DNA from: Minisyncoccota bacterium
GTDB lineage: Bacteria; Patescibacteriota; Minisyncoccia; UBA6257; GWB1-50-10
Assembly: GCA_041917695.1 (NCBI GenBank)
Contig: JAYRXE010000037.1
Span: 536,173 to 600,172, forward strand
Direction: 5' to 3'
Length of the DNA: 64,000 nucleotides
Shown here: positions 1-64,000 of the stretch, piece after piece
How the letters are laid out: each line of letters starts with the position of its first letter
How positions within the stretch are numbered: the first letter of the stretch is position 1
Made by a program: the position numbers and the translations under genes
The notes under the pieces: model-generated
Seen by the model: only the letters and a program-made list of their open reading frames with translations
Databases searched by the model: none
What the model was told of the DNA's origin: nothing

Positions 1-485
1 ATAGCGCCAATCTCATTATTTCCATGCATCACTGACACGAGCGCCGTCCGTTCGTCGAGCGCTTTACTTACTTTCTCGAAGGAAACTCGTCCGTCCGTTT
101 CGGGATCTACAAAAACCACTTCGACCCCCTCTTCCCGGAGCGCGCGCGCAAGCTCAAAGATTGAGGCGTGTTCCACGGAAGATACGACAATTTTCGGCTG
201 TGTTCCCGGAAAAGCATTTCTGAAACAGCTAACGACTCCCCGCACATATGCATTGTTCGCTTCGGTCGCCGAGGAAAAGAAAATCATGCCCCGGAAATCG
301 GTTTGGAGCGCCTTCGCGGCGTATTCGCGGGCTGTATCGAGCGCCGCCATCGCCTCGCGTCCGAATCCATGGATTGATTCCGAATTGCCGAAAGCCGACG
401 AGAAAAAAGGGAGCATTTTTTTCAGCACCCGCGGGGCGACCGGCGTTGTCGCCGCATAGTCCAGGTAAAGCCTCTTTCGGTCCAT
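1..485 (-). CDS. cysteine desulfurase (class V aminotransferase, IscS/NifS-like), N-terminal part; 3' end beyond window start
   Basis: Reverse-strand translation from ATG at 485: MDRKRLYLDYAATTPVAPRVLKKMLPFF...GNSESIHGFGREA...VSSVEHASIFELARAL, typical N-terminal region of IscS/NifS; runs off the window edge, so absent from the ORF track. Confidence 0.75.
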   Translation of the reverse strand, partial: MDRKRLYLDYAATTPVAPRVLKKMLPFFSSAFGNSESIHGFGREAMAALDTAREYAAKALQTDFRGMIFFSSATEANNAYVRGVVSCFRNAFPGTQPKIVVSSVEHASIFELARALREEGVEVVFVDPETDGRVSFEKVSKALDERTALVSVMHGNNEIGA

Positions 486-589
486 ATGGCTTGGATTATA
501 GGTTCACCCCGCCCGTTCTCAAATTGACTAATTATTTTTTTTGTTATGTACTGAGCTCAGTAAATTACGAACTATACAAGGAGGTTCCT

Positions 590-1042
590 GTGGAATTCAT
601 ATATTCCCCAAACAAATTGCCCATCCTCTGCGCCTATGGGGTACTCCGCACTTCCTCCGGCGAAGTTATCGTAGTGCAGGACAGAAAGGACATAGGCTCA
701 AAAAGAAAAAAATTCCCCGGCGGGAAGATAAAACTCGAAAAAGATGGGACTCCGCTTGAAACGCCCGAACAAGCTCTCGTGCGCGAACTTAAGGAAGAAA
801 TCACGCTTATCCGGCCGATAACCTTAGCGGACATGCTCGTGAAAGAGAAGCCTCACCAGGCGCATGCCATGGCTTTTTATTTCATCGCAGAACCCGTGTC
901 ACTTGAGGAACTCGCCCCGGGAAGAAAGGTTCAGGCGATCCACGCGCTTACCCATGCCGAGCTTCAGAGAGAGATGCCGTGGATGCTCGATGCGCATGGC
1001 GAAATCGCAAGCACACTCACCTTTCCCGTCTCCGCAGAATGA
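590..1042 (+). CDS. NUDIX hydrolase
   Basis: NUDIX box GGKIKLEKDGTPLETPEQALVRELKEEITL; AAGGAGG RBS at 578-584 followed by GTG 590 in frame; the long upstream extension of ORF 248..1042 is non-coding. Confidence 0.7.
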   Translation: MEFIYSPNKLPILCAYGVLRTSSGEVIVVQDRKDIGSKRKKFPGGKIKLEKDGTPLETPEQALVRELKEEITLIRPITLADMLVKEKPHQAHAMAFYFIAEPVSLEELAPGRKVQAIHALTHAELQREMPWMLDAHGEIASTLTFPVSAE

Positions 1043-1051
1043 TTTGAAAAA

Positions 1052-1072
1052 CAAAGCCCTTTATCGGGGCTT
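1052..1072. terminator. bidirectional intrinsic terminator hairpin between NUDIX (+) and mgtC-like (-)
   Basis: aagccc-tttatc-ggggctt stem-loop flanked by T/A runs. Confidence 0.5.
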
Positions 1073-1077
1073 TTTAT

Positions 1078-1566
1078 TTATTCGGCCGATTTGCGAAACA
1101 TCCTATGGATATCGAGATGCCGCAATAATATCAAAAGAATCACGACGAGCGCCGTTGCGGCAACCGCAAACGTCGTGAGCCCCAAGCCGCACAAGAGACC
1201 GATCGCCGCGACGAGCCATACCGTCGCCGCCGTCGTTACGCCATATACGTGCACGCCGTGCTGGACGATAATTCCCGCCCCTAAAAAACCGATGCCAACT
1301 ACGATATTTCCGATAAGGATCATCCAGCCGCTGTTTCCCGCAATGATGCGCGAAAGCTCTTCACCGTTAGAGGCGACAAGATGCGGGAGCAGCAATCCCG
1401 CCATGGTGAATATCGCCGAGCCGGCGGCAACCAATACGTCCGTTCGAAGGCCCGCGGCCTTGCCGGCCAGCTCGCGTTCAACGCCGATAATGGCGCCGAG
1501 CAGGATGGCAATCCCGAGCCGGATCAACATATCGTCAAAGGGAAGCATATGCATGAAGTATAGCAA
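1078..1566 (-). CDS. MgtC/SapB family membrane protein
   Basis: Motif LLGAIIGVERELAGKAAGLRTDVLVAAGSAIFT typical of MgtC; multiple TM helices. Confidence 0.75.
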   Translation of the reverse strand: MLYFMHMLPFDDMLIRLGIAILLGAIIGVERELAGKAAGLRTDVLVAAGSAIFTMAGLLLPHLVASNGEELSRIIAGNSGWMILIGNIVVGIGFLGAGIIVQHGVHVYGVTTAATVWLVAAIGLLCGLGLTTFAVAATALVVILLILLRHLDIHRMFRKSAE

Positions 1567-1570
1567 AAAT

Positions 1571-1595
1571 AAAAACCCCGTATAACGGGGTTTTT
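1571..1595 (-). terminator. intrinsic terminator downstream of lipoprotein gene
   Basis: aaaaaccccg-tataa-cggggttttt. Confidence 0.55.
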
Positions 1596-1617
1596 ATCTA
1601 TATTTCGCAAATGCAGA

Positions 1618-1950
1618 TTATTTGCTTTGCGGAAATGGGAGAGGGGGAAGTAAAACCGTATCTTTTTTATCTACAGGGGACGGCTTATTCTTCTCGTCAA
1701 ACTGCGAAACAACCTCAACATTCTTTAAGCTGTCGCACGGCACGCATGCGATTGAAAGGACATTCAAACCTGGATAAGAAGTGGATCGTACCGTCGCAAA
1801 ACAGAGACCCGTTCTCGTATCTTTTACATACACAAGTTTTTCTACTACTTCTTTCGTTTCATTTTCGGAAGCCGTTTTTAAAGATGTGCGACTACCGCAC
1901 GCAGAAAAAGTTACTGCCAGTAACGCATATAAAACAAACAGTTTTTTCAT
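1618..1950 (-). CDS. small lipoprotein (signal peptide + lipobox FSAC), unknown function
   Basis: MKKLFVLYALLAVTFSACGS...; AT-rich local composition. Confidence 0.55.
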   Translation of the reverse strand: MKKLFVLYALLAVTFSACGSRTSLKTASENETKEVVEKLVYVKDTRTGLCFATVRSTSYPGLNVLSIACVPCDSLKNVEVVSQFDEKNKPSPVDKKDTVLLPPLPFPQSK

Positions 1951-2051
1951 TTGTATTACCTCATTTAAGTTCTTAATTATTCTAATTTAATTATAGCAGT
2001 TATTTAGTATATTGTCAATATCCCATTTATTGACCCTGAATCGAGGGAAAT

Positions 2052-2081
2052 AAAAAACGCCAAGGTGAACCCAGGCGTTTC
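2052..2081 (-). terminator. intrinsic terminator downstream of bcp
   Basis: AACGCC...GGCGTT hairpin followed by U-run on minus strand. Confidence 0.45.
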
Positions 2082-2120
2082 TATCCCTACAGCAGAATAG
2101 CCCAATCTAGATATCCCTCT

Positions 2121-2567
2121 CTACTTCTCCGATTTCAATACTTCAAAATCCTTCAAGACTTCTTCGGCGTGCGTTTCGGGCGTTACCTTTGCATACGCCT
2201 TCCGCACGATTCCCTCCGGATCGATAAGATACGAGATGCGCTTCCTCCCCTCCTCATCGGCGCCGTAGGCGTGAATGACCGCCTGTTCGGCATCCGAAAG
2301 GAGCAAAAACGGAAGGGAATATTTCTCCGCAAACTGCGCATGGCTTTCAGGAGCGTCCTTTGAAATGCCGACGATTTCCAATTCGGAATCCTTGAATGCC
2401 GGGAAATTGTCGCGCAAGACGCACGCTTCTTTCGTGCATCCCGGCGTGTCGTCCTTGGGATAAAAATACACCAAAATCCACTTCCCGCGGTAATCGTGGA
2501 GCGCATGAGGCGTACCCGCCTTATCGGGAAGGATGAAATCGGGCGCGAGCGTGTTTTCGAGAACCAT
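2121..2567 (-). CDS. bcp: thiol peroxidase / peroxiredoxin, Bcp type (AhpC/TSA family)
   Basis: LAPDFILPDKAGTPHALHDYRGKWILVYFYPKDDTPGCTKEAC; true start at internal MVLENT (ATG rc at 2565-2567); the 247-aa ORF upstream extension is spurious. Confidence 0.8.
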   Translation of the reverse strand: MVLENTLAPDFILPDKAGTPHALHDYRGKWILVYFYPKDDTPGCTKEACVLRDNFPAFKDSELEIVGISKDAPESHAQFAEKYSLPFLLLSDAEQAVIHAYGADEEGRKRISYLIDPEGIVRKAYAKVTPETHAEEVLKDFEVLKSEK

Positions 2568-2574
2568 ACGGGAA

Positions 2575-3552
2575 TTACTCAGAAAGGAAGCGCTCCGTGA
2601 CGGCGAAGGAGCCGATGCGGTGAATCTTCGGGCAGTCCATCTTCGCCGGCGCGCCGATCGGGAGCGTGAGCGAGGGAACGTCGTGGCCGAAATCCGCGCC
2701 GAAGAGAATCGGGAAATTATATCCGTCGGTCGCGCCCAAAACCACGTCTTCAAGCGCCAAAGGCTTATCAAGCGCGGCCCACAGGTCGTTATCACCCTCG
2801 ATCGGCTCGAGGTTCGTGATTTTCCCGACCACCATGCCTTCGATCTTCTTGAAGACTTTCGCAACGCGAAGGCGCCACAAATAATTATCTATCTCCTCGA
2901 TGGTGGCATTCACTTCTTCCCAAAAGAGTATCTTCCCGTCCCACTTCGGCTCATACGGCGTGCCAAGCAAGCTGCACAGAATATTCAGATTGCCGCCGAC
3001 GAGCTCCCCTTCCGCGCGCCCGGGCTTCAAGGCCTTCCATTCGGTGAACGCTTTGTATTTCTCCGGCACACCCTTCATAAGGGAGTCCTTCAACGACGTT
3101 GCCGTGTATTTGCCGCCCTTCGTGCGCGGCGAATCGAGCGTTTCAATCGTCGGGCCGTGGAACGTTACGAGTCCGGTCTTCTGGTTTATCGCATTCAAGA
3201 GCGTCGTGATATCGGAAAACCCGATAAACACCTTCGGGTTTTTCTTTATGAGGTCCCAATCGATGTCGGGCAGAAGCTGGAGCGATGCGTAGCCGCCCGC
3301 CGTGCAGAAGATCCCCTTCACCTCGTCGTCCGCGAACATCGCGTGGAAGTCGGAAAGGCGGTCCTCACGCGGCCCCGCCTGGTAGTTGCCATGCACCGCA
3401 AAGGCGCGGGGACCGAGCTTCGGCTTGAAACCGAGGCTCTCAAGGACTTTAATGCCGTACGAAAGGTCCTCCTTCGAAACGACGGGGCTCGAAGGCGAAA
3501 TAACGCCGATTATATCTCCTTTTTTCAGTTTTGGGGGCTTTATCGGGTCCAT
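2575..3552 (-). CDS. ldcA: LD-carboxypeptidase (peptidase S66, muramoyl-tetrapeptide carboxypeptidase)
   Basis: GDIIGVISPSSP N-terminal motif, S66 family length and layout. Confidence 0.75.
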   Translation of the reverse strand: MDPIKPPKLKKGDIIGVISPSSPVVSKEDLSYGIKVLESLGFKPKLGPRAFAVHGNYQAGPREDRLSDFHAMFADDEVKGIFCTAGGYASLQLLPDIDWDLIKKNPKVFIGFSDITTLLNAINQKTGLVTFHGPTIETLDSPRTKGGKYTATSLKDSLMKGVPEKYKAFTEWKALKPGRAEGELVGGNLNILCSLLGTPYEPKWDGKILFWEEVNATIEEIDNYLWRLRVAKVFKKIEGMVVGKITNLEPIEGDNDLWAALDKPLALEDVVLGATDGYNFPILFGADFGHDVPSLTLPIGAPAKMDCPKIHRIGSFAVTERFLSE

Positions 3553-3651
3553 AATAGGGGGTGGGGTTTTGAAGCCTCGGGATTATACCCGGAATGGCCC
3601 TTCCCGGCAATCAGAGGTATTTTTGCCCTTCACATGTATACTTAAAGCCAT

Positions 3652-4203
3652 ATGGAGCATAAAAAACTCGGCGATAAGACCCTTTTCCTCTTTGTTTTAA
3701 AGCGGAGCGGGTTCTTTTTTCTTTCGCTCATCGTACTCTTTGCCGTCATCGGCTTGTGGGGAATACTTCCGGAATCCCTGCAACGGTATGTGGCGCTCGC
3801 AAATTTTCTCTTTGTCGTTTTCGTGCTCATTGTCGCGGCGGCGACCTTCGGCATCGCCTCCCTGGAATACCGCAATTACACCATCTCCGTCCTCGAGAAA
3901 AACGTGAAAATCACCCGCGGCATCCTAAACCGCGTCGAAATCGGCATTCCCTACCGCCGCGTGAAGCGCGTCGACATTATTCGTACGCTCATGTGCCAAC
4001 TTCTCGGCGTTTCGAACATCCTCATCACGACCCTCGGCGACGATGACGAGACGTCGCACGACGACGAAGTATTGCTCCCCTACATCGCAAAGCCGCTTGC
4101 CGAAAAAATCCAGCACGAAATCCTCCAGCACGCCCAAGTGGAGCAGATTGCCATGGCGCATCCCGGCGCCTCTCCCGAAGAAACGGCTTCCCGGCAGGGC
4201 TAA
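3652..4203 (+). CDS. membrane protein with bacterial PH (bPH_2/YdbS-like) domain
   Basis: Two N-terminal TM helices then ...ITRGILNRVEIGIPYRRVKRVDIIRTLMCQLLGVSNILITTLGDDDE (bPH_2-like). Confidence 0.5.
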   Translation: MEHKKLGDKTLFLFVLKRSGFFFLSLIVLFAVIGLWGILPESLQRYVALANFLFVVFVLIVAAATFGIASLEYRNYTISVLEKNVKITRGILNRVEIGIPYRRVKRVDIIRTLMCQLLGVSNILITTLGDDDETSHDDEVLLPYIAKPLAEKIQHEILQHAQVEQIAMAHPGASPEETASRQG

Positions 4204-4763
4204 GCGTAGGAAGGCGGCTCCTCGCGTATGCCTGAACGGAAATTCGCGTAACGGGCGAAGGCATACAAAATCGAAGACAGCCGGTTCATGAATTTCCGCG
4301 ACGATTCACTGAGCGTCGCTTCCCCTTCCTCGCACGCGTGTACTACGCGGCGCTCCGCGCGGCGCGCGATAGTGCGCGAAAAATCAAAAAAAGCGGCGAG
4401 TTCGGTTCCCCCCGAAACGAAAAAACTTGCGATGGGAGGCATTTCACGCTCCACATCGCCGATGACGTCTTCGATGTATTTCACGCGATCTGCCGATACC
4501 GATTTTTCAGCGCCTGCGAGTTCAGCCTGCACAATGAAAAGCGTGTGCTGGAGCGTTTTAACTATATCCCCCACCTTCTCCTTCCGGCTTATGATTTCCA
4601 AATTTTTTGCATACGCTTTCACCTTCAGCACGCCCAACAGTGAATTTATTTCGTCCACGGTGCCCAACGCTTCCGCACGCAGCGATTTTTTAGACTGACG
4701 CACTCCCTTCGGAGAGTCGAAAAACTTCGTTGTCCCGTCGTCGCCCTTCCCCGTGTATAACAT
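4200..4763 (-). CDS. ATP:cob(I)alamin adenosyltransferase, PduO/MMAB type
   Basis: N-terminal YTGKGDDGTT motif; convergent 4-bp overlap with preceding gene. Confidence 0.8.
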   Translation of the reverse strand: MLYTGKGDDGTTKFFDSPKGVRQSKKSLRAEALGTVDEINSLLGVLKVKAYAKNLEIISRKEKVGDIVKTLQHTLFIVQAELAGAEKSVSADRVKYIEDVIGDVEREMPPIASFFVSGGTELAAFFDFSRTIARRAERRVVHACEEGEATLSESSRKFMNRLSSILYAFARYANFRSGIREEPPSYA

Positions 4764-4880
4764 GCAGGCAATATATCACAGCCGTTTCGGCGCATCACCT
4801 ATTGACTGACATAGAAAAAAGACGGACAATAGTGAAGTTAATTAACAATATTTTTAACTTCAACCGCTGCGGAGGCGCGT

Positions 4881-5069
4881 ATGCTCTACATACAAACTGA
4901 TGGAAGCGACTTTCCGGTAGGAGGCATCCCTGAAACCGTTTTAACCCCTAAAGGAGCCGAAGAATTCGGCTTTGGAATCCCCCACGGGGGAAAAAGGACG
5001 AGGGATCTCATCAAAGAAGTTCGCTCACAAAAAGCAGGCACGGACGAAGACGAAGACGGCGATGAATGA
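4881..5069 (+). CDS. small hypothetical protein (62 aa, acidic C-terminus)
   Basis: ORF followed by a clean + strand terminator (5101-5125); no recognisable domain. Confidence 0.35.
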   Translation: MLYIQTDGSDFPVGGIPETVLTPKGAEEFGFGIPHGGKRTRDLIKEVRSQKAGTDEDEDGDE

Positions 5070-5100
5070 CGACTCAAAGGAGAGGAACAAAGACGATTTT

Positions 5101-5125
5101 ACCCGGCTATTCCAGCCGGGTTTTT
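5101..5125 (+). terminator. intrinsic terminator
   Basis: acccggc-tattcca-gccgggt followed by tttttattt. Confidence 0.55.
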
Positions 5126-5134
5126 ATTTGAGGC

Positions 5135-5590
5135 CTACCGTATCCGCTTCATCAATCCCCACGCCGCCGAAGGGAGATACAGTGCGGCGGTCTTCGTATA
5201 TTTGAAGAAGCTCTTTCCGGTTTCATACGCCTTCCGGATTTTCATAAAACGAGGTTCGAGAATCGCAATGAGTGAAAGCGTAAGACCCATGATGGCTATG
5301 TTGTCGAGGGTTGCCGCGAGCGTCCGGCCCACTACGGCGAACGAAACACCCCCGCTTTTGGGAGCGAGATAGAGCACCTGCAGAAGTGTCTCCTGGAAAA
5401 AACCGTACGCCCCGAAGAAAAACGAGGCCCACAAGAGGTACAACGCCGTCTTGGGGACGAGAAAAAGCTTCTCCTCCGCGCGGTCTGCGTCGTACTGCTT
5501 TATCCGCTCAAGCACCGCCCCGCGCATCAGCGAGAAGTCAGCCTCCGGCGCCGATTGCTCGAAGTATTTTTGTATCTTTTTTTTCATCAT
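5135..5590 (-). CDS. membrane protein immediately downstream of ECF sigma factor (putative anti-sigma factor)
   Basis: 4-bp overlap with sigma gene; cytoplasmic N-terminal segment then TM helices. Confidence 0.5.
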   Translation of the reverse strand: MMKKKIQKYFEQSAPEADFSLMRGAVLERIKQYDADRAEEKLFLVPKTALYLLWASFFFGAYGFFQETLLQVLYLAPKSGGVSFAVVGRTLAATLDNIAIMGLTLSLIAILEPRFMKIRKAYETGKSFFKYTKTAALYLPSAAWGLMKRIR

Positions 5591-6231
5591 ATGGACGTGT
5601 GCGATGTTTTGGGGTGAAGCGTTGCGATGCGGTCTGCTTCAGCCTGCTCGGCGCGTTCCAGTTCCCGCGCAAGGTATTTGCGGCCCCGGTGGAGGCGCGT
5701 CTTCACCGTGTTTTGAGAAATCCCCAAAACTTCGGCAATCTCCTCAATGCTGAACTCGTTGTAATAAAACAAGGTGATAGTCTCTTTGTAATGCAACGGC
5801 ATGTCGGCAAGCGCGCGCTGTACACTTTCGGATTCTTCCCGGCGCATAAAGGCGATTGCGGCGCTCGTATCGTCTTCGTCCGCCGCATGAAGCTCGAGGT
5901 TCGCCGCATTTCCTTCGAGCACTTCGCGGGTATACAGGCTCTTCAACTTTTTTGCGCTTGAAATCGCCACATTGTGGGCGATGGCGAAAAGCCATGAGGG
6001 GAATCGCTCCCGTTCCCGGCAGTACCGCAAATTCACATAGGCTTTATAGAAAGTGTCCTGTAAAAAGTCCTCGCAGTCCTCTTTCCGTCCGGCAATATGC
6101 CACAAATACCCAAAAACCTTCTTTGAATACCGGTCGAAAAGCACCCCGAAAAGCTCGCTATTCCCCAACAGCACGCGTTCGATAATCTCCTTATCGGAAA
6201 AAGCCGTAGTGTTATGAGAGGCGTATTTCAT
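5587..6231 (-). CDS. RNA polymerase sigma-70 factor, ECF subfamily
   Basis: Sigma-70 region 2/4 signatures (FAIAHNVAISSAKK; EIAEVLGISQNTVKTRLHRGRKYL); start placed at internal MKYASHN (ATG rc 6229-6231); longer ORF extension lacks coding features. Confidence 0.8.
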   Translation of the reverse strand: MKYASHNTTAFSDKEIIERVLLGNSELFGVLFDRYSKKVFGYLWHIAGRKEDCEDFLQDTFYKAYVNLRYCRERERFPSWLFAIAHNVAISSAKKLKSLYTREVLEGNAANLELHAADEDDTSAAIAFMRREESESVQRALADMPLHYKETITLFYYNEFSIEEIAEVLGISQNTVKTRLHRGRKYLARELERAEQAEADRIATLHPKTSHTSI

Positions 6232-6502
6232 AAAAAAGCGGAGCCCGGCATGCAGGAGCGTATACCGCACTCGCCTGCAAGCCCTTCCCTGTCTGTATAA
6301 CGTTTCTAGCGATGCCTTCGCTACGTAGACGCCTTCCCCTCCCTCAAGGTTCCCGAAGCGCCCGACGGGAACCTTCCTTTTCCTGGAGCGTCTTTCCCTA
6401 GTGAAACCCATACGCCATATGTCACGAGACAGTCCGCGCCTTCCTCCGCCTCAACTCAATAGGTAAACCAACCAAAGGGATACAAACGAAGAAATAGTGA
6501 CG

Positions 6503-6529
6503 CCCCTCCCCGTGTGCGGAGGGGTTTTT
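6503..6529 (+). terminator. strong + strand intrinsic terminator with no upstream + strand gene (possible sRNA end or leader attenuator)
   Basis: cccctcc-ccgtgtgc-ggagggg followed by tttttgg. Confidence 0.5.
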
Positions 6530-6669
6530 GGAACACAACGCAAGGTCACGCCTTCGGAAGCGGGTCGTCATACTTTCATGCCTCCTGTGTGGGGTGGAAA
6601 GGTCGAAAAAATGCATTTCTTCATATGCCCCGATACGGACCGAAAGCACAGCGAAAGACGAGGCGCGTG

Positions 6670-6867
6670 ATGCGTGAATTCAAGGAAGGGAAACTAAAAA
6701 GCGGACGAAGCGGAAAAAAAGCGACCTCCCGCAAACAAGCCGTCGCTATCGCCCTTTCGGAAGCCCGCAAAAGCGGTGCAAAGGTACCCGCACCCTCCCG
6801 ACGAAAAGCGAAACGAGAGGCTCCGCGCAAAGGAAAAAAGAAGGGGCGTTCATCGAAGAAGAAATAA
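6670..6867 (+). CDS. conserved small basic protein (65 aa)
   Basis: MREFKEGKLKSGRSGKKATSRKQAVAIALSEARKSGAKV... then Lys/Arg-rich tail; resembles a widespread small-protein family (identity from memory, not checked). Confidence 0.5.
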   Translation: MREFKEGKLKSGRSGKKATSRKQAVAIALSEARKSGAKVPAPSRRKAKREAPRKGKKKGRSSKKK

Positions 6868-6873
6868 CACGCT

Positions 6874-7023
6874 ATGCTCACGACTATCGCCATCATCCTC
6901 CTTATTCTGTGGCTTTTGGGCTACATCGCATTTCCGACGCTCGGGTGGTTCATCCACATCCTGCTCGTCGCCGCGATTGTGATATTCCTCATACGCATCA
7001 TCCAGGGCCGGAATCCTGTCTAG
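6874..7023 (+). CDS. lmo0937-family small membrane protein (49 aa)
   Basis: MLTTIAIILLILWLLGYIAFPTLGWFIHILLVAAIVIFLIRIIQGRNPV; below the ORF-track size cut-off; terminator follows. Confidence 0.6.
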   Translation: MLTTIAIILLILWLLGYIAFPTLGWFIHILLVAAIVIFLIRIIQGRNPV

Positions 7024-7052
7024 ACTAAAAATGCGCAAACAGTCTCAATAAA

Positions 7053-7075
7053 AAACCGCCCACGGGCGGTTTTTG
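7053..7075. terminator. bidirectional intrinsic terminator
   Basis: aaaaaccgccc-acg-ggcggttttt. Confidence 0.6.
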
Positions 7076-7077
7076 CG

Positions 7078-7842
7078 TCACTTACGCGACGCAGAGAGTT
7101 CTCTGAATGCCGTTTCCCAATAGGCATACGCGGACTGCTGGATGCTGTTTTCAACAAGGGGAATAGGGTGCGACACCATATATTCCGTCCCCTTCTCAAC
7201 GCCAAACGTTTCGAAAATGGGGCGCACCAGCCAATATCCTCCGTCATACGCCGCCCGTTCATACTCGGCCGGGGAAAAATCATCGCGCTCCAGGTCTTCG
7301 ACAAACATTTCGATTTCAGTCTTATCGCTCATGATGCTTTTCCCGAAATATTCCCCGACGCCTTCCGCAAGCATGTCTACCAACAGTCCCGACTTGGTGT
7401 CTCCGAATTCATCCAGGGGCCATTGTCCCAATCCCATGCGCCTGCTCACCTGGTCGGCGTAGGCGTGCCCCAATTCGTGGCAGACGACAAAGCGCGCGGC
7501 AGCGAGGAGGGAGGTATCGGATTTTCCAAAAAGCGTGTCTTTCTTAAAATCGTCCGGACTTGCCTCCATTTCGGCATACCGGGGAACAAAGAAGAAACGT
7601 TCCGTACCGGGTTCATAGCAGGCTTCAAAGGTCTGTGATTCGCTCATTTGAAACGGCTCCGGCATTCCGAAGACCACCGTCGGGCTCCACCTTTTTTCGA
7701 ATGCGATGCCATGGGTCCTTTCAAGGTATTCCACGGATGCCGAAAGAAGAGCGCGAAAGCGCGTGGCGCTTTCTTCGTCTTGGGCGCGGCACGCCGTCGT
7801 TACGCTCCATAGGCAGGCGATGAAAATCACGAGATGTCTCAT
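7078..7842 (-). CDS. secreted putative zinc metallopeptidase (HEXXH)
   Basis: Signal peptide MRHLVIFIACLWSVTTACRA; VVCHELGHAY zinc-binding motif. Confidence 0.5.
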   Translation of the reverse strand: MRHLVIFIACLWSVTTACRAQDEESATRFRALLSASVEYLERTHGIAFEKRWSPTVVFGMPEPFQMSESQTFEACYEPGTERFFFVPRYAEMEASPDDFKKDTLFGKSDTSLLAAARFVVCHELGHAYADQVSRRMGLGQWPLDEFGDTKSGLLVDMLAEGVGEYFGKSIMSDKTEIEMFVEDLERDDFSPAEYERAAYDGGYWLVRPIFETFGVEKGTEYMVSHPIPLVENSIQQSAYAYWETAFRELSASRK

Positions 7843-7898
7843 GCATGCACCTCCGTTTTAAATTTATAAAATTTCCTGCCCTTATTGTAACAAAAAAA

Positions 7899-8813
7899 TC
7901 AGTCGAAAATCCCGATGCGATACGTATCTATCTCCCGCTGGTCCAGGTCGTAAAAATACTTTTTCTCCGCATGCAGTTTCGTGGCAAGCGCCACCCCGAC
8001 AAAGCGCCAATGCCACGGTTCAAACTGGTAATACGCGTTATTTTTCGGATACGAGAGCACGAATCCGTACCGATAGGCGTTTGCCGTGAGCCAGGCGTAC
8101 TCCGGCGTGTTTTCAAAGGAGACGCTGAGCGTCGGGCCTGTCCGTGTTGCCACGATATCGACGGCCGTGCCGAGCTGATGCTCGGAATACCCCTGGTCTG
8201 CCGAAAACTGGTTTGCCCCCGACCCGTATATGACACGATACCCCGTTTTTACCGCAGTCTGTTCGTCAAACGAGCGGTATGCGGAAACGACGGCAAGCGA
8301 GGACGAGGCCGCGCGGGACGCCTCGATCATGCGCGAAAGATAGGGTACGACGCGCGCATGCGCGTACATGTCCTTTCCGGCGATCGCTCCGTAACTCGGC
8401 GGCACCTGCGCAATCTCGCGCGGAACGTAATGCTCGTTCAAAAAATAAACTTTTGAATATTTTTCAAGAAGTTCCTTGTCGAGCGTTGAAAGTTTCTCGA
8501 GCGTTCCGACCGCGCTCGAAATCCCGCGGATTTGCGACTCAAACGCGTCATTTTTTGATTTTTCCTGCGTGAGCGACCGGGAAAGTCCCTCACTCTCCTC
8601 CTGGGATACAGCAAGGTCGTTTTGAAGCGATGCAATGCGTGCTTCGAATTCCGCCGTCTTCCGCGCCAATTCTTCCCGCGCTGCTCCGAGATCCGTTTCG
8701 GACCTTTCAAACTTGCCGGCTAAATCAAAGTATCGATACCCGCCGTACCCCGCAACGAAAAGCATCGCCAGGGCGATTGCGGGAAATATCATTGAAGACG
8801 TATGGATTTTCAC
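7899..8813 (-). CDS. D-alanyl-D-alanine carboxypeptidase, VanY/M15B family, with N-terminal TM and coiled coil
   Basis: VanY-type motifs SAYRSFDEQ, SEHQLGTAVD, EPWHWRF. Confidence 0.75.
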   Translation of the reverse strand: MKIHTSSMIFPAIALAMLFVAGYGGYRYFDLAGKFERSETDLGAAREELARKTAEFEARIASLQNDLAVSQEESEGLSRSLTQEKSKNDAFESQIRGISSAVGTLEKLSTLDKELLEKYSKVYFLNEHYVPREIAQVPPSYGAIAGKDMYAHARVVPYLSRMIEASRAASSSLAVVSAYRSFDEQTAVKTGYRVIYGSGANQFSADQGYSEHQLGTAVDIVATRTGPTLSVSFENTPEYAWLTANAYRYGFVLSYPKNNAYYQFEPWHWRFVGVALATKLHAEKKYFYDLDQREIDTYRIGIFD

Positions 8814-8827
8814 GGATGAGATTCCAA

Positions 8828-8904
8828 TGGGGTGGATGACGGGTCATGATCCCGCGACCTCCGCTTCCACAGAGCGGCGCTCTACCAACTGAGCTACATC
8901 CACC
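8828..8904 (-). tRNA. tRNA-His (GTG), encoded G-1 and 3' CCA
   Basis: Manual cloverleaf: extra 5' G pairs with C73; anticodon loop CUGUGGA; T-loop AUCAUGA is atypical; CCA encoded. Confidence 0.75.
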
Positions 8905-8979
8905 ATAGGCTCGAAGAAAACGCAGTTTTCTTCTTCCCCCAGGATAGTATGCTACAGGCTTTTTCTCAAGGAGAACGCT

Positions 8980-9396
8980 TTATTCCCCCAGCCACTCTTT
9001 CGGCAAAAATTTCCTCAACTTTTTCTTTTCCGCATCCTTTTTCTTCGCTTCCTGGAAGCGCTGTTCGGCGGATTTGGAGATGCGCGTCGGAATACGGCGC
9101 TTCGGCTTTATGAGTGCCTGTGCGATTGCTTCGCGAAGATGGTTAAGCGCGCGTTCCCGATTCGCTTCTTGCGAGCGTTCTTCGTCGCTTTCCGCTTCAA
9201 GTTCGTCCGCCTGCGTGATACGCGAAGCAAGTTTTTTCCGGAGACGCTCCTTGTCTTCCGGCGACACGAGGATTTTTTCGACCGGAAGCCACACTTGCAC
9301 TTTTGTCGAACGCTTGTTCACGTTTTGTCCGCCGGGACCGCCTGAGCGCGCGGATTTCATTCGCACATCGCGGTCGTCGAAGAGCTTCATCTTCAT
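8980..9396 (-). CDS. arfB: peptidyl-tRNA hydrolase ArfB (class I release-factor GGQ domain, alternative ribosome rescue factor)
   Basis: SGGPGGQNVNK GGQ motif plus basic C-terminal tail, ~138 aa. Confidence 0.75.
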   Translation of the reverse strand: MKMKLFDDRDVRMKSARSGGPGGQNVNKRSTKVQVWLPVEKILVSPEDKERLRKKLASRITQADELEAESDEERSQEANRERALNHLREAIAQALIKPKRRIPTRISKSAEQRFQEAKKKDAEKKKLRKFLPKEWLGE

Positions 9397-10062
9397 ATGA
9401 ATAGGATTATTCTAGAGTATAATGAACCGGTGAACAATTTGCTTGAATCGCTGGGCGCGCTTGCGCTCCAGAACCCCGAATGGACGAAATTCATCATCGG
9501 CATCGGCATCCTCATTCAGGGCGAGATAGCGATACTCCTCGCCATGTATCTCATCCTCGGAAACCACGTAAGCTTTTGGGGTTTCGTTGAGGCCTCTCTC
9601 CTCGGCCTCTTCATCGGCGAATTTCTCATCTATGTGGCGGGGAGAACGCTTCGCACCACCCGTTTCGGGTGGAAACTTTCCCGCAAGCTCAAAACGAACC
9701 GCCGGGTCCGGCTGTACAGCTACTACATCACCAAAAACCGTCTGCGGATGCTCTTCCTGGCGAAATTCCTGCCGGGGGTGAATACGCTTTCCATCCTTCT
9801 CCTCGGGTGGATGCGCGTAAAGGTCCCGCAATTTTTCCGCGTGTACATCCCCGCCGCCCTTTTTTGGTTTGTCTCCACGGCTTTCGTCGCCTATTCCATC
9901 GCCGCCGGGTTGCGCTTTCTCAAATCATCCCGGATATTCGAACAGATTGAATTCGTTATCGCCGGCCTTATCGTCGTCTTCTTTATCGCGGAATGGGGGG
10001 TTAAGAAACTCCTCGCGAAGTACGCCCCGACGGACCTGCCGCCCTTCGGCGACGAGAAATAA
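9397..10062 (+). CDS. DedA/SNARE-associated (VTT domain) membrane protein
   Basis: Polytopic membrane protein with DedA-like core; head-to-head with arfB with zero intergenic spacing. Confidence 0.55.
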   Translation: MNRIILEYNEPVNNLLESLGALALQNPEWTKFIIGIGILIQGEIAILLAMYLILGNHVSFWGFVEASLLGLFIGEFLIYVAGRTLRTTRFGWKLSRKLKTNRRVRLYSYYITKNRLRMLFLAKFLPGVNTLSILLLGWMRVKVPQFFRVYIPAALFWFVSTAFVAYSIAAGLRFLKSSRIFEQIEFVIAGLIVVFFIAEWGVKKLLAKYAPTDLPPFGDEK

Positions 10063-10102
10063 TTTTGACAGCTGTCCCCGACCTTCTATTATTTCGATAT
10101 AA

Positions 10103-10174
10103 CCCCTCGTAGCTTAATGGATAAAGCAGGGCTCTTCTAAGGCCTTGATGGGAGTTCGATTCTCTCCGAGGGGG
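10103..10174 (+). tRNA. tRNA-Arg (TCT)
   Basis: Manual fold: acceptor CCCCUCG/CGAGGGG, anticodon loop CUUCUAA, T-loop UUCGAUU; no encoded CCA. Confidence 0.65.
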
Positions 10175-10237
10175 CACGGGCAAAACGGGCCGCTTCATGT
10201 TGCGGAGCGGGAAAAAATAGTTAGAATAAACAAGTTC

Positions 10238-10309
10238 GCCGCGGTAGCTCAGTGGTAGAGCGCAGCCCTGAAGAGGCTGGCGTCGGGGGTCCGATTCCCT
10301 CCCGCGGCA
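10238..10309 (+). tRNA. tRNA-Phe (GAA)
   Basis: Acceptor GCCGCGG/CCGCGGC, D-arm GCUCAGUGGUAGAGC, anticodon loop CUGAAGA. Confidence 0.8.
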
Positions 10310-10356
10310 CAAGCAGTCATTGCCTTTGCGCATCTGTTTGCGGTAGTATGAATTGC

Positions 10357-10428
10357 CGCGGGGAGGAGTAACGGTTGCTCGTCAGGCTCATAACCTGAAG
10401 GTAGTAGGTTCAATTCCTACCCCCGCAA
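10357..10428 (+). tRNA. initiator tRNA-fMet (CAT)
   Basis: Near-identical to E. coli tRNAfMet architecture, including the C1:A72 mismatch (CGCGGGG...CCCCGCA A) and anticodon loop CUCAUAA. Confidence 0.8.
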
Positions 10429-10434
10429 CAAAAT

Positions 10435-10470
10435 ACAAAGTCCCACCTTATTGGTGGGGCTTTGTATTTG
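10435..10470 (+). terminator. intrinsic terminator after tRNA cluster
   Basis: caaagtcccacc-ttat-tggtggggctttg followed by tattt. Confidence 0.65.
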
Positions 10471-10480
10471 CAGGTAGCCC

Positions 10481-10520
10481 AAAACAAACGCCTAGTCGAA
10501 TGACTAGGTGTTTGTTTTCT
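10481..10520 (+). terminator. second tandem hairpin/terminator
   Basis: aacaaacgcctagtc-gaat-gactaggtgtttgtttt. Confidence 0.5.
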
Positions 10521-10528
10521 GGTGCGAG

Positions 10529-11161
10529 TTAGGAGGCTATGTTAGAAGCGTTTTTCACAGATCTTCCCCAATATATTCGGGTAGCTACTAAACATAAACT
10601 AGCATTTGCAAAGATGAGATAGATTTGAAAAGCTGAATTTTCTATATTCCAAACCGGAATAGCCGGTATGATTATTATTGCGCCAACCAAACTTACAAAA
10701 TAGGAATAAACCGTTTCAGTTTCAGGGTAGCTCCACGCTTTAACAAGCGTGGGAACAGTTGCCAATAAGTCAGCAAGGGCGGCGAAAAGAATTGCGGATA
10801 ATGGGGAATCCGCTACAAGCCAGGAGATAATTGCAACAATTGAAAACGCTCCGCAGAGGTAATCAAATCGCCCAATTTTCCAATAGCTTTTGCGTAAGAA
10901 AAGCGCCGTAATAAAAATGACCAATGGTCCGAAGCCAGACATAAATATGCGTACGGATGCCCATCCATCCGCATGAGAAGAAAGTGCCGCCCCGAAAGCA
11001 ATCATAGGAACAGCGCCCCACAACCCCCAGGTAACCAAATTCGGCTTGGTCTTCCCTTGAAACATATCGCGAAGATATGCAAAAAGGCCGGTAAAGCCTA
11101 TTACGACCGATACTATTACGAGCCAGTGGGCAATGGATATCCCCCAAAATAGTTCATCCAT
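10529..11161 (-). CDS. polytopic membrane protein, unknown function
   Basis: 6+ predicted TM helices; AT-rich composition relative to flanks. Confidence 0.5.
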   Translation of the reverse strand: MDELFWGISIAHWLVIVSVVIGFTGLFAYLRDMFQGKTKPNLVTWGLWGAVPMIAFGAALSSHADGWASVRIFMSGFGPLVIFITALFLRKSYWKIGRFDYLCGAFSIVAIISWLVADSPLSAILFAALADLLATVPTLVKAWSYPETETVYSYFVSLVGAIIIIPAIPVWNIENSAFQIYLIFANASLCLVATRIYWGRSVKNASNIAS

Positions 11162-11231
11162 ATGAGTTATTTAACATTACCACAGCTCACGCCCGGCAGA
11201 GGTGTGATTTTTTTGTTTAGATAAAACTTTG

Positions 11232-11305
11232 CGCAGCGGACGGGACTTGAACCCGCGATCTCCGCCGTGACAGGGCGGCGCTTTAACCAGCTAAGCTACC
11301 GCTGC
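11232..11305 (-). tRNA. tRNA-Asp (GTC)
   Basis: Acceptor GCAGCGG/CCGCUGC, anticodon loop CUGUCAC, T-loop UUCAAGU. Confidence 0.8.
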
Positions 11306-11343
11306 AATGCAGCAATTCTGCGCCCGGTTATTCTAACAATTTT

Positions 11344-11814
11344 CTACCCTTTTACAACTTCAGAGTCCCCGAAACGCTTGATAAGGACGACTCCCATTTT
11401 CGGCAATGCCACGAGTTCGGCGAGCGGTTGGAGCTCGACCTTCCCGATTGATTCGCGTGCGTGTATCACTTCCCCGTTCCCCGCGTACATCACCATGTGG
11501 CCGATATACATGTCCCGAGTCGGAAACAGGTTGTCGTTGTAGTGCCCCTGGGGACCGCGCATGAAAAGCAAATCGCCGGCTTCAAGGTTCGAATAATCTT
11601 CGAGCGGGATTATTTCCCTTCCCTGGATATCGGCGGCCTGCAAGATGGTGCTCCGCGGGAGTTGGATGTGGATTTGCTTGTACAGGTATTGGACGAACGA
11701 CGAGCAATCAAATTCATGGGGCGCCTTTTCGGGAGTGGTGCCATACACGTACGGCGTTCCGATAAGCGACTTGGCGATGGTAATGATGGTTTCTTTTTGT
11801 TGTTCCGTAAGCAT
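11344..11814 (-). CDS. NlpC/P60 (C40) family peptidoglycan endopeptidase
   Basis: Catalytic Cys context HEFDCSSFVQYLY with downstream His; start may be 11856 (MRPSS) or 11814 (MLTEQQ). Confidence 0.7.
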   Translation of the reverse strand: MLTEQQKETIITIAKSLIGTPYVYGTTPEKAPHEFDCSSFVQYLYKQIHIQLPRSTILQAADIQGREIIPLEDYSNLEAGDLLFMRGPQGHYNDNLFPTRDMYIGHMVMYAGNGEVIHARESIGKVELQPLAELVALPKMGVVLIKRFGDSEVVKG

Positions 11815-11873
11815 AATGGGTTCCGCAGAGGCATTAAATGCGGATGACGGGCGCATTCACTCATCCGTATCCA

Positions 11874-11947
11874 GTAGCGGGGGCGGGGATCGAACCCGCG
11901 ACCTTAGCGTTATGAATGCTACGCTCTAACCATCTGAGCTACCCCGC
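11874..11947 (-). tRNA. tRNA with CAT anticodon (elongator Met or Ile2/lysidine)
   Basis: Acceptor GGCGGGG/CCCCGCU (G1-U72 wobble), anticodon loop UUCAUAA, T-loop UUCGAUC. Confidence 0.65.
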
Positions 11948-11994
11948 CGTACAAGAATGAATTGTACGGAGTTCGGCTAAAGTCGGCAAGCGAA

Positions 11995-13152
11995 TTATCG
12001 TACGTCCGCCTTAAACTGGCTCTTCGTCTCCTCGTAGAGCTTCGCCTGGAGCGCGTCCACTTCCTCGCTTCGCAAGGTGCGGTCATGGCTTCGATACACC
12101 ACCCGGAAGGTGTAGCTCGTCTTGCCTTCGCCGAACTTCTTCGGGTCGGCGTAGGTGTCGAGAAGCTCGACCTGCTCGATTAAATCGCCTCCGATGTCAC
12201 GGATGAGGTCGAAATAGTTATTTGGCTCGAAACCACTTGCAACCACGAAGGAAATGTCGCGGGTGATGGGCGGAAATTTGCTCACCTCCTTGAATTTGCT
12301 TCCTAAAACGAGCTGGGCTTTCACCCGTTCGTCCGTGGAGCGGAGGAGGCGGATGTCGGGAAGTTCCATGCTGATCATGGCGAGGCGTTCAAGGCCGAAT
12401 CCGAATGCCCAGCCGTTATAGCCTTCCAAGCCGAGTTTTTGCAATACTTCCGGGCGCGCCATTCCCCCGCCCAGCACCTCCAGCCATTCGCCGTCCTTTT
12501 GTATTTCCATCTCAAGCGACGGATCCGTGTACGGGAACGTGTCATGGTTGAACCGGAACACCGTGCTTCCGCCGAAGGTTGCCTTCGCGATCTTTCCCAA
12601 GATATCCTTCAAATCTTCGACGGTCACCGTCTTTTTTTCATTCGGCTCCAAGTAGAGGCCGTCCATCTGATGGAAGACGTTCAAGTGAAACCGGTCTATC
12701 TCGTCCTTGCGGTACACCTTGCCGTAGGAAAGGAGGCCGAGCGGTTCTTTCGCTTTTATCTTCGCCTGGGTCTCGGGAAGCTGGAGATAGTAGAGCCACA
12801 TCACGGTCGTGTGCGTGCGGAGAATATGCTCTGCATCCACGAAGTACGTGTCCGACGGCTTCCGAGCCGGATGGTCCGGCGGGAAGTTGAACAAATCGAA
12901 ACTTTCATCCGCGCGGACGATCTCCGGGGATTCCACATGGTCGAAATTCGAAAGCTCGTCTATTTTCCTGATGCGCGAAACAAGCTCCCGAATGGGGCTC
13001 CCCTCCTCCCGCGTGAGGTCGGAAAGGGAAAGAAAGCGCGCAAGGCGCATTTTATCGGGGTCCTGTGAGGTTTCCACCTCTTTCCGGAGGCCGTCTTCCT
13101 TCGGATTCGTTACGACCCGGTCTATTACGTGCGAGTTTTCGAAAAGCGGCAT
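11995..13152 (-). CDS. pheS: phenylalanine--tRNA ligase, PheS-type catalytic core fused to a C-terminal FDX-ACB anticodon-binding domain (monomeric, mitochondrial-like architecture)
   Basis: Class II motifs FPPDHPARKPSDTYFV and GFGLERLAMI; ~100 extra C-terminal residues DISFVVASGFEP...GEGKTSYTFRVVYRSHDRTLRSEEVDA matching the FDX-ACB fold. Confidence 0.75.
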   Translation of the reverse strand: MPLFENSHVIDRVVTNPKEDGLRKEVETSQDPDKMRLARFLSLSDLTREEGSPIRELVSRIRKIDELSNFDHVESPEIVRADESFDLFNFPPDHPARKPSDTYFVDAEHILRTHTTVMWLYYLQLPETQAKIKAKEPLGLLSYGKVYRKDEIDRFHLNVFHQMDGLYLEPNEKKTVTVEDLKDILGKIAKATFGGSTVFRFNHDTFPYTDPSLEMEIQKDGEWLEVLGGGMARPEVLQKLGLEGYNGWAFGFGLERLAMISMELPDIRLLRSTDERVKAQLVLGSKFKEVSKFPPITRDISFVVASGFEPNNYFDLIRDIGGDLIEQVELLDTYADPKKFGEGKTSYTFRVVYRSHDRTLRSEEVDALQAKLYEETKSQFKADVR

Positions 13153-13195
13153 TTCTTGATAATAGAAAAAAACAAGGAATTATCAAGAAAAAATA
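13153..13195 (-). promoter_or_regulatory. pheS promoter region with 11-bp inverted repeat (TTCTTGATAAT / ATTATCAAGAA)
   Basis: Minus-strand reading TTGATA-N16-TATTAT placed ~9 nt before the ATG; perfect IR arms. Confidence 0.35.
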
Positions 13196-13217
13196 AAAAG
13201 ACGCTTTGCAGCGTCTT
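13195..13217 (-). terminator. intrinsic terminator downstream of NUDIX gene
   Basis: aagacgc-tttgca-gcgtctt with U-run on minus strand. Confidence 0.5.
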
Positions 13218-13281
13218 GGTTATGCGATGAAGCACCAAACCTGCCCGCATTCCTACGCAAAGCGTTGCAGGCGGGCGGCTC

Positions 13282-13809
13282 TTAATCTTCGGGAAACCCG
13301 GGAACAATTTCCACTTCCGATTCGCGGTATTTCGCTGTTTGGCCTTTCAGCATGTAGGTCGAGGCGCGCACGTGCTTTCCGGCGAGGACATGCGGAAGCC
13401 AATCCTGGTCGGGAGGCATCATTTCTTCCCATGGAACGTCTTCCGGCAAAAACCACGTCGGGGTTTTCATCTCTTCCGTCTCTTTTGGCTCCCCCGTCCA
13501 GGAGTCCAATACGTAGGCGAAAAGTTCCAGAACGAATTCCCCGCCGGTATCTTTCTTATTGTGGCAGTGAACGATTCCCTTGAGCTTTAAATTGCTCGGT
13601 TCACTCGCCACGCCCGCTTCTTCCCGCAACTCGCGGACGGTCGCTTCGCGGAGTGATTCGTTTCCTTCAACTCCCCCGCCATAACCGTTCCAGGCTCCTT
13701 CTCCGATTTTCCGCTCTCCTCCCGCACTCCGGGGCTTTTTTGCCAAAAGCACCTTCCCGTCCTTGAGGAGATACACGACGGTCGCTTTTTTCAGTACTTT
13801 CTCTTCCAT
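13282..13809 (-). CDS. NUDIX hydrolase (MutT-like)
   Basis: NUDIX box GGGVEGNESLREATVRELREEAGV. Confidence 0.75.
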   Translation of the reverse strand: MEEKVLKKATVVYLLKDGKVLLAKKPRSAGGERKIGEGAWNGYGGGVEGNESLREATVRELREEAGVASEPSNLKLKGIVHCHNKKDTGGEFVLELFAYVLDSWTGEPKETEEMKTPTWFLPEDVPWEEMMPPDQDWLPHVLAGKHVRASTYMLKGQTAKYRESEVEIVPGFPED

Positions 13810-13909
13810 CTCTATGGTTTTAATTTAACAAATCTCGTTCAAGCCTAATACCCGTGGCTCGTACGGTCAAAGAAAATAAAAACCCGGTATAATCGGGTTT
13901 TCAATTTGG

Positions 13910-14320
13910 TTAGTGGGGAACTACTTCGTCGGTATATACCACGCGTAATTTTCTTTTCTTCTTAATCAGCTCATCAACATCTTCTTCATTCAGTAAGAGA
14001 TATTCTTCGTGATTATCTACATATCCAACTTCATCTGATTTGTATGCTCTCTTTTTTTCTTCATTATAAATAAAAATCAATGAACGCGGTTTACACTCTT
14101 TTCCATCAATTGCGGGTGAGAGAAGCTCAACTGCCTTGTGATATGCTTCGATACTATCGAAAACTACTACTCTTTTTTCCCTTTCGATAGTCACAAAATA
14201 GATCAAATCTGTCACAACCTGAATAAGATACAAGGACCCGATTTTAAACCCTACCAAGTTTCTCCAAAGTGGAGGATAGTCCCGGGGGGCTTTTTTCATT
14301 TTATGATGCGGAATTTTCAT
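13910..14320 (-). CDS. hypothetical protein (AT-rich islet)
   Basis: ORF in low-GC segment; own promoter copy upstream; no recognisable domain. Confidence 0.4.
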   Translation of the reverse strand: MKIPHHKMKKAPRDYPPLWRNLVGFKIGSLYLIQVVTDLIYFVTIEREKRVVVFDSIEAYHKAVELLSPAIDGKECKPRSLIFIYNEEKKRAYKSDEVGYVDNHEEYLLLNEEDVDELIKKKRKLRVVYTDEVVPH

Positions 14321-14357
14321 TTCTCTCCTTTTTTTGTTATAAATTTATGCTGAAAAT

Positions 14358-14387
14358 AAAATACCACGCATTTGGGATATTAGTCAA
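14358..14387 (-). promoter_or_regulatory. sigma70-like promoter (TTGACT-N18-TATTTT, TG-extended), copy 1
   Basis: Shares ~25/30 nt with the copy at 14814-14843; read on minus strand. Confidence 0.5.
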
Positions 14388-14471
14388 GAAAATCTGAGTT
14401 TTAGATATCTTAAGCTAGACTTGAGGCGAGGAAATAAAAAGAAGGGCTTAGCCCTTCCTGAAAATAAGAAA

Positions 14472-14774
14472 TTAACACCCTCCTCCATCTGAGGTTAGCT
14501 TAAAATCACACGGACCTCCAAGAGAAATAAAGAAAGCGTCAAAATGATAAGTTCCATAAAAATAAATTTTCCCCCAACCCAATTTTTCGTAAGTGCTGGA
14601 AATTTCTTTTTTAATAGAGTCCGAAACATCTTTTAATTTGAAATCAAATAAATTAATTCGGATATTGTTTTTTGTAGGTTGAGGCTTTAATTTATTTTGA
14701 TTAAGAAAATTATTAATTTTCTCTTCTAAAACCTCGCTAGAAACTGCGGAATTGCTTAATTCATTTGTACTCAT
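14472..14774 (-). CDS. hypothetical protein (AT-rich islet)
   Basis: ORF in low-GC segment, preceded by the duplicated promoter. Confidence 0.4.
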   Translation of the reverse strand: MSTNELSNSAVSSEVLEEKINNFLNQNKLKPQPTKNNIRINLFDFKLKDVSDSIKKEISSTYEKLGWGKIYFYGTYHFDAFFISLGGPCDFKLTSDGGGC

Positions 14775-14813
14775 ATCACTCCTTTTTAGTTAGTAAAATA
14801 TAAACTAAAAAAC

Positions 14814-14843
14814 AAAATACCACGCGTTTGTGGTATTTGTCAA
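14814..14843 (-). promoter_or_regulatory. sigma70-like promoter (TTGACA-N18-TATTTT) with internal perfect IR ATACCAC-N6-GTGGTAT, copy 2
   Basis: -10 element ~40 nt upstream of ATG 14774. Confidence 0.5.
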
Positions 14844-14872
14844 CCTAATTCCTACGCGCGCCTGAGGAATTA

Positions 14873-16342
14873 TTACCCTCTCAAAAACTTTTCGTAATAA
14901 TCCCCGAGCGCCAATACGTCCCCGTCCTTGAAGCGCTTGCCGATGATCTGAAGCCCTATCGGAAGCTCCCCACTGCCAGGAGTATATTTTTTGAGCGGCA
15001 CGGAAAGTGCCGGAAGGCCGGCGAGATTCGCGGGAATGGTGAGCGCGTCCGCCGCGTACATCTCGAGCGGGTCATCTGTCTTCTCGCCAAACTTAAAAGC
15101 CGCGGTCGGGGCCGTGGGAGCAAGCAAAGCATCAACGTCCTCAAAGACCTTTTCGAATTCGCGGGAAATCACCTCCCGCACCTTTTCCGCCTTCTTGTAA
15201 TACGCATCGTAATAGCCGGCGGAAAGCACATAGGTCCCGAGCAAAATTCGCCGTTTTGTCTCATCGCCCAGGCCATACCCGCGCGCAGCGGCGTATTTCT
15301 CCTCAAGGTTCGAAAAGGCGATCCCCTCCCCGTTTACGCCGTTTAAAAGCTTCGGGTAGCGGATGCCGTCGAAGCGCGCGAGGTTCGCGGACACTTCGGC
15401 AGGCACGATGATGTAATAGGTCGAAAGGGCGTACTTCGTATGCGGGAGGCTCACGCGCTTTATCTCGAATCCATCCGCTTTGAATTTTTCTATGGCGCCT
15501 TCTACGGCCTCCTTCACCTCCGCTGAAACGCCATCAGAGAAATATTCATCCGGAATGCCGAGACGGAGCTTTTTCACTTCGGAAACTCCGGGGACGTTCA
15601 GAGACGCCCCCACCGATGTTGCGTCGAATTCGTCATCCCCTTCAATGCATTTGAAGATCTCGAGCGCATCCTCGACGGAATTCGCCACGGGACCGATCTG
15701 GTCGAGGCTCGATGCCATCGCGATAAGCCCAAAACGGGAAACCGCTCCGTACGTAGGCTTGAATCCGACGACGCCGCAAAAGGCGGCGGGCTGGCGGATC
15801 GAGCCTCCGGTGTCCGAACCGAGCGCGGCAAGCGCAAAGTGCGCGGCGACCGCTGCCGTCGATCCACCCGAGGAACCTCCCGGCACGCGCGAAACGTCAT
15901 GCGGATTCTTGGTCGGGCCATAAGCGGAATTCTCGGTCGAAGCACCCATCGCGAATTCATCGAGGTTTGTTTTCCCCAAGATAATCGCGCCCGCATCAAT
16001 CAGCCGTTTCACGACGGAAGCATCATAGGCGCTTACGTACTCCTCGAGAATCTTCGAAGCGGCGGTCGTTTTCTTTCCGCGGACGAGAAGATTGTCCTTG
16101 AGCGCCACGGGAACACCGGCGAGGGGCGGAAGCGCATCTCCCTTCGCAATCCGCTCATCGACTGCGCGGGCGGCCGCAAGCGCCTCTTCCTCGAAGACGG
16201 AAAGGTATGCATGGATACCGCCGTCTTCCTTCTTCATCGCATCAAGGTACGCCGACACGCCCTCCACGGCCGAAAAGCGCTTCTCCCTGAGCGCCTTCGC
16301 GTATTCCGCTATTGAAAGCTCGCGAATGTCCATCCCGTTCAT
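14873..16342 (-). CDS. gatA: Glu-tRNA(Gln)/Asp-tRNA(Asn) amidotransferase subunit A
   Basis: Amidase signature GGSSGGSTAAVAA..GSDTGGSIRQPAAFCG. Confidence 0.9.
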   Translation of the reverse strand: MNGMDIRELSIAEYAKALREKRFSAVEGVSAYLDAMKKEDGGIHAYLSVFEEEALAAARAVDERIAKGDALPPLAGVPVALKDNLLVRGKKTTAASKILEEYVSAYDASVVKRLIDAGAIILGKTNLDEFAMGASTENSAYGPTKNPHDVSRVPGGSSGGSTAAVAAHFALAALGSDTGGSIRQPAAFCGVVGFKPTYGAVSRFGLIAMASSLDQIGPVANSVEDALEIFKCIEGDDEFDATSVGASLNVPGVSEVKKLRLGIPDEYFSDGVSAEVKEAVEGAIEKFKADGFEIKRVSLPHTKYALSTYYIIVPAEVSANLARFDGIRYPKLLNGVNGEGIAFSNLEEKYAAARGYGLGDETKRRILLGTYVLSAGYYDAYYKKAEKVREVISREFEKVFEDVDALLAPTAPTAAFKFGEKTDDPLEMYAADALTIPANLAGLPALSVPLKKYTPGSGELPIGLQIIGKRFKDGDVLALGDYYEKFLRG

Positions 16343-16488
16343 GAAAGTAAATCTCCATTCATCGGATGAATGGGATTTCCGTATGTTGCGACTTTTACGG
16401 TATTGAAAATAATTTTCATTTGAAATAAGCGTTTTATTATGGAATTAGAATTTGATACACCGAGCAACATGTTCATGAACGGGATCCA

Positions 16489-16806
16489 CTAATCTTTTTT
16501 CTTATGCTCCAAGACGCCCGGTACCTTCAAATATCCCTTCGCCTCGGCCGGAAACGCCGCGATCGCATCCGTCCCGTCGAGCGCATTGCCTTCCGCATCG
16601 CTCCGGTACGCATTTCTGCCCGCATATCCCCCGCTCACCCGCTCGACGCCTTCGGTATCCACCTCGCTTAATTCCTCGACGTGCGCCAAAATCCGCTTCA
16701 AATCCTCAACGAGCTTCGGTTCCTTGTTTTTTTTCTCATCCTCGGAAAGCCCGATGCGCGCAAGCGCAAGGAGTTTCTCGATGGTCTCTTTGGTTATCTC
16801 GGCCAT
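16489..16806 (-). CDS. gatC: amidotransferase subunit C
   Basis: ~105 aa, LARIGLSEDE...LKRILAHVEEL pattern, immediately upstream of gatA. Confidence 0.75.
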   Translation of the reverse strand: MAEITKETIEKLLALARIGLSEDEKKNKEPKLVEDLKRILAHVEELSEVDTEGVERVSGGYAGRNAYRSDAEGNALDGTDAIAAFPAEAKGYLKVPGVLEHKKKD

Positions 16807-16836
16807 TGGCTTATGGGTTTCACCTTAACACCCATC

Positions 16837-19305
<2,469 letters not shown>

Positions 19306-19327
<22 letters not shown>

Positions 19328-19884
19328 TCATGCGGGTCTCCGACGATTTCCCGCGGCAACACGCGCGAGCTCACGGTTGTCTGGATGGCAAGCGGAGGCG
19401 TCGAGGTGCTTTCGCGGGGGGCAACCTCCATGGCGATAGTCACCCGCTCCGGGTTGCACGCATAGTCGTCGAATTGGACGCGTGTAAAGCACAGGCTCCG
19501 CACTTCGACATTTGAAGCGGTAAGCTCAAGCGGAACGTCTTCCCCTTCCTGCCGCACCACCGTCCCGTTTTCTGCGAGGTAAAACCTCGTTTCGGTATTC
19601 CGCTGGCCGTTGAAGAACGCGAGCACGCTTCCGGAGCCCAAGGGACATTCGCCCGTCTCGCCTTCCTGCACCAAAAAATCGTACCCCGTACGCGATTCCC
19701 GCGCCATTTGCTCCATGACGAGGCCTGCGTTATTTGAAACAGCCATGATCTGCTGGAGGAGCCGCTGGTTTTTGACGGCGGAGATGAAAATACCCGTCAT
19801 CACCGTCGAAACGACGGTAAACAGCCCCACGCCTACGAGAAGCTCCGTCGTCGTAAAACCCGATTGGTTGCGTATCTGTTTCAT
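19306..19884 (-). CDS. type IV minor pilin / pseudopilin (prepilin N-terminal methylation domain)
   Basis: SGFTTTELLVGVGLFTVV class III signal. Confidence 0.7.
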
Positions 19885-20414
19885 TGGTCTTCAGCCCGCC
19901 AATTCGTAAAAATCGTGTCGAGCGTCACCCGCTTGGGTTTCCCCCGTTCCTGCCACTCGACGACCGAGGATACCTGCAATTCATCGGGGGAGGCTTCGTC
20001 TTTTGAGACGATAAGCGTGCGCGTGAACGGCGTGGGCGCGCCCCCTGAATAGCCGATGAGGCCCGTCTCCTCATTCCTGTCCAAAAAGCGCGTAGACGTC
20101 GCGCCTCCAAGCGCCACCAAGGTCGTGCGGTTCGAATCATACGCGACTTCGTACGTGCCGTAATCGAACGTGCCAAGCGTGTCGCTCCAGGCAAATCCGG
20201 GGTCAACCGTGTCCGTGTCGACGATGTTCTTGGCTATCTCCAGCCCTTCCGCCGCAAGATACGTTCCTTCCGTCTTCAGGTACGCTTCCTTGTTCTGGCG
20301 AATCGAGGTGGAAATAAGCGAAAAAATACCCAACAGCCCGATGAGAATGAGGGAAATCGAAACGATGGATTCAATGAGAATATTTCCTTTCCGGGATGCG
20401 AGAAGATGCGCCAT
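19881..20414 (-). CDS. type IV minor pilin-like protein
   Basis: KGNILIESIVSISLILIGLL prepilin-like N-terminus; 4-bp overlap with next gene. Confidence 0.6.
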   Translation of the reverse strand: MAHLLASRKGNILIESIVSISLILIGLLGIFSLISTSIRQNKEAYLKTEGTYLAAEGLEIAKNIVDTDTVDPGFAWSDTLGTFDYGTYEVAYDSNRTTLVALGGATSTRFLDRNEETGLIGYSGGAPTPFTRTLIVSKDEASPDELQVSSVVEWQERGKPKRVTLDTIFTNWRAEDQ

Positions 20415-20419
20415 GGCAA

Positions 20420-20950
20420 TTAATGGAGGATGACCGCTCCCCCCGCGGTAACTTCGACCCCCGCCGTTTCTTCCGGCTTGTCCTTCAAAGCGATCGCAAG
20501 CGTGAGCGGGTTCCGCGTCGTAAGATACGGCGATTCGAAAATAATGATGTCACTGCCCGCTGTGGCGAATTGGACGTTGGGATTCAGGAGAAAGGTTTCC
20601 GTGGGCGCGCCGATTTCCACGCATTCCCCGCCGTCTTCAAGTCGCGTAACCGGCAACAGGCTGTACGTGCCGACGGGCTCGTTGAAAAGGAATGCAAAGC
20701 CGCATATCGAACCTTCGTTCGCCTTGTACCGCTGGAGGGCGAGCGACTTCGCGCGATTCAAAACTCCGCCGATTTTCGCCTGCTCGGTCGAAAGCACCAG
20801 GCGGTTCCCGCCGGTCTGGGTGAACGCGATAAGCATGCTCGACGTGATAATCATGATGGTCGCGGTGATGGCCATTTCGACCAGCGTAAAACCCGCCCGG
20901 GAGGCGCGGTTCTTTTTTTTATGGAATCTCAGGAATGCGATCTTCCGCAT
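20420..20950 (-). CDS. type IV minor pilin (GspH/FimT-like)
   Basis: AGFTLVEMAITATIMII prepilin N-terminus. Confidence 0.7.
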   Translation of the reverse strand: MRKIAFLRFHKKKNRASRAGFTLVEMAITATIMIITSSMLIAFTQTGGNRLVLSTEQAKIGGVLNRAKSLALQRYKANEGSICGFAFLFNEPVGTYSLLPVTRLEDGGECVEIGAPTETFLLNPNVQFATAGSDIIIFESPYLTTRNPLTLAIALKDKPEETAGVEVTAGGAVILH

Positions 20951-20982
20951 AAATCCTTTCTATTCTACCACGCTCTTCGGAC

Positions 20983-21882
20983 TCAGCCGAGGATTGAAAA
21001 ATACAGATTGAGCGCCTGATACCCGACGCAAAAAAGCGCCACAAGACCCAACGCGAGAAATGGGCCGAACGGAACCATGTCTTTCATCCCCCGTTTCCGC
21101 GAAGCGTACAGGATTCCGGCGGCGGCACCGCCGAAAACGAACCCGAAAAAGATGCCGAGAGATATATCAGGCCATCCGAAGAGCACTCCCGACGCGGCCA
21201 TGAATTTCACGTCGCCCATGCCCATTCCCCGGAATCGGGTGATGGCCGCAAGCGCCATGAAGAAAGCCCCCGCTATAAGGCCCCCGAGCGCGTGCGCCGC
21301 GAACTGGTTTTGGAAATGAGGAAACAAAAGCGCGTAGTGCCGTAAGAACGATTCGCTGAAGACGGGAAGTTCAGTCCCAAAAGCGGACATAAGGCTTGCG
21401 AGACTGAGTCCCAAGACCGCCAGAATGACATTTAATTCGTCGGGGATGAGGTAATGTTTCACGTCTATCGCCGCCACCAGGAGGAACACCAGAAACGCCG
21501 CCACCCACACGCCCGCAATCGCATAGTGCCACCAGGGAGCAAGCAGAAGAAAGAATATCTTTCCGTTCCACGCGTAGCGCGATATAAGAACGAGCGGAAC
21601 GGCGAGGAACATAGTTCCCGATATGAGTTCCACCAAGAGATATCTGAGGCCGATGGAGTTCCGGCAGGCGGAACATTTCCCGCGCAGAAAGACGAAGCTC
21701 GCAATCGGTATGAGCTCCCAAAATCCCAGCCGCTTCTTGCACGACATGCAATGCGACCAGCCCAACAGCTTCCGGAAATCAAAAAGCGACCGCTCGGGAT
21801 CGTAGCGCGCGATGAGGACGTTCAAAAAACTTCCCACCGCGGCGCCCGAAATGAAAAAGAGTGTCATCCCGAGGGTCGCCAT
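20983..21882 (-). CDS. pilD: prepilin peptidase (A24 family)
   Basis: GSFLNV motif, Cys tetrad (CMSCKK...CSACRN), GMGDVKFM catalytic-Asp motif, 8 TM helices. Confidence 0.85.
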   Translation of the reverse strand: MATLGMTLFFISGAAVGSFLNVLIARYDPERSLFDFRKLLGWSHCMSCKKRLGFWELIPIASFVFLRGKCSACRNSIGLRYLLVELISGTMFLAVPLVLISRYAWNGKIFFLLLAPWWHYAIAGVWVAAFLVFLLVAAIDVKHYLIPDELNVILAVLGLSLASLMSAFGTELPVFSESFLRHYALLFPHFQNQFAAHALGGLIAGAFFMALAAITRFRGMGMGDVKFMAASGVLFGWPDISLGIFFGFVFGGAAAGILYASRKRGMKDMVPFGPFLALGLVALFCVGYQALNLYFSILG

Positions 21883-21892
21883 ATCCGTCTGA

Positions 21893-22351
21893 TTACGGGG
21901 TTACCGTACCGGTCGTAAGATTGCAGCGCGTGTCCGTCGATTGCGGTTCCGCCGTGACGACGCCGGCATTGCCTTCGGAATCGACGCAATACCATTGGTT
22001 GTCGTTCGTAAGCATTTTCGCGTAGGCGATGTAATACGTGCCGTCCGGATTCACGATTTGCAGGCTCGAAGACTGAGCTGATGCGCTCGAGACATCCGCC
22101 GCAACGCGGGAAAGATCGCTGTTTGAAAGCGTCACTTCCGAATACGGCGCCTGCGAAGAGGGATTATAGAGCGCTTCCGCGATCGCCCGAACCTGGTTCA
22201 TTCCGCTTATGATGCGCGCATCCTTTGCTTTGTCGCGGGAAGGCCCGAGGCCCGCCAAGACCGCCGCAGAAAGAATGCCGATAATCGCGATGACGATGAG
22301 CATCTCGATAAGCGTAAAGCCTTTTCTATTGAACATGGTTTTTTGATTCAA
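21893..22351 (-). CDS. type IV major pilin (PilA-like)
   Basis: KGFTLIEMLIVIAIIGILSAAV prepilin N-terminus; C-terminal Cys pair. Confidence 0.8.
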   Translation of the reverse strand: MNQKTMFNRKGFTLIEMLIVIAIIGILSAAVLAGLGPSRDKAKDARIISGMNQVRAIAEALYNPSSQAPYSEVTLSNSDLSRVAADVSSASAQSSSLQIVNPDGTYYIAYAKMLTNDNQWYCVDSEGNAGVVTAEPQSTDTRCNLTTGTVTP

Positions 22352-22390
22352 ATGAAACCTTACCGACCTTTCTCGTGCTATCAGTATATA

Positions 22391-23596
22391 TTAAATCGTC
22401 TGCGTAAGCGAGAAGAGCGGGAGGAGGATGCCGGCAAAAAGAAACGCAACGAGCACCCCAACGAAAACCATCAAGACCGGCTGGATTAATGAAATGGAAT
22501 TTTCAATGGTATTCTCGATTTCACGCATATAAAAATCGCGAATCTTCTGCAGAAGCTCCTCCAGCCGGCCGGTCGATTCGCCGATGGCGATAAGCTGGGA
22601 AACCAGGGGCGGAAATTCCTTCCGTTCCTCGATGACCTTCGAAAGCAACTTGCCTTTCCGGACCTCCTCCGACGCCTGGCCGAGAATCTCCTGATACACG
22701 GTGTTCCCGATTGTGCGGGCGGATATCTCGACAGCCTGCGGGATCGTAAGGCCTCCCTTGATAAGCACCCGCGTGGATTCCGCGAAGCGGGAAACATAGA
22801 TTTTCTTGAAAAGTTCGCCGAGCACCGGCAAGCGCACTACCGATTCGTCAAAGACCACCCTCCCCTCCCGCGTTTGGAAATAGTTCACAAGCGTGATAAG
22901 CACCGCAACCAGTGCGAAGAGGATAGCCCACCACCATGCGCTTAAGAACTTGCCTCCCCCGAGAAGGAGGGCGGTGTACCACGGAACGGCGATGTTTGAA
23001 TCTTCGAAAATCGGAATAATCTGCGGAAAGACGACCGTCACGATGATGGCCAAAACGATGAACGAGAGGATGATGACGAAAATCGGATAAGAGAGGGCAT
23101 TCTTAATCTTTGACTGCATCGCCACCTGGCCTTCCAGGTAATCAGCCAAGAATTCCAGGACTTCGGAGAGGCGTCCGGTGACCTCGGCGGAGCGCACCAT
23201 GTTGATATAGAAATCGGAAAAGACATTCGTATGCTTTTCCAACGCCTGCGAAAGGGAGAAGCCCGCCTGCACGTCGTTCGTGATTTCATAGATTGCCTCC
23301 TTCAGCACGGGGTGCTCGGTCTGCCGATACAGATTCGAAAGCGAATCGGAAAGCGGCACCTGCGAAGCAAGTAAGGTCGAGAATTGGCGCGTGAAAACCA
23401 TAATCTCCGTGGTCTTTACGCGTTTGAAGAAATTCAAAACGCGGTCGTACCACTCCTCTTCCGTATGGGTTTCGACGGAAAGGACGAAAAGCCCGTGACT
23501 CAGGAGGATATTCGAAGCCGAGGCCTGGTCCGGCGCTTCGACATTGCCGACCTGCAACTCCCCTTCTTTAGTTCGTGCCTTGTAACTGAATTTCAT
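22391..23596 (-). CDS. pilC: type IV pilus assembly platform protein PilC (GspF family)
   Basis: 401 aa, duplicated GspF domains, three TM segments. Confidence 0.85.
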   Translation of the reverse strand: MKFSYKARTKEGELQVGNVEAPDQASASNILLSHGLFVLSVETHTEEEWYDRVLNFFKRVKTTEIMVFTRQFSTLLASQVPLSDSLSNLYRQTEHPVLKEAIYEITNDVQAGFSLSQALEKHTNVFSDFYINMVRSAEVTGRLSEVLEFLADYLEGQVAMQSKIKNALSYPIFVIILSFIVLAIIVTVVFPQIIPIFEDSNIAVPWYTALLLGGGKFLSAWWWAILFALVAVLITLVNYFQTREGRVVFDESVVRLPVLGELFKKIYVSRFAESTRVLIKGGLTIPQAVEISARTIGNTVYQEILGQASEEVRKGKLLSKVIEERKEFPPLVSQLIAIGESTGRLEELLQKIRDFYMREIENTIENSISLIQPVLMVFVGVLVAFLFAGILLPLFSLTQTI

Positions 23597-23599
23597 TCC

Positions 23600-24670
23600 T
23601 TAGCCGCGATTCACAAGAATTCGAAGTTCCGACGGATTCAGCGAATAGGCCTCGGCTTGCTCAACGGTGATATCCTTGCGCTTCACGAGATTCACCAGCG
23701 AGCGATTCAAGGAAACCATGCCTTCCTGGATACTCGTTTCAATAACCAAATCGATTTGATAGATTTTCCGTTCACGGATGAGGTTTTTGATGGCGGGATT
23801 CACGAGCATGATTTCGGTTGCGGGCACCCGGCCGCCGCCCACGCGGGGAATGAGACGCTGGGAAACGATGGCGACCAAGGTCGAAGCGAGCTGGGAAACG
23901 ACCTGCCCCTGCTGGTTCGGCGGGAAAGAATCAATGATACGGTCGATTGTCTGTGACGCGGAATTCGTGTGAAGGGTCGAAAAGACCAAGTGGCCGGTTT
24001 CGGCGGCGGTCATCGCAGTCGAGATGGTTTCCGGGTCGCGCATTTCGCCGACCATGATGACGTCGGGGTCCTGGCGGAGGATTGAGCGAAGTCCGTCGTC
24101 GAAAGAACGCACGTCGGCGCCGACCTCGCGTTGCGAAATAATGGCCCGATCCTGGGAAAAGACATACTCAATCGGGTCTTCGATGGTGATGATATGCTCG
24201 TTCCTCGTGTGGTTTATCTCATCGAGGATTGCCGCCAAGGTCGTCGATTTACCCTGCCCGGCGGGACCCACCACGAGGATAAATCCCTGGTTCAGCCTGG
24301 TAAAATCGTGGACGATGGGCGGAAGCCCCAATTCCTGCACTGTTTTTATTTGGGAAGAAATGAGGCGGAGCGCCGCGGCGGGAAACCCGCGCTGGTAATA
24401 GACGTTTACGCGAAAACGGGCTTTATCTTCGTAGGCGTAGGAAAAATCAACCTGCCGGTCGCGGGCGTACGCCTCCTTCTGCGGGTCGGTGAGCAACGCG
24501 GCAACGAGCCCTTCGGTGTCTTCCTTGGTCAGAACGCCTTCGTTTCCCACCGGAACGAGCATCGAATCAACCCGCACGGTCGGTCGTTTGCCGACGCAAA
24601 AATGAAGGTCGGAAGCATTCTGCTTCACGCAGGTGAGGAGCAATTCATTCAGCTTCTCTTTATATTCCAT
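23600..24670 (-). CDS. pilT: twitching-motility retraction ATPase PilT
   Basis: Walker A GPAGQGKSTT, Asp/His boxes, ~356 aa. Confidence 0.85.
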   Translation of the reverse strand: MEYKEKLNELLLTCVKQNASDLHFCVGKRPTVRVDSMLVPVGNEGVLTKEDTEGLVAALLTDPQKEAYARDRQVDFSYAYEDKARFRVNVYYQRGFPAAALRLISSQIKTVQELGLPPIVHDFTRLNQGFILVVGPAGQGKSTTLAAILDEINHTRNEHIITIEDPIEYVFSQDRAIISQREVGADVRSFDDGLRSILRQDPDVIMVGEMRDPETISTAMTAAETGHLVFSTLHTNSASQTIDRIIDSFPPNQQGQVVSQLASTLVAIVSQRLIPRVGGGRVPATEIMLVNPAIKNLIRERKIYQIDLVIETSIQEGMVSLNRSLVNLVKRKDITVEQAEAYSLNPSELRILVNRG

Positions 24671-24717
24671 GGCACCATTATATCACCTGACCGGCGGCGC
24701 GCCTACGCGCTCCGAGC

Positions 24718-26457
24718 TCACTCCGTCTCCCGCAACACTTCTTCGATCAATACCTCGCCACGCAAGGCTTTCACGATGCCGTCCTGGCGCATTGAGATCA
24801 TTCCCTGCCGTTCGGCTTCCTTCAAAAGCTTTTCTTCGGAAAAACTTTCGTTCAATGCCGAGCCCAACTCCCGGGTCATTTGAAAAACCTCCGCGATAGC
24901 GATACGGCCGGCAATGCCCTTCCCTTTGCATACTTTGCATGAATCGTCGGCTTCCACTCGGTAAATCTGATACGGCTTCGGGAATTCCGCTTCCAGCTTC
25001 GCGCGTATGTCGGCCGGCATGCGCTTAAGGCCGTCCGCGATTTCGCGGGCCGCCTCCACAGGGGCTTCATAGGCTTTTTTGCAATTCGGGCAGAGCTTCC
25101 CCAACAACCGCTGGGCGAGCATCGTATGAAGCGCCGACGACAGCAGGAATTTCGGAACGCCGAGATCGAGCATGCGGGGAATGACGCCGAGCGCGTTATT
25201 CGTGTGAATGGTTGAAAGCACGACGTGGCCGGTGAGGGCAGCATTCACGGCAAGGGAGGCGGTTTCATCGTCGCGGATTTCACCGACCATGATGACGTCG
25301 GGGTCCTGGCGGAGGATTTGTCGCAAACCCGACGCGAAACTATAGCCGATCTCGGGATGCACTTGCGACTGGTTGATGCCGTCCATCGTGTATTCCACCG
25401 GATCTTCGAGCGTCACCACGTTTTGCGTGAGCGTGTCGATCTTCTGAAGCACGGCGTACAAGGTCGTCGATTTACCGGAACCCGTGGGACCGGAGACGAG
25501 GACCATGCCGTAGGGCGCTTCGACCGCGCGGGCGAGTTTTTCGAAGTTATATTCCTCAAATCCCAAACTTTCGAGCCCCTTCAGTCCGGTCAGCGGATCA
25601 AGGACGCGAAGCACGATCTTCTCACCGGCGGGAACGGGAAACGTCGCGACGCGAAAATCTATTTCGCGGCTGGAGATGATGGTACGAAAACGTCCGTCCT
25701 GCGGGATGCGGTTTTCGTCGAGGCGGAGGTTCGCGAGCACTTTCACCCGGCTCGTGATGGGTTGCGCGAGTATCGGCGGAAGGGACGCCACCTCCTTGAG
25801 CTCGCCGTCCAGGCGGAAGCGGATGCGCAAATGCGTCTTCGACGGTTCAATGTGAATATCGGAAGCCTGCGCATCGACCGCCTGTTGCAAGGTCTTTGCA
25901 ACAATTTTGATGACCGGAGCGTCTTCGGACGAGCGCGCGCCCTCGTCGAGCGACACGACCGCCGAGGCGCTCCCCTTCATCGATTTCGAAACGGTAGTGA
26001 CCAGTTCATCGATCTCGGAATTGTACGGTTTGTATTTCTTCCAGACCGCGCGAAGATCGGCGAGAGAAATGAGATACACGCCGAGCGAAAGGCGCTCGCG
26101 TTTTGCGATGAAACGCAACGCTTCCTGCGCACGTTCATCAAGCGGGTTCACCATGCCCACGACGAGCATGTTCGCCTTCTTCTCGATCGGCGCAAGCTTA
26201 TAGTTTACGGACGTTTCCTGCGGAATAAGCTTAAGCAGCTCGGGGGAAACCGCCTCGACGTCAACTTTTTTATACGGGACGCCGAGCGCCTTCGACTTCG
26301 CTTTGGCGACCTCCTCATCGGGGACCACGCGCCGGTCGCTCAAAATCTCCTCCAGCGGGGTCTTTGAGACTTGCGCCTCCTGCAAAAGACGAGACGCTTC
26401 TTCTTCCGAAAGGAGCGTCTTCTCGATAAGCGCACGCGAAAGTTCCTGGTCTGTCAT
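24718..26457 (-). CDS. pilB: type IV pilus assembly ATPase PilB/GspE
   Basis: N-terminal GspE N-domain, Walker A GPTGSGKSTT, tetracysteine motif CPNCKKAY...C..C. Confidence 0.9.
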   Translation of the reverse strand: MTDQELSRALIEKTLLSEEEASRLLQEAQVSKTPLEEILSDRRVVPDEEVAKAKSKALGVPYKKVDVEAVSPELLKLIPQETSVNYKLAPIEKKANMLVVGMVNPLDERAQEALRFIAKRERLSLGVYLISLADLRAVWKKYKPYNSEIDELVTTVSKSMKGSASAVVSLDEGARSSEDAPVIKIVAKTLQQAVDAQASDIHIEPSKTHLRIRFRLDGELKEVASLPPILAQPITSRVKVLANLRLDENRIPQDGRFRTIISSREIDFRVATFPVPAGEKIVLRVLDPLTGLKGLESLGFEEYNFEKLARAVEAPYGMVLVSGPTGSGKSTTLYAVLQKIDTLTQNVVTLEDPVEYTMDGINQSQVHPEIGYSFASGLRQILRQDPDVIMVGEIRDDETASLAVNAALTGHVVLSTIHTNNALGVIPRMLDLGVPKFLLSSALHTMLAQRLLGKLCPNCKKAYEAPVEAAREIADGLKRMPADIRAKLEAEFPKPYQIYRVEADDSCKVCKGKGIAGRIAIAEVFQMTRELGSALNESFSEEKLLKEAERQGMISMRQDGIVKALRGEVLIEEVLRETE

Positions 26458-26461
26458 GAGG

Positions 26462-26752
26462 CTATGGCCTGAACGGATTCGCTTTCCCCGGCGTCTCGCG
26501 GGGCGTCACCGGCGCGGCGTATTTCTCCAAGCTTTGGAACGACGGCGAACCGATTACCGCATCGGGGTTAAAACGAACTTTTGACAATTGGTTTATATTC
26601 TCGAGATTCTTCGGCGTCACCTGGTCGATAATCTCCGGCTTTTTGAAAAAGAGGAAATATGCGAGCACGAAGATGGCGACCACGATAAAGAGGGCGGTCA
26701 GCATCCCTATCCAATTCACCGGCTTCTTTTCTTCCTGGAGCAATATGGCCAT
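26462..26752 (-). CDS. small single-TM protein within the pilus operon
   Basis: 96 aa, one TM helix, tightly packed between pilO and pilB. Confidence 0.45.
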   Translation of the reverse strand: MAILLQEEKKPVNWIGMLTALFIVVAIFVLAYFLFFKKPEIIDQVTPKNLENINQLSKVRFNPDAVIGSPSFQSLEKYAAPVTPRETPGKANPFRP

Positions 26753-26758
26753 AGGCGG

Positions 26759-27313
26759 TTACTTTTGATAATAAAATTCGACTTTGAGGTTCAGAGACTG
26801 GACCTCGCTTCCCGGAATGGGGCGGATCTCGGCGCTCTCCACGGAGGCGATGCGGACATTCGTCTCAAGCCCGCGGAGAAAGCCCTTCAAAGATTCATAG
26901 GAGCCCGCAAGCGCCATGGTTACCCGCACGGTGCCCAATTGCTTCACGAGGTACTCTTTCGATTTGGGGAGGGCGGGCGTCTCGATGGAAAAAGACGTGA
27001 ACGTCGCCTGGTTCGCCGAAGCGATGGCGTTCAATTGGTGGAGAAGGTCCGTCGTGTCGGGGCTTTCGGGAAGGGCGAGCGATACCGTCTCGCGCACTTC
27101 GTCCATTCCCTGCGATTCCGTGATGACGTTTTTCACCTGGTCGACGGCCGCCTTTTGTTCGGTAAAAAGATTTTCCTTCGCAATGACCGCTCCGCGCTTC
27201 TCATTGATTGCCGCAAACTCGGGAAGGATGAGGCGCGTGTAAACGAAAATGGCCCCCATGAAAAAGAGTCCGGCGAAGGCGATGCTTAAAACGCGCTTGG
27301 TTGATGGTTTCAT
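26759..27313 (-). CDS. pilO: pilus assembly protein PilO-like
   Basis: N-terminal TM, coiled-coil, position after pilN. Confidence 0.65.
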   Translation of the reverse strand: MKPSTKRVLSIAFAGLFFMGAIFVYTRLILPEFAAINEKRGAVIAKENLFTEQKAAVDQVKNVITESQGMDEVRETVSLALPESPDTTDLLHQLNAIASANQATFTSFSIETPALPKSKEYLVKQLGTVRVTMALAGSYESLKGFLRGLETNVRIASVESAEIRPIPGSEVQSLNLKVEFYYQK

Positions 27314-27314
27314 G

Positions 27315-27893
27315 TTAGAGCGATGCGAATATCTCGTCGCGCGGATACAATTCGACGGTAAAAACGACGCGGCCCTGGTCGAATCCCATCTGGCGGACCG
27401 TCGCGCGCGTCTTAAAATCGGATGAACCGTCGAAAACGGAAAGTTGTTCGACGAATGAATCGATTGAGTTCGCGCGCCCGTTCACTTCAAGCTTTTTATC
27501 GCGCGGGGAAATTTTCGCCGAGACATAATACACCGACGGCAAGGTATGTTTTTCAAGCAATGCCAGGGTAGGGGCGCCTGCGGAATGCTTTTTCAAAACT
27601 TCCGTGAGATTGACGAGTTGAGAATAGAAAACGATGAACTGCTGCTGGTCTTCCTGGCTTACCACCGTCGCCAGCTGTTCGATGCGGCGGTCGAGCGCTT
27701 TTTCGCGCGAATCAAGGTACGTCGAATACCCGAATTTCAATCCGAGAAAAATGAAAAGCGTGAAACCGAAAACGACTCCGGCAAAAACCAATATCTTCCA
27801 CGGAAAACCGACCGCAATCGTGCGGTATCCGGCGGGAGTCGTCCCTGAATTTTGAACCATGTTCATGCCGTTAAGAGAAATAGCGCCGCGCAA
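27315..27893 (-). CDS. pilN: pilus assembly protein PilN-like
   Basis: Single TM then periplasmic domain; overlaps pilM by 23 nt. Confidence 0.65.
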   Translation of the reverse strand: MRGAISLNGMNMVQNSGTTPAGYRTIAVGFPWKILVFAGVVFGFTLFIFLGLKFGYSTYLDSREKALDRRIEQLATVVSQEDQQQFIVFYSQLVNLTEVLKKHSAGAPTLALLEKHTLPSVYYVSAKISPRDKKLEVNGRANSIDSFVEQLSVFDGSSDFKTRATVRQMGFDQGRVVFTVELYPRDEIFASL

Positions 27894-28977
27894 GTCCGTA
27901 CGTCAAAGCGAAACGATTTTCGAGATCCTTCATCGCAGGAACGAGACCCTGCGGAATCGCGATGCCCGACGTATATGAATGGTGGCCGATTTGGAAGCCG
28001 GTTTGGGCGCTCACATACCGTTCGAGGCCCAAAAGGCTTGCGCCGCCTCCCACGATTGAAAGTTTCTCGGCTTTTACGCCAAAAAGCTTCTCGTACGAAT
28101 CCTTCGCGCGCTTCACCTCTTGTATTATAACATCCAAAAAGGGCAGGAGGATAGTTGATAACTCCGATTCCGCGCCCGTTCCCGCAAGGCCGCGCCGGCG
28201 TTTCAGCTCTTCGGCGCGGGACATGGATATTTCAAGGCTTCGCGAAAGCGCCTGGGTGAGATATACCCCGCTGTAATCAGTTTGCGTCACGTATTGCACG
28301 TCCCCGGCGCGGACGATGGAAATGACGGAGGAAACGGCACCGATATCGAGCACGACAGTGGGCGCTTCCGTGAGCGACCCTTGAAGCGCGCGCGCCATCG
28401 CGAAAGCCTCCGGTTCAAGCGCAACCAGCTTCAACCCCGCTCGCTTGAAAACTTCTTCGTATGCCTTTACGACATCGTTCGGAACGGCAACCAGCAATAT
28501 TCGCTGGTGCTTCCCGCCGTCCTTGTCGGCGTATTCCCCGACCTTCCGCCATTCAAGCGAAACTTCGGAAAGCGGAAGCGGTACGTATTGCGCGGCCTGA
28601 AACCCGACGGCTTTCGCCGTTTCTTCGGGAGAAAGCATGGGAAAATCGAGCGTCGTTGCAAACGTGGTAAACGAGGGAAGCGACGCGACGCAGAGCTTTG
28701 ATGCGGGTTTCATGTCCCGCATAAGGAGCGAGAGCGCCGCGGCGGCATCCGCCGGCGAAAGTTTGAGCGAGCTCGTCTGTATCGCCTGGTTCGGATGGTC
28801 CAAATAGTCCTTCGTCTCTAGCAAGCCGTAGCTCGCCACCGAAAAGACATCCCCTTTTTTCTTCAGCTCGAGCGCTTTTATCGAGGTCGTTCCGATATCA
28901 ACGCCGATAACGGCTCCGCCCCGGAAAAAATTCCCGATATCCCTGAAAAAATCCGATATGGCGCCGCCGAACTTCAT
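27871..28977 (-). CDS. pilM: type IV pilus assembly ATPase-fold protein PilM (actin-like)
   Basis: VIGVDIGTTSIKALEL N-terminal actin-like phosphate-1 motif. Confidence 0.8.
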   Translation of the reverse strand: MKFGGAISDFFRDIGNFFRGGAVIGVDIGTTSIKALELKKKGDVFSVASYGLLETKDYLDHPNQAIQTSSLKLSPADAAAALSLLMRDMKPASKLCVASLPSFTTFATTLDFPMLSPEETAKAVGFQAAQYVPLPLSEVSLEWRKVGEYADKDGGKHQRILLVAVPNDVVKAYEEVFKRAGLKLVALEPEAFAMARALQGSLTEAPTVVLDIGAVSSVISIVRAGDVQYVTQTDYSGVYLTQALSRSLEISMSRAEELKRRRGLAGTGAESELSTILLPFLDVIIQEVKRAKDSYEKLFGVKAEKLSIVGGGASLLGLERYVSAQTGFQIGHHSYTSGIAIPQGLVPAMKDLENRFALTYGLARRYFS

Positions 28978-29023
28978 ATGAATGTGGATTTATCTTAACA
29001 TCCGCGCGAGCTATAGTGAAACG

Positions 29024-29716
29024 ATGGAGGCCTTCTCTCGCGCCGTCGACACGATCTTCCCGCGCACCTGCCTTTCCTGCGGCACTCCCGTCTCCGGACC
29101 ACTCCTTTTTTGCGCCGAATGTCTCGCGCGCGTCGGTACGATTGGCGAGTACGTGTGCTCTTCATGCGGGGCGCGCATCGCCGGAACCGGACATCGGCAT
29201 CCCGGAAGCATTCCCCTTTTCGCGGCTTTTCGGTACGAAGACGGGCCCGTGAAAGAATCCCTGCATGCGTTCAAATACGACGGCGTCGAGGCGGCAGGGC
29301 GGACGTTTGCCCTCCTCGTCAATCCGCTTTTCCCGCGTCCCGTTTCGTCCGTCGCATTCGTACCCATTCCCCTTCATCCCTCGCGCGAACGGGAACGAGG
29401 ATACAACCAATCGGCTCTTTTTGCCGAAGCGATGGCCTCATTGCTCGCCGCGCGGGGCATTGGAGCAACGGTTTTGTCGGGCGTTTTGAGGCGGACGCGC
29501 AAAACACAGTCACAGACCGAGATGGAAAGCCACGCGGCGCGGCGCATAAATGTCCGCGATTCTTTCGAAGTCCGTACGGTGTCCGACTGTGCGTCGAGCC
29601 TGGTACTGCTTGTTGACGACGTTTCCACTTCGGGCGCGACCATTGAAGAAGCGGCTGCAGCGCTCAAAAAAGCACGAGTCCCGCATCTCGCGGGACTCGT
29701 GATTGCGAAAGCCTGA
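29024..29716 (+). CDS. comFC: ComF family competence protein (double zinc ribbon + phosphoribosyltransferase domain)
   Basis: CLSCGTPVSG...CAEC zinc ribbon; PRTase motif LVLLVDDVSTSGATIEEA; ORF opens at 28982, only 4 nt from the pilM start, so 29024 (MEAFSR) is the preferred start. Confidence 0.75.
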   Translation: MEAFSRAVDTIFPRTCLSCGTPVSGPLLFCAECLARVGTIGEYVCSSCGARIAGTGHRHPGSIPLFAAFRYEDGPVKESLHAFKYDGVEAAGRTFALLVNPLFPRPVSSVAFVPIPLHPSRERERGYNQSALFAEAMASLLAARGIGATVLSGVLRRTRKTQSQTEMESHAARRINVRDSFEVRTVSDCASSLVLLVDDVSTSGATIEEAAAALKKARVPHLAGLVIAKA

Positions 29717-29726
29717 GCTTCGCCCG

Positions 29727-32228
29727 TTAGCGCTCTTGGAAGCCTTGGTCGGAACGTCCGACATTCACGCAGTCGCGGTTCTGTACGCACTGCTGTTCGG
29801 ACGATTCGGAGAAATCGCCGCTTTGGAGGCCCGGAATGGAAGAGTCGCAGAAGCTGTTACGCATGCACACCGGGCGGTTTTCGATGGTCCCTCCCGCATC
29901 ATCTTTCAAGGTCTTTGCCGCGCGGAGATTAGACCAGGTGGGGTCTTCCGAAAGAATGGAAACGCGGTACAGATACACCGAATCCGAATCGAGTTCCTCG
30001 TCCTTAAACGCGGGATTTTTCGTTATAACCGCCGTACGGAAATAGGCGCTGTAGTCGGGACCCGCCGCCGTCGCGGGGAACTCAACGCCGAACTGGCGGG
30101 AAACAAACGCGATGCCGGTACGGGTGAAGTCGGCAATATGTCCGCCCAAGGAAGCGGCGGCATCAAACGACCGTTCAAAAAGTTCCTGAACCGCCCCTAA
30201 AAACGAAGCCGTGAGCGTGGTAAGCGAGCGCCCCGCGTTTAGATTTTCCTCCTCGCCTCCGGACCACCCGTGGGTATACGGGAACGGATCCGATTCAACG
30301 CACACAATATCGGGCTTCCCCGTCGAGCCCTTCATCGCCGTCGAATAAACGTCGCGGAGACTCAAGGCCGCGCACACTTTCACTTTGTACTGGTACTGGC
30401 GGCCGTTCCCAACATCGCCATCTTCAAATACATACTGTTGCGGTGAAGCCGGCGGCTCTTCGGCGGTCCATCCGAGCACTTGGCCGCGAACGAGCGCATA
30501 GTTCGCTCCGCCGTCTTCCGAACGCCACAATTCTTGCGTATACGGCACCCACACGGTCGGGTTTTCCCACGAAACTTGCACTTTCTTCGAGCCGGTTGCT
30601 TCAAAGCGGAGCGTATAGTTCCGCGAGGGCGTCACTTTCATGCGTTGAAGCTCGAACTCGTACGGCGTCGTTGCGCGGGAAGTGTCTTTCCAGTTCACGA
30701 TAATCGAACGCGACGAATTCGCGTAAGCGTTCATGCCGGTTACCGTACCAATCGGCGCGGGTGATTCGCCGGTTCGGCAGGATACGATCGGCGTGCGCAC
30801 CGAATATCCGTCGTTTGTGAAAACCGTCTCGAGTTCGTAATAATACGTGGTCTTTTCGTCGAGATCCGTATGTGCAAAGGAAGCGAGCGGACCATTCGAA
30901 GAAGCGATGACGGTTTGCGGCGGAGTCGCCTTCGCCCCGCGGACCGTCACGCGGTGCGCCGGATAATTCGTACTCGTGTAATTTTTCGTGATGATAAGCC
31001 GCATGGAGGTCTGGCCTTCGGGCAGACACACCAAATCATAGGGCCGGACGATGGTAATCGAATCCGTCACAATGCCGTTTTCAGTTTCTTCAGTTGAAGA
31101 AGCGCGGAGCGTCGTATTCGCCGGCTGCGGAATGCGGTCCGGGGCGGTATAGCGCGTGAATTGCGAAGGGCCCGAGAGCGACGGATTCATGCGTCCATAG
31201 GTGTCGTTCCCGCCGAGCGCGCCGGCGATGAACCAAGCGGTGGCAAGATTCGCGGAAAAATCCCGCGTATCGCGGATGGCGATTTTATGGGGTCCGGGCG
31301 GTTCGATGCCGTACGGTCCCGTCGAAGTGGGCGTAATGATGTTCAAAGACGACGAAGCAAAGACGAGCCACCCGCCGATAGTGTCCCCCGCCCACGCAAG
31401 GCCGGTGAGGACTTTATGATTCACCCCGCCGTTTCCCGCACAGCTTTCCCCCAGGGAGACGGGCGATTTACCTATCGTTACCGTCCCGCCCGTCGAGTCG
31501 CCGAAACAAAGGCCGAAATTGTTGCCGCCCGCCACACCGCGCAAGGAAACCCAGCCGCCCCACGAACCCGGCGCTTCGCCGTTTATAAACCGCGCCCATC
31601 CGTAGAGCTTCCCGTCTGCGCCGATTCGCGCCGCGCATTCCCCGTTCGGACATCCTTCCAAGTCTTCATCATTAAATGAAAGCCACCCGTACCCTGTTCC
31701 CGATTCATGAGCCGCCCACATGACGCCGTGCATAAGGCCGTCCGTATCGGCATAGACGCCGTACGGCACCGAGGAATGATTGCCCTTTCCCTGCTCCTGG
31801 CTCGCATTGTTCACGCTAATCCACCCGATACCCTTCCCCGCCATGGCACCCCATCCCACGCCGCGGACGATGCTTCCTTCGCGGATATTCAAATTGAGCG
31901 GTGCACGGGAAGTACCCGCGCCGGTAAGCGCCCCGCCTTGCTTCCGCTGAATTTCGTAGATGTACGAATTGCCGGTCGGCACATTCTGGTCCCGCCAGCT
32001 CGCGCCCGTTCCGACATTGATGTTTGTGGTGCCCCCTCCGGGAGTGCGGCGGATAAGCGTGTATGACTCCCCTCCTTGTGCAGCCGGCCATCCGTCTACG
32101 AAAACACTTGCAAAATTTTCAGTAATTGAAGAGACGCGGACACGGACGGAGAGCGTTTCCTGCGCGGAAACCGCGGATGCGGAAAGGAAAAGCAGGGCAG
32201 ATGCAAAAACGAGGAAAAATTTCTTCAT
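29727..32228 (-). CDS. large secreted protein (833 aa), Gly/Thr-rich beta-rich repeats, unknown function
   Basis: Signal peptide MKKFFLVFASALLFLSASAVSAQ at internal start (rc ATG 32226-32228); no catalytic motif. Confidence 0.55.
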   Translation of the reverse strand: MKKFFLVFASALLFLSASAVSAQETLSVRVRVSSITENFASVFVDGWPAAQGGESYTLIRRTPGGGTTNINVGTGASWRDQNVPTGNSYIYEIQRKQGGALTGAGTSRAPLNLNIREGSIVRGVGWGAMAGKGIGWISVNNASQEQGKGNHSSVPYGVYADTDGLMHGVMWAAHESGTGYGWLSFNDEDLEGCPNGECAARIGADGKLYGWARFINGEAPGSWGGWVSLRGVAGGNNFGLCFGDSTGGTVTIGKSPVSLGESCAGNGGVNHKVLTGLAWAGDTIGGWLVFASSSLNIITPTSTGPYGIEPPGPHKIAIRDTRDFSANLATAWFIAGALGGNDTYGRMNPSLSGPSQFTRYTAPDRIPQPANTTLRASSTEETENGIVTDSITIVRPYDLVCLPEGQTSMRLIITKNYTSTNYPAHRVTVRGAKATPPQTVIASSNGPLASFAHTDLDEKTTYYYELETVFTNDGYSVRTPIVSCRTGESPAPIGTVTGMNAYANSSRSIIVNWKDTSRATTPYEFELQRMKVTPSRNYTLRFEATGSKKVQVSWENPTVWVPYTQELWRSEDGGANYALVRGQVLGWTAEEPPASPQQYVFEDGDVGNGRQYQYKVKVCAALSLRDVYSTAMKGSTGKPDIVCVESDPFPYTHGWSGGEEENLNAGRSLTTLTASFLGAVQELFERSFDAAASLGGHIADFTRTGIAFVSRQFGVEFPATAAGPDYSAYFRTAVITKNPAFKDEELDSDSVYLYRVSILSEDPTWSNLRAAKTLKDDAGGTIENRPVCMRNSFCDSSIPGLQSGDFSESSEQQCVQNRDCVNVGRSDQGFQER

Positions 32229-32296
32229 TAGAATCATTATATCAGACCCCGTATTCCAACTCATTCGGGAAATATGTGGAAAAGTTAGCCTCAAAA

Positions 32297-32326
32297 CAAA
32301 AACCCGCCGGGCGGCGGGTTTTTGTT
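32297..32326 (-). terminator. intrinsic terminator
   Basis: aaacccgccgg-gcggcgggttt directly after the stop of the 522-aa gene. Confidence 0.6.
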
Positions 32327-33895
32327 TTATCGATATTGGAAACACCGGGCGGTACACCGGAGACCGCGAGCGCCACCACCCTTCATATTCATTTCCCAAT
32401 TAGTGCCGTTCACACGCACATTGCATTTACCAAATTGAATGGTGTCATCCGATTCGAAGCCAGTCAAAGCGCAAAAGTAATTTGCCGTTGGCAAAATCGT
32501 ATTAGTCAATTCCTGCCGATTAACCGACACCCACGTGAATTCCTGGAACTGCTGGGTGGGATTCGGCTCCTCGCAGACGAGCCAGCCCTGCGCATCAACT
32601 TTCAAGAACTTGCGGACGCCGATGCCGTTCACGTTGAAACACGTCGTAGCGAGTACGTTATCCAAGTTCACCTTGAGACCTCCCGTATGATTCGGATCGG
32701 TAATGGAAAGCGTTTTCCCGAATTCTTGCTTCAAAGAAACGGTGTCGGAGCCGTTCGGATGCGTAAGCTCGATTCTGCCGGGGCGGAAAGTTCCGCCGTA
32801 AGTACCGCCCACCTTGAGCACGCTCTCACTCCCGGAGGAACCAACGATCTGTACCGGACCGCTTTGGGCCGCGAGGCGATCCTTGATGAGCATCATGCCG
32901 TCCTGGCCGACGCTCAATTGGGTGGCGTTCGCATTGTTTACGAAAGAAAGCGTCCCGCCGATGTTTTTAAGGGTATACGGCGTCACGTTCGTCGGAGCTA
33001 ACTTCACATCGTTTTGTGCGGTCACGGCGCCTTGCGCAGTGAACGTTGCCTGGGCAGTAAGCGGACGTGCCGCCGTGACGTTCCCTGTCGCCGCATCTAT
33101 TGAAAGAGCGGTCGTCCCTCCCGCCTGGGCGTTTGCAGAGTTGATAAGACCGTTATTCGTTTGGTTGCCCCCTCCGCCGTTTGTCACCTGGAAATTCACG
33201 GCGTTTGCCGTCACTTGCGTATTGAAATTCACGCCGTTTGTCGCACCGACGCTCACGACCGTCGTCGTTGTATAGACGCCGCCGCGGCCGAGTGCCCAAA
33301 AATTCGCGGAGATGTTATTGATAGTCCCGCCTCCGCCGCCAACCTTCACCCAGCATCGTCCCGCCTGGGCGTTTGCCGAGGGAATGAACGCCTCCTGCTG
33401 GCCCTGTGCGCAGTTTGTTCCGCCCGTAAAAAGCCATAAATCACCATTATCGTAGGTTATGGTGCCGGCAGGCACTCCCGTTCCTAAAACAGTTGTCGAA
33501 TAGCTGGGGAGCACTACCCCCTTAGTCTGAATAAGAAACGGATTTGTGCTGTTTGTCAGCACGGTATATCCACTCGCTGATAAGTAAAATGAATTATTGC
33601 CCGGTTGCGAGCGCACGGAAGCGCCATCTTGTAATATTAGTCCACTTCCACTGTTCTTATTCGCCTCAAGGTAATCAACTTTAATGCCGGCACTTTTTGC
33701 TTGAAATGTCTGCCCTATATCAATAGGAGCGGTAGTGTTTCCACCTGGAAATTGCTGGGTGGGCGGCGTCCACGTCGAAGGACCGCGCTGACCAAATACC
33801 TGCGTCGCGGAAAAAAGAAGCACTCCCGCGAAAAGACCGGCTAAAAGGAATCTCGAAAGTTTCATAGGCTTTTTATCTTGCTTTAAGTATAGCAA
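32327..33895 (-). CDS. secreted Gly/Thr/Asn-rich protein (522 aa) with Cys-containing C-terminal domain
   Basis: Signal peptide MKLSRFLLAGLFAGVLLFSATQVFGQ; low-complexity repeats; C-terminal ...FCALTGFESDDTIQFGKCNVRVNGTNWEM... Confidence 0.55.
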   Translation of the reverse strand: MLYLKQDKKPMKLSRFLLAGLFAGVLLFSATQVFGQRGPSTWTPPTQQFPGGNTTAPIDIGQTFQAKSAGIKVDYLEANKNSGSGLILQDGASVRSQPGNNSFYLSASGYTVLTNSTNPFLIQTKGVVLPSYSTTVLGTGVPAGTITYDNGDLWLFTGGTNCAQGQQEAFIPSANAQAGRCWVKVGGGGGTINNISANFWALGRGGVYTTTTVVSVGATNGVNFNTQVTANAVNFQVTNGGGGNQTNNGLINSANAQAGGTTALSIDAATGNVTAARPLTAQATFTAQGAVTAQNDVKLAPTNVTPYTLKNIGGTLSFVNNANATQLSVGQDGMMLIKDRLAAQSGPVQIVGSSGSESVLKVGGTYGGTFRPGRIELTHPNGSDTVSLKQEFGKTLSITDPNHTGGLKVNLDNVLATTCFNVNGIGVRKFLKVDAQGWLVCEEPNPTQQFQEFTWVSVNRQELTNTILPTANYFCALTGFESDDTIQFGKCNVRVNGTNWEMNMKGGGARGLRCTARCFQYR

Positions 33896-33956
33896 ATCTT
33901 TTCTTGTAAAAATGGGGATAAGAAAAACCCCTCCTTCGAGGGGTTCTTGAGATAAT

Positions 33957-34859
33957 TTACTTCACAACCGTCATTTTCCTTGCTTCAACAAAATCTTTTG
34001 CTTCTAACCGGTAAAAGTAGGTTCCACTTGCCAAGTGTGAAGCATCAACGTCGGCTTCATAGCTTCCTTTTCCCATCTCTCCGTCAACGAGCGTCTGCAC
34101 TTCGCGCCCGGCGATGTCATATACCTTTAAGGATACATGGCTTCGTTCGGGAATCGTGAAGGCAATCTTCGTCTTTGGATTGAACGGATTCGGATAGTTT
34201 TGACTGAGAGAGAACTCTTTAGCCGTCTGGTTTTGATTCTGAATGCCGGTAAGGCCTCCTTCAAAATCATCTACTACTGCTTGTGGTTGCCAAAATTGGG
34301 CAAAGGTCCAATAATCCCATTTTATTTTGCAACGTATCGAATCATTGGCGGGGGTGCCATTGAAATACAAATCAAACTTTATGCGAATAGCGCTAACCAT
34401 AGCAGGAGGGTTTTGGCCACCGATTGGAATCAGTTCTACTCCCCATGTGTTGGTTATTTCGCCCACTCCAAGTTGGATTGGACCCACCTCACAAAAATTC
34501 ACTCCATCACCTGAAATATAAAATGTGGTTTTCACATATACGTTCCCAACATAGGGATCAAGTTGAACCAATTTTTCGTAGACAACGCATTGCAGGTAAC
34601 TACTTCTTGATATTGAAGTCTGAAGATCTTTAGTTACTTCAAAACTTCCCTGCTGGAATGCGCGCCCTTCAAAGCAAACGGATCTCTGGCCATAATAATG
34701 ATCAGATTCGGATGTCATTTTAATGAATCCGATGTTTCCGGTTGTTGAAGTTACATACATTCCGTTTATGCCTTCCCCTTCTACTTGCGGGTCGGCAAAC
34801 GTTTGGAACACTCCTATAAATAAGAGAGCTCCAAAAAGAAGAAAACTTAAGAATTTCAT
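33957..34859 (-). CDS. secreted protein with T9SS (Por) type-A C-terminal sorting domain
   Basis: C-terminus SQNYPNPFNPKTKIAFTIPERSHVSLKVYDIAGREVQTLVDGEMGKGSYEADVDASHLASGTYFYRLEAKDFVEARKMTVVK is a near-consensus Por_Secre_tail; signal peptide; AT-rich. Confidence 0.65.
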   Translation of the reverse strand: MKFLSFLLFGALLFIGVFQTFADPQVEGEGINGMYVTSTTGNIGFIKMTSESDHYYGQRSVCFEGRAFQQGSFEVTKDLQTSISRSSYLQCVVYEKLVQLDPYVGNVYVKTTFYISGDGVNFCEVGPIQLGVGEITNTWGVELIPIGGQNPPAMVSAIRIKFDLYFNGTPANDSIRCKIKWDYWTFAQFWQPQAVVDDFEGGLTGIQNQNQTAKEFSLSQNYPNPFNPKTKIAFTIPERSHVSLKVYDIAGREVQTLVDGEMGKGSYEADVDASHLASGTYFYRLEAKDFVEARKMTVVK

Positions 34860-35021
34860 TCGAAACTCTCCTTTCTGTATTTATTTTTTTATTAATTATT
34901 TCTATCTTTATTATACCACATCCGTATGTTTTTTGCAATACATCCGTGGCAACTTGTCAAGGGTCTCTACAGCAAAGACGCTTCTCCCCTCCTCAAAGTT
35001 TCCCTTGCTTTTGAAATCCAC

Positions 35022-35537
35022 TTAAAACCCGCGTTTTTCTCGTTTTTTCAGTATTTCCTGGGTTTTCTCCATTACCCGCTCGTACTCCTTAACAGTCGAA
35101 AGACCAGCTTGCTTCCTTCTTTTTTCTAATTCCTTCTTATTCTCCACGGGAGCTAACTCAATTTTCCCCTTCTTGTTTCTTCGAAATTGCGTGCCATAGA
35201 TTTGCTTTTTCCCCTTATGGACGCATATCCGGTCGGTAAGAAACGCCTCGTCAATTTGGTTGAATCCGCAGTGAAAGAGGCAATTTTCCTGGAGCTCGGT
35301 GTCCGTTTGATGCTGTATGAGCAGCCAGAATTGATGGAGCGCTTTCGCCCCTACCATCTTCTTTGTCGGATAGCCGTGTTTTTCAATGATGTGCCGGACC
35401 TTGAATGTATGGATGTTATCTACGGCATATATGAGCCAGTTAAGCGGTCCCTTGCCGGGAGTGGCGAGATTGCGGGTCCGTTGATCCGCTTCATACATTT
35501 CCGCTATCTCGTGCTGGATTTCTTTTTTCATTTTCAT
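35022..35537 (-). CDS. hypothetical protein
   Basis: Start at MKMKKEI (rc ATG 35535-35537) overlapping the upstream gene stop (ATGA); no recognised domain. Confidence 0.45.
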   Translation of the reverse strand: MKMKKEIQHEIAEMYEADQRTRNLATPGKGPLNWLIYAVDNIHTFKVRHIIEKHGYPTKKMVGAKALHQFWLLIQHQTDTELQENCLFHCGFNQIDEAFLTDRICVHKGKKQIYGTQFRRNKKGKIELAPVENKKELEKRRKQAGLSTVKEYERVMEKTQEILKKREKRGF

Positions 35538-36109
35538 AAAACTTTTTTGACGCCGGCAAGATAGACGGCATCCATATCGTGTTCCGCTTCCGGAATCTCG
35601 ATTGCCCGCCATCCCTTTCGCCTCCCGAGCTTTTCCGCCCGTCCTTTAAGCACGGGGTGTTCCTTACTGCCGTAGAGCAACGTCACTTTTTTTGCGAGCA
35701 AGGGCGCATAGTCAAGTTTTTTCATTTCTCGCAACTGAATTGCGGAAAAATCGGAAAGTTCTTTCTTTTTATACCAATTCAAATCTTCGCCTAAAACGGG
35801 GGGCAAGGAACAAAGTAGTACATGCGTGAAGCGAACCCTCCTTGCAGCCAGATACGCTTCAAGTGCGCCTATGGAAAATCCCATAATCGTATCACGAGGC
35901 ATTGCGCTTGAGGATACTTGATTGATGATTCCATGGATAATTTCGGATAAGGGTGCGGGCCCTCCGAGGGAATATTTTCTATTTCTTGTGAAAAGCCGGA
36001 GGGGTATATAAGTATATTTTTTTGAAATGATTGCAATAAGGTTCCGATAATTTTCATCGGTAATCCGATGGCCCCATCCAGGCAAGATATAGATGTTTGG
36101 CTTCATCAC
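35534..36109 (-). CDS. alpha/beta-hydrolase fold protein (GxSxG)
   Basis: GFSIGA nucleophile elbow; ~190 aa. Confidence 0.5.
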   Translation of the reverse strand: MMKPNIYILPGWGHRITDENYRNLIAIISKKYTYIPLRLFTRNRKYSLGGPAPLSEIIHGIINQVSSSAMPRDTIMGFSIGALEAYLAARRVRFTHVLLCSLPPVLGEDLNWYKKKELSDFSAIQLREMKKLDYAPLLAKKVTLLYGSKEHPVLKGRAEKLGRRKGWRAIEIPEAEHDMDAVYLAGVKKVL

Positions 36110-36184
36110 TAGCTAGTATTCATTATGCCCCTTTTCGAGGTTCCGGCTCAAAAAATCTAACGCCACCCTTACTACCTCAACAAG

Positions 36185-37456
36185 CTAAATTAATACTTCC
36201 CGTGCAAAAGAATTCTTTTTGACCGGACCCACCACCGCAAGATTCATATTTTTATTCGTAAAAAGAGCCTTTGCTACTGCATGAATTTCAGCGCGGGTGA
36301 CTTTTTTATATCGCTGAATTATCTCTTCAATCGGCTCAATTTTCCCCTCCATAATTTCCTGTTCTCCCGAAAAAAGAGCCCAGTCTTCCGAAGTTTCGTT
36401 TGCTATACTCTGCCTTGCAATACTATATTCCTTCGTTCTCACTAATTCCTCTGAAGAAACGCCATTCTGTACGATGTCTCGCAGTTCATTGCGGATGACT
36501 TTCAAAACTGCAGAAAATCTTTGATTTTCTATTCCTCCCGCAATCGCAAAACATCCATGATCGGACCCTAAAATAGTTGTCGCCCCTATGCTATACGCAG
36601 CCCCCATCTCCCCATAGATTTTCTGCCATAATCGGGAACTCTCGGTACCCCCCAAGATGCTTTCCAAAACACGCACGGCGGAGTGCCTCTTGTCCGAAAC
36701 GGGAAACGCTCGAAATCCAAGCACGAAATTAGTCTGATTCGATTTTTTTCGCAAAATGTTTTCCACGAATCCTTGCTGATTTTCATCAACTCTTTTTTTG
36801 GGAATGACTTCTTTCCCCTCTTTGCCGGCAAATGCCTTAACAATCTCCTTTTGAATCATCGTTTGCGAAACATTCCCAGCGATTGAAATAACGATTTGGC
36901 TAGGCAGGTAATACCGCGCATGGTACGCACGAAGGTCCGCGGCGGAAATTTTTTTGATGCTTGTCGGAGTGCCTAATATTCTTCTCCCCGCCGCTTCCTG
37001 CGGGTAAAGCGTACTGTTGAACCTATCCCAGACGACGGACTGAGGATCGTCTTCATTCATGTTAATTTCCTCAATTACCACGCCTTTTTCTTTCGCAACA
37101 TCTGCGGCGTTCAGCGATGGATTGCAAATCACATCAAAGAGAACTTTTGATGCCGACTGGAAATCCTGGTTCGCCGCTTTCACGTAATAATAGGTACACT
37201 CATTTGAAGTGAAAGCCTCTGAAGAAGTACCTAGCGACTCAAAAGCCTGAGAAATAGCTCGATGATTTGGGTACTTTTTCGTTCCTCGAAAACACATATG
37301 CTCGAGAAAATGAGAGATTCCATTTTCTTGCTCGTTTTCATATTCGCTCCCGACCCGAACGAAAACAGCCGTGGTTACGGTAGCGCTTTCCGGCAAATGC
37401 GTATGGAGGAGGGTGAGGCCGTTTTTTAGTTTTGCTTTAGTCGTTTTAGGCATCAC
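36185..37456 (-). CDS. M16 family zinc peptidase (pitrilysin-like)
   Basis: Inverted zinc motif HFLEHM and downstream Glu; 423 aa. Confidence 0.75.
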   Translation of the reverse strand: MMPKTTKAKLKNGLTLLHTHLPESATVTTAVFVRVGSEYENEQENGISHFLEHMCFRGTKKYPNHRAISQAFESLGTSSEAFTSNECTYYYVKAANQDFQSASKVLFDVICNPSLNAADVAKEKGVVIEEINMNEDDPQSVVWDRFNSTLYPQEAAGRRILGTPTSIKKISAADLRAYHARYYLPSQIVISIAGNVSQTMIQKEIVKAFAGKEGKEVIPKKRVDENQQGFVENILRKKSNQTNFVLGFRAFPVSDKRHSAVRVLESILGGTESSRLWQKIYGEMGAAYSIGATTILGSDHGCFAIAGGIENQRFSAVLKVIRNELRDIVQNGVSSEELVRTKEYSIARQSIANETSEDWALFSGEQEIMEGKIEPIEEIIQRYKKVTRAEIHAVAKALFTNKNMNLAVVGPVKKNSFAREVLI

Positions 37457-37798
37457 GCTTATCCTACTGCGAAAAATTTAGAGGTACAACACTCTTCAAT
37501 AAAAAGAGTCGCAGTTATAGCGACTCTTTGTGCATCCATACTATCTTATCTGGGTTTTGGATGCGGCTTTGGTGTCGGTTTGGGCCTTGGCCTTCCCGGC
37601 GGATGATATCTGCCCCTTGGCATACTCTATGGCTCCTTTCTGCTTATTTATATTTATTAGCTCTCTACTGAGAGAAGATACTCAAGCAGGTACCTTTTTA
37701 ATTTCAAACCTAAACTCTCATTAAACTATAGCTCAAAGAATTAAAATGGCAATACCCTGGCGTACATTTGTCAAGATTCCTTATAGTTAAAGGCCACG

Positions 37799-37824
37799 AA
37801 AAACCCGCCGAATGGCGGGTTTTC
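37799..37824 (-). terminator. intrinsic terminator
   Basis: aaaacccgcc-gaat-ggcgggtttt. Confidence 0.6.
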
Positions 37825-37838
37825 TTGGGGTAAAGGAC

Positions 37839-39260
37839 TTATCGGCAATACCCGGCAATGTCCGTCCCTAAACAAATCGTGCACCCGAGCGCCGTCCAAC
37901 CATTGGTAACACCTGAAGGAACTTCATCAGGAACACCCACCCCTCCTGAAATGCTTCGCGGATCGCAGGTGGGAACCGAGTAGGCTACATGGCTACACGA
38001 GTTATTGGCATCAAATATAGCGCCCGATGTGCAGGTATAGGTTGGCTCAAAATCACTGCCAACGCCGCCTTCAGCTACCCCAAAAACTTCAGTGGTTTGT
38101 ATCTGACCGTTACCAGCGTCATATGATGCCCAACCCCCTTCGTTCATTCTATCGCAGTTATAATCAAAATCTTTTTCCGCGATGGGATTTATGAAATAGC
38201 TTGTCTGCCCGGGAAAGGCATTCGCATTATCGTCATGGCAATCAAGTCCCCCGTTCGGCAGCTCGCCAATATTCGGGTTCCACGGCCGCGAAGGCGAATC
38301 CTTCACGCGTACCTCAGGGGTGCACTGGTCGAGACATTCGTAGTGCATCGTACCAAGGTCGTCCGTAAACGTATCACTGTCGACGTCGTTGTACCACAAG
38401 AGCGCTTCCTTTATCTTTGCCGTCGAGCCGGTTTGGAGCGTTATCGCCCCGCTACTGATACGCAATGAGGCGTTATGGTCGGCATCGCCATTCCAAACAA
38501 GTGTTGAATTACCCGTAAGGTTGACGGTATTGTCTCCGAGCAACAAATCGCCGCCGTCAAAGCCCTCAACGCCCGTCGTCGGAGAACACGAACCCTGCAA
38601 ATTGCCATTCGCGTCGAAGACGCATTCAGGATCGGACCACGCGAGGGTGAGTGTGGCGGTATCGCCGTTAATGTCTTCCGCGACGAATTTCGTGTGATAG
38701 GTCTTCGTATGCGTGTCGTTCACGACCCATGCTCCTTCATATGAATACTCCATGAGCGCCTGCGCCTCGGCTTTCGAGACAAGCTGGTTCAAGACGCTTT
38801 CGGCGTAACCGTTTCCTTTATTGATGATAAGCGTGCCTTCATCGCTCACGAGATACGGCTGTGAACGGAAGTAATCCGCGGAAAGCGCTTTCGATTCTTT
38901 CATCGTAAGCGGAATCTCCTGCGTCTTTGAATCGGTGTCGATGACCGCCTTCACGCTTTTAAGCGCTACGGGACTCGCGATGCGCACCTGCATGAGCTGG
39001 GTATCGCCAACGCGCACCTTCAAGGGGCTCACGACGCCGCCCGTGAACTTCGGGTATTCCCCGGAGCTCGCGGTGAAGCGGTATTCGCCGTCGGTCGGCA
39101 ACTGCCACTCCTGCCCCCGGGCGTTTACGTAATACTCGCCGAGCTTGTTCGACGCATTGGGAACGAGGCCGTTCCAGAAATAATATCCGGCGACCAGAAG
39201 AAACGCGATGCCGACGACAACTGCGATCGTCGACTTCTCTTTTTGGGTAAAGTTTTTCAT
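37839..39260 (-). CDS. membrane-anchored extracellular Cys-rich protein (473 aa)
   Basis: N-terminal TM anchor; about 20 Cys in the C-terminal half; no known motif. Confidence 0.5.
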   Translation of the reverse strand: MKNFTQKEKSTIAVVVGIAFLLVAGYYFWNGLVPNASNKLGEYYVNARGQEWQLPTDGEYRFTASSGEYPKFTGGVVSPLKVRVGDTQLMQVRIASPVALKSVKAVIDTDSKTQEIPLTMKESKALSADYFRSQPYLVSDEGTLIINKGNGYAESVLNQLVSKAEAQALMEYSYEGAWVVNDTHTKTYHTKFVAEDINGDTATLTLAWSDPECVFDANGNLQGSCSPTTGVEGFDGGDLLLGDNTVNLTGNSTLVWNGDADHNASLRISSGAITLQTGSTAKIKEALLWYNDVDSDTFTDDLGTMHYECLDQCTPEVRVKDSPSRPWNPNIGELPNGGLDCHDDNANAFPGQTSYFINPIAEKDFDYNCDRMNEGGWASYDAGNGQIQTTEVFGVAEGGVGSDFEPTYTCTSGAIFDANNSCSHVAYSVPTCDPRSISGGVGVPDEVPSGVTNGWTALGCTICLGTDIAGYCR

Positions 39261-39439
39261 ATAGCTGTAAACCCTGCGCCGGCGACATCCGGCTTTTACT
39301 TGGTTTTATTATACCAAACCCCCTTGACAAGCCTGCCGGAAATACTTGAAAAAATAATACATATGTGTTATAATAAACTTAGTAATAAATTAAAAATATA
39401 AAAAGGCTGAAACGCCTCATTACGAAAGGAGTTTTCTCA

Positions 39440-40870
39440 ATGAAAACGATATGTGCTTTAACTCTATTCATCCTGGGAAATCTTCTTTTTTCCCAGCCGT
39501 ATACGCTCGTTCCCGAGTGGAGCAAAAACTTCACCCTGGGCGGGAACTCGGATGATTTTAAAGGAGTCGTCGTGAACAACGCTGATTTCAGCGTTTTCGT
39601 AAACGGTAATATCAGCACCACGGGATTTTCCTCCAGTGGGTTGGTAAAGCTTTCGCCTGTTGGAGATTCATTATGGGCCGTAACAGACAGCATAAATTCC
39701 ACAAGCTCCAATTCTCAGCAAATGATATATCACGAAGCTAGCGGAAAAACATTTTATGTTTCAAACGGCACCCAGTATTACCTTATTTCTCGAAATAAGG
39801 ATACGCGCGCGATTGAAAACATAGTTGCCTTCCCTACTCTGATCCACCTTGGCGACTACGGAGACTCATTGGTTGCAATCACCCATGAATCAAACGGCAA
39901 GATTCTTATCCTTGATGCCAACGGCGCCACAAAGCGGCAGTTCAACCTGGGCTATAACACCAACGTGGGAACCTTCACGCTTCGCGTGTGCGGTACTCAT
40001 CTCTGGATTATCGGCCTTCAGAACACTCAAACCGGTTTCTGCGCCAAGTACAACCTTTTTACCGGCCAGGAATTATGGAGGGTAAGCGTGCCTCGCCTCA
40101 TCCGCCCCTTCGGCGATGTTGACTCGCTTGGAAACGCATACCTCGGCGGAAGCAGGACTGACACCTTGAATGCGGCAGTGCTGAGATACAAGTGCATGAA
40201 GCTCAGTCCTTCGGGAGCGATCCTGTGGGATAAGGAAGCCTTGGTAAACCTTACCGACGCTGCCAATAACAACAACTGGGTGAACGGCGTTGCCGTATCG
40301 CTCCAGAAAAACGTTGTGGTCTTGGTCGGCGAAGCCGGAAAGGACAGTTTGGTGAACGACGGAAAGCGCGCCGGATACATCCGCATATTGAACATCACCA
40401 ATGGAGATTCAGTCCTTGCCATGAAGGTGTACATAAACCCCGTGGCCGGTTGGAATCAAATCCAGGGCGTGACGTTCGATATATATGGAAAGATGTATGT
40501 GGTCGGAAAGACCCGAGACGTCCTCTTGAACCCGGACAACACCGGTTTCGTCAGGAAGCTCAGGATTGATTCCCTCACGGGAATCAATGACCCCAGCGAG
40601 AATGCGGAAACATTCTCACTTGCCCAGAACTATCCGAACCCGTTCAATCCTACGACCACCATCCGCTTCTCAATTCCGAAGAAATCAGCCGTGAAGATAA
40701 CGGTATTCGATATCTTAGGCAAAGAAATCGCGATAGTGGCACAGAAAGAATATGGCAGAGGCGTTCATGAGCTCGGTTTTGACGGCTCAAATCTTTCAAG
40801 CGGCATCTACTTTTACCGCCTGGAAGCCGACGGCTTCAGCGAAACCAAAAAAATGATTCTCGTGAAGTAG
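39440..40870 (+). CDS. secreted beta-propeller-like protein with T9SS (Por) type-A C-terminal sorting domain
   Basis: Signal peptide; C-terminus AQNYPNPFNPTTTIRFSIPKKSAVKITVFDILGKEIAIVAQKEYGRGVHELGFDGSNLSSGIYFYRLEADGFSETKKMILVK; AT-rich. Confidence 0.65.
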   Translation: MKTICALTLFILGNLLFSQPYTLVPEWSKNFTLGGNSDDFKGVVVNNADFSVFVNGNISTTGFSSSGLVKLSPVGDSLWAVTDSINSTSSNSQQMIYHEASGKTFYVSNGTQYYLISRNKDTRAIENIVAFPTLIHLGDYGDSLVAITHESNGKILILDANGATKRQFNLGYNTNVGTFTLRVCGTHLWIIGLQNTQTGFCAKYNLFTGQELWRVSVPRLIRPFGDVDSLGNAYLGGSRTDTLNAAVLRYKCMKLSPSGAILWDKEALVNLTDAANNNNWVNGVAVSLQKNVVVLVGEAGKDSLVNDGKRAGYIRILNITNGDSVLAMKVYINPVAGWNQIQGVTFDIYGKMYVVGKTRDVLLNPDNTGFVRKLRIDSLTGINDPSENAETFSLAQNYPNPFNPTTTIRFSIPKKSAVKITVFDILGKEIAIVAQKEYGRGVHELGFDGSNLSSGIYFYRLEADGFSETKKMILVK

Positions 40871-40923
40871 TAACGCACTTCTCAAAGAGTTATTGGGGCG
40901 GTATCGCCGTTCCGCAATAATCT

Positions 40924-40949
40924 TATCCCCGCGACCTGCGGGGATTTTT
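40924..40949 (+). terminator. intrinsic terminator
   Basis: atccccgcg-acct-gcggggat followed by tttttatt. Confidence 0.6.
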
Positions 40950-40975
40950 TATTTCGCTCGGGCGCGTTTGATATA

Positions 40976-41467
40976 ATGAACCTAATGGAACCACAGAAAA
41001 ACAACGTGTTGCCGTTAGTGCTCCTCGCCGTCGGCATCATCCTCGGCTTCGCCGGAGGATATTTTTTGGGGACGAAGGCCCCGAAGGAAGAAGCGCGCAA
41101 TGCGAATCTTCAGGAACTCGTCGACGCGGCATACCCGAAACCGCCGGAGGATATCCGCACCGTGAACGCGAAGATCACGAAAATAGACGGAACGCGCATC
41201 GAGTTTGAAACCAACGATCCGGAGGATTATCTCCCGCACTCGGACGGTTCGGCGCCGTACACCATGACGCGCGTCGCCCGCGTAACGGACGCGACTGAGA
41301 TCTGGCTTCTTTCACCGACGAAAATCGATGCGAACGGGAACGTATCGAAGAAAAAACTTAAAATCACGGATTTGAAGGCCGGGGAGATGGTCGCCATCAC
41401 GGCTTCCGAAAACGTGCGCACCGCGAAAGAATTCGACACGCTCCTCATCGAGAAAGTCGAATACTAA
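40976..41467 (+). CDS. membrane-anchored hypothetical protein
   Basis: Single N-terminal TM; 163 aa. Confidence 0.45.
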   Translation: MNLMEPQKNNVLPLVLLAVGIILGFAGGYFLGTKAPKEEARNANLQELVDAAYPKPPEDIRTVNAKITKIDGTRIEFETNDPEDYLPHSDGSAPYTMTRVARVTDATEIWLLSPTKIDANGNVSKKKLKITDLKAGEMVAITASENVRTAKEFDTLLIEKVEY

Positions 41468-41487
41468 AGAAAAGCGGCAAAACCTTA

Positions 41488-41514
41488 AAACCTCCCGTTT
41501 CGGGAGGTTTTTTG
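41488..41514 (+). terminator. intrinsic terminator
   Basis: aaacctcccg-tttc-gggaggtttttt. Confidence 0.6.
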
Positions 41515-41548
41515 ACTGCCCTCCCCCGGCGTGCTAAAAAGCATACAT

Positions 41549-42139
41549 ATGAACCTCATTCCAACCGTCATCGAAAAGACCAATTACGGCGAACGCGCCT
41601 ACGACATCTACTCGCGCCTTTTAAAGGAACGCATCATCTTTTTGGGCGGTCCGGTGGACGACCATACGGCAAACAGCGTCATCGCCCAGCTCCTTTTCCT
41701 TGACAACGAAGATTCCAAAAAGGACATCAAGCTCTATATCAACTCCCCCGGCGGGTCGGTGACGGCGGGTCTCGCCATCTACGACACCATGCAGCACGTG
41801 AAGGCGCCGGTCTCGACCATCTGCGTCGGCATGGCAGCATCGATGGCGGCAGTGCTCCTTTCCGCCGGCGCGAAAGACAAACGCTTCGCCCTGCCGAATT
41901 CGGAAATCCTCCTCCACCAGGTCATGGGCGGCGCAGAAGGCCAGGCGACGGAAATCGAGATCACCGCCCGGCATATCTTGAAGATCCGCGAGCGTTTGAA
42001 CCAAATCCTCGTGAAACACACGGGCCAAAAGCTCGCGAAAATCGAGAAGGACACGGACCGCGATTTCTGGCTCTCGGCCGACGAAGCGAAAGATTACGGC
42101 GTCGTTGATACCATTCTGAAGCCTCACGGAAGGAGATAA
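41549..42139 (+). CDS. clpP: ATP-dependent Clp protease proteolytic subunit
   Basis: Catalytic Ser context [11 protein letters not shown], His in HQVMGG, Asp later; start MNLIPT (alternative 41531). Confidence 0.9.
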
Positions 42140-42217
42140 GGACGAGGTATTCGCAAAAGCTCCGCTCCGCGCGGGGCTTTTGTTTTAAGCCGAAAGAATT
42201 AGAATAAGACTCATACT

Positions 42218-43354
42218 ATGGCGCATACCGAAATACTCTCCCGCGGCGTCGAAAACGTGCTCGTCCGCGAGAGCCTTGAAAAGAAACTTGCCTCCGGCAA
42301 AAGGCTCCGCGTAAAATTCGGCATCGATCCGACCTCCCCCGACATCCACTTCGGGCATGCGGTCGCGCTCCGCAAACTCCGCGAGTTCCAGGACGCGGGC
42401 CACACCGCCGTGCTTATCATCGGCGACTTCACCGCACAAATCGGCGATCCGTCGGGCCGGAACAAGGAACGCCCCCCGCTTTCAGAGCGCGAGATCAAAG
42501 CGAACATGAAGCGCTATCTCGAGGACGCGGGAAAGATCGTGAACGTCAAAAAAGCCGAAATCCACAAAAACAGCGAGTGGCACAGAAAGATGGGCTTCGC
42601 GGAGCTTGCGCGCATCATGGCCGATTTCACCGCCCAGCAGATTATCGAGCGGGAAGACTTCAAGGCGCGCCTCAAGGAACAGCGACCGCTGTGGATGCAC
42701 GAACTCCTCTACCCCGCCCTCCAGGCCTACGACTCAGTCGCCGTGAAGGCGGATCTTGAAATCGGCGGGACAGACCAGACCTTCAACCTCCTTGCCGGGC
42801 GGCACTTGATGGAGAAGCGTGGCCTCGTTCCGCAGGATATTCTGACCACCCCCCTCCTTGAAGGGACGGATGGCGTGAAAAAGATGTCGAAGAGCGCCGG
42901 GAACTACATCGCCCTCGGCGATTCGCCGACGGATATTTTCGGGAAGACCATGTCGGTTCCCGATTCCCTCGTTGCGAAATATTTCTTGCTCCTCACCGAT
43001 AAGGGTGCGCCATCGGAAGATCCGTATCAGGCGAAGCTCGCTCTTGCCGAAACCCTGGTACGTATCGCGTACGGCGAAGCAAAAGCGAAGCGGGCGCGGG
43101 AGGAATTCAAGCAAACCTTCTCGCAACAGGGGGTTCCAACGGACATGCCCGAACTGAAACTCCCGAAAAAGGCGAAGCTTACGGAAGCCCTCCTTATCTC
43201 GGGCATTGCTTCAAAAAGCGAGGCGCGGCGACTTATCGAGCAGAACGCCGTCCAATTGAACCAAGAGACGATGCCGAGCGACGAAGAAATCATCTTCTCC
43301 TCCGGGGATATCCTGAAGGTGGGGAAGAAAAAATTCTTCAAAGTGAAAATATAA
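42218..43354 (+). CDS. tyrS: tyrosine--tRNA ligase
   Basis: HIGH-region GIDPTSPDIHFGH, KMSKS, C-terminal S4 domain. Confidence 0.85.
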   Translation: MAHTEILSRGVENVLVRESLEKKLASGKRLRVKFGIDPTSPDIHFGHAVALRKLREFQDAGHTAVLIIGDFTAQIGDPSGRNKERPPLSEREIKANMKRYLEDAGKIVNVKKAEIHKNSEWHRKMGFAELARIMADFTAQQIIEREDFKARLKEQRPLWMHELLYPALQAYDSVAVKADLEIGGTDQTFNLLAGRHLMEKRGLVPQDILTTPLLEGTDGVKKMSKSAGNYIALGDSPTDIFGKTMSVPDSLVAKYFLLLTDKGAPSEDPYQAKLALAETLVRIAYGEAKAKRAREEFKQTFSQQGVPTDMPELKLPKKAKLTEALLISGIASKSEARRLIEQNAVQLNQETMPSDEEIIFSSGDILKVGKKKFFKVKI

Positions 43355-43377
43355 AACCCCGCATACGCGGGGTTTTT
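43354..43377. terminator. bidirectional intrinsic terminator
   Basis: aaaaccccgc-atac-gcggggttttt. Confidence 0.6.
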
Positions 43378-43380
43378 AAA

Positions 43381-43983
43381 TTACGTGAGTCGTAAAGCGG
43401 TAGCTTTCTTTTTTCTTTTTTTCAGAAACTCGTGATAGAACAAACCAATCATCCAACAAGCGGCGATGAAGATAATTTCAAACGCGAGATAGATGCCAAG
43501 TTTCATTACAGACTTTTTTTCATAGATGCGTTGATGGATAATACCGTTTTCAAGCCATGGATCGCTTCTTTTTTCATGTTCAAGAAATAAGTAATTTGCA
43601 ACATCAGGGTATGAAACCCATGCCTTGAAGATATCCGGGCTATGTGGTTGCCTCCCCCATATTTGTCCGACCCGGTCCCCCGTAGCGATCCAAAGCGTCT
43701 CAAAAGGGCCTTCCTTCAAGAAATCCTCAAAGGAATTCAATGATATTTCGGAAATAGCATCCCCGTTTAATGCAAACACTTTGACGGACCGAGGATAACT
43801 ACTGGAGCCAATCTCTACGGCATTTTGGCTTGAAAATGGATCTTTCCCCAGCACTACCTCCTTGGCATCCACGTTAACCGTAACCGTTATTTCATCTTCC
43901 GGCGCCGTGAAAAAAAGGAAAAAAGTGCTTCCTGCCATGAGGCTGAAAACCACCGCAGAAATGATTATGGCTGCTTTCTTCAT
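43381..43983 (-). CDS. membrane protein (N- and C-terminal TM), unknown function
   Basis: 200-aa ORF with signal/TM segments. Confidence 0.45.
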   Translation of the reverse strand: MKKAAIIISAVVFSLMAGSTFFLFFTAPEDEITVTVNVDAKEVVLGKDPFSSQNAVEIGSSSYPRSVKVFALNGDAISEISLNSFEDFLKEGPFETLWIATGDRVGQIWGRQPHSPDIFKAWVSYPDVANYLFLEHEKRSDPWLENGIIHQRIYEKKSVMKLGIYLAFEIIFIAACWMIGLFYHEFLKKRKKKATALRLT

Positions 43984-44077
43984 GCGAACCTCCCTAATTT
44001 ATTTAAAAGTTAATGATTGCTACCCCGAAAAATACAAGGAATATTAGGATACGTCAAGATAACATGCGCGCACGAAC

Positions 44078-44106
44078 AAAAACGCCCTTATCGGGCGCTT
44101 TTGTTT
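44078..44106 (-). terminator. intrinsic terminator downstream of tRNA-Gly
   Basis: aaaacgccc-ttat-cgggcgcttttgtttt. Confidence 0.55.
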
Positions 44107-44109
44107 TAG

Positions 44110-44180
44110 TGCGGGCAAGGAGAATCGAACTCCTACATTCTCGTTGGCAACGAGATAGTCTACCATTAACTTATGCCCGC
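44110..44180 (-). tRNA. tRNA-Gly (GCC)
   Basis: Acceptor GCGGGCA/UGCCCGC, anticodon loop UUGCCAA, T-loop UUCGAUU. Confidence 0.8.
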
Positions 44181-44224
44181 CCGAACTCTCATGAGTGTAC
44201 GGGAAAGGCCTTTTCTCTTCAAGT

Positions 44225-44413
44225 CTAATACGCCGGCGGCTGGCTCGTCGGGCCTTCCGCATAGGGAGCGGAAGTCGGTCCCTGGAAATTCACCGTCGGG
44301 GCATTCGCCGGAGCCTGGAATATCGCGAAGAGTCCTCCGAGGAGGATGACGATAAGCACGAGCGCCACGACGAGGATCATGAGGATTTTATGATGCGTAC
44401 CCATTTCCCTCAT
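44225..44413 (-). CDS. small membrane protein (62 aa)
   Basis: One TM helix and a Pro-rich tail; low confidence. Confidence 0.3.
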   Translation of the reverse strand: MREMGTHHKILMILVVALVLIVILLGGLFAIFQAPANAPTVNFQGPTSAPYAEGPTSQPPAY

Positions 44414-44459
44414 TATACCAAAAACTCTCCCCCGCCATGGCGGAGGAGAGTTTTTTTAT

Positions 44460-45350
44460 TTAGGCCTTGGGGAAATCCGCGCGGAGCGTCTTTAGCGCCG
44501 CCTGCACTTTTTTCCTGAATTCCTCGTTTATCCGCTGGAGCGCGGCTTTCCGGTCGGCGGAAAGGGCGGGTACGGAGATTTTCGCTTTTTCAATCGTCTG
44601 CCGGTCGCTCAAAAATTTGTCTTTCGCATTTTTGATGGAAAGACGATACACGTCGCGGATGCCCGCGGCGCGGGCGGGGTTTGCCGTACAATCCGCGATA
44701 GCTTTTGCGGAAGCGGCGGCAAGCGCTTGTTTGTACGCCGAGACTGCGGCTTCGAGTTTCGCCTTGCGCTCGGCGTTCGCGCGTTCCGCCTCAGCCTTGA
44801 AAGAGGCTGCGATTGCGTCTATAGCCGTGCGGCGCTCGCGAAGGGCCGAGTCGATGGCGCCTTTGAAAACGGCCACAGCCGCCTTTTCGCGGTCGGTTGC
44901 CGCGCGGGCCTCAAGCGCTTTCACGCTTGCAGAGAGGTTTTCATCCCAGGCATCCCGGCGGCTTATGCGGGCGGCCTCGGCTTCGCTCTCCTTCCCCTCC
45001 CGTTCGCCTTGCTTTTCAATTTTCTTTTCGAAAAGCTCCGCTTCTTTTGAAGCAATCTTTGCGTCCATGTCCGCAGACGCCGTCGCAATACGGGCGCAAA
45101 AAACTCCGTTCTTCATCTGGCTGTCATCCCCCAAAACCGGGCGCAGAGGCTTTAACGGTTCATTCGTCGAGGATGCGGTCGGATTTTGGGAGCCGAGCAA
45201 AAGTTCCTGGATGCGTTGCGGAATGCCGAGTACGCCTCCTCCGCCCGCCCCTATGCCTCCTCCGCCCAAAAGTTGCGCTGACGCAAGCGGGGCGCTAACG
45301 GCGCCGACTAAAAGAACTGCAATAAAAATGTTAAATTTGGTTTTCATCAT
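44460..45350 (-). CDS. secreted coiled-coil, Ala/Lys/Glu-rich protein
   Basis: Signal peptide, Gly-rich linker, long coiled-coil; downstream of an ECF sigma/anti-sigma pair. Confidence 0.5.
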   Translation of the reverse strand: MMKTKFNIFIAVLLVGAVSAPLASAQLLGGGGIGAGGGGVLGIPQRIQELLLGSQNPTASSTNEPLKPLRPVLGDDSQMKNGVFCARIATASADMDAKIASKEAELFEKKIEKQGEREGKESEAEAARISRRDAWDENLSASVKALEARAATDREKAAVAVFKGAIDSALRERRTAIDAIAASFKAEAERANAERKAKLEAAVSAYKQALAAASAKAIADCTANPARAAGIRDVYRLSIKNAKDKFLSDRQTIEKAKISVPALSADRKAALQRINEEFRKKVQAALKTLRADFPKA

Positions 45351-45924
45351 AGGTCATTTCATCAAGGGTCTGTGAATCGCGGGCCGCCGACGATGCAGCC
45401 TCGTCCATCTGCGAGGAGAGCGAGGCGTTCTCTTCTTCCATCTGCGTGAACATGGCCGTAACGATGTCCTCCGCCTTGCCGCTCGCCGTCGGAAGCGGAG
45501 CAACGGCCTGCTTGCCGGTCTTATTCGCGTCCATCCATGCTCCTTCCGATTGAGTCTCGACCGTAGAGGCATTCGGCAATGCGGCGGTATCTTTCGGCGC
45601 GGAATGCCGGTAATTCAAAAAAGCGAACGCGAGAGCCGCGAAGGCAAGCGCCGGCACCGCCATGCGCCACGAAAAAGGCTTCGCGCTTACAAGGGCCGGC
45701 TTCGCCACAAAACGGCCCGGAGCTTCAATATGCCGAAGCACGTTTCTGAACGCGGCTTCCGAAGGAACCGCTTCTTCTTTCGCTTCACGGAGCGTCACAA
45801 AAACGCGCTCCACCTCTTCGAATTCTTCCGGAGAATCGGAAAAACGCGCCTTTAACGCGCTGAGGGGCGCGTCCTCGTCCGCCGCGCGGAGAACTTCCTC
45901 AAAGATATCTTTTTTCTTAGGCAT
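45331..45924 (-). CDS. putative anti-sigma factor (single TM)
   Basis: 8-bp overlap with the ECF sigma gene; cytoplasmic N-terminal domain, TM, extracytoplasmic tail. Confidence 0.5.
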   Translation of the reverse strand: MPKKKDIFEEVLRAADEDAPLSALKARFSDSPEEFEEVERVFVTLREAKEEAVPSEAAFRNVLRHIEAPGRFVAKPALVSAKPFSWRMAVPALAFAALAFAFLNYRHSAPKDTAALPNASTVETQSEGAWMDANKTGKQAVAPLPTASGKAEDIVTAMFTQMEEENASLSSQMDEAASSAARDSQTLDEMTYDENQI

Positions 45925-46525
45925 GGTGTTTCAATTTTTTCTGCAACATCCTTAATCCTCGGCTTTGGAGCTGCCGCACGGCTTCTTCGGACTTTCCCAT
46001 GACGGCGGATATTTCCTTCGTCGAAAGCTCTCCGAAAAAGCGGAGGGAAATGGCTTCCTGCTGATCGTTCGAAAGCACATGCATCGCTTCACGGACCACG
46101 TCGGTCATCATATTGCGGTCCGCCTTTTCGGTATGGCTTTCGTGTTCGTCAGCCGCATCGAATGCGGCCCCGTCCGGGACTTCCATTTCTGAAAATACGC
46201 TTTCGCGTTTTTTGCGGTGGAAGTCGATAAGGGCATTTCTTGCTACGGAGAAGAAATAACACAGAGGTTCTTCGTGTATTTCAAAACGCTCAAGGCTCGC
46301 ATATACCTTAACGAATACCGTTTGGGCGATGTCTTCGGCATCCGCCTTCGACCGGCTCCGTAAAAACAGGTATCGGTAGACGGGGGTGTAGTATATCTCA
46401 TACAACGCGCCGAATGCGCCTTCATCCCCTTCCTTGGCCCTCCGTAGCAATTCCCGAGGGTCTTTTTTTCCGGCGTTATGCCTGTTTTCGTTCATTAATA
46501 CGGTTAAAGAGTGGGGGTGTGACAT
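45917..46525 (-). CDS. RNA polymerase sigma-70 factor, ECF subfamily
   Basis: Region 2 (DIAQTVFVKVY) and region 4 (LSTKEISAVMGKSEEAVRQLQSRGLRML). Confidence 0.8.
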   Translation of the reverse strand: MSHPHSLTVLMNENRHNAGKKDPRELLRRAKEGDEGAFGALYEIYYTPVYRYLFLRSRSKADAEDIAQTVFVKVYASLERFEIHEEPLCYFFSVARNALIDFHRKKRESVFSEMEVPDGAAFDAADEHESHTEKADRNMMTDVVREAMHVLSNDQQEAISLRFFGELSTKEISAVMGKSEEAVRQLQSRGLRMLQKKLKHHA

Positions 46526-46587
46526 CCCCTTCCTCGTTCCTTAGTAAGTCTACCAGAAAGAGGAGGGTTTTGCTCCCGAGCGAACAA

Positions 46588-46612
46588 AAACACCCGTTCC
46601 GGGTGTTTTTGT
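46588..46612 (-). terminator. intrinsic terminator downstream of tRNA-Arg
   Basis: aaaaacacccg-ttcc-gggtgttttt. Confidence 0.55.
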
Positions 46613-46617
46613 TTTAG

Positions 46618-46689
46618 TGCCCTCGTGAGGAGTCGAACCTCAATTACAAGATCCGCAATCTTGCGTCCTATCCATTGAACGACGAGGGC
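46618..46689 (-). tRNA. tRNA-Arg, anticodon GCG as folded manually (unusual; needs tool confirmation)
   Basis: Acceptor GCCCUCG/CGAGGGC, anticodon stem CAAGA/UCUUG with loop UUGCGGA, T-arm UGAGG-UUCGACU-CCUCA. Confidence 0.6.
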
Positions 46690-46739
46690 GTGAAATGAAC
46701 GCTTTTCAGAATAAAGGCAATCGCTAAAAAAATAAAGCC

Positions 46740-47273
46740 TTACCCACGGCGGATGGCCGCCCTCGATATATCGATCGTCCCCCGATACAAGATGTGCGGG
46801 ACGAATACAAACCACAAAAGTTTCTTATCGTTCTTCAGCCGGAATTTGAAATACTCGCGCGTCGCCTCGGGCAACGTCGCGTAGCGTTCAAGCGATTCGG
46901 GATTATACGGAATAAAATCCTCCGGGTGCATTTCGCGGTCTTCCGGTGGACGCGGCGGATAGAGATAGACCATTGCTTTCTCCGGGTCCAACTGGTGCGG
47001 GTCTATTTCGTAGTAATCGAATTCGCGGAGATGCGGAGCGCCAAGTTCCGCGAGGGTTCGCTTGATTATCGCCGGGTCGAGAACGGTGAGGAAAAGGACG
47101 TCATTCCACAAACAATCCCATCCCGGTATGCGTTGTGCGGTAACATGTTCGCGTCCTTCGTACTTTCCGTACGCCTCCCGGTAAATATCCGGGTACACCT
47201 CCTTCATGGCGTTCAGGGGGTACAAGACGTTCCCGCGCATGTTCGGCGGGACGAAATGATAGAGTTTTGCCAT
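46740..47273 (-). CDS. conserved hypothetical protein
   Basis: 177-aa ORF with coding-like composition; no motif recognised. Confidence 0.45.
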   Translation of the reverse strand: MAKLYHFVPPNMRGNVLYPLNAMKEVYPDIYREAYGKYEGREHVTAQRIPGWDCLWNDVLFLTVLDPAIIKRTLAELGAPHLREFDYYEIDPHQLDPEKAMVYLYPPRPPEDREMHPEDFIPYNPESLERYATLPEATREYFKFRLKNDKKLLWFVFVPHILYRGTIDISRAAIRRG

Positions 47274-47885
47274 TTAAAACCCGATGCGTTCCGCGATGAT
47301 TTCCGCCAAGGTCTCCTCGTGCTCCTCTTCGGGCAAGTACTGCATGAGGAAGTCCCGCGCGACGACGGCGAGCTTGTCGTCAATCGGCAGATGGATGAAG
47401 GGGCTGATCTTCGAATTCCGGCGGAAGACGAGTTCGTCGAGGAAACCGAGGCGCTTCCGAATATGGAAACTCAAAAGCCCCTTGTAATCGGCGTACGGCT
47501 TCCCGTCTATCGAAAAGCCCGTGGCAGTCAATTCGTAATCGAGCGTGCGGGGCTTGCGCTTGCCGAACTCGACGACCAAAGCCGTCGCGATGGCGACAAA
47601 AACCGCAAAGAAAAAGTTTCTCTGCCACAAGGCGATGACAAGCAAGAGCGCCCCCGCGGCGATGATGCCCGTATACCACAGATAATCCTTTTCGATGTAG
47701 TGGAATTCAGCGGCGCGCCAGGAAATCGTTTTCCGGGCCGCATGCGGCAGCACCTCTATCTTGTGCAGGCCGGGCTGGTCCGCCGTCTCGCGTTTTATCG
47801 TGTGCACCGCGACGGAATGCGCCTTTTCCACGTGGATAGGAACGACCTCTCCGGTTTCGCGGTTCTTCTTTTTGGTGCGGACCAT
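47274..47885 (-). CDS. membrane protein, unknown function
   Basis: Two central TM helices; abuts the upstream gene. Confidence 0.45.
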   Translation of the reverse strand: MVRTKKKNRETGEVVPIHVEKAHSVAVHTIKRETADQPGLHKIEVLPHAARKTISWRAAEFHYIEKDYLWYTGIIAAGALLLVIALWQRNFFFAVFVAIATALVVEFGKRKPRTLDYELTATGFSIDGKPYADYKGLLSFHIRKRLGFLDELVFRRNSKISPFIHLPIDDKLAVVARDFLMQYLPEEEHEETLAEIIAERIGF

Positions 47886-47957
47886 ACGTGCGTTTATTAT
47901 ACCACGCGTTTCCTACGGCGGGGAAAATAAAATGCAGCCTTTACGGCTGCATTCGCG

Positions 47958-49145
47958 TTACTTCATTTCAAAATACCCCCCGCCAAACGTATAGCCTCCT
48001 CCGAAAGCGCAGAGTATGGCCTTTGTTCCGCTTTTTAGCATATCTCTTTCCCACGCCTCGCACATCAAAGTCGGAATGGTCGCGGACGTGGTATTCCCGT
48101 ACTGCTCGATATTGTTGATGACGATTCCCTTATACCCCGCCTTCACGAGACTGTCCGTAATCGCCTCATTCATCCGTAGATTCGCCTGATGGAAAAAGAA
48201 AATATCTATCTCCTCAAGCGTTTTACCGTTCTGATTCAATATCCGGGTGATCAAATCCCCTCCGGGAACTTTGGAGGCGCTGTTTGAAAAAACGAGCGGT
48301 ACGATATCCTTGAATACCTTTTTACCGTCCATCCACAGCTTGTGGAGCCACTGGTCCAACGCCTCGGGCGTCAGCGGATGCTTTGAACCGCCGTATTTTG
48401 CGATTATCTTCGCCCATTCGCTTCCCTGTACGCCGAAATAGAAAGATTCGGGCGTAAACCACGATTCCTCTTCGGAACACGCTTCAAGCACAATTGCTCC
48501 CGCCCCGTCTCCAAGCAACGGATAAAAATTCCGGTCATTGGGGTTCGTGGTGGTCGTCATCTTGTCCGCTCCGATAACAAGCACGCGTTTGCACAGTCCG
48601 CTTCGGATGAGCGCATACGCGCGTATCAAAGCGGTTACAAAGCTCGTGCATGCCGTCATGTTGTCGGAGCCGTAGAGCGTCTGAAGCGGATTCCCCGGAG
48701 AAATGCTCCGCCTTCCCAATTTCTCCGCAATCAGCGAAAAAGTCGGCGGCGAATACAGATAATCGGGGCTCACCGTTCCAAGCTCAATAAGGTCTATCTC
48801 ATCGATTGAAACATGTGCGTTCCGCAACGCCCGCTCCGCGGCGCATACTGCCAAATCGCTCGTGGCGATTCCTGCAGCGGCCTCACAGCGTTCGCGTATG
48901 CCGGTACGTTCCACAATCCATGCGTCTGAGGTGTCAAAATCCTTAAAAAATTTCTCGCGCTCGTTCATGAATTCTTCATCCGTAAGCTTCCGTTCATTCG
49001 TCATCTTCTCCATTTTTTTGGCGAAGATCGCCTCCCCGCGGTCGTGCAGTTCGGCCGAAAGGACGTCGTTCGTAAGGATACGTCCGGGAACTCCGTCATG
49101 CCCTGGAAATGCTTTGCCAAAACCGATAATGCGTACTCCTGTCAT
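47958..49145 (-). CDS. 3-oxoacyl-ACP synthase III (FabH) family / thiolase-fold condensing enzyme
   Basis: Active-site Cys context SDNMTACTSFVTAL, C-terminal GGGYTFGGGYFEM; longer than canonical FabH. Confidence 0.65.
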   Translation of the reverse strand: MTGVRIIGFGKAFPGHDGVPGRILTNDVLSAELHDRGEAIFAKKMEKMTNERKLTDEEFMNEREKFFKDFDTSDAWIVERTGIRERCEAAAGIATSDLAVCAAERALRNAHVSIDEIDLIELGTVSPDYLYSPPTFSLIAEKLGRRSISPGNPLQTLYGSDNMTACTSFVTALIRAYALIRSGLCKRVLVIGADKMTTTTNPNDRNFYPLLGDGAGAIVLEACSEEESWFTPESFYFGVQGSEWAKIIAKYGGSKHPLTPEALDQWLHKLWMDGKKVFKDIVPLVFSNSASKVPGGDLITRILNQNGKTLEEIDIFFFHQANLRMNEAITDSLVKAGYKGIVINNIEQYGNTTSATIPTLMCEAWERDMLKSGTKAILCAFGGGYTFGGGYFEMK

Positions 49146-49306
49146 AAGGAGCTCCTTTCTGTTTGGTTATGTTATTAATTGATTTTTACTGTCTCCGAGT
49201 GTAGGAGTTTTCCCTCCTAAATTCAACTTCTCCCTCGAGAGACGTCACGAATCGCTCCCCTTCGCGTCATAGTTCTAGAAAGGTCAAAAAACACACTATT
49301 TTCTCC

Positions 49307-50398
49307 ATGAATAAAAACATATTGTTGTGGGTAGGTATCGTGCTCGCCGTCGCCCTTACGGGAGCCGCCATCTACTACGCAAAAAACGATGCAGGCACGG
49401 GGGCGACAAACGCGACGTCGACGGAAAGCAACGCGACGTCTACCGCAACCTCCACGCAAAACGAGGGACGCGAGCCCGCAGCGCCCGCCGCTCTCACGAG
49501 TTCGAACGTGACGGTTTCGAATTCATCCGCCGTCGTAACGGGAACGGTCACCCCGAACGGCGCGCAGACCACGTATTGGTATGAATTCGGGAAGACCGCA
49601 AACTTGGGGCTGAAAACCGCCGCAAAGACCGTCGGTTCCGGCTTTGCCGCCATCCCCGCTCCTGAATACATCACGGGGCTTTCGGCGAACACCCAGTATT
49701 ACTTCCGCCTCGTCGCGAAAAATTCCCTGGGCACGTCGAATGGCGCGATCCGCTCGTTCACCACGAACATGATTCCGCCCCAGCAGGGCTCCGCGCCGAG
49801 CGTGTCGAGCGCGGGCGCCGCGTCCATCACGAAATCATCGGCGACGATCCGAGGTAACGTGAATCCGAACGGATGGGACACCTCGTACTGGTTTGAATTC
49901 GGCGAGACGGCGAACCTCGGGAACGTCACCGCGTTCCAGTCCGCCGGCGGAGGGAAGGTCGCCGTAAATGTTTCGGCGGTGCTTTCCGGCCTCAAACCCT
50001 CGACGCGCTATTACTATCGCGTGAACGCCCAAAACCAATTCGGCACGGTGAACGGCGCGGTCTTGAGCTTCGATACGGCGGGACCGGTCGTACCGACCGT
50101 CACCACGAATCCCCCGACCTCCATCACGGGAGTGGCCGCGAGCTTGAACGGCCGCATCGACCCGAAAGGGCTCGAAGCGACGTATTGGTTCGAATACTGG
50201 ACCGACGCGTCGACGCCGGGAACCTCGGTGCTCACCACGCCGAAGCAGACCCTTTCGGCCGACTCGGCTCGCAACGTGAGCGTCACCGTAACCAATCTCT
50301 CGCTCAACACGAAGTACCACGTCCGCCTGGTGGTGACGAACGAATCGGGACCGGTCTACGGAAACACCATAGACTTCCAGACTCGCGCTTCGCGATAA
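49307..50398 (+). CDS. secreted protein with three ~100-aa internal repeats (Ig/FN3-like)
   Basis: Signal peptide; repeats starting TYWYEFGKTANLG / SYWFEFGETANLG / TYWFEYWTDASTPG. Confidence 0.55.
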   Translation: MNKNILLWVGIVLAVALTGAAIYYAKNDAGTGATNATSTESNATSTATSTQNEGREPAAPAALTSSNVTVSNSSAVVTGTVTPNGAQTTYWYEFGKTANLGLKTAAKTVGSGFAAIPAPEYITGLSANTQYYFRLVAKNSLGTSNGAIRSFTTNMIPPQQGSAPSVSSAGAASITKSSATIRGNVNPNGWDTSYWFEFGETANLGNVTAFQSAGGGKVAVNVSAVLSGLKPSTRYYYRVNAQNQFGTVNGAVLSFDTAGPVVPTVTTNPPTSITGVAASLNGRIDPKGLEATYWFEYWTDASTPGTSVLTTPKQTLSADSARNVSVTVTNLSLNTKYHVRLVVTNESGPVYGNTIDFQTRASR

Positions 50399-50422
50399 CA
50401 CACTCATCTCCTGAGATAACAA

Positions 50423-50449
50423 AAAGACCTTCGTAAGAAGGTCTTTTTG
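50423..50449 (+). terminator. intrinsic terminator
   Basis: aaaagacct-tcgtaa-gaaggtctttttg. Confidence 0.6.
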
Positions 50450-50454
50450 TTCTT

Positions 50455-50617
50455 GGTAGCTCCACGGGGAATCTCACGCGCTTCGCTTTCTGAAACCCGA
50501 CGGTTTCAGTACTTCCGTCTTGGGGAAACATCCGTTTCCCCATCGCCCCTTTAGGTTCAATTCCCGAAAGACCCAAAAACCAAATGGCCGCATTATGCGG
50601 CCATGTGGGGTTTCTTG
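50455..50617 (-). repeat. tRNA-Glu-associated hairpin element ending in an 18-nt (up to 23-nt with one indel) copy of the tRNA-Glu 3' end
   Basis: Direct repeat gtagctccacggggaatc at 50457-50474 and 50617-50634; perfect hairpins 50490-50509 (CUGAAACC/GGUUUCAG) and 50522-50541 (GGGGAAAC/GUUUCCCC); terminator hairpin 50584-50604; no 5' acceptor partner, so not a complete tRNA. Confidence 0.5.
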
Positions 50618-50689
50618 TAGCTCCACGGGGAATCGAACCCCGATTTCCGCCGTGAAAGGGCGGCGTCCTAGCCGTTAGACGATGAAGCC
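50618..50689 (-). tRNA. tRNA-Glu (TTC)
   Basis: D-arm UCGUCUAACGGCUAGGAC, anticodon loop CUUUCAC, T-arm CGGGG-UUCGAUU-CCCCG; acceptor has two G-U pairs. Confidence 0.75.
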
Positions 50690-50740
50690 ATCGCGCGACA
50701 GTACTTACTCTACGAATTTACCCCAGGAAATCAATCCCGT

Positions 50741-51112
50741 TTAGTTCTTCTGCGTTATCTGCCAATCGACGATACGCACGATGCCGGAAGGGTCGACATA
50801 AAAATCGACGTTCGCCTTAAAGGCGTTATGCCCGTCCTCGTACTCAACGATCGCCCGCGAGTTCGAAAGGAACTCGATTTTCGTTATATAAAATTTCCCT
50901 CCCAAAACCTCCTTCTCGGGCGAAAGCTCGGAGACCCGCGCCCTGATTTCAGCCTCTACATCGGCCTTCAGCCGGGGCGTAAGTACCCCCTGAAAAGCCG
51001 GATTCGCCTCAGTACCCACCCTCCCGGGGCCGAAAACGTACCAATAAGCCGTCCCAATGCCTCCGGCGAAGATAAGCCCCAAAAAGCCCATAAATGCTAC
51101 CCTTTTCCACAT
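50741..51112 (-). CDS. small membrane-anchored hypothetical protein
   Basis: N-terminal TM helix; 123 aa. Confidence 0.45.
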   Translation of the reverse strand: MWKRVAFMGFLGLIFAGGIGTAYWYVFGPGRVGTEANPAFQGVLTPRLKADVEAEIRARVSELSPEKEVLGGKFYITKIEFLSNSRAIVEYEDGHNAFKANVDFYVDPSGIVRIVDWQITQKN

Positions 51113-51272
51113 ACCCCCATTATACCAGGGCGGTTTTTGCCCCCAGCCCGGGGGCTATTGACATTTTCTTGAATATATGCTAATATTTAAATAGAAAATG
51201 AATTGGTAAATAAATCAACTCATTTAAATTAAGAAATAATTTAACCATAAATTCATAAAGGAGAAGAAACAA

Positions 51273-51656
51273 ATGAAACTCACAGCAAGATTCGCTTTAA
51301 CCGCATTAGTATTAATCGCTTTATCATCCCCTAACCTGTTTTCACAGACTGTTGCTTCAAGTAACAAAGTTCCCAGCCTTGAACTCAAGGTTGAAAACGG
51401 AATTACCTACGTGCGCACAGGATACGAAAACGGCAGAATCGTTGTTCATAACGATAACGAAATGAACGATTTTGACAGGGAAATAAAGAATACAGTCCCG
51501 ATGCAGTGGGTCCAGCTTAACGGCAATGGCTATGCTTTCAAAGATGGCTATAAATTAAGCCTGGAAAACTCAGAAGGGAGATGGGTAGTGCAGAGAAACG
51601 GAAATGTACTCTGTACAAAAGTGCAAAGCGATCTCACAGCAGAAAAGAACAAGTAA
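51273..51656 (+). CDS. small secreted hypothetical protein (AT-rich islet)
   Basis: Signal peptide MKLTARFALTALVLIALSSPNLFSQ; own UUCG-loop terminator. Confidence 0.45.
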   Translation: MKLTARFALTALVLIALSSPNLFSQTVASSNKVPSLELKVENGITYVRTGYENGRIVVHNDNEMNDFDREIKNTVPMQWVQLNGNGYAFKDGYKLSLENSEGRWVVQRNGNVLCTKVQSDLTAEKNK

Positions 51657-51687
51657 CAAAGATTCCTCCTATAGATTCAAATAAACA

Positions 51688-51710
51688 AGCGGCCTTCGGG
51701 TCGCTTTTTT
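51688..51710 (+). terminator. intrinsic terminator (UUCG tetraloop)
   Basis: agcggcc-ttcg-ggtcgct followed by tttttt. Confidence 0.6.
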
Positions 51711-51720
51711 ATTAATTAAA

Positions 51721-51744
51721 AAACCCCGCGCACGCGGGGTTTTT
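51721..51744 (-). terminator. intrinsic terminator downstream of GH18 gene
   Basis: aaaaccccgcg-cac-gcggggttttt. Confidence 0.6.
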
Positions 51745-51757
51745 CTTTCATCCCTCC

Positions 51758-52858
51758 TTATTTCAACACGCTCCACATCGCCGGATCGTTCTCGCCGTTC
51801 ACCGAGAAGACGGATACTCCGCGAAGCTTGTATTTTTTCGCCAAGGCAACTTTTTCGGCGATGGCCGAAGCGTCCGGTATCCACGCGAGGCGGATGGACG
51901 AACCCGAAAGATATATCGCGCTTGCCTCCCCTGCCAGGTTCCGGATGACCGGCGCGCCGGTCGCGTTCCGAATATCCGTAAAGTCCTTGTAGGTGATGCT
52001 CCGGAGGCGGTTATAGCCCAGGGTCGGCGCCCCGCCGTTTACGCCCGGGACAAGCGCCACTTCATACTCGTAGCCGAAGGTCGCCACGCCGAGCATCACT
52101 TTCTTCGGCGAGATGGTCTTCGTCGTTTCCTTGATCACCTTTTCGACCCAGTCCTTGTCGGCGACGGGAAGATACGGCCGCCCCGTTCCTTTCGATTCGT
52201 TGAGCTTGATATCCACGTTCCGCTGGTCGTACGTCATCACCTTCACCTCGTCGCAATACTGGTTCAGCACGGTGTAGTCGTTCACGTATTGTATCTCGGA
52301 CGGAGGCGGAATCACTTTGAAGCGCGACTCAAGCGGGGTGCGCGGCTCGATGGTGCAGGAGAGCGTCTTCTTGCGGGCGTGGAGCGCGGTGCCGAGCTCC
52401 TTTATGAACGCGGAGAAATACGGCGCGGTCTCGGCGGTTTTGGACTCGTAATCGATATCGACGCCGTCGTACTTGTACTGGTCGACATGCGCGAGAATCT
52501 GGCTTACGTGGTCGGCGCGCGTCGTGGAGCTCGAGAGCGTGGCGAATATCGCATCGCCGTCGTGCCAGGCTATCGTGGGCACCATCTTCACCTTTTCAGC
52601 CTTCGCATCGAGCCAAAAGTCCTGCCACATGATGTCGTCGATTCCGACGAGGTCGACGATAGCGCCGTTTTGCACCTCGTAGGAGAAAGGATTCAGCTCC
52701 CAAATCGGCTTCAGGTGCGGAGCGGCTTCCTTCACGCCCGCATCATCCTTCCAGTACGGAATCCACACGCTGATCGGAAGCGACGCGGCCGATGCGCCAA
52801 AAGGCATCGCGATAACGGCTACCATGAGCCCTAAAAATATTTTTTTGAACATATACAT
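51758..52858 (-). CDS. glycoside hydrolase family 18 (chitinase-like), secreted
   Basis: DGVDIDYE catalytic motif; signal peptide. Confidence 0.75.
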   Translation of the reverse strand: MYMFKKIFLGLMVAVIAMPFGASAASLPISVWIPYWKDDAGVKEAAPHLKPIWELNPFSYEVQNGAIVDLVGIDDIMWQDFWLDAKAEKVKMVPTIAWHDGDAIFATLSSSTTRADHVSQILAHVDQYKYDGVDIDYESKTAETAPYFSAFIKELGTALHARKKTLSCTIEPRTPLESRFKVIPPPSEIQYVNDYTVLNQYCDEVKVMTYDQRNVDIKLNESKGTGRPYLPVADKDWVEKVIKETTKTISPKKVMLGVATFGYEYEVALVPGVNGGAPTLGYNRLRSITYKDFTDIRNATGAPVIRNLAGEASAIYLSGSSIRLAWIPDASAIAEKVALAKKYKLRGVSVFSVNGENDPAMWSVLK

Positions 52859-52960
52859 TAATTAATACGATACGCGCGACTTTTCGTTACTCTACCGTCA
52901 TTTTATCACACCTTTTCCGCTCCGCATTGACCGCTGAAAAAGCAGGAAATAAAATGATTC

Positions 52961-53527
52961 TTGTCGTACCTATCAACAATCATCCATTTTATGAGGAATA
53001 TCTTTAGAAAACGGACGGGAGCGACGGCGCTCCAAACGGTTCTCTCGGTTTTAGCGGTCGTCGCGGTCGGCGTCGGTGCGTGGTTTGCCTTCTCCAAGAA
53101 CAAAACCGCCCCTCAGCCCGAGGGAATCACCCCTTCGACCAACGAGCCTGCAGCGAATGGCTCGGAGAATGCCGCCACTTCGTCTGCGTCAGAAAATACG
53201 AACGGCGGGACCGCCAATGCCTCCGGCTATAAGGACGGCACCTACACGGCGACCGGAAATTACCTTTCTCCCGGCGGCGCGGAATCCATCGGCGTTACGC
53301 TTACCTTGAAAGACGGCGTAGTCACCTCAGCTGCCGTGCAAACGATGGGACGCGAACGCGAATCGCGCGAGATGCAAAAAGCATTCGCGGGAGGATTCAA
53401 AACGTATGTTATCGGGAAATCCATCGCGACGCTTTCGGTGGACAAAGTTTCAGGCTCATCGCTCACCCCGAAGGGATTCAACGATGCGGTGGTGAAAATC
53501 CGCGCACAGGCCCAGGTCCAAGGCTAA
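52961..53527 (+). CDS. membrane-anchored FMN-binding domain protein
   Basis: N-terminal TM, low-complexity linker, then an FMN_bind-like domain (YKDGTYTATGNY...GAESIGVTLTLKDGVVTSAAV). Confidence 0.6.
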   Translation: MSYLSTIIHFMRNIFRKRTGATALQTVLSVLAVVAVGVGAWFAFSKNKTAPQPEGITPSTNEPAANGSENAATSSASENTNGGTANASGYKDGTYTATGNYLSPGGAESIGVTLTLKDGVVTSAAVQTMGRERESREMQKAFAGGFKTYVIGKSIATLSVDKVSGSSLTPKGFNDAVVKIRAQAQVQG

Positions 53528-53530
53528 GCC

Positions 53531-54415
53531 ATGCGCGCGCCGGACTTCACGTTCGAAGCTATCGGCACCGCGTGGTCCATCCACGTAACGAGCGAGCTCT
53601 CTAGCGAGGCTCGCTCGCTTCTTTTTGAAGACATCCTTCACCGCATCGGCGAATTCGACAGGAACTATTCCCGTTTCCGCGCCGATTCGCTCGTGACGAA
53701 AATGTCCCGCGAGGCCGGAACGTACGAACTTCCCGACGATGCCGGGCCGATGCTCGAGCTCTACCGCAATTTGTATGAGCTCACGGGCGGACTCATGACC
53801 CCCCTCGTCGGGCGCCTGATGGAGGAGGCGGGCTACGACGCTTCCTATTCGCTCGTTACGCGCGAGCTCCACGAACCTCCGGCGTGGGAAACGGCGCTTT
53901 CGTACGAGCCTCCCACCCTCTCCGTCCTCGAGCCGGTCTTGCTTGATTTCGGCGCGGCGGGGAAAGGCTATCTCGTCGATCTCGTAGGCGGGGTGATGCG
54001 GAAGCATGGCGTCCGTTCGTACACCATCGATGCGGGGAGCGACATCCTCCACGCGAGCGAAACGGGAGAATCGCTTCGCATCGGCCTTGAAAACCCCGAG
54101 AACACCCGCGAAGTCGTCGGCGTTACCCCGCTTGGCGAGGGCGCGCTCTGCGCCTCCGCGGGAAACCGGCGCACGTGGGGCGACTTCCACCACATCATCC
54201 ATCCCCGCCTTCTCGCTTCCCCGAAGCATATTGCGGGAACGTGGGTAAAAGCGGAGACGGCACTTCTCGCCGACGGTCTTGCCACCGCGCTCTTTTTCGT
54301 CGAGCCCGCCGTGCTCGGGAAGCGCTACGAATTCGATTACGCCATCCTCTCCAGCGACAAATTGCTTTCCGTTTCGGAAGGATTCTCGGGAGATTTTTTT
54401 GCGGATTCCCGGTAA
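53531..54415 (+). CDS. FAD:protein FMN transferase (ApbE family)
   Basis: ApbE-like core with GAAGKGYLVD and the C-terminal D/T region. Confidence 0.7.
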   Translation: MRAPDFTFEAIGTAWSIHVTSELSSEARSLLFEDILHRIGEFDRNYSRFRADSLVTKMSREAGTYELPDDAGPMLELYRNLYELTGGLMTPLVGRLMEEAGYDASYSLVTRELHEPPAWETALSYEPPTLSVLEPVLLDFGAAGKGYLVDLVGGVMRKHGVRSYTIDAGSDILHASETGESLRIGLENPENTREVVGVTPLGEGALCASAGNRRTWGDFHHIIHPRLLASPKHIAGTWVKAETALLADGLATALFFVEPAVLGKRYEFDYAILSSDKLLSVSEGFSGDFFADSR

Positions 54416-54429
54416 GGTAAACTTATTTC

Positions 54430-55941
54430 ATGCGATATATCGATTCCCTCCTTAATTCGGTTACGATGTACCGACTTGTCTTGTACGGTCTTACGGCGCT
54501 TGCCGCGTGCGCGTTCCTGTTAAGTCTTTTCGGCGCCGTACACTATCCCCCGCTCAATCTTTTCTTTTCGCTTCTTATTCTCGTCGCCGTCGCCTGGGGG
54601 TTGAACGAGCTTCTTGCGCGCCTCTTCAAAGCGCCGGTAAACGTCGAATCGGCGTACATCACCGCCTTCATCCTTTTCTTCCTTCTCACGCCCCCGGGAA
54701 ACTTTTTCGAGGCGTTCCTTACCGCCGGCGCGGGAGCGCTCGCCATCGCTTCGAAATATTTCTTCGTCTACAAGAAAAAACATTTTTTGAATCCCGCGGC
54801 GGCGGGCGCGTTCCTGCTCGGCCTTTTCGGCTTCGGCCTTTCGGTATGGTGGGTCGCGACGCCGATCCTTTCCGTTCTCACCGCCATCGTCGGGTTTTTG
54901 GTCGCGCGGAAAATCCGCCGTCTGCCCCTCTACTTCACGTTCATTCTCTTCGCGCTTCTCTCCGTCGCGCTCTTTGCGTATTCAAACGGCGCAAACCCGT
55001 GGCAAACCGCGCTTGAGTCGCTCCTTTCCTGGCCCGTCTTCTTCCTCGCGGGATTCATGCTTACGGAGCCGCTCACGACCCCGCCCACCCGTTCGCTCCA
55101 GATCATCTACGGCCTCCTCGTCGGCCTGCTCTTTGCGCTCCCCTTCGAAGCGGGTCCCGTCTTTTCCTCGCCCGAACTCGCCCTGCTTCTCGGAAACGTA
55201 TTCTCGTTTTTCGTAAGTATGAAGGGACGCCTTGTGCTTACCCTCGCGGGTAAACGCACGGAAGGAATCGATATATACGACTTCGCTTTTTCCGCCGACC
55301 GGAAGCTCGCATTCCAGCCGGGCCAGTACCTGGAGTGGACGCTTCCGCGCGCTTCCCCCGATTCCCGCGGAAACCGGCGGTATTTCACGATTGCCTCTTC
55401 CCCGACCGAAAAAGATTTGCACCTTGGCGCCCGCGTTATGGAAAAGTCATCGAGCTTCAAGCGGGCGCTCCTCGCGCTCCGCGAAGGCGAAAAAATATTC
55501 GCGGGAGAACTGCGCGGAGACTTTACCCTGCCGGAAGACAAAAATCGGAAGCTCGCCTGGATCGGCGGGGGCGTGGGAATCACGCCGTTCCGGAGCATGG
55601 CGAAATATCTTACGGATACTTCCGAGAAAAGGGATATCGTCCTTTTCTACGCCTGCGTGAAACGTGAAAGCTTCGCCTACGGCGACATCTTCGATGATGC
55701 ACAGCGCGTAGGGATTAAAACCCGATACGTCATCACGGACCCGCATAATCTTCCGGAAAATTGGGACGGCCTCGCGGGACCGCTGAGCCCGGGAATGCTC
55801 ACGGATGCGCTCCCGGACTGGAAAGAGCGCCTGTTTTACCTCTCCGGACCCCAGGGAATGGTGGACGCGTACCGCGATATGCTCCGGGGAATGGGCGTGC
55901 ATCGGAAAAACATCTGTACGGATTATTTCCCCGGATTTTAA
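54430..55941 (+). CDS. polytopic membrane domain fused to an FAD/NAD(P)-binding ferredoxin-reductase-type domain
   Basis: ~270-aa multi-TM N-terminus; C-terminal RRYFTIASSP (FAD) and GGGVGITPF (NAD) motifs. Confidence 0.6.
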   Translation: MRYIDSLLNSVTMYRLVLYGLTALAACAFLLSLFGAVHYPPLNLFFSLLILVAVAWGLNELLARLFKAPVNVESAYITAFILFFLLTPPGNFFEAFLTAGAGALAIASKYFFVYKKKHFLNPAAAGAFLLGLFGFGLSVWWVATPILSVLTAIVGFLVARKIRRLPLYFTFILFALLSVALFAYSNGANPWQTALESLLSWPVFFLAGFMLTEPLTTPPTRSLQIIYGLLVGLLFALPFEAGPVFSSPELALLLGNVFSFFVSMKGRLVLTLAGKRTEGIDIYDFAFSADRKLAFQPGQYLEWTLPRASPDSRGNRRYFTIASSPTEKDLHLGARVMEKSSSFKRALLALREGEKIFAGELRGDFTLPEDKNRKLAWIGGGVGITPFRSMAKYLTDTSEKRDIVLFYACVKRESFAYGDIFDDAQRVGIKTRYVITDPHNLPENWDGLAGPLSPGMLTDALPDWKERLFYLSGPQGMVDAYRDMLRGMGVHRKNICTDYFPGF

Positions 55942-56116
55942 AAAATCCCCGCCTCAGGCGGGGATTTTTCATGTACCAAAAGGAAGTCGCACATCGGCAT
56001 GGTTATTCGTATATATAGATGTTGACTCTTACGCGGCGTAATACCTTACTCTTCCGCATGGTGACGCCTCGAAGCGGTCAGGCGTACGTCGACACCAAAA
56101 AACGCTCACTCTTCAT

Positions 56117-56872
56117 ATGACCTATTCAGTGAAAAAACTCGCACGGCTCGCAAACGTAAGCGTCCGCACGCTCCATTACTACGACACCATCGGGCTTTTG
56201 ACCCCCAAACGCGTGGCGGGCAATAATTACCGCGAATACGGCGAAGCGGAACTTTTAAAGCTCCAGCAAATCCTTTTCTTCCGCGAGCTCGATTTTCCGC
56301 TCGAGGAAATCAAGCGCATCCTGAACGAACCCGGATTCGACATGCTCGCCGCCCTCCGCGACCAGAAACGGCTCATCGAGATGCGGAAAAACCGCCTCCT
56401 GAATCTCATGAAGACCATCGAGCGGACCATGAAGAAAATACAAAACGAAACGACTATGGAAGACAAAGAACTCTACGGCAATTTCTCCAAAGAGGAGATG
56501 GACGAGTACGCGCGCGAAGCGAAGGCCCGCTGGGGCACCACGGACGCGTACAAAGAGTCCCAGGAACGGACTAAGAACTGGACGAAGGAAGACTACGCGC
56601 GCGTAGCGAAGGCCGGCGACGAATTGATGAAAAAAATCGCGTCGCATATGGCGCTCGGCGCCGCTTCTCCCGAAGTGCAGGCGCTCATTGCCGAGCATTA
56701 CAATAGCCTCCGCGCCTTCTACGAGCCGAACTTGGAAATGTACGTCGGCCTCGCGAATATGTACGTGGACGATCCCCGCTTCCGCGCGACGTTCGAGCGG
56801 TACGACAAAGACCTGCCCGAATTCATGCGCGACGCGATGCTTGCGTACGTGGAGAAACAAAAAACCGGCTAA
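56117..56872 (+). CDS. MerR family transcriptional regulator (TipAL-like, C-terminal TipAS-type effector domain)
   Basis: N-terminal HTH YSVKKLARLANVSVRTLHYYDTIGLL; long C-terminal helical domain. Confidence 0.8.
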   Translation: MTYSVKKLARLANVSVRTLHYYDTIGLLTPKRVAGNNYREYGEAELLKLQQILFFRELDFPLEEIKRILNEPGFDMLAALRDQKRLIEMRKNRLLNLMKTIERTMKKIQNETTMEDKELYGNFSKEEMDEYAREAKARWGTTDAYKESQERTKNWTKEDYARVAKAGDELMKKIASHMALGAASPEVQALIAEHYNSLRAFYEPNLEMYVGLANMYVDDPRFRATFERYDKDLPEFMRDAMLAYVEKQKTG

Positions 56873-56886
56873 GAAGCCGGTTTTTA
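56863..56886. terminator. intrinsic terminator
   Basis: aaaccggc-taagaa-gccggttttt. Confidence 0.55.
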
Positions 56887-56946
56887 AAATCAAACGGCGC
56901 TCTAGGCTTCAAAAGCCTGCTAGCCGTGAGGTGCTCGGAAATAGCT

Positions 56947-57699
56947 TCAGTACTTCAGGAGTACATTCTCGATAAGGTCGAGAGCGAATTCGGTTGTCTT
57001 GTGAGACGAGAACACAATCCCTGAAGGGTGACCCGCACTATTGCGAACACCGAGCTTCTCGTCGAGAATCTTTCGCACGTCCTTCGATATGACATTTGCA
57101 CTACGCATGAGCTCTATAACACGCGACTCCTTCAATTCTGCGAAGTCATCGTAGGCAACAACGGGCTTCATCTTCTTGTCGGAATGTGCCGCAATTGCAG
57201 CATTAAATTCCGTGAGGTATTTGCCGAAAGTGTATTTCTGCAGGTGATCCATCGTCAGAACCCAAACCATGATGATCGTCGCACGATACGATTCCACTCG
57301 ATAGCAGCGTATCGCTTCTTCCAAGAAGTTGCGCTCCTGAGAGTCCGTGAGTTTTGGGACAAGATCCAGAAGTTGTTTTCCGACTTGTACCCGCTTTGGC
57401 TCTGAATCGACGGCAATACGGATTTCATCGAACACCGAACGTTCAAGCCGATAGCCTTTCGCGTGCTTGATGTAGCGGCCGCCTTTCTTGTTTACCTCTT
57501 CGGAGAGATAGACAGAGAGACGTGAGTAGGGACGGAGATCGAGTAGTTCCATGCACTCCTCGATATCGGCCACAGCCGCACTTTCGGCAGTTGGCTGAGT
57601 AAGCAGGTAGTAGGCAAGATAATCAACCTGTTTCGTTGCCGACCAACTAGCAAAGTCAGGGAAGCGTGTGACGAATAGATTTAATTCTTCGCGAGTCAT
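56947..57699 (-). CDS. hypothetical protein with C-terminal Rx4H (HEPN-like) motif; candidate toxin/abortive-infection effector
   Basis: C-terminal ...LGVRNSAGHPSGIVFSS... (R-x4-H); lower GC than flanks; third gene of an overlapping three-gene cassette. Confidence 0.45.
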   Translation of the reverse strand: MTREELNLFVTRFPDFASWSATKQVDYLAYYLLTQPTAESAAVADIEECMELLDLRPYSRLSVYLSEEVNKKGGRYIKHAKGYRLERSVFDEIRIAVDSEPKRVQVGKQLLDLVPKLTDSQERNFLEEAIRCYRVESYRATIIMVWVLTMDHLQKYTFGKYLTEFNAAIAAHSDKKMKPVVAYDDFAELKESRVIELMRSANVISKDVRKILDEKLGVRNSAGHPSGIVFSSHKTTEFALDLIENVLLKY

Positions 57700-58130
57700 G
57701 TGGTTTTCTTGCTAAACCCCTTCTGCACAATTTCTTCACCACTGCGCGTCAGCACCCATGCTTTGAGGCTGCTCTTCTTCTCTTTTTCCTCCATAAGGTG
57801 ACCTTTTGCCACGCACATGTTCGCTTTATCGTTGATATTGGCCGGAACGGGTTCTTTGGCAGCGCGAAATCCTTTTTCGAGGTCGGCTCCGTTGAAAGGA
57901 GTAACACCATCATGATGTTCGAGGTAATATCCGATCGCGAGAGTCATCTGCACCGCGTTTCCGGGAGCACGGTCGATGATGAATTCCTTTATTGACATCT
58001 TCTTTTCGGTTGGTCGTGTGATGACCGGCTCGGTTGATCGCGGGCTATCCTCCAGGCGAGCAACACGCTCACCCAAGCCCTCAACCGAGGAGAGAATTTC
58101 TTCGAGGATTTTCTTCATCTCTGGGTCCAT
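57696..58130 (-). CDS. hypothetical protein (cassette gene 2)
   Basis: 4-bp overlap with the downstream gene; no recognised domain. Confidence 0.4.
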   Translation of the reverse strand: MDPEMKKILEEILSSVEGLGERVARLEDSPRSTEPVITRPTEKKMSIKEFIIDRAPGNAVQMTLAIGYYLEHHDGVTPFNGADLEKGFRAAKEPVPANINDKANMCVAKGHLMEEKEKKSSLKAWVLTRSGEEIVQKGFSKKTT

Positions 58131-58132
58131 AA

Positions 58133-58537
58133 CTATGCGTTTTTTGTTACCCCTTTCTCGAGACGTTCAATGACCGCATCAACGTGCCGGTTAGGGATCT
58201 CGTAATTCTTTCCACTGCCCGCAAGGAAGCTGTCCTTCCTGAGCTTCTGAATGAGCGGATCGACGGTGCCTTTCGGCAATTCAGTCTTCTCATGCACTTC
58301 CTTACCGGAAGTACCTGCGTCTTCGATAACCCCCTCGGCCTTAAGGAGCTTTTTCACGAGGCAGTAAGCGAGAACTTTTTCCTCATTTTTGAGCGCCTTA
58401 CCCCCTTTAGTGTAGAACACACTGTCTCCCCCGCGCTGAATACTAAGTATCGGCTTGAGCGCATTTACGGCCCGCGTCGTATCGAATGCGCCGCCGTCCG
58501 TGTAAAGCTCCTCGAGCAATGATTTTTTGTCTGTCAT
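58133..58537 (-). CDS. hypothetical protein (cassette gene 1)
   Basis: 2-nt gap to the next gene; no recognised domain. Confidence 0.4.
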   Translation of the reverse strand: MTDKKSLLEELYTDGGAFDTTRAVNALKPILSIQRGGDSVFYTKGGKALKNEEKVLAYCLVKKLLKAEGVIEDAGTSGKEVHEKTELPKGTVDPLIQKLRKDSFLAGSGKNYEIPNRHVDAVIERLEKGVTKNA

Positions 58538-58934
58538 AACGTTACGTATTAGTAGATAAACGACTTTACTCCAAGTATAGAAAAGTGGAATTATATGTCA
58601 AGCGGGTTCGAGTCTTTCACTTATTCATAATTGATAATCCAGCAAATTTATATAGAAACAGAGCATATTGCCTTTTATTATGACAAGCGGAAATATACAT
58701 TTTTACAGTGTTATCCAAAATGTCCTTTATCTAAGCTATATTTTCTCCTTTTTTTACAAGTCAAAATGGAGTTTGAAAATATTCATAAAATTTCCACTGC
58801 ATATAGAGGCCCTATACTAGGTTTTGATAAATGAGTCCTAATTAAGCACCGACGTGAAAGACGTGCATTCTTCGAACATATATCGTCGGCTCGACCAAAG
58901 GAAGACCCAAGACTGAGCCTCGGGCCTTCCGATA

Positions 58935-59129
58935 AGAAAAATTCGTGCGGAGGCGGAAGGCAAGACGAGATTCGAACGCGCTCACTGCCGTTCGCTTTTG
59001 AAAACCCTCGGTTTTCAATACTTTCCTACACAGGGAACCGGGCGCGGTTCCCTGACACCTTCCACTGTTCGAATCCTCTGAACTGACACGGAATACAAAT
59101 ACCGGCATAAAGCCGGTATTTTTATTCAG
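58935..59129 (-). repeat. tRNA-Ser-associated hairpin element ending in a copy of the tRNA-Ser 3' end
   Basis: Direct repeat gcggaggcggaagg at 58937-58950 and 59129-59142, plus attcgaac in both; perfect hairpins 59021-59044 (10 bp) and 58988-59008 (8 bp); conserved spacers GGAAAGUA and AAGCGAA shared with the Glu-associated element; terminator hairpin 59101-59120. Confidence 0.5.
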
Positions 59130-59216
59130 CGGAGGCGGAAGGATTCGAACCTTCGGTCCGGTTCCCCGGACAACTTCTTAGCAGGAAGTTGCTTTCGACC
59201 GCTCAGCCACGCCTCC
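59130..59216 (-). tRNA. tRNA-Ser (GCT), long variable arm
   Basis: Acceptor GGAGGCG/CGCCUCC, anticodon loop CUGCUAA, variable arm UGUCCGGGGAACCGGACC, T-loop UUCGAAU. Confidence 0.8.
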
Positions 59217-59348
59217 GTTATCTTTAAACGTGGAAGAAAACGTTTCCTAACACGCACGAATAATCTTCGCTAATTTTCACTTCAAAATCAAATTTCCTTG
59301 AATTCATGCGGTTTTACTGGTATTGTAGGAAGGCTCTATTTAACTCTC

Positions 59349-60770
<1,422 letters not shown>

Positions 60771-60773
60771 AAC

Positions 60774-61118
60774 ATGCGTCCCCATAGAAATCTGAAAGTC
60801 GGGAGCGTCATCGAACACGAGCTTTCCATCCTCCTTGCGCGAGAATTCGAGCTTCCCGGGGTGCTTATTACTGTCACTTCCGTAGATGTGGCGACGGATT
60901 TGCTCCATGCCAAGGTGCGCGTCGCCATCATCCCCTACGACAAGGAGATCGAGGCGTACGAGGAGCTCCAAAAGAAACGGGCGCGCATTGAGCATGCCAT
61001 CTACAAAAAAATAAATATCCGCCCGTTCCCGAAATTCGAATTCCTTATTGATTCCCCCGCGGAAAAAGTGAAAATAAAGACCAGGGGGAAAAAGAAAGGT
61101 GAAGTAGTGAAATGGTAA
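60774..61118 (+). CDS. rbfA: ribosome-binding factor A
   Basis: ~114 aa KH-like protein immediately after infB (conserved synteny); KVGSVIEHELSILL pattern. Confidence 0.7.
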   Translation: MRPHRNLKVGSVIEHELSILLAREFELPGVLITVTSVDVATDLLHAKVRVAIIPYDKEIEAYEELQKKRARIEHAIYKKINIRPFPKFEFLIDSPAEKVKIKTRGKKKGEVVKW

Positions 61119-61199
61119 GCCAAGTGGCGCCTGCCTGCGCAGGCAGGAAGTGGTAACGCAGCAGTCTGTCTCTCGGCGGGAAATTTAAGAAATAAATAT
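61119..61199 (+). pseudogene. tRNA-Cys 5'-half pseudo-copy with a palindromic 18-nt insertion
   Basis: GCCAAGUGGCG[CCUGCCUGCGCAGGCAGG]AAGUGGUAACGCAGCAGUCUG... parallels tRNA-Cys GGCCAGGUGGCGAAGUGGUAACGCAGCGGUCUG; no intact anticodon or T arm. Confidence 0.45.
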
Positions 61200-61271
61200 G
61201 GCCAGGTGGCGAAGTGGTAACGCAGCGGTCTGCAAAACCGCCATGCGCGGGTTCAATTCCCGCCCTGGCCT
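61200..61271 (+). tRNA. tRNA-Cys (GCA)
   Basis: Acceptor GGCCAGG/CCUGGCC, anticodon loop CUGCAAA, T-arm GCGGG-UUCAAUU-CCCGC, discriminator U. Confidence 0.8.
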
Positions 61272-61339
61272 CAAGAAAAAATCATCGAGAAACTTCTCGG
61301 TGATTTTTTATAGTTCCTGCAAGCGATAAAAAAACCGCT

Positions 61340-61570
61340 CTAAAGCGGCTTAAAATTCTCATTTGCATCTTCGTCTTCAGACACGTCTTCCATAAGCTCC
61401 CATTGAGTCCAATACTGACTATCTACGGGATATTTCCACGAGCGAATCAGCAAAATGTGGTACTGTCTCATTTCCCTATTGCGTTCTGCATCAACCCATT
61501 TTTTTCTCGGAATACTAATGACCGTTCCTTCCTGGAAAATGGCTTTACGCCCGGAAAACGGCCTTCCCAA
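61340..61570 (-). CDS. small hypothetical protein (76 aa)
   Basis: ORF only; acidic C-terminus. Confidence 0.3.
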   Translation of the reverse strand: MGRPFSGRKAIFQEGTVISIPRKKWVDAERNREMRQYHILLIRSWKYPVDSQYWTQWELMEDVSEDEDANENFKPL

Positions 61571-61664
61571 AAAAACATCCGGAACGTCCGGCGAGGTAAT
61601 TCTGTTGAAGACGACCTCTCTTTCTATCAGGGTAAATTTCTATCCTTATCCTACTCCTCCCGTC

Positions 61665-62330
61665 CTATATCTTCAAAACCGAAAGGCCCGTCGCGTAGAG
61701 CGCATACCCGCCGAAAAGGAAGACGAGGGCCACCGCCAGCAAAAAGGGCGCTCCAAGCGTCGTATACGGCTCTCGGAAAGCGACTAGGCGGAAAAGCGAC
61801 ACGAGGATTACCGATATAAAAGCGGCTGCGATAAAAATCACAAAGCCGGGCCACCCGACCAAAAGAACGGCAAGCGCGCCGAGCTCGATTTCCCCTATCT
61901 CGAAAAATCGCGCCTTCCATTTTTGGAGCGCCTTGAGGAAGAGATAGAAAATAAAGGCGCAAAGGAAAACGATGAACACGTTCAGCCAGAACCGGCCGTA
62001 TGAATAGAAGAGGAAGTATCCGAGCTTCCCGAAAAAGAACGGGAAACCCTTCAAGCTTTCGGCGATGGGGCTCGTCGCCGAGATTCCCTGCTCGAGGAAA
62101 ATGCGCGTCGCAGGGTCTTTCGCCCACACGTAATACTGCGCAAGCGTAAGCCCCGCCACATTGAGCAGGCGGAAACCCGCAGTCGCAAAGAGCGTGCGCT
62201 TTATTTTCTTCCGGAAAGCCTCCCCGCTTTCCTTTGCGCGGAAGAAAAGGTACGCGACGTATAGAAAAGCTCCGCCGAAGAAAACAGGCGGAGCAATAGA
62301 AAAGATTTTCTGCAGGACCTCGACCGGCAT
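61665..62330 (-). CDS. polytopic membrane protein translationally coupled to the upstream pilin gene
   Basis: ~7 TM helices; 4-nt gap to the pilin stop; lacks prepilin-peptidase motifs. Confidence 0.45.
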   Translation of the reverse strand: MPVEVLQKIFSIAPPVFFGGAFLYVAYLFFRAKESGEAFRKKIKRTLFATAGFRLLNVAGLTLAQYYVWAKDPATRIFLEQGISATSPIAESLKGFPFFFGKLGYFLFYSYGRFWLNVFIVFLCAFIFYLFLKALQKWKARFFEIGEIELGALAVLLVGWPGFVIFIAAAFISVILVSLFRLVAFREPYTTLGAPFLLAVALVFLFGGYALYATGLSVLKI

Positions 62331-62334
62331 TGGA

Positions 62335-63021
62335 TTAGAAATCCGTACCGACGCCGAGAATGGAAAGATTCGTGCCCACTTCGTAATAACTCGAATTGTT
62401 GCCGCCGTCGCGCGTCATCTTATTGTCTTCAGAAGTGAAGGCGAGCGATTCAAGGACGGCATCGATCTCGAAAGTAAGATCCGATTCGCTGCAGGCATAG
62501 CGGTATACCTTATCGCCGCTGCCGATGCCAGAACCCGACGAAACCGAGTTCACGGGATCAACCGGCAAGTTTGAGATCGGAGACCCTCCGGAAAGCGTTG
62601 CGAGCGAAACCGGAATCCAGCCGCTGCCGTCGGTCAGGGCGTTCGTCGCCGAAGAAGTCGCCTGTGCCGGTGCCGGGATGCTCGTGCTCCCCCCGTCGAG
62701 CGTCGTGTCGTTCAGCGTTATCGTATCGTCGTTTACGCTGTAAAAAATCTTGTCTCCGGAAGCCCAGGAAGAGGTCGCCGAGGTCTTACAGCCGTCGTTT
62801 GTGGCAACACCCGCAAGATAGGGGGTCGTTTTCGTCGTCACAAAGATAGCGAGGGCGTTTTTCATGGTCGCCAGGTCGGCGAAGCGCTGTGCATCGCGGG
62901 TTTTCCTCAGGGTTTCAGCAGGGTTAAGGACAAAAAGAACCGCGAGCGCCAAAATAGAGATGACGACCACGACGATAAGCAATTCAAGCAGGGTAAATCC
63001 CTGTTCACTGGTTCTCTTCAT
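62335..63021 (-). CDS. type IV pilin-like protein (second pilin locus)
   Basis: QGFTLLELLIVVVVISILALAV class III signal; Ser/Thr-rich C-terminal region. Confidence 0.75.
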   Translation of the reverse strand: MKRTSEQGFTLLELLIVVVVISILALAVLFVLNPAETLRKTRDAQRFADLATMKNALAIFVTTKTTPYLAGVATNDGCKTSATSSWASGDKIFYSVNDDTITLNDTTLDGGSTSIPAPAQATSSATNALTDGSGWIPVSLATLSGGSPISNLPVDPVNSVSSGSGIGSGDKVYRYACSESDLTFEIDAVLESLAFTSEDNKMTRDGGNNSSYYEVGTNLSILGVGTDF

Positions 63022-63130
63022 CGAAAAAATCGCAGGGAGCGAATATGGGCTTAGTATAGCAAAACGCCATGGAAAACGCGAACTTGTAAACGCGCGGCGC
63101 GCGCCCTATGCTGAAATCCGTAACAACACG

Positions 63131-63215
63131 GCCCAGGTGGCGAAATGGTAAACGCGAGAGACTTAAAATCTCTTGCCGGTTAAACGGCTTGTCGGTTCGA
63201 GTCCGACTCTGGGCA
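63131..63215 (+). tRNA. tRNA-Leu (TAA), long variable arm
   Basis: Anticodon stem AGAGA/UCUCU with loop CUUAAAA, variable arm UGCCGGUUAAACGGCUU, T-arm GUCGG-UUCGAGU-CCGAC. Confidence 0.75.
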
Positions 63216-63294
63216 CACAAAAACAAAAATTAGGGTTGGTGAAATAAAAAAGCCGCTCACTTCTGAGACGGCTAAAATTTTTGAGAGAACAGTA

Positions 63295-63645
63295 TCATGT
63301 GGCAATCACAAAAATTGAGTTTCCGAATATTTCTTTCTTTTTAATACGCAGCTTCCCGAGCGTTTTGTTGTTACCGCCGGAAAATGTGAAAATTGAGTCT
63401 AAGAGAGCATATACTTTATCTAATTTCCTTTGATTTCTTTTTGATTCAAGACCCTCAAAGCGGGCATCCATCCATCTTTTCTTTTTATTCTGGATTACGA
63501 ATTCGGCGTTAAAAGTCACCCTCTTCGACTCAAGATTTAGGTATCCTTCTCGTTTAATCCCGAGAAGTTTTTCTTTTGGGATATCAAGTATTTCCAGAAG
63601 ACTCAGTAATGCTATTTCTGCTTTCAAGAAAGTTTTTTTGTCCAT
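63295..63645 (-). CDS. hypothetical protein in AT-rich islet next to tRNA-Leu
   Basis: 116-aa Lys-rich ORF; composition differs from flanks. Confidence 0.35.
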   Translation of the reverse strand: MDKKTFLKAEIALLSLLEILDIPKEKLLGIKREGYLNLESKRVTFNAEFVIQNKKKRWMDARFEGLESKRNQRKLDKVYALLDSIFTFSGGNNKTLGKLRIKKKEIFGNSIFVIAT

Positions 63646-63781
63646 AAAGTAATTTTTTAATTTTTAAACTGTTTTGATTTTAAACTAAAAATAGAATACC
63701 ATATCCATATGATATTTGTCAATCTATTCACAATTTACACACGAAAGCGCACCTGAATCTCTCAAGTGGCTTGTTGTCGCT

Positions 63782-64000
63782 TTATTGCTTCTTATCCGAA
63801 ACGATAATGCCGTCTTTCAACGTCACCACCCGCTTCGCATGGCGGGCATATTCGTTTTCGTGGGTCACCATGACGATGGTCTGCCCTTCCCTATGGAGAT
63901 CGAGAAATGCCTGCATCACCACATCACCGTTTGCCGAATCGAGGTTCGCGGTCGGTTCGTCGGCAAAAAGGATTTGCGGATTGTGGGCAATAGCCCGCGC
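63782..64000 (-). CDS. ABC transporter ATP-binding protein, C-terminal part (5' end beyond window)
   Basis: Reverse translation ...ARAIAHNPQILFADEPTANLDSANGDVVMQAFLDLHREGQTIVMVTHENEYARHAKRVVTLKDGIIVSDKKQ* (Walker B, D-loop and H-loop). Confidence 0.8.
   Translation of the reverse strand, partial: ARAIAHNPQILFADEPTANLDSANGDVVMQAFLDLHREGQTIVMVTHENEYARHAKRVVTLKDGIIVSDKKQ

Follow-up and report, generated by a model that had tools for sequence, protein, structure and literature searches.

The window, that is, the whole 64-kb stretch of DNA analyzed here out of a genome of ~680 kb, carries on its minus strand a gene for a predicted single-chain phenylalanyl-tRNA synthetase (PheRS). The sequence-only reading had placed the open reading frame correctly, without mention of the strand; it is intact, starts with ATG and contains no interruption. 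All the peptides quoted from it are present, with GFGLERLAMI (motif 3) at residues 251-260 and DISFVVASGFEP at residues 299-310, followed by LIRDIGGDLIEQVELLDTYAD and GEGKTSYTFRVVYRSHDRTLRSEEVDA. The gene lies in a housekeeping context that includes tRNA genes, gatC/gatA, ligA, and NUDIX and NlpC/P60 genes. The features of the locus are the following.

11995..13152, minus strand: single-chain PheRS, complete coding sequence of 385 aa with the stop codon at 11995-11997 (open reading frame list, two-domain Pfam match, identical protein P0001 in public assemblies)

13006..13152, minus strand: N-terminal segment, residues 1-49, predicted to pack on the catalytic module; distinct from the PF02912 coiled coil at the N-terminus of canonical bacterial PheS

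12316..13005, minus strand: class IIc PheS-type catalytic core, residues 50-279 (PF01409; 34% identity to E. coli PheS 108-326; family motif conservation)

12283..12315, minus strand: linker or hinge, residues 280-290 (gap between the Pfam envelopes; ~279-295 lacks regular secondary structure in the AF2 model)

11998..12282, minus strand: FDX-ACB domain (B8-like, ferredoxin-fold anticodon-binding), residues 291-385 (PF03147 over the full profile)

11874..11948, minus strand, as the PheRS gene: tRNA-Met, 46 nt past the PheRS stop codon (ARAGORN, Rfam)

10238..10310, plus strand: tRNA-Phe(GAA), presumably the tRNA charged by the enzyme, at a distance of 1.7 kb from its gene (ARAGORN; Rfam tRNA, 65.8 bits)

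13159..13186, minus strand: sigma-70-like promoter match TTGATA-16-TATTAT (consensus scan, 10/12 matches; pattern only)

The upstream neighbor is a NUDIX hydrolase gene, followed by a terminator-like hairpin ahead of the PheRS gene. The promoter scan of the region returned 4 sites vs 1.0 expected; the match listed here stops 6 nt short of the ATG, which may leave the transcript with a very short leader or none at all. No T-box or other leader RNA was detected upstream, the tRNAs being the sole Rfam matches in the 64-kb window. The tRNA-Phe(GAA) has A73, G34-A35-A36 and G37, along with an unusual C at position 55. In many relatives, tRNA-Met and tRNA-Asp genes are found near the PheRS gene, in loose linkage. 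The 2-kb bin with the PheRS gene has a G+C content of 0.527, inside the range of the window. The identical protein, P0001, is encoded on independent contigs and assemblies with the same neighboring genes; given also the thousands of two-domain proteins of ~375-390 aa, the fusion is no assembly artefact.

In a Pfam search, the two domains were identified with matches far beyond chance: tRNA-synt_2d (PF01409) spans residues 50-279 (E = 1.3e-58, 198.8 bits), and the FDX-ACB profile PF03147 matches residues 291-385 across profile positions 1-94 of 94 (E = 5.5e-23, 81.6 bits; cut-off 31.1). The fusion of a PheS-type core to an FDX-ACB domain, proposed from the letters alone, is thereby borne out, as is the nature of the extension; its length after motif 3, however, is ~125 rather than the ~100 residues claimed, with a linker of ~28 aa and a domain of ~95 aa. 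The C-terminal domain also matches positions 698-798 of the pheT_bact profile (TIGR00472; E = 9e-21) and shows 33% identity to E. coli PheT 698-794, compared with 39-42% to the C-termini of eukaryotic organellar PheRS. The PheS N-domain PF02912 has no match in the 385-aa protein in the same search. The N-terminal segment is predicted to form helices at residues 17-28 and 32-42 (pLDDT 87-94 in the AF2 model).

The AF2 model of the complete protein is confident (pLDDT 93.2, pTM 0.86). In Foldseek comparisons, it aligns with 3cmq, 5mgv and 8p8x at TM 0.75-0.77 across ~385 columns, but with the tRNA-bound open form 3tup only at TM 0.58, and bacterial PheS superposes on the core only; the full-length structural alignment with human mitochondrial PheRS includes the segment 1-49. 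Sequence matches in the PDB are likewise led by human mitochondrial PheRS (E = 8e-56 to 2e-54); bacterial PheS follows at 1e-35. Profile, sequence (best PDB match E ~1e-55) and fold thus agree on the mitochondrial-like architecture suggested by the sequence-only reading.

The core contains DHPAR, LRTHTT, motif 2 GKVYRKDEIDRFHLNVFHQMDG, FPYTDPSLEMEI, and motif 3 GWAFGFGLERLAMI. The PheRS catalytic motifs, namely class II motifs 1-3 and the Phe-pocket residues, are all kept, apart from two conservative changes that may affect specificity: the second Phe-pocket aromatic is Tyr (FPYT, not Phe), and the acidic residue of motif 2 is Asp, not Glu. In the family alignment, at least 98% conservation is observed at 111 of the 385 positions, and DHPAR, LRTHTT, GKVYRKD, FHQxDG, FPYTDPS and GWAFGFGLERL are near-invariant.

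More than 7,400 proteins show similarity to this PheRS at E <= 1e-10. The best 120 relatives all contain the same two domains in ~344-419 aa (mostly 375-390) and are 57-74% identical to it; their hosts are Yanofsky-, Sung-, Jorgensen-, Giovannoni-, Doudna-, Lipton-, Zambryski-, Wolfe- and Staskawiczbacteria, among others. Among the GTDB representatives scanned, the closest match is 66% identical. The PheRS family is a large, strongly and vertically conserved one of the CPR (Parcubacteria/Paceibacteria). One homologue, P0127, labeled 'Oligoflexia', was considered as a sign of spread to non-CPR bacteria; since the named proteins related to it also come from Parcubacteria, this label is questionable. 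Catalytic-domain-only proteins from the representative search turned out to be eukaryotic fragments (with Tra1 neighbors) or giant-virus genes.

In a neighbor-joining tree with a lone E. coli PheS outgroup, the CPR sequences form their own clade with 100% support, apart from a group of eukaryotic, viral and phage sequences, the monophyly of which is supported at <60%. The CPR clade groups with SrmL ('PheS-related mystery ligase', NF051887) at 83% bootstrap; the branches are short in the CPR PheRS family and long in SrmL.

A close known counterpart in layout is the monomeric mitochondrial PheRS (human FARS2, yeast MSF1; 'PheRS-M' in AARS Online; TIGR00469; 3cmq, 3tup), which is the same two-module chain, with ~31% identity to the CPR protein over the fold match, and has no beta subunit or editing domain, as is presumed for the CPR enzyme. 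The CPR protein scores 235.3 against the TIGR00469 (pheS_mito) cut-off of 258.35, and the family straddles this threshold, since the 62%-identical P0124 passes at 264.3 bits. An insertion of ~40 residues interrupts the catalytic domain of the human enzyme and of many mitochondrial-type members; it is absent here, as a gap in the alignment with the human chain shows, and FPFT and HQxEG of the mitochondrial enzymes are replaced by FPYT and HQxDG. The CPR protein falls in a clade of its own in the neighbor-joining tree and, the CPR host being bacterial, a targeting peptide is not expected.

Compared with the canonical (alpha-beta)2 PheRS (PheS, TIGR00468, and PheT, TIGR00472), the core corresponds to PheS, and the C-terminal domain is homologous to PheT B8. 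There, however, these modules are on two chains and here on one, with the chemistry presumably shared; the CPR protein scores 174.1 against the TIGR00468 cut-off of 237.45. Canonical PheS has the PF02912 coiled coil and an adjacent pheT; the CPR protein lacks the former, and there is no pheT in the 64-kb window. As the CPR protein contains no B1-B7 modules, it has no B3/B4 editing site. The same fusion at a comparable size is found in a 348-aa protein from a 340-kb phage-like contig; the catalytic cores of this protein and of the giant virus protein (Yasminevirus VBB18274.1) are 37-39% identical to that of the CPR PheRS. These giant virus and jumbo phage forms cluster with the eukaryotic/mitochondrial group, pass TIGR00469, and, as auxiliary genes carried by mobile genomes, do not provide a cell with its only synthetase.

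SrmL shares with the CPR PheRS the two-domain layout, a similar length, the Tyr in xPYT, and a presence in Patescibacteria (Nealson- and Harrisonbacteria), and is its sister clade. Its pocket, however, is remodeled (HPYT, LEcG, GLAxG, HQxDiW), whereas the CPR PheRS keeps FPYT, LGGG, GWAFG and HQxDG, and its FDX-ACB match is weak. Four SrmL loci (L093-L096) contain radical SAM/SPASM genes, with a class I LysRS-like gene beside SrmL, neighbors absent from the window and from 80 loci of the PheRS family. SrmL is evidently a divergent Patescibacteria paralogue without the housekeeping role of a PheRS. Both SrmL and a divergent fused copy, 47% identical to the PheRS protein, are encoded around a radical-SAM operon in one Nealsonbacteria MAG; together with the SrmL clade, this genome indicates that fused PheS-like paralogues with other roles exist in the phylum.

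Is the fused gene the only PheRS of its host? Apart from it, the 64-kb window contains no pheS or pheT, nor do the flanks of 80 related loci (1.23 Mb in total). Marker data published for 178 CPR genomes, which are anonymous drafts, list domains per genome and not which protein carries FDX-ACB; among these, 25 genomes have FDX-ACB without the PheT-specific B5 domain, and all but one of these (24/25) also lack Phe_tRNA-synt_N, the N-domain of canonical PheS. This domain is present in 54 of the 85 genomes with both FDX-ACB and B5 (Fisher p = 8e-8 vs the B5-lacking group), and marker completeness is alike in the two groups. Conversely, among the annotation rows listed for Ca. Yanofskyibacterium parasiticum and Ca. 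Microsyncoccus (Paceibacterales; PMC10936435 Table S2; PMC9763046), canonical pheS and pheT are found side by side, with a single FDX-ACB and no fused gene. The rows listed for Minisyncoccus archaeiphilus contain no PheRS entry of any kind. Taken together, the window and related flanks, the marker signature, and the canonical Paceibacteria with no fused gene among their listed rows suggest that this organism most likely depends on the fused gene as its only PheRS, without editing and in place of the two-subunit enzyme, with no pheS or pheT expected in the rest of its genome.

The gene probably (roughly 80%) encodes, in a mitochondrial-type, single-chain form, the housekeeping PheRS of a Patescibacteria bacterium of the Parcubacteria/Paceibacteria type. 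Residues ~50-279, the class II core of alpha type, would activate Phe with ATP and transfer it to tRNA-Phe, and the fused FDX-ACB domain (291-385) would take the place of the beta-subunit B8 domain in reading the GAA anticodon, so that a beta subunit would not be needed and the enzyme would act as a monomer. If it moves as human mitochondrial PheRS does, the enzyme would be closed when free, and its anticodon-binding domain would swing open on the hinge upon tRNA binding. Having no beta subunit and hence no B3/B4 editing site, such an enzyme would rely on active-site selectivity against Tyr.

A PheS-derived paralogue with an SrmL-like, non-canonical role, perhaps as a supplier or consumer of aminoacyl-tRNA in a pathway that modifies peptides or metabolites, with translation left to normal PheS/PheT encoded elsewhere, appears unlikely. 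SrmL is the top NCBIfam match of the protein by score, at 244.4 bits, yet this is below the SrmL cut-off of 300, and true members (P0235, P0272, P0207, P0270, P0254) score 359-442. The grouping of this Patescibacteria family with the PheRS family and the Nealsonbacteria MAG with two fused genes would be compatible with such a role, and canonical PheST is listed for some Paceibacteria; however, the protein studied here shows none of the SrmL pocket changes (HPYT, LEcG, GLAxG, DiW) and retains the residues of PheRS. Class I LysRS-like and radical-SAM genes are both missing from the window and the 80 family loci, where the radical-SAM genes of the SrmL loci give no tblastn match, and the short branches with very high conservation, the 24 CPR genomes with FDX-ACB but neither B5 nor the PheS N-domain, and the improbability of redundant synthetases in a ~680-kb genome all argue for the housekeeping role.

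The housekeeping enzyme could also work with a separate partner, a free B2-like, OB-fold tRNA binder or an editing factor, which would make it a split bacterial enzyme. A tRNA_bind (PF01588) protein of 130-159 aa, 32-38% identical to E. coli PheT residues ~45-150, is indeed encoded directly upstream in 17 of the 80 related loci, 2-98 nt apart or overlapping. Such a gene is, however, absent from the 64-kb window and from most of the related loci; here the upstream gene encodes the NUDIX hydrolase, with the hairpin in between, and no B3/B4 homologue is seen in the window or in the related flanks. Furthermore, the human mitochondrial enzyme, built from the same two modules, needs no partner for its activity (structures 3cmq, 3tup), and we regard a partner as quite improbable. 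It is very improbable that the gene was recently gained by horizontal transfer, with a eukaryote, a jumbo phage or a giant virus as donor, or that it stems from a contaminated or chimeric assembly. The architecture does recur in eukaryotes, in Yasminevirus and on the 340-kb phage-like contig, and the FDX-ACB domain is slightly nearer to the eukaryotic ones than to E. coli PheT. Against this, the neighborhood is an ordinary CPR one, the identical protein recurs with its neighbors in independent assemblies, the separate, fully supported CPR clade extends over many candidate phyla with identities of 57-74%, and both the loose linkage to tRNA-Met and tRNA-Asp and the unexceptional G+C content fit a resident gene.

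It is conceivable, albeit doubtful, that CPR orders swapped the (alpha-beta)2 PheRS for the single-chain form, that this lineage is the sister or source of FARS2, and that the scaffold was duplicated to yield the radical-SAM-associated SrmL; should this be the case, the monomeric, 'mitochondria-only' PheRS would not be a eukaryotic invention. Reviews describe the monomeric PheRS as the organellar form, beside the bacterial and the archaeal/eukaryotic-cytosolic heterotetramers (e.g. PMC3275996), and AARS Online labels it 'mitochondrial-like' (PMC11580382). A full-text literature search found no paper that describes a bacterial or CPR monomeric PheRS or SrmL, which is no proof of absence.

If the single-chain enzyme is the sole PheRS in many Parcubacteria, a large bacterial radiation reads Phe codons without a beta subunit or proofreading of Tyr-tRNA-Phe, which would bear on translational fidelity in ultra-small symbionts. 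In these lineages, pheT and the canonical pheS model would then be unfit as 'universal' single-copy markers, and the bacterial relatives could be used for rooting the origin of FARS2. Many family members are named 'hypothetical protein' at NCBI; these labels follow from scores just under the curated cut-offs, so that the respective genomes seem to lack a PheRS.

The PheRS gene is an uninterrupted ORF of 385 codons (window 11995-13152, minus strand), and all the peptides that the sequence-only reading quoted for it are present in the translation. The two-module architecture proposed there also holds. Pfam places an alpha-type PheRS catalytic core (PF01409) at residues 50-279 (E 1.3e-58), GFGLERLAMI, at residues 251-260, is class II motif 3, and DISFVVASGFEP, quoted for the C-terminal FDX-ACB domain, starts at residue 299. 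No canonical PheS N-terminal coiled-coil domain was detected in the protein by Pfam. The C-terminal domain retains the R-D-I-S/A signature and is 33% identical to residues 698-794 of E. coli PheT and 39-42% identical to the C-termini of eukaryotic organellar PheRS. An assembly artefact is excluded as the origin of the fusion: the identical protein is encoded on independent contigs amid the same neighbouring genes, similarly sized proteins number in the thousands in the protein database (the top matches are mostly 375-390 aa), and the matches listed share the two-domain layout.

Monomeric PheRS of two modules are well known from mitochondria. Among the solved structures, the closest to the single-chain enzyme are human mitochondrial PheRS chains (E 8e-56 to 2e-54), with bacterial PheS well behind (E 1e-35), and PheT structures match only the last ~100 residues. 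An AlphaFold2 model built from 62 family members is confident (mean pLDDT 93.2, pTM 0.86). In Foldseek comparisons, it aligns over its whole length with the apo human mitochondrial enzyme (3cmq, 5mgv and 8p8x; TM 0.75-0.77, ~31% identity), whereas the tRNA-bound, open form (3tup) yields a TM of 0.58, and bacterial PheS chains cover only the catalytic half. The model thus matches the mitochondrial enzyme in its free, closed state; by analogy with the latter, the anticodon-binding domain would swing open upon tRNA binding.

Alignment with E. coli PheS (from NC_000913) indicates that DHPAR and LRTHTT, motif 2 (GKVYRKDEID...FHQxDG), the Phe-pocket segment FPYTDPSxE and motif 3 (GWAFGFGLERL) are retained both in the window enzyme and in its family, including the motif 3 Ala, which corresponds to the specificity-determining Ala294 of E. 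coli PheS. Across 118 family members, conservation reaches at least 98% at 111 of the 385 positions. The family has two fixed, conservative deviations, namely, Tyr instead of Phe as the second pocket aromatic residue and Asp instead of Glu as the acidic residue following HQ.

The source organism is a Patescibacteria (CPR) bacterium, and the gene neighbours, including gatC/gatA, ligA, type IV pilus genes, numerous tRNA genes and large ORFs that lack known domains, are typical of this group. A scan of GTDB species representatives yielded 80 loci with 57-66% identity to the window enzyme, in Jorgensen-, Yanofsky-, Giovannoni-, Doudna-, Lipton-, Zambryski-, Azam-, Niyogi-, Colwell- and Wildermuthbacteria as well as "Paceibacterota/Minisyncoccia" MAGs; an additional search added Wolfe-, Staskawicz-, Portnoy- and Nealsonbacteria. 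Among 1.84 billion representatives at 50% identity, the Parcubacteria family collapses to essentially one full-length representative; beyond it come eukaryotic organellar PheRS, one protein of Yasminevirus and one encoded on a 340-kb phage-like contig. The latter contig (L091), which carries PhageMetallopep, PcfJ and SNF2 helicase genes, encodes a 348-aa mitochondrial-type single-chain PheRS (L091:8001-9047) that scores above the cut-off of the pheS_mito model TIGR00469, and Yasminevirus has an annotated protein with a related catalytic core. Large viruses therefore carry the compact single-chain format. A further fused homologue, P0130 (456 aa, 38% identical), is encoded on two contigs (L089:9463-10833 and L090:154-1524), where the called gene does not yield the protein under code 11; this suggests that the host belongs to a CPR lineage in which a stop codon has been reassigned (Gracilibacteria/Absconditabacteria-like) and PheRS is likewise single-chain.

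We consider it probable, at roughly four chances in five, that the single-chain enzyme is the sole housekeeping PheRS of the source organism. The main rival, that it is a paralogue with another function and canonical PheST is encoded elsewhere in the genome, has a precedent in the "PheS-related mystery ligase" SrmL (NF051887). This is the top-scoring NCBIfam model for the window protein (244.4, under the cut-off of 300; TIGR00469 scores 235.3, under its cut-off of 258.35). True SrmL proteins score 359-442 and form a long-branched clade that groups with the CPR family at 83% bootstrap in a neighbour-joining tree, where the CPR family clade itself has 100%. The SrmL pocket is remodelled (HPYT, LEcG, GLAxG), and in its hosts, also Patescibacteria (Nealson- and Harrisonbacteria), SrmL adjoins 2-3 radical SAM/SPASM genes (L096:10001-17294; L093-L095, e.g., L094:6319-11180), in some loci with a class I LysRS-like gene beside it. 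The arrangement resembles a cluster for aminoacyl-tRNA-linked modification or biosynthesis. The radical-SAM operon of one Nealsonbacteria MAG is bracketed by SrmL and a second, divergent fused gene whose product is 47% identical to the window enzyme. SrmL thus appears to have arisen by duplication and neofunctionalisation of the CPR single-chain PheRS. The window gene is not an SrmL member, and neither the window nor the surroundings of the 80 family loci contain any of the SrmL-neighbourhood genes.

The paralogue reading is disfavoured by the retained PheRS residues, the housekeeping gene context and the marker signature of CPR genomes. The evidence for a sole PheRS is indirect. Searches with E. 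coli PheS and PheT (tblastn) detected no second pheS or pheT in the window, that is, 64 kb of the ~680-kb contig, and the 1.23 Mb surrounding the 80 related loci contained neither a second pheS nor a complete pheT; with ~1.5 chance encounters expected there, the latter result is weak alone. In the portion of the single-copy Pfam marker table for public CPR genomes that covers 178 genomes (Additional file 1 of PMC8672522), 25 encode FDX-ACB without the PheT-specific B5 domain; because PheT cannot supply FDX-ACB without B5, this is the pattern expected where a fused PheRS is the only one. Of these 25 genomes, 24 lack the N-terminal domain of canonical PheS, which is present in 54 of the 85 with both FDX-ACB and B5 (Fisher p = 8e-8), at similar marker completeness (0.52 vs 0.55-0.63). 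Two Paceibacterales genomes, Ca. Yanofskyibacterium parasiticum PMX_810_sub (excerpt of Table S2, PMC10936435) and Ca. Microsyncoccus PMX.50 (excerpt of PMC9763046), encode adjacent canonical pheS and pheT; among the matches listed in these excerpts, there is no fused copy and PF03147 occurs only once. Within the phylum, lineages with canonical and with single-chain PheRS therefore form a patchwork, consistent with one PheRS type or the other per genome.

In a second variant, a partner protein would assist the single-chain enzyme. In 17 of the 80 related loci, a tRNA_bind (PF01588) gene of 130-159 aa lies immediately 5' of the fused gene, at 2-98 nt or overlapping it, and its product shares 32-38% identity with the B2 OB-fold region of E. 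coli PheT and may be what remains of the beta subunit, acting in trans; a gene of that kind is absent from the window.

tRNA_bind gene 5' of the fused PheRS gene: L017, L020, L024, L028, L037, L038, L045 (9555-9950), L048-L052, L055, L056, L073, L078
tRNA_bind gene, truncated copy: edge of L006

The deep, well-supported CPR clade makes an artefact, or a transfer in recent times from eukaryotes or viruses, improbable. On our neighbour-joining tree, the eukaryotic enzyme could be sister to the CPR enzyme, derived from it or its donor.

Absence of the beta subunit entails the lack of the B3/B4 editing site, and a search of the window and of the flanks of the 80 related loci revealed no B3/B4 homologue. 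Fidelity against Tyr would then rest on the synthetic site alone, as it does in yeast and human mitochondrial PheRS. Some CPR members are already auto-named "phenylalanine--tRNA ligase" or "alpha chain" in databases, and the neighbouring SrmL family is curator-defined; a description of a bacterial single-chain PheRS was not found in the literature searched. The implications would concern the loss of editing by a major bacterial radiation, pitfalls in the use of marker genes and how human mitochondrial PheRS (FARS2) originated.

A tRNA-Phe(GAA) gene with A73 (window 10238-10310, plus strand) is located 1.7 kb from the PheRS gene, and two further assemblies of the species (L001, L002) carry it unchanged. 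Position 55 in its T-loop, GTCCGAT, is C instead of the nearly universal Psi55 (U); 10 of the 11 other window tRNAs carry GTTCxA, and tRNA-His has GATCATG. The tRNA-Phe also has G37, where bacterial tRNA-Phe usually has A37. Six tRNA genes (His, Arg, Phe, Met, Asp, Met) lie within 3 kb beside the PheRS gene (8828-11948), and in many related genomes the linkage of tRNA-Met and tRNA-Asp genes to the fused gene is loosely conserved. Two elements 5' of the PheRS gene were recognised by pattern match only:

13217-13198, minus strand, terminator-like hairpin after the NUDIX gene
within 13159-13217, minus strand, promoter-like TTGATA-16-TATTAT

The -10 element ends 6 nt before the start codon, and this candidate promoter suggests a leaderless or near-leaderless mRNA.

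Elsewhere in the window, three minus-strand ORFs of 890, 522 and 473 aa (29727-32399, 32327-33895 and 37839-39260) have no Pfam match at E <= 1e-3. The IF-2 gene (59298-60770, plus strand) is short, at 490 aa, with no IF2_N domain detected, and in a 503-aa protein (54430-55941, plus strand) an NQR2/RnfD-like membrane region is joined to an oxidoreductase NAD-binding domain. A 476-aa protein (39440-40870, plus strand) contains a Por_Secre_tail domain (type IX secretion C-terminal sorting; PF18962, E 1.2e-12), which is unexpected in Patescibacteria because this secretion system is characteristic of Bacteroidota.

Follow-up and report, generated by a model that had tools for sequence, protein, structure and literature searches.

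The window analysed here, a 64-kb stretch of a 679,953-bp contig from a Paceibacteria/Minisyncoccia (CPR) genome, carries two genes, CTD1 and CTD2, whose products end in canonical T9SS type-A C-terminal sorting domains (CTDs) and which recur in the same chromosomal context in diverged CPR genomes. We consider it fairly probable that they encode binding proteins, derived from FCB bacteria, that a CPR bacterium exports through Sec to its surface or the extracellular space, and that the tail has been kept as a module with a function other than translocation.

CTD1 and CTD2 carry complete type-A sorting domains

CTD1 (33957..34859, minus strand) encodes a protein of 300 aa and CTD2 (39440..40870, plus strand; defined by gene calls, family matches, AF2 and Foldseek) a protein of 476 aa, and both were also called as genes in an independent assembly. 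The preliminary description had claimed near-consensus type-A CTDs for these two ORFs, and the full-domain profile matches bear this out. The last ~75-87 residues of both proteins match the domain along its full length, covering positions 2-70/71 of the 72 of profile TIGR04183, with 40.1 bits (E = 2.7e-10) for CTD1 and 52.4 bits (E = 3.9e-14) for CTD2 against a cut-off of 23; the scores rose to 43.4 and 54.1 bits when the isolated tails were used. With PF18962 (cut-off 27), 40.8 and 48.4 bits were obtained. The profile match ends at residue 297 of 300 in CTD1 and 474 of 476 in CTD2, that is, at the extreme C-terminus. When the six frames of the whole window were searched with the family HMM, only the CTD1 and CTD2 tails were recovered (E ~1e-44), the next best match having an E of 0.33, a gap which places the tail matches far beyond chance.

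The CTD1 tail (aa 214-300 plus stop codon, 33957..34220, minus strand) is a predicted 7-strand beta-sandwich ending in KMTVVK, and the CTD2 tail (aa 390-476 plus stop codon, 40607..40870, plus strand; tblastn match 40613-40867) ends in KMILVK. Both belong to a family with the conserved motifs QNYPNPFNP, YD..G[RK]E, SG.YFYR and KKM.L.K, and an ending of the form [KR]M..[VILT][KR] directly followed by the stop codon was found in 12 of 12 CPR orthologues. The predicted tail fold is Ig-like and superposes on a solved CTD. In the AF2 models of both proteins the tail is preceded by a disordered linker, as in genuine T9SS cargo.

A Sec signal peptide is predicted for both proteins from their N-termini as read from the sequence, MKFLSFLLFGALLFIGVFQTFA/DPQ in CTD1 and MKTICALTLFILGNLLFSQP in CTD2, with residues 2-16 modelled by AF2 as a helix in each. 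Between signal peptide and linker, CTD1 has a jelly-roll domain (aa ~25-197, 34269..34787, minus strand) whose predicted structure resembles solved carbohydrate-binding modules (CBMs; jelly-roll families 11/17/27/28/30). As no Pfam or NCBIfam match was found outside the tail and identity to CBMs is 8-12%, this domain is described as CBM-like in fold and is not filed as a CBM. CTD2 has a predicted beta-propeller (aa 21-378, 39500..40573, plus strand) of ~28 beta-strands, with pLDDT mostly 80-96 in a model of overall pLDDT 83 and pTM 0.71, followed by the linker (aa 379-389, pLDDT <50). Foldseek matched CTD2 to propeller proteins with a probability of 1.00, the matches including CylK, BamB, WD40 proteins, YncE and PorZ; the Pfam family SBBP (PF06739) was not detected in CTD2 itself and is annotated in distant full-length relatives. 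These modelled folds suggest a binding role for both N-terminal domains.

Each gene has its own predicted promoter, ribosome-binding site and terminator. By consensus match, a promoter-like site lies upstream of CTD1 (34910..34938, minus strand; TTGCAA-17-TATAAT with TG, 10/12) and another upstream of CTD2 (39346..39374, plus strand; TTGAAA-17-TATAAT with TG, 11/12). CTD2 is further preceded by the ribosome-binding site AAAGGAG (39426-39432, plus strand) and followed, 55 nt past its stop codon, by an intrinsic-terminator-like hairpin (40925..40945, plus strand; 9 bp stem with 6 G-C pairs, and a T-run). An element resembling the CTD1 promoter-like site, TGGTATAATAAA, is also found upstream of the neighbouring 473-aa gene (repeat D5).

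The CTD genes belong to a conserved locus of the CPR lineage

The LigA protein is 59-66% identical to proteins of Minisyncoccia, Parcubacteria and Paceibacterota, which places the genome in Minisyncoccia/Paceibacteria. Next to the CTD genes lies a type IV pilus/competence cluster (19881..29716) with a ComF-like gene on the plus strand and, on the minus strand, genes for a pilin-like protein, PilD, pilin, PilC, PilT and PilB and, further on, PilN/O-like proteins and PilM. As had been noted from the sequence, this operon lacks a secretin, with PilB, PilT, PilC, pilin, PilD, PilM and ComF present in the 64 kb, and no outer-membrane, LPS or T9SS family was found among the window ORFs scanned.

The pilus cluster is followed by a set of genes which includes CTD1 and CTD2 and extends to ClpP-TyrRS. 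An 845-aa secreted lineage-specific protein with a weak Fn3-like match (29727..32264, minus strand) is encoded in related loci with 41-55% identity, and the gene adjoining CTD1, for a 512-aa secreted lineage-specific protein with no Pfam match (32327..33865, minus strand), is kept in all of them. On the other side of CTD1, the block 35022..37453 (minus strand) consists of variable cargo: a DUF6624 gene (35022-35537) and an M16 peptidase gene (36185-37453), both assigned by Pfam, are interleaved with a gene for a 190-aa protein (35534..36106) that has a GFSIG motif, possibly an alpha/beta-hydrolase, and no Pfam match. The 190-aa gene also adjoins CTD1 in L003 (58% identity) and L012 (64%); the DUF6624 and M16 genes, missing from the corresponding site of L003, L006, L012, L094 and L095, are the only ones specific to the window genome. 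A 473-aa membrane-anchored Cys-rich protein, with no Pfam and no PDB match, is encoded divergently from CTD2 (37839..39260, minus strand) and is kept with it in L003, L006, L012 and L007 (44-49% identity), and the stretch that separates the 512-aa gene from the 473-aa gene is a hot spot where varying cargo is inserted. Finally, a gene for a 160-aa membrane-anchored protein (40985..41467, plus strand) is kept in all relatives, downstream of CTD2 or CTD1 and ahead of ClpP-TyrRS.

The same gene order was found in L003, L006, L012/L013, L094, L095 and L096, and in part in L007. In eight diverged CPR loci, the CTD genes accompany a shared backbone of type IV pilus/ComF...ClpP-TyrRS genes. Across the loci sharing this order, identity is 82-88% for ClpP, 56-64% for PilM and 44-60% for TyrRS. 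A recent genomic island was considered and rejected, as CTD1 and/or CTD2 occupy the same position in L003, L006, L012/L013, L094, L095, L096 and L007.

The base composition of CTD1 and CTD2 is atypical of the host. The preliminary description had placed them in AT-rich DNA of a high-GC genome; the latter is an overstatement, the GC content being 52.8% for the window and ~53% for the host genome. The GC content is 0.43 for CTD1, 0.49 for CTD2 and 0.45-0.46 for the M16, DUF6624 and 190-aa genes, and GC3 is 0.40 for CTD1 and 0.61 for CTD2, against a GC of 0.54-0.60 and a GC3 of 0.62-0.76 in neighbouring genes. These five genes are thus AT-richer as had been proposed, but they do not form a single island, since the host-like 473-aa gene (GC 0.54) lies between the two CTD genes. 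Moreover, the CTD genes exceed the genes around them in AT content in every relative of ~50% GC too; the offset is therefore persistent and no sign of recent arrival. Further AT-rich ORFan patches occur at several places elsewhere in the window. Regarding signatures of mobility, no tRNA was found at 11.9-44.1 kb and no integrase- or transposase-type Pfam family was detected, and the only repeats found were short, weak ones located in promoter regions.

The CTD genes are related to those of Ignavibacteria

For both tails, the nearest named relatives come from Ignavibacteria, Melioribacteraceae and Chlorobi. Over its full length, CTD1 is 44% identical to a gene of L010, assigned to Ignavibacteriaceae because its MutS is 90% identical to that of an Ignavibacteriaceae MAG, and 40% identical to a gene of L009, which belongs to a MAG labelled Ignavibacteria. 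In neighbour-joining trees of these very divergent sequences, several leaves of which have no known genomic context, the clade of the window and L003 CTD1 genes nests with Ignavibacteriaceae genes (bootstrap 0.96-1.00), which indicates a later exchange, and the CPR copies of CTD2 are monophyletic (bootstrap 0.99), which is consistent with a single old acquisition. Agreement of the best matches with the host lineage, which the preliminary description had named among its refuting conditions, holds for CTD2 and in part for CTD1. Trees of the tail conflict with those of the N-domain, and gene conversion within genomes was seen. L006-L094, L012-L096-L095 and the whole CTD2 clade form groups of vertical inheritance.

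These relationships support a horizontal transfer of the CTD genes out of FCB bacteria of the Ignavibacteria type. Of the earlier suggestion of a horizontal acquisition from an FCB donor, the origin is thus upheld by the Ignavibacteriaceae full-length relatives and the nesting of the window CTD1, and the recent island is not, the same locus being found in eight diverged CPR loci. It has been reported that Bacteroidota are over-represented among gene donors to Patescibacteria (PMC12455944).

The sorting tails are conserved in CPR genomes

All 12 of the 12 CPR copies in the eight loci are intact. Mean identity is 59-61% in the tails and 30-37% in the N-domains, and pN in the tail is 0.14-0.30 for a saturated pS of 0.57-0.94. 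The TIGR04183 scores are 43-54 bits for CPR tails and 52-53 bits for Ignavibacteria tails, with 47-66% identity in all pairings. Purifying selection acts on the tails, which are as canonical as those of Ignavibacteria, although, in view of the conflicting trees and the gene conversion, part of their conservation could result from repeated re-import or recombination and not from selection inside CPR cells.

Role of the tails

CPR bacteria are described in the literature as a monoderm clade, cryo-TEM of groundwater CPR cells showed no outer membrane, and the SLH/CsaB system is reported to be lost in CPR. We infer that the whole genome has neither a T9SS nor an outer membrane. If so, the tail would not be an outer-membrane translocation signal: in such a cell, Sec export alone would place the proteins outside. 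CTD1, with its CBM-like jelly-roll, and CTD2, with its beta-propeller, each joined by a flexible linker of ~10 residues to a canonical type-A CTD, belong to a variable locus of surface proteins that is bounded by ClpP-TyrRS and the type IV pilus/ComF operon and has been kept across a deep CPR clade. CTD2 would have arrived once and early; CTD1 would have been exchanged or replaced there on at least one later occasion, purifying selection maintaining both genes since then. The tail would most plausibly be a docking or anchoring beta-sandwich which holds the binding domain on the cell's own surface or on that of a partner; the export route and this role of the tail are inferred. We know of no mechanism that accounts for the conservation of a canonical CTD without a T9SS.

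Among the alternatives, it is conceivable, though rather unlikely, that the tails are directed at a host. The clade would live on T9SS-bearing Ignavibacteria, and the tail would still engage T9SS parts exposed on the partner's surface, either PorV or the PorU/PorZ attachment complex, so that the lectin-like and propeller proteins would dock on the host surface or even be ligated to it. That the tails would be aimed at this attachment complex of Ignavibacteria hosts, with the proteins docking or being processed there, is given the same low credence. Several observations are in its favour: the CPR tails have not drifted from those of Ignavibacteria in identity or HMM score, the exchange with Ignavibacteriaceae postdates the diversification of the CPR clade, and the locus adjoins type IV pili, which CPR bacteria use for host attachment. 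Furthermore, Ignavibacteria co-occurring with a Parcubacteria organism have been noted in the literature and proposed as hosts, and gene sharing between Bacteroidota and Patescibacteria has been read as a host-symbiont signal (PMC12455944). However, CTDs are known to be recognised from the periplasm, no case of docking from the outside is known, and CTD2 displays no recent exchange. The link of the CTD genes to Ignavibacteria suggests a possible host or partner of the clade.

It is somewhat less likely still that the tails are a neutral relic, i.e. functionless baggage of an FCB import that has not yet decayed or is refreshed by new imports. The low GC of the CTD genes in every ~50% GC genome, the inter-phylum exchange in the CTD1 tree and the insertion hot spot between the 512-aa and 473-aa genes would be compatible with this. 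By contrast, no copy is disrupted, conservation in the tail is double that in the N-domain, dN in the tail is far below dS, and the vertically inherited groups, including the CTD2 clade, keep canonical tails while their housekeeping proteins are down to 44-64% identity. These data, together with the predicted promoters and terminators, speak against the non-functional cargo envisaged in the preliminary description.

Genuine T9SS-type sorting by a machinery of the CPR clade's own that would read the tail, be it a T9SS plus outer membrane or some analogue not yet recognised, appears very improbable. The tails do show all the hallmarks of functional type-A CTDs, the conserved secreted or membrane neighbours that elude annotation (845, 512, 473 and 160 aa) might in principle be partners, and the 64 kb covered are a minor part of the genome. 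Nevertheless, the monoderm nature of CPR bacteria makes such sorting unlikely, the imaged groundwater cells have no outer membrane and the pilus system has no secretin. In addition, the search for T9SS genes, which covered the 64 kb of the contig and the annotated related loci, found no T9SS or outer-membrane Pfam family in either the window or the annotations of ~100 kb of related loci; more than 10 genes are needed for a T9SS, one of them encoding a ~2,400-aa translocon, and these would heavily burden a genome of ~0.7 Mb, and L095 has CTD1 and no 473-aa gene. As for FCB DNA stitched into a CPR contig, for which the local GC drop and the FCB-type domain are the sole support, this mis-assembly is effectively refuted by a separate 16.3-kb Logan contig 100% identical over 25289-41617, across all four proposed borders, by the same arrangement in at least seven other assemblies from varied samples and sources (ENA, NCBI, JGI, Logan), and by the host-like gene lying between both CTD genes.

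Significance and comparison with known systems

The T9SS CTD is treated as diagnostic of outer-membrane transport in FCB bacteria, and is here conserved in a lineage described as single-membrane. This would imply either a second, unknown function of the domain or an interaction of an episymbiont with the T9SS of another organism. A TIGR04183 match alone does not prove a T9SS in a genome; conversely, such matches in CPR bins should not be automatically discarded as contamination. For nearly all Parcubacteria/Paceibacteria no host is known, and a surface-protein locus beside the attachment pili with repeated gene exchange with Ignavibacteriaceae provides a concrete host hypothesis. Should the tails indeed be directed at a partner, the CTD genes would act as a molecular means of host recognition and at the same time mark, at the genome level, the identity of the host.

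The gene flow from Bacteroidota to Patescibacteria described in groundwater (PMC12455944) is likewise inter-phylum, as is the transfer from an Ignavibacteria donor into Paceibacteria seen here in groundwater-type samples, but the cases in that paper concern genes of metabolism or housekeeping, gyrB among them, whereas here a secretion-system-specific sorting domain is concerned; no transfer and long-term retention of such a domain was found in the searchable literature. Like host-derived surface genes in episymbionts, the CTD genes encode envelope or surface proteins. In the role proposed here, the tails would be analogous to LPXTG/sortase, SLH and other cell-wall-binding modules, in that a C-terminal module on a Sec-exported protein would fix its surface location; they have no sequence or fold relationship to these modules, and CTD1 and CTD2 have no LPXTG or SLH motif.

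CTD2 resembles PorZ of P. gingivalis (5m11; Foldseek rank 31, E 3.4e-8) in that a beta-propeller is followed by a type-A CTD. PorZ is part of the surface attachment complex and retains its CTD uncleaved, which makes it a precedent for a tail that stays on the protein. Unlike CTD2, it has two propellers, the TM-score is low (0.29) and, outside the tail, the two proteins showed no sequence relationship. With type-A CTD cargo (TIGR04183/PF18962) in general, such as the mirolase of Tannerella forsythia (CTD structure 8qb1), the gingipains of P. gingivalis and many Ignavibacteria sorting-domain proteins, the two proteins differ in being encoded by a CPR host, described as monoderm, with no T9SS or outer-membrane component in the window or related loci. 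They share with this cargo the succession of a predicted Sec signal peptide, a functional domain, a flexible linker and a C-terminal 7-strand beta-sandwich of ~80 aa, and the likeness extends to matches above the curated cut-offs, the same motifs, a superposable predicted fold and full-length homologues in Ignavibacteriaceae.

Two proteins with canonical T9SS type-A tails

The preliminary description placed two open reading frames ending in T9SS-type sorting domains at 33957-34859 on the minus strand (CTD1, 300 aa) and at 39440-40870 on the plus strand (CTD2, 476 aa). Both placements held, and an independent assembly yielded identical gene calls. The tails are likewise as first described, since the last ~80 residues of each protein match the full-length type-A domain above the curated thresholds, with 40.8 (CTD1) and 48.4 bits (CTD2) for PF18962 (cut-off 27) and 40.1 and 52.4 bits for TIGR04183 (cut-off 23). 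When a profile of 14 tails was run against the six frames of the window, the CTD1 and CTD2 tails alone were recovered (E ~1e-44), the next match having E = 0.33. These scores and the outcome of the six-frame search demonstrate that the tails are real and not a product of chance. By sequence, position and predicted fold, both are unambiguous members of TIGR04183/PF18962. The functional class 'T9SS cargo' is nevertheless withheld from the two proteins, as its definition requires one cell to have both a T9SS and an outer membrane, which is unlikely for this lineage.

AlphaFold2 models computed with family alignments were confident (mean pLDDT of 83 for CTD2 and 81 for CTD1). In CTD2, a hydrophobic helix (residues 2-16) is predicted to precede an all-beta propeller (21-378), which a disordered linker (379-389) connects to a seven-strand sandwich (391-474). 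In CTD1, the predicted N-terminal helix spans residues 3-15 and the jelly-roll sandwich residues ~25-197; a disordered stretch (202-214) links the latter to the sandwich tail (217-298). On sequence and predicted structure, both proteins thus carry a beta domain of the binding type between a Sec-type N-terminus and a flexible linker, which leads into a canonical CTD. By Foldseek, the CTD2 N-domain is grouped with beta-propellers (CylK, BamB, WD40 proteins and YncE); PorZ, a T9SS propeller-plus-CTD protein, is also listed. Neither N-domain matched a Pfam family, so that these resemblances are at the level of the fold only, and no PDB sequence was matched by the CTD2 family profile. It should be noted that a lipoprotein anchor for the CTD proteins was ruled out, no conserved lipobox being found among the orthologues.

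Regarding expression, consensus matches revealed a promoter-like site with an extended -10 directly upstream of each gene, TTGAAA-17-TATAAT for CTD2 (11/12) and TTGCAA-17-TATAAT for CTD1 (10/12). They are the two best extended -10 matches of the region, and their weight lies in position and quality, the total of promoter-like sites in the region being no higher than in shuffled sequence. For CTD2, consensus matches also point to a ribosome-binding site (AAAGGAG) and, after the stop codon, to a strong hairpin terminator. From these signals, CTD1 and CTD2 each look like a separate transcription unit. An extended -10 element, TGGTATAATAAA (coding strand), was also observed upstream of both CTD1 (34907-34923) and the neighbouring 473-aa gene (39305-39321), which hints at similar promoters for surface-protein genes.

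The CTD genes belong to a locus conserved across a CPR clade

The genome had been regarded as high-GC; at 52.8% GC, the window is in fact moderate. Its NAD-dependent DNA ligase (LigA) has best named relatives at 59-66% identity, all of them from Minisyncoccia, Parcubacteria, Paceibacterota or 'Patescibacteria group' MAGs. That the whole window might be mis-binned DNA of the Bacteroidota-type FCB superphylum was ruled out, because CPR-type housekeeping genes flank the CTD locus on the same contig. The genes of the 64-kb window are small and include 12 tRNA genes, six of which are clustered at 8.8-11.9 kb (8828-11948) and none of which flanks the CTD locus; this tRNA content is in line with a CPR genome that is small and densely packed with genes.

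In other, clearly diverged genomes, the full-length proteins most closely related to CTD1 and CTD2 are encoded in the same neighbourhood. The common order runs from PilM(NO) through a ComF-like protein, a secreted protein of ~830 aa, a second one of ~510-760 aa and a CTD1-type gene to a variable cargo, then continues with a membrane-anchored Cys-rich protein of ~480-510 aa, divergent from a CTD2-type gene, a 160-aa membrane protein, ClpP, TyrRS and, further on, an ECF sigma factor. This order is present in the CPR contigs L003 (ENA ANAN16-1), L006 (GCA_041643275.1), L012/L013 (GCA_964357525.1, Hainich groundwater), L094, L095 and L096, and in part in L007, and was thus found again in unrelated assemblies (ENA, NCBI, JGI, Logan). 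Identity of the relatives to the window is 82-88% for ClpP, 63-66% for LigA, 56-64% for PilM, 44-60% for TyrRS, 41-55% for the 845-aa protein, 44-49% for the 473-aa protein, 31-51% for CTD1 and 36-42% for CTD2. L095 and L096 come from clade members of ~35-37% GC, indicating that the clade is deep; L095 has one CTD1-type gene only and is missing the 473-aa/CTD2 pair.

The segment between the ~510-aa and ~480-aa genes is an insertion hot spot, its cargo being DUF6624 and an M16 peptidase in the window, ATP-grasp in L003, DUF397 in L012 and nothing in L006. The M16 peptidase, which has both M16 domains and an HFLEH active-site motif, and DUF6624 (35022-37453, minus strand) occur at this spot in the window genome only. 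A GFSIG motif is present in the 190-aa protein (35534-36106, minus strand), which was initially called an alpha/beta hydrolase and is kept in L003 (58%) and L012 (64%). A repeat search around the locus detected no flanking direct or inverted repeats as for a mobile element.

The CTD genes are grouped with genes for lineage-specific secreted or membrane proteins and adjoin pilus and competence genes. Pfam searches at E <= 5 and PDB searches gave nothing meaningful for the neighbours of 845 aa (29727-32264, minus strand), 512 aa (32327-33865, minus strand), 473 aa (37839-39260, minus strand), 190 aa and 160 aa (40985-41467, plus strand). The secreted 845-aa protein has a weak Fn3-like PDB match. 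The 473-aa protein, with neither a Pfam nor a PDB match, has a membrane anchor at its N-terminus; its C-terminal half is rich in Cys and contains 'DCHDDNANAFPG', which we take to resemble MopE-type metal-binding repeats. The gene is always divergent from CTD2. It should also be noted that a 363-aa secreted protein (49307-50398, plus strand) has fn3 and purple-acid-phosphatase-N Pfam matches and that many surface proteins are predicted in the window.

Relatives in Ignavibacteria and base composition

Apart from their CPR orthologues, CTD1 and CTD2 have their named relatives in Ignavibacteria, Ignavibacteriales, Melioribacteraceae, Chlorobi OLB5 and Bacteroidota. Over its full length, CTD1 is 44% identical to a gene of L010, a contig of 34% GC whose MutS is 90% identical to that of an Ignavibacteriaceae MAG and 73-81% to those of dozens of other Ignavibacteria, and 40% identical to a gene of L009, from a MAG labelled Ignavibacteria. 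Trees of both families were distance-based, with very divergent sequences and several leaves without genomic context; in that of the CTD1 N-domain (neighbour-joining, Poisson distances, 500 bootstraps), the proteins of the window and L003 and the relatives P0253 and P0254 formed a group (0.96), which joins the Ignavibacteriaceae pair P0256/P0257 (0.96) and then the L009 gene (1.00). This clade does not include the positional counterparts of CTD1 in L006/L094, L012/L096 and L095. Two tandem L009 paralogues (1772-2650 and 2829-3689) are located in different parts of the tree, which suggests that the diversity of the CTD1 family is native to Ignavibacteria. At least one inter-phylum exchange of CTD1 would postdate the diversification of the CPR clade; in the simplest case, a gene from Ignavibacteria would have replaced the copy resident at the CPR locus. 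In the CTD2 tree, every CPR-context copy and two copies of unknown context formed one clade (0.99), outside which were a named FCB protein and proteins of 95-905 kb contigs, a topology in agreement with CTD2 having been acquired once, at an early stage, and inherited vertically since.

Bacteroidota in GTDB usage includes Ignavibacteria. These results agree with the sharing of genes between Bacteroidota and groundwater Patescibacteria, which was found to be ~3x that expected and was interpreted as possibly reflecting a host-symbiont relation (PMC12455944). There was no sign of a phage vector, as the scan of viral contigs matched the tail only and never the N-domain. In IMG/VR, 41 viral-classified contigs (L097-L137) carry type-A tails 29-57% identical to the CTD1 tail, and the CTD1 N-domain was found in none of them.

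The two genes had been assigned to AT-rich islands. Their GC is indeed lower (0.43 for CTD1 and 0.49 for CTD2, with GC3 of 0.40 and 0.61) than that of their neighbours (GC 0.54-0.60, GC3 0.62-0.76), but this property is not specific to them. Further AT-rich patches (GC 0.30-0.44) at 10529-11161, 13910-14774, 43381-43983, 51273-51656 and 63295-63645 contain small ORFans without Pfam match, and low GC in the window genome is generally that of accessory and ORFan genes, the CTD genes not being special. The GC offset between the CTD genes and their neighbours was also observed for the orthologues of L003, L006 and L012 and is therefore a standing property of the CTD genes and no mark of recent arrival; in the low-GC relative L095, it is gone at third codon positions. 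The offset is probably due to some mix of an N/S/T/K/Y-rich amino-acid composition, a weakly biased codon usage and genes occasionally re-imported from donors of 34-36% GC.

Probable reasons for the retention of the tail

As stated in the preliminary description, no secretin (PilQ) is present in the pilus cluster upstream of the CTD locus, which encodes PilB, PilT, PilC, a pilin, PilD, PilM and a ComF-like protein. CPR are part of a monoderm clade with Chloroflexi (10.1101/2021.05.31.446380), and groundwater CPR cells examined by cryo-TEM have a surface layer, no outer membrane and pili through which they are attached to Gram-negative hosts (PMC7906910). In such a single-membrane cell, Sec export by itself would put CTD1 and CTD2 outside, so that the tail would not be needed for its textbook job and would have to be kept for another. 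We consider it fairly probable that CTD1 and CTD2 are surface or extracellular proteins of the adhesin/lectin type, docked or anchored by the tail and captured from Ignavibacteria in close contact with the clade.

In verified CPR loci, all the CTD genes (12/12) are intact and end in ...[KR]M..[VILT][KR]. Mean identity among the CPR copies is 59-61% for the tail compared to 30-37% for the N-domains, and tail identity between CPR and Ignavibacteria (47-66%) is as high as among CPR. TIGR04183 scores are 43-54 bits for CPR tails and 52-53 bits for Ignavibacteria tails. This lack of drift from the canonical sequence would be explained if the tail still addressed T9SS components exposed on an Ignavibacteria host, a reading to which we give a small but real chance. 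In the tail, pS reaches 0.57-0.94 (saturated) compared to non-synonymous differences of 0.14-0.30; as saturation left dN/dS mostly not computable (0.17-0.28 where it was), only the inequality dN << dS is used. That the CTD genes are a neutral relic is improbable, somewhat more so than the preceding alternative.

The N-domain of L094 pairs with that of L006 (bootstrap 1.00), whereas its tail pairs with that of L003 (0.90, 78% identity). The tails of the two L006 genes (6889-7758 and 10001-11227) have a common private variant, NPFN[NS]STALSFKL.AAS..RLVVYD, and the tails of the two tandem L009 paralogues are 100% identical whereas their N-domains have diverged. These discordant histories indicate that tails are exchanged or homogenised as modules, which fits selection for tails matching some common partner. 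Selection need not be the only cause of the tail conservation, part of which could also stem from recombination.

No outer-membrane, LPS or T9SS families were detected among the other large ORFs scanned in the window. Judging from the lineage, with the window scan covering 64 kb, the genome would contain no T9SS, and it is very unlikely that a T9SS-like machinery of the clade's own reads the tails. The suspicion of a chimeric or contaminated assembly can practically be dismissed, as a 16,329-bp Logan contig from an independent assembly of run SRR26835159, 100% identical to positions 25289-41617, spans all four suggested borders (~33.9, 37.8, 39.3 and 40.9 kb). The capture from Ignavibacteria of surface proteins that dock or anchor through their tails is the most economical reading and ranks above these four alternatives.

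In the literature on T9SS/Por_Secre_tail in CPR/Patescibacteria, no paper was found that discusses T9SS sorting domains in CPR. The NCBI pipeline labels such proteins automatically, including P0098 (MBP7846128.1) of a 'Candidatus Pacebacteria' MAG. The label of P0098 reads 'T9SS type A sorting domain-containing protein', and its N-terminal domains are of another kind (ASH/DUF1573-type); CTD proteins may exist in other CPR bins, and mis-binning of P0098 is possible. The TIGR04183/PF18962 domain itself and the automatic labelling of such proteins were already known, and what is new here is that a known sorting domain is kept in a lineage and a cell plan where the known mechanism should not apply.

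Follow-up and report, generated by a model that had tools for sequence, protein, structure and literature searches.

The window analysed here (the whole stretch of DNA, 64,000 nucleotides) carries on its minus strand an intact tRNA-Glu(UUC) gene at 50617–50689 (called by ARAGORN; Rfam tRNA, 60.2 bits), the host gene of the insertion discussed below. All features of this locus lie on the minus strand and are described in tRNA sense. The tRNA ends in the first copy of a direct repeat, DR1 (GATTCCCCGTGGAGCTAC, 50617–50634), which belongs to the functional tRNA and spans the end of the T-loop, the 3' strands of the T-stem and acceptor, and the discriminator. An 8-nt spacer separates the tRNA 3' end from t1, a terminator-like hairpin found by terminator scan (CCACATGGCCGC-ATAAT-GCGGCCATTTGG, then a U-rich run; 50580–50608). 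Directly after this first terminator lies A' (UUGGGUCUUUCGGGAAUUGAACC, 50554–50576), a degenerate antisense copy of tRNA positions ~53–73, recognised by duplex energy and consensus fold. With it starts a structured stretch of ~120 nt, which goes on with J1/2, a purine-rich junction conserved in alignments (UAAAGGGGCGAU, or GGAAAGGGGUC in other copies; 50542–50553), then hairpin P2 (GGGGAAAC-GGAU-GUUUCCCC, 50522–50541), junction J2/3 (AAGACGGAAGUA, containing the GGAAGUA conserved in alignments; 50510–50521) and hairpin P3 (CUGAAACC-GUCG-GGUUUCAG, 50490–50509). Both hairpins, evident in sequence and fold, are perfect, with 8-bp stems and 4-nt loops. Next comes J3/P4 (AAAGCGAAGCGCG, 50477–50489), where the alignments show a conserved AAGCGAA and a short P4 (GCG-AAG-CGC), lengthened in other copies to C(G/A)C-AGUGA-G(C/U)G. 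The 3' strand of P1 (50456–50476) starts with UGAGAUU, a T-loop-like sequence conserved across copies, and leads into the second repeat, DR2, an exact match to DR1 (GATTCCCCGTGGAGCTAC, 50456–50473). DR2 is followed by CA, giving ...GCUACCA up to 50454 (CCA at 50454–50456), and beyond it the sequence contains a second terminator hairpin, t2 (AAAAAGACC-TTCTTAC-GAAGGTCTTTTT, 50418–50448).

The repeat GATTCCCCGTGGAGCTAC is present exactly twice at the Glu locus, with 143 nt and no credible ORF between its copies; if two 1-nt indels are allowed, it extends to ~25 nt. About 3e-9 exact 18-nt repeats would be expected by chance inside ~200 nt. The window has 12 tRNAs, and a downstream repeat of the 3' end is seen for just two of them, Glu and Ser. 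The hairpins t1 and t2 show no mutual similarity, whereas the second repeat remains identical to the tRNA.

The second copy of the element (58945–59128, minus strand; 80.8 bits with the covariance model described below) lies behind tRNA-Ser(GCU) (59129–59216, minus strand), whose DR1 is CCTTCCGCCTCCGC at 59129–59142. Reading again on the minus strand, it comprises t1 (59097–59121), an A' that is the reverse complement of the Ser T-loop (GAGGAUUCGAAC, 59066–59080), P2 (59031–59054), P3 (58998–59018), an extended P4 (58973–58997), a sense copy of the T-loop (GCGCGUUCGAAUC, 58969–58981), an 8-nt insert (58961–58968) and DR2 (58947–58960). The Ser and Glu copies share 73% column identity; their hairpin sequences differ and pairing is kept. 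As single sequences, both fold more stably than shuffles (z = -2.2 for Glu, -3.06 for Ser). An unfiltered covariance-model search of the window found no further weak copies.

Most of what the sequence-only reading had described at the Glu locus held: the tRNA-Glu, the terminator hairpin, the two hairpins with 8-bp stems and 4-nt loops, the direct repeat of the 3' end, the gene-less enclosed DNA of ~140 nt, and the Ser-linked copy (E 2e-21). Its hairpin loops, AUCC and CGAC, are the plus-strand reading of the tRNA-sense loops GGAU and GUCG. Its claim that the repeat copy lacks a 5' pairing partner failed: it had overlooked A', which can pair at 50554–50576.

Several ordinary explanations can be set aside. 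Rfam (15), applied at gathering threshold to the whole window and at E up to 5–10 to three copies, identified tRNAs only, and the non-tRNA matches in those three copies all fell far below the family gathering scores. ARAGORN and Rfam gave no call over 50454–50576 or 58945–59090, finding the upstream tRNAs alone; a tRNA or tRNA pseudogene (RF00005) is rejected, with no cloverleaf called over the element. A coding element is likewise rejected. The ORFs at 50304–50576 and 58842–59108 traverse terminators, and the frame shifts between copies through indels in conserved blocks. Introns at position 35/36 are known in Patescibacteria tRNAs (PMC13011429); a group I intron is rejected here, as the tRNA is uninterrupted, the element is only ~120 nt, and no Rfam intron model matches. 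No integrase of the element's own was found, there being no credible ORF inside it, and recombinases are absent from the 25 commonest of the 52 Pfam families found in 63 ORFs of the window. In other respects the window is unremarkable Patescibacteria-like chromosomal DNA that carries type IV pilus genes, aminoacyl-tRNA synthetases and a DNA ligase.

The family is rare. Two exact-pattern scans, one in each of two public collections, yielded four real loci: the scan of species-representative genomes returned 13 loci, with ~10 expected by chance and two real, and the metagenome scan added two further real ones (L016 and L018). A covariance model was built from six sequences, and all copies score 81–131 bits. 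In L004, a Patescibacteria MAG, the element stands behind tRNA-Glu; L016 is the same locus in a metagenome. L084 also has it behind tRNA-Glu (112 bits). In L015 it follows tRNA-Lys, in a MAG labelled Bdellovibrionales whose DnaJ is closest to Moranbacteria, and in L018 it lies directly behind tRNA-Met with no terminator between. A strain 98.9% identical to the window (L001) has the Glu copy, altered by five substitutions and a single indel. The core is thus placed behind tRNA-Glu (window, L004, L016, L084), tRNA-Ser (window), tRNA-Lys (L015) and tRNA-Met (L018). No gene is linked to it: the neighbours differ at every locus, and the flanks are unrelated housekeeping genes (FabH-like, Fn3, DnaJ, thioredoxin, GIY-YIG, sigma70).

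Every copy is co-oriented with its tRNA and ends in a copy of that local tRNA's own 3' end. The whole can be written as a module of ~125–185 nt in the order tRNA(...A)–x–A'–core–A–native terminator, in which A is the last 14–42 bp of the tRNA, starting at the T-loop or just after it, and x is a terminator hairpin, missing in one copy and preceding the element in four of the five families. The repeat measures 18 nt at the Glu loci of the window and of L004/L084, 23 nt for Met (L018), 42 nt for Lys (L015), where the terminator is included, and 14 nt for Ser, plus a 9-nt T-loop piece 8 nt apart. Its 5' edge falls at tRNA positions 57–61 in four families; in the Ser repeat, similarity starts at position 53 and is broken by the 8-nt insert. 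Its 3' edge is variable, lying 1 to 27 nt beyond the discriminator. A CCA follows the tail in the Glu copies only, gene-encoded in L004/L084, while the L015, L018 and Ser tails continue into genomic trailer. These three tails were therefore not copied from mature tRNA, and reverse transcription of a mature tRNA is unsupported as a general rule.

Evidence that the element is an insertion comes from relatives of L004, retrieved with the sigma-70 protein adjoining its tRNA-Glu as query and sharing the same gene order. The syntenic block comprises TsaD, sigma70, tRNA-Glu, thioredoxin and FeThRed. L004 and L084 (88% protein identity) are filled; L077 (77%) and L079/L081 (70%) have the same tRNA-Glu and no element, two species being empty. 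Filled and empty loci differ by one clean 167-nt indel bounded by the 18-nt repeat TTCCCCGTAGCGGTACCA (BLAST, MAFFT), and what follows the second repeat at the filled loci (...CATCAAAACGAGTTTTT...) has its orthologue immediately behind the tRNA in L077. From the comparison with L077 it follows that the incoming DNA consisted of t1, A', the core and one repeat, and that the native terminator is the second one. Since the indel is precise and repeat-bounded, with the native terminator after the second repeat, the element is an insertion: the module inserts precisely at the tRNA 3' end, has the repeat A on either side, keeps the upstream tRNA whole and displaces the original end and terminator downstream. 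For the window itself, t2 is inferred from the empty L077 locus to be the original terminator of tRNA-Glu, and t1, by analogy with the filled/empty alignment of L084 and L077, is taken to have arrived with the insertion. A second empty site is seen in L072/L073, where a tRNA-Lys identical to that of L015 has the same terminator hairpin and no element, and DnaJ is 81% identical to that of L015. The empty sites come from different species, not from one population. Gain is the parsimonious reading; loss by slippage between the repeats is not excluded. Synteny from the FabH-like gene of the window was uninformative, its nearest relatives being no more than 51% identical with no tRNA-Glu near, and an exact-protein look-up near tRNA-Ser found nothing on record.

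The sequence-only reading had asked for a search for further copies, a comparison of the tRNA-Glu locus among relatives and the exclusion of known RNA families. These gave, respectively, homologous cores behind four tRNA kinds in at least four genomes, filled and empty orthologous sites (L004/L084 versus L077/L079/L081), and tRNAs as the sole Rfam matches. It had held that its proposal would be refuted by an absence of other copies with the same arrangement in all relatives, or by assignment to a known family. Neither applies, as further copies exist, presence varies among relatives, and no known family is assigned. Of the options it raised, a miniature tRNA-targeting insertion and a structured family are both supported, and a plain att scar is the least supported.

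As a separate observation, in L080/L082 strain-variable DNA begins exactly after the CCA of the same tRNA-Glu, which marks this tRNA end as an insertion hot spot; the gene beside the variable junction has no Pfam match.

The att-scar explanation would make each copy what is left of a larger island or prophage that bore an integrase, integrated at the tRNA and afterwards lost its interior. In its favour, tRNA 3'-end repeats together with an intact tRNA are the classic attL/attR footprint, and the same tRNA-Glu end is the hot spot of L080/L082. Against it, the same ~95-nt core recurs with the same boundaries at no fewer than five independent loci, and independent decay would not leave that core at every locus. 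The core also shows compensatory evolution, and no homologue of it turned up among phages and plasmids: blastn with the element found nothing similar in 50,697 phage records and 72,556 plasmid records, and three pattern scans of IMG/VR gave chance matches only, none of which the covariance model confirmed (50 hits tested). We consider this explanation very improbable. Two other kinds of small element are rejected. A MITE is at odds with duplications of ~14, 18, 18, 23 and 42 nt and with an inverted A'/A pair that is target-derived and locus-specific. A miniature of IS200/IS605, or an omega-RNA, is at odds with the long duplication in every copy; a Y1 transposase gene was found only in L072/L073, which lack the element.

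The conserved part of the element is a core of ~95 nt with helices P2, P3 and P4 and the junctions GGAAAGGGGUC, GGAAGUA and AAGCGAA, closed by P1. In the consensus P1, as read from the alignment, the A' segment AAUCGAAC stands opposite GUGAGAUU, with a conserved tandem G.A/A.G. When seven sequences are aligned by fitting them to the model, 92% of cells pair and nine pairs have changed on both sides, which none of 500 shuffles matches; sliding the partners by one to three columns lowers pairing to 27–57%. Four of the nine P2 pairs have changed on both sides across copies, with 98% of cells paired, and in P3 the closing pair swaps from C-G to U-A, with one A-U pair gained in the Ser copy. More telling are the elements of L084 and L004, two descendants of a single insertion: their 167-nt inserts are unlike at five positions, two of which form a compensatory swap in P4 (CGC...GCG to CAC...GUG). 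Between these two genomes, the tRNA/element/thioredoxin block is 94.4% identical, compared with 89.8% for the TsaD–sigma70 block. The differences between the window and L001 elements comprise loop changes, G-C to G.U, U.G to C-G, and one that breaks a P1 pair. One caveat to the covariation is that the sequences are few and the alignment is fitted to the model; with that reservation, the core is shown to be under structural constraint, including after insertion.

The strand on which this structure acts can be approached through its loops. On the tRNA-sense strand, four of ~10 independent loops are GNRA (GUGA, GGGA, GCAA, GAGA); on the other strand none are. This bias speaks for a sense-strand, single-stranded molecule, most simply an RNA read through from the tRNA promoter. 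Counts of G.U versus A.C in helices (6 versus 8) do not discriminate between strands. No separate promoter is predicted for the element.

These observations bear on the possibility that the element is a functional small RNA gene embedded in a tRNA operon, with the repeat a by-product of its spread. The A'/A stem would imitate an acceptor/T minihelix, RNase P, 3' trimming and CCA addition would release a stable RNA of ~120 nt, and the gene would spread either by partial duplication or by recombination that uses the conserved tRNA as its anchor. Structural selection continuing after insertion, the sense-strand GNRA loops, and the constant co-orientation with the tRNA without a promoter of its own speak for this view. 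So do L018, with no terminator between tRNA and element, the second repeat that stays identical to the tRNA though t1 and t2 are dissimilar, and the Glu copy ending in ...CCA. Against it are the terminator hairpin ahead of the element in four of five families, the patchy and rare distribution, with close relatives managing without the element, and the unconserved geometry of the A'/A stem. The restriction of CCA to the Glu tails and the absence of any identifiable functional partner or target also count against it. The small RNA gene remains a possible explanation.

The most unusual feature is A'. The reverse complement of the T-loop lies inside A' in every copy, and in the Glu and Lys copies A' extends over the T-stem and acceptor strand. 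The complementarity covers one contiguous stretch made up of the T-loop and the repeat. The Glu A' (UUGGGUCUUUCGGGAAUUGAACC) may be compared with the expected reverse complement of the tRNA end, UAGCUCCACGGGGAAUCGAACC: the duplex of A' with the tRNA end is worth -25.5 kcal/mol, against -11.1 +/- 2.9 for shuffles, with 0 of 1000 as good. In both Glu lineages none of 1000 shuffles does as well, for Lys and Ser 10 of 1000 beat or equal the real segment, and for Met the pairing is weak (71 of 1000). Complementarity to the cognate tRNA end is significant in four of five families, with the Met and Ser segments barely cognate. L084 has a nearly perfect A' (15/17), and comparison with L004 shows decay, CUACGG in L084 matching the tRNA and CUAAGG in L004 turning a C-G pair into A.G. 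Given this decay and the poor Met and Ser match, the pairing may be a relic, though we put this forward only as a possibility. Two pairing partners are open to A': DR2, with which it can form P1 and so close the core, and the 3' part of the tRNA itself. In the minimum free energy fold of the whole co-transcript, A' pairs with the tRNA 3' part across the terminator, and the tRNA 5' strand pairs with the distant copy. The segments A, A' and A can therefore take alternative structures. A–x–A' folds as a single long hairpin and even gets a weak score as a miRNA-precursor-like structure. The A'/A stem keeps no constant geometry, its bulges and deletions differing in every copy.

Such an arrangement invites the idea of a guide-directed or retro-type mini-element, in which A' would be an internal guide, or an analogue of a primer-binding site, for the tRNA 3' end. 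Pairing as RNA or DNA, A' would pick the insertion site and be templated anew wherever the element lands. Movement would pass through an intermediate that is RNA or single-stranded, for example a rod-like circle made up of A–x–A'–core. For this idea are the match of A' to the local tRNA at several tRNA species, the 15/17 match in L084, whose copy is one of two that descend from the only insertion datable against empty relatives, the contiguity of the complementarity, the near-constant 5' and variable 3' edge of the repeat, and the single long hairpin of A–x–A'. Against it, the element has neither a reverse transcriptase nor a nuclease linked to it, and group II introns did not turn up when 95 complete genomes of Patescibacteria were surveyed (PMC13011429). 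The tails in L015, in L018 and at the Ser locus, too, consist of genomic trailer rather than CCA, and A' hardly matches its own tRNA in the Met and Ser copies. On balance we regard it as unlikely. The same low confidence attaches to a bolder reading, a new class of gene-less mobile RNA or ssDNA element with an antisense guide to the last ~20 nt of the tRNA, retargetable between tRNA species; its free form would be a rod-like circle or hairpin of ~125–185 nt, a chromosomally integrated replicon of viroid size or a guide-directed module.

The reading that we favour, and hold to be as open to doubt as to belief, is that the element is a non-coding, non-autonomous module specific for tRNA 3' ends and carrying a structured RNA. 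The element meets the marks of an integrative element, with 14–42 nt repeats in all copies, an intact tRNA at one junction and a precise empty site. How the module is mobilised is wholly inferred, since neither a recombinase nor a circular junction nor an excised form has been seen. The donor would be a small molecule, A–x–A'–core, and Campbell-type recombination within A at a tRNA gene would yield the observed order. Catalysis might come from a recombinase encoded elsewhere; alternatively, DNA uptake may be followed by recombination anchored on conserved tRNA sequence. In a single-stranded form, either read-through RNA from the tRNA promoter or ssDNA, A' would pair with A, and the resulting stem would mimic the acceptor/T stack of the tRNA or a duplex target and close the multi-helix core. 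As DNA, the fold would imitate the duplex end of a tRNA gene, in the way that CTX-phi attP, once folded, imitates dif (PMC3442271); as RNA, it would be an acceptor/T-like helix closing the core. A single-stranded form, whether recombining or functional, in which A' folds onto A would account for the presence of A'.

There are difficulties with the favoured module reading. A double-stranded circle of 125–185 bp is physically awkward. The hardest fact for classical models is the occurrence of near-identical cores at four tRNA species, each with an A and A' that fit the local tRNA. An integrase/attP pair of the classical kind would not readily swap its identity block while the remainder stays undiverged. 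In addition, the 42-nt repeat of L015, which includes the locus's own terminator, resembles a target duplication more than element-borne homology. The decay of A' in L004 and its poor fit in the Met and Ser copies, the lack of a strand signal in the G.U and A.C counts, the rarity of the family and the origin of the empty sites in different species weigh against this reading as well.

The family is, as far as we can establish, previously undescribed: it is rare in the public collections scanned, nothing among described RNA families or mobile elements corresponds to it, and no described equivalent was found in the full-text literature searched. If confirmed, it would be the smallest known integrative module aimed at tRNA genes, and a rare case of a mobile element whose sole cargo is a structured RNA. 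It also adds one candidate to the structured RNAs of the Candidate Phyla Radiation and accounts for tRNA 3'-end duplications that annotation pipelines would label pseudo-att sites. The puzzle of the four tRNA species points either to retargetable site choice by base pairing or to an unrecognised spread via tRNA-anchored recombination, the latter in naturally competent, genome-reduced bacteria.

Islands and prophages with tyrosine integrases insert at tRNA genes, and their gene-less derivatives are known as cis-mobilisable elements (CIMEs). The element resembles these in its site at the tRNA 3' end, its repeats of the last 14–42 bp, the intact tRNA, the original 3' end and terminator moved downstream, and the empty sites in relatives. 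It differs in being 125–185 nt long without integrase, excisionase or ORF, in its covarying structured core, in the antisense target copy beside the repeat, and in having near-identical cores at four tRNA species.

Folded recombination sites offer a second comparison. CTX-phi integrates by single-strand exchange (PMC3442271), and the attC of integrons is a folded single-stranded recombination site. Like CTX-phi attP(+) and attC, the element has imperfect inverted target copies ~90 nt apart, whose folding can yield a stem that resembles the duplex target; strand exchange on one strand with this stem would produce just the order of the element, namely target, rest, A', loop and target. Unlike them, it is aimed at a tRNA end rather than at dif or attI, its arms are target-specific, it has no known dependence on Xer or IntI, and it is scarcely larger than the site itself. 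The likeness is one of architecture only, drawn by analogy, with the single-stranded stage and the enzyme inferred and the Met and Ser arms pairing poorly.

With MITEs and palindrome-associated IS200/IS605 derivatives, including omega-RNA ends, the element shares small size, lack of genes, richness in hairpins, multiple copies, and a conserved scaffold followed by a locus-specific 3' tail of ~16 nt. IS200/IS605 elements make no target duplication. The element has no fixed-length duplication, no element-borne terminal inverted repeats and no linked TnpA or TnpB, and its tail duplicates an intact upstream target, which the guide of an omega-RNA would self-target.

Finally, the element can be set beside tRNA-like RNAs. 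Bacterial Y RNAs are tRNA-like RNAs processed by the tRNA machinery (PMC4201824), tmRNA has a tRNA-like domain, and the tRNA clusters of phage T4 encode stable RNAs. As in these, the ends of the element can pair into an acceptor/T-like helix with a single-stranded 3' tail, and it is located inside a tRNA transcription unit. It departs from them in that no tRNA, tmRNA or Y RNA model matches its core, the geometry of its helix is variable, and the 3' strand of that helix is a literal copy of the neighbouring tRNA.

The window holds 12 tRNA genes in its 64 kb, and an encoded CCA is found in tRNA-His only. Its other genes include those for type IV pilus components, aminoacyl-tRNA synthetases and an NAD-dependent ligase, along with many ORFs without a Pfam match, a content that fits a Patescibacteria chromosome. 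Leaving aside a near-identical strain (99%), the protein collection offers no closer homologue of the window's FabH-like protein than one at 51% identity. Behind tRNA-Gly(GCC) and tRNA-Arg(GCG) lie homologous trailers with terminators (44073-44130 and 46581-46638), which share 76% identity over 58 nt from the tRNA 3′ end onward (TAAAACAAAA-hairpin-TTTTTGTTCG). This terminator module seems to have been copied from one tRNA gene to another.

Variation between close strains is also evident. When the strain contig L001 (98.9% identical) is compared with the window, the alignment ends upstream of the 123-aa gene (L001 1-593 against the window beyond 51276), and the non-aligning part of L001 contains a second 123-aa ORF (64-435). 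The two strains differ here by a local rearrangement or duplication. In L080 and L082, strains whose sigma70 protein is identical to that of the relative L079, unrelated DNA begins exactly past the CCA of tRNA-Glu and replaces thioredoxin (L080 6246-7700; L082 2019-3473). A gene of ~396 aa in this variable DNA gives no Pfam match. In this lineage, the junction at the 3′ end of tRNA-Glu varies from strain to strain.

The same tRNA-Glu gene has received a second, independent insertion, seen at L077 2924-3255, L079 5841-6170 and L004 about 3599-3931, relatives that share the gene order TsaD, sigma70, tRNA-Glu, thioredoxin. Here, an ORF for a GIY-YIG endonuclease of 81 aa lies directly upstream of the intact tRNA-Glu. 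In front of this ORF stands a duplicate of the tRNA-Glu 5′ half (positions 1-33), which ends in the anticodon loop. This arrangement looks like a free-standing homing-endonuclease cassette whose 5′-half copy restores the tRNA. Relative L084 lacks the cassette, yet has the 3′ element, the gene-less structured module that ends in a copy of the tRNA 3′ end. The duplicated half is in turn split in its D-loop by a 43-nt GC-rich hairpin (CCCGCCTCGACTCGCGGAAACGACCGCTCGTCGACGCGAGGCGGG; L077 2946-2988; L079 5864-5906), so that small insertions of three kinds occur at tRNA-Glu.

The surroundings of tRNA-Lys vary as well. In L072 and L073, the genomes without the tRNA-Lys element, a gene for a 195-aa Y1 transposase, IS200-like or REP-associated, adjoins dnaJ (L072 1460-2047; L073 203-790). 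In L015, which has the element, the dnaJ ORF seems truncated (306 aa versus ~370) because an N run in the stored record masks part of it (3418-3517). Upstream of tRNA-Lys in L072 (4140-4234), and in L073 too, lies an exact 11-nt copy of the tRNA-Lys 5′ end (GCGCCTATAGC), followed by two or three hairpins, of which one has the loop GCAA. This unit, absent upstream of tRNA-Lys in L015, is placed between the promoter and the tRNA gene and is the mirror-image counterpart of the 3′ element.

Follow-up and report, generated by a model that had tools for sequence, protein, structure and literature searches.

Three adjacent genes (g1, g2, and g3) in the 64-kb window, by which we mean the whole stretch of DNA analyzed, probably encode an NQR/RNF-like flavinylation-associated system. 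In such a system, a two-subunit transmembrane complex served by a dedicated flavin transferase would export electrons from NAD(P)H. The class has been described by genome analysis (Méheust 2021, eLife, PMC8238504; Huang 2024, PMC10979944). An earlier note on this DNA, made from the sequence alone, had proposed a compact membrane redox system. That system is real but was already defined in the literature in 2021 and 2024; as both its architecture and its proposed function are published, the discovery is incremental. The note had also called the genes unexpected in a minimal-metabolism organism. This view did not hold: the published members of the class are mostly from Actinobacteria and CPR (PMC8238504), and the homologs with a named source came from CPR, so its occurrence in a CPR host is not unexpected. 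Homologs of LigA place the host itself among CPR of the Parcubacteria type.

The three genes are co-oriented, as had been read from the sequence, with + strand ORFs at 52961-53527, 53531-54415, and 54430-55941. The main features of the cluster are as follows.

52927..52955, + strand: promoter-like site TTGACC-17 nt-TAAAAT, agreeing with 10 of 12 consensus positions (a consensus match only)
52991..53527, + strand: g1, FMN_bind protein anchored in the membrane; 178 aa when read from ATG 52991 (longest ORF from TTG 52961)
53531..54415, + strand: g2, ApbE-family FAD:protein FMN transferase, 294 aa, without signal peptide or lipobox (by Pfam ApbE)
54430..55941, + strand: g3, 503 aa, NqrB/RnfD-like membrane domain fused to an FAD/NAD(P)H domain of FNR type (by profiles and fold)
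55941..55969, + strand: intrinsic terminator directly 3' of the g3 stop, with a 13-bp hairpin, AAAAAUCCCCGCC-UCA-GGCGGGGAUUUUU

The intergenic gaps are short (4 nt between g1 and g2 and 14 nt between g2 and g3), and the terminator hairpin is strong, with a folding energy of -20.9 kcal/mol (z = -5.4) that was equaled by none of 200 shuffles. Judged by these gaps, the promoter-like site, and the terminator, g1, g2, and g3 form one operon. The promoter-like site lies within a 130-nt intergenic region that has a divergent GH18 gene on its far side. The genes flanking the cluster are this GH18 gene and a MerR/TipAS regulator. No FMN riboswitch or other upstream RNA element was found, as an Rfam gathering scan gave only 12 tRNAs. 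The true start of g1 is most likely ATG 52991 rather than TTG 52961, because the -10 box ends at 52955 and because P0121, a database protein 99% identical to g1, begins at the position equivalent to this ATG. The start of g3 at 54430 is supported by the near invariance of D5, L8, N9, and T12.

The domain calls of the earlier note (FMN_bind, ApbE, and membrane-FNR) were borne out by Pfam matches and by folds. The g3 protein matched NQR2_RnfD_RnfE (PF03116) at residues 154 to 261 (33.2 bits; cutoff, 27.7) and NAD_binding_1 (PF00175) at residues 378 to 482 (48.3 bits; cutoff, 22), and comparison of folds also confirmed the fusion. These are the features by which Méheust 2021 defined the class operationally: PF03116 at the N terminus and PF00175 at the C terminus of one protein, encoded in a flavinylation-associated gene cluster (here with g1 and g2 immediately upstream). 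An NqrB/RnfD-like membrane domain was one of the options that the note had offered for a profile search. Since the membrane half is of this kind, g3 does not belong to the siderophore-interacting or sulfite-reductase types that had been named as counterevidence. An exact look-up of the g3 sequence found it not to be on record. The protein is divided as follows.

54430..55224, + strand: membrane domain (residues 1-265), with 10 predicted transmembrane segments (N-in/C-in) and conserved KKHxFNPAA and MLTEPLTTPP
54826..54861, + strand: predicted outer-face loop spanning residues 133-144, in which W140 and W141 are invariant, from topology prediction
55231..55938, + strand: cytoplasmic FNR-type domain (residues 268-503), with RYFTIAS (FAD), GGxGITP (NAD(P)H), YLSGP, and an aromatic C-terminal DYFPGF

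The C-terminal half has the features of FNR-type proteins (R-x-[YF]-[ST]-x-x-S, GGxGxxP, an aromatic C terminus, and a two-domain fold). Positions bearing on the preference for NADH versus NADPH vary across the g3 family. In the membrane half, the alignment skips NqrB residues ~211 to 288, with ~29 residues of g3 corresponding to the ~77 that surround the flavinylated Thr. This agrees with the description in Huang 2024, in which the NqrB/RnfD flavinylation site is not conserved and the complex has two structural subunits only; no other Nqr/Rnf subunits occur in the window. The window g3 contains no [ST]G[AS][ST] motif, which rules it out as an ApbE substrate. Loops rich and poor in K+R alternate cleanly along g3, and the loop with the two tryptophans (WW loop) has a mean K+R of 0.02. 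By this pattern, the WW loop is predicted to lie outside and the FNR domain inside. The WW loop takes the place of the much longer NqrB/RnfD loop with the flavinylated Thr, and by analogy with the AF-multimer model in PMC10979944, the flavin of g1 probably docks here.

The g1 protein qualifies as FMN_bind (PF04205, the domain of NqrC, RnfG, and PplA-type ApbE substrates) by profile and fold. The Pfam match is borderline (22.3 bits; cutoff, 22), and most members of the window-lineage g1 family fall below this Pfam profile. The fold search also gave FMN_bind, and the best structural match was 8p2a_A, a small flavinylated FMN-binding domain, rather than NqrC. When the g1 family profile was compared with PDB sequences, it found no solved FMN_bind protein, only spurious transmembrane or low-complexity matches. 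Three features stand out.

53024..53095, + strand: N-terminal hydrophobic helix, a signal anchor (residues 12-35; helix in the AF2 model)
53237..53518, + strand: globular FMN_bind domain (residues 83-176)
53441..53461, + strand: predicted flavinylation motif D-K-V-S-G-S-S, from homolog conservation

The canonical motif of ApbE substrates is D-x-x-[ST]-G-A-[ST] (review, PMC12052999). The flavinylation motif anticipated by the earlier note is present only as a variant with SGSS in place of SGA[ST]. It fits all specified canonical positions but one, the change being Ala to Ser at position -1. The near-invariant KVSGSSLTPxGF of the g1 family sits where NqrC and RnfG have their SGAT motif, and V153, S154, G155, S156, S157, L158, T159, and P160 are each conserved in 98 to 121 of 121 g1 homologs. 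Ser replaces Ala in 120 of the 121, and the leading Asp is present in 46. In published mutants, changing the motif Asp to Ala had a minor effect, and changing the Ala to Val left ~50% of flavinylation (PMC12052999). FMN is predicted to be attached to Ser157, which is Ser167 when the 188-aa ORF is numbered.

The g2 protein matched Pfam ApbE (PF02424) at 120 bits. Its ATG lies 4 nt past the g1 stop, and the ApbE domain begins at residue 12, which corresponds to profile position 2. The sequence aligns with the solved ApbEs 5mgy and 1vrm (FHHIIHP versus YHHILDP and ADGLATAL versus ADALSTAG). The His of HHI(I/L)xP and the ADGL(A/S)TAL segment are conserved; the roles of these residues are taken from the literature. 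With neither an N-terminal signal peptide nor a lipoprotein signal, g2 does not have the typical form of an extracytoplasmic ApbE. A hydrophobic N-terminal leader was likewise absent from all 60 ApbEs adjoining g3 homologs (signal and leader calls were based on hydropathy).

Related loci were collected with a single-sequence contig scan, which gave 5, and an alignment-based metagenome scan, which gave 80. Neighboring genes were found with family HMMs, as tblastn searches with g1 and g2 had missed most of them. Among the 57 related loci with enough flanking DNA, an ApbE gene, a g1-type gene, or both adjoined the fusion gene in 48, and such conserved synteny indicates that the gene cluster is not due to chance. 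A second HMM revealed canonical FMN_bind partners (type B) in many of the remaining loci. Partners with the canonical motif occurred with a short ApbE in 29/29 cases, and window-type partners occurred with a long ApbE in 12/12. This perfect covariation of motif and ApbE subtype supports an enzyme-substrate relationship. The family comprises 1,897 clusters at 50% identity with E <= 1e-30; in 2021, 127 gene clusters of the NQR/RNF-like class were counted (PMC8238504).

The locus shares with the published class the fusion, the adjacent ApbE and FMN_bind partner, the two subunits, and the loss of the NqrB-type site, and we found no difference in kind. Three points appear to go beyond Méheust 2021 and Huang 2024. 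The window-lineage partner has SGSS instead of SGA[ST], the family is far larger, with ~1,900 clusters versus 127, and the ApbE appears leaderless throughout.

A leaderless ApbE beside a substrate that looks exported does not fit easily with the idea that an exported domain is flavinylated. In a rival reading, the flavin module faces the cytoplasm, with g1 oriented N-out/C-in and ApbE inside, and the complex is a membrane-bound, NAD(P)H-dependent reductase that acts on a substrate within the cell or the membrane and is not an exporter. Cytoplasmic ApbEs with cytoplasmic substrates are known, for example, for the Klebsiella fumarate reductase (PMC12052999). Such an orientation would fit the missing leaders, both here and in the 60 related loci, and the weak charge bias around the g1 anchor (typically 2 positive residues before it and 1 or 2 after). 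We nevertheless consider it improbable. K/R residues immediately precede the g1 helix, and a long S/T/P/N-rich linker follows (residues 36-80, disordered and of low pLDDT in the AF2 model), as is typical of exported tethers. The type-B partners carry classical MKK-hydrophobic N termini, the substitute for the NqrB flavin loop is predicted to be on the outer face, and the published AF-multimer model (PMC10979944) sets the flavin site of the partner at the NqrB-like flavin site. A hydrophobic N-terminal segment was found in 120/121 g1 homologs. For an exported g1, we tentatively suggest that a cytoplasmic ApbE may put FMN on the C-terminal linear motif before or during Sec-dependent export. Tat export of preflavinylated g1 was ruled out, as RR occurs in the N region of just 3 of 121 homologs.

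We then compared the locus with better-known relatives. As in the Na+-translocating NADH:quinone oxidoreductase NqrA-F (Vibrio cholerae 7xk3), ApbE would act as a maturation factor. NqrA-F, however, has six subunits, whereas the window encodes two, without NqrA, NqrD, NqrE, and the Fe-S centers. In g3, the NqrB-like and NqrF-like portions make up a single protein that has lost the NqrB flavinylation loop, and neither a quinone acceptor nor ion pumping is indicated. With only NqrB-like, NqrC-like, and NqrF-like parts in the window, the locus belongs to neither Na+-NQR nor Rnf. Compared with the RnfA-G complexes (Azotobacter vinelandii 8ahx and Clostridium tetanomorphum 7zc6), it lacks RnfA, RnfB, RnfC, and RnfE as well as the ferredoxin-binding/Fe-S module, and the donor would be set by the FNR domain. 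Rnf is reversible and energy coupled, whereas electron flow here is presumed to be one-way. Fusions of a ferric reductase domain to an FNR domain (NOX, e.g., SpNOX, or MsrQ-like proteins with an NAD-binding domain) hold two hemes in a six-helix domain; the membrane domain of g3, whose NqrB/RnfD fold is unrelated, presumably carries flavins.

The same comparisons bear on whether the locus could be a fragmentary or minimal Nqr or Rnf ion pump, or an NADH:quinone oxidoreductase, that returns electrons to a cytoplasmic or membrane acceptor with ion coupling. Ion translocation has been linked to the NqrB/RnfD subunit, and the g3 membrane domain retains invariant polar residues (N59, N71, E73, K109, H118, N121, and E213) that would suit such a role. 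Pumping is very unlikely all the same: no NqrA/C/D/E- or RnfA/B/C/E/G-type genes were detected beside the fusion gene in the window or in 89 related loci, the FMN loop of NqrB/RnfD is deleted, and the window has no genes for quinone biosynthesis. To our knowledge, CPR bacteria generally lack quinones.

The earlier note had likened the genes both to Nqr/Rnf-like redox modules and to the flavin-based extracellular electron transfer (EET) of Gram-positive bacteria. The relation to Nqr and Rnf was upheld, but the locus is not of the Listeria EET type (Ndh2, demethylmenaquinone, EetA/B, PplA, and FmnB/ApbE). By analogy with Listeria monocytogenes, an ApbE-family enzyme would flavinylate a small surface-anchored FMN_bind protein, and electrons would pass to extracellular acceptors of a single-membrane cell; the presence of both genes and the structural match of g1 to 8p2a_A speak for this likeness. 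However, none of the ~50 annotated ORFs of the window encodes Ndh2, EetA, EetB, DmkA/B, FmnA, or a quinone biosynthesis enzyme. Listeria electrons cross the membrane via Ndh2, demethylmenaquinone, and EetA/B, whereas here the membrane partner is a single NqrB/RnfD-FNR fusion. Furthermore, FmnB is an exported lipoprotein, and the window ApbE is leaderless. A Listeria-type reading of the locus is thus effectively refuted.

Among the neighbors in the 89 related loci, there was no conserved acceptor gene (VIT1, reductase, or cytochrome); the recurrent neighbor clusters consisted of antisense shadow ORFs, the type-B FMN_bind partner, and two-component regulators. These data bear on a narrower role for the same complex, namely, assimilatory reduction of extracellular Fe(III) for uptake, with no function as a general electron sink. 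Growth of Bifidobacterium breve under iron limitation has been linked to apbE, through a transposon mutant, and to SifE, an FMN-binding membrane protein of an iron uptake cluster (PMC5449479); this support is indirect and stems from a different system. We regard the specialized iron role as rather doubtful, as no VIT1, Feo, or other iron transport gene occurs in the 64-kb window and no iron gene recurs in the 89 related loci.

For the NQR/RNF-like system that we favor, the published proposal for the class is one-way electron flow from NAD(P)H to the outside, and by analogy the window proteins may work as follows. Cytoplasmic NAD(P)H would donate electrons to FAD in the C-terminal part of g3, the FNR-type domain. 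Electrons would cross the membrane via flavin(s), presumably held noncovalently, in the NqrB/RnfD-like domain and then pass to FMN covalently attached to Ser157 of g1, docked at the vacated outer-face site. ApbE (g2) would have installed this FMN from FAD. From g1, electrons would move on to an extracytoplasmic acceptor, for which Fe(III), a soluble flavin or quinone, O2, and an exported reductase are candidates. For a CPR cell lacking a respiratory chain, the most straightforward benefit would be regeneration of NAD(P)+, reduction of iron, or both.

The window offers a clean and complete operon that is suited to expression work. The puzzle of its biogenesis, a flavin transferase without an export signal and a substrate that looks exported, is directly testable. 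Flavinylation before export, if true, removes the need to export FAD, and the extracytoplasmic flavoproteins of CPR and related single-membrane bacteria would be made by an undescribed pathway. The SGSS motif and the long ApbE subtype of the window lineage would likewise represent a distinct, coevolved specificity pair. If these readings are correct, surveys that counted only proteins with signal peptides and Pfam FMN_bind matches have substantially underestimated how common flavin-based electron export is in CPR. Members of CPR/Patescibacteria are regarded as fermenters that depend on hosts and have no respiratory chain. With a widespread two-protein device that carries electrons of NAD(P)H to the cell surface, they could reoxidize cofactors, reduce iron, or exchange electrons with a host or mineral.

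The three genes lie on the forward strand with gaps of 4 nt (g1/g2) and 14 nt (g2/g3), preceded by a promoter-like sequence and followed by a terminator hairpin (folding energy, -20.9 kcal/mol; z = -5.4).

52927-52955 (+), promoter-like TTGACC-17-TAAAAT (consensus match)
52961-53527 (+), g1, membrane-anchored FMN_bind protein, longest ORF
52991-53527 (+), g1 as adopted (178 aa), ATG start shared with P0121
53531-54415 (+), g2, ApbE-family FAD:protein FMN transferase, ORF
54430-55941 (+), g3, membrane-FNR fusion, ORF
55941-55969 (+), 13-bp hairpin and then a U-run, immediately 3' of the g3 stop

We took g1 as 52991-53527 because the database protein P0121, 99% identical to it, begins at ATG 52991. 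A divergently oriented GH18 hydrolase gene lies on one side and, in its own transcription unit, a MerR/TipAS regulator on the other; g1-g2-g3 is a self-contained three-gene operon. The MerR/TipAS-type gene (56117-56872, +) lies directly downstream; related loci often have two-component (about 10 to 11 loci) or MarR regulators nearby instead (e.g., L006, L007, and L008), and no regulator is conserved across the window and these loci.

The g3 protein exceeded the Pfam thresholds for both NQR2_RnfD_RnfE and NAD_binding_1, and its AlphaFold model was confident (pLDDT 90.4; pTM 0.81). A profile of the membrane half, searched against the whole PDB, matched only RnfD and NqrB (E of ~1e-5). The FNR motifs R-x-F-T-x-x-S, GGxGITP, and SGP and the aromatic C terminus were invariant in 45 homologs. 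The profile alignment skipped NqrB residues ~211 to 288, the segment bearing the flavinylated Thr; about 29 residues take its place in g3, and no [ST]G[AS][ST] motif occurred anywhere in the protein. Across the family, K+R-rich loops (1-12, 66-71, 112-121, 162-164, and 263-270) alternated cleanly with K+R-poor ones (34-40, 86-91, 133-144, 186-189, and 236-247). As loop 263-270 abuts the FNR domain, it is cytoplasmic. The predicted topology has ten membrane segments with both termini inside; in it, loop 133-144, in which W140 and W141 are invariant, faces outward. This loop stands in for the NqrB/RnfD flavin loop, and its position is the one expected if the covalent FMN of g1 docks from outside.

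These features match a published system class. Méheust et al. (2021; PMC8238504) defined the NQR/RNF-like system as a flavinylation-associated cluster encoding a PF03116-PF00175 fusion. Huang et al. (2024; PMC10979944) described only two subunits and a nonconserved NqrB/RnfD flavinylation site; their AlphaFold-multimer model placed the flavinylation site of the partner at an apparent noncovalent flavin site of the NqrB-like subunit. Both the fusion and the nonconserved NqrB-type site occur in the window g3, and the operon agrees with the class in every testable respect. The earlier note's observation and functional reading of a three-gene redox module are borne out. Its view that the module is unexpected in a minimal-metabolism organism does not hold, since the class to which the operon belongs was already defined by bioinformatics and is typical of CPR, where it is no surprise. 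No quinone, NDH-2, cytochrome, VIT1/Feo, flavin-transport, or other Nqr/Rnf genes were found in the window.

Named LigA homologs (58 to 62% identity) were all from Parcubacteria-type CPR (Minisyncoccia, Paceibacterota, Jorgensenbacteria, Colwellbacteria, and Wolfebacteria). Housekeeping genes in the window include LigA, a GatA-like amidase, PheS, TyrS, ClpP, and a short IF-2, along with 12 tRNAs and a type IV pilus cluster (20983-28977, -) interspersed with ORFs lacking a Pfam match.

20983-21882 (-), prepilin peptidase
22391-23596 (-), PilC-like T2SSF
23600-24670 (-), PilT-like ATPase
24718-26457 (-), PilB
27871-28977 (-), PilM

Three large ORFs (29727-32399, 32327-33895, and 37839-39260, all -; 890, 522, and 473 aa) had no Pfam match at E <= 1e-5; the first two adjoin the pilus cluster and could encode pilus-associated or surface proteins. 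Two proteins (33957-34859, -; 39440-40870, +) were assigned a Por_Secre_tail domain, the C-terminal sorting domain of T9SS, and between them GC drops to 0.44 (~34000-38000; ~0.53 elsewhere in the window). This Bacteroidota-type signal is odd in a Parcubacteria-type genome; the DNA here may have been acquired horizontally. Three consecutive small ORFs (56947-58537, -; 250, 144, and 134 aa, the first without a Pfam match), located between the MerR gene and tRNA 59130-59216, might be a mobile or defense-type insertion next to that tRNA. A PduO-type ATP:cob(I)alamin adenosyltransferase-family protein (4200-4763, -) and a FabH-like ketoacyl-ACP synthase III (47958-49145, -) come as a mild surprise in a reduced CPR genome.

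The predicted structure of g1 has an N-terminal hydrophobic helix (residues 12 to 35), then a disordered linker rich in S/T/N/P, and a globular domain predicted with confidence (residues 83 to 176; pLDDT of ~95). N-terminal anchors were present in 120/121 homologs; they are not of the Tat type, as RR occurred in the N-terminal region of only 3. A sequence search with the family profile found no solved structure. The Pfam FMN_bind match was marginal (22.3 to 22.5 bits; cutoff, 22); of 35 family members, only 15 matched at E <= 0.01. Most g1-type proteins (P0121 to P0240; alignment A3) have no precomputed PF04205 match, so Pfam-based surveys will miss this substrate family in CPR.

The flavinylation motif that the earlier note proposed to locate has a putative counterpart in altered form. 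An essentially invariant V-S-G-S-S-L-T-P-x-G-F segment (121 homologs) occupies the position of SGAT in NqrC and RnfG, with the Ala of the canonical D-x-x-[ST]-G-A-[ST] motif (PMC12052999) replaced by Ser in 120/121 homologs. The leading Asp is kept in the window g1, yet in only 46/121 homologs. Flavinylation at Ser157 (53459-53461) is plausible, because the reaction is little affected by an Asp-to-Ala change, drops by half with Ala-to-Val, and can use Ser as the acceptor (PMC12052999).

Full-length g3 homologs number in the thousands at ~50% identity. Among 1.84 billion representatives, 1,897 clusters (50% identity) scored E <= 1e-30, the top 150 all being full-length fusions. We searched 89 related loci with family HMMs, 57 of which had sufficient flank for neighbor counts. 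A g1-type gene and ApbE adjoined g3 in 33, ApbE only in 12, g1 only in 3, and neither in 9. In most ApbE-only loci the partner proved to be of a second type, with the canonical motif (D-[IV]-[IV]-SGAT) and an N terminus of the classical MKK-hydrophobic form. Partner types and ApbE subtypes covaried perfectly: canonical-motif partners accompanied a ~248-aa ApbE starting MKQTRxIMGMP (29/29) and window-type partners a ~290-aa ApbE starting FEAIGTxW (12/12). This covariation is good indirect evidence that ApbE acts on the adjoining FMN_bind protein and also sets the window within a distinct coevolving lineage (KVSG[SA]SLT partner; examples from the two lineages are L019 242-706, L035 3726-4244, and, for ApbE, L017 4249-4995). 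The 248-aa ApbE falls short of the 266 positions of the Pfam ApbE model. One locus labeled "uncultured Gammaproteobacteria" (L004; CAZGGU010000026.1) has the full triad at 44 to 55% identity to the window genes and is probably a misbinned CPR contig or a lateral transfer.

The g2 protein is an ApbE (Pfam score, 120 bits) that, aligned to solved ApbEs, keeps the conserved His (FHHIIHP versus YHHILDP) and the ADGLATAL segment. There is no space for a signal peptide, because the profile starts at residue 12 and the ATG lies 4 nt beyond the g1 stop. None of 60 ApbEs adjoining g3 homologs had an N-terminal hydrophobic leader, even with the longest possible ORF considered; their putative substrates are nevertheless anchored at the N terminus (120/121 g1 homologs). 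The ApbE of Salmonella must be in the periplasm, but cytoplasmic ApbEs for cytoplasmic substrates exist (PMC12052999). A leaderless ApbE in the NQR/RNF-like system is not discussed in PMC8238504 or PMC10979944. The 2021 census dropped ApbE and FMN_bind genes without predicted signal peptides and used Pfam FMN_bind (PMC8238504), so leaderless ApbEs and Pfam-negative partners would have been undercounted; this may be why few clusters, and little flavinylation in CPR, were reported.

The FMN_bind domain could lie on the cytoplasmic side, a possibility opposed by the predicted g3 topology, in which the replacement loop is on the outer face. ApbE could also be exported by an unconventional route. 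Alternatively, and only tentatively, the C-terminal linear motif of g1 might receive its FMN in the cytoplasm, before export; ApbE is known to act on 7-residue tags (PMC12052999). The leaderless ApbE found throughout, together with the variant-motif lineage, is the most interesting remainder of the locus analysis. If true, cytoplasmic flavinylation before export would be a new biogenesis route.
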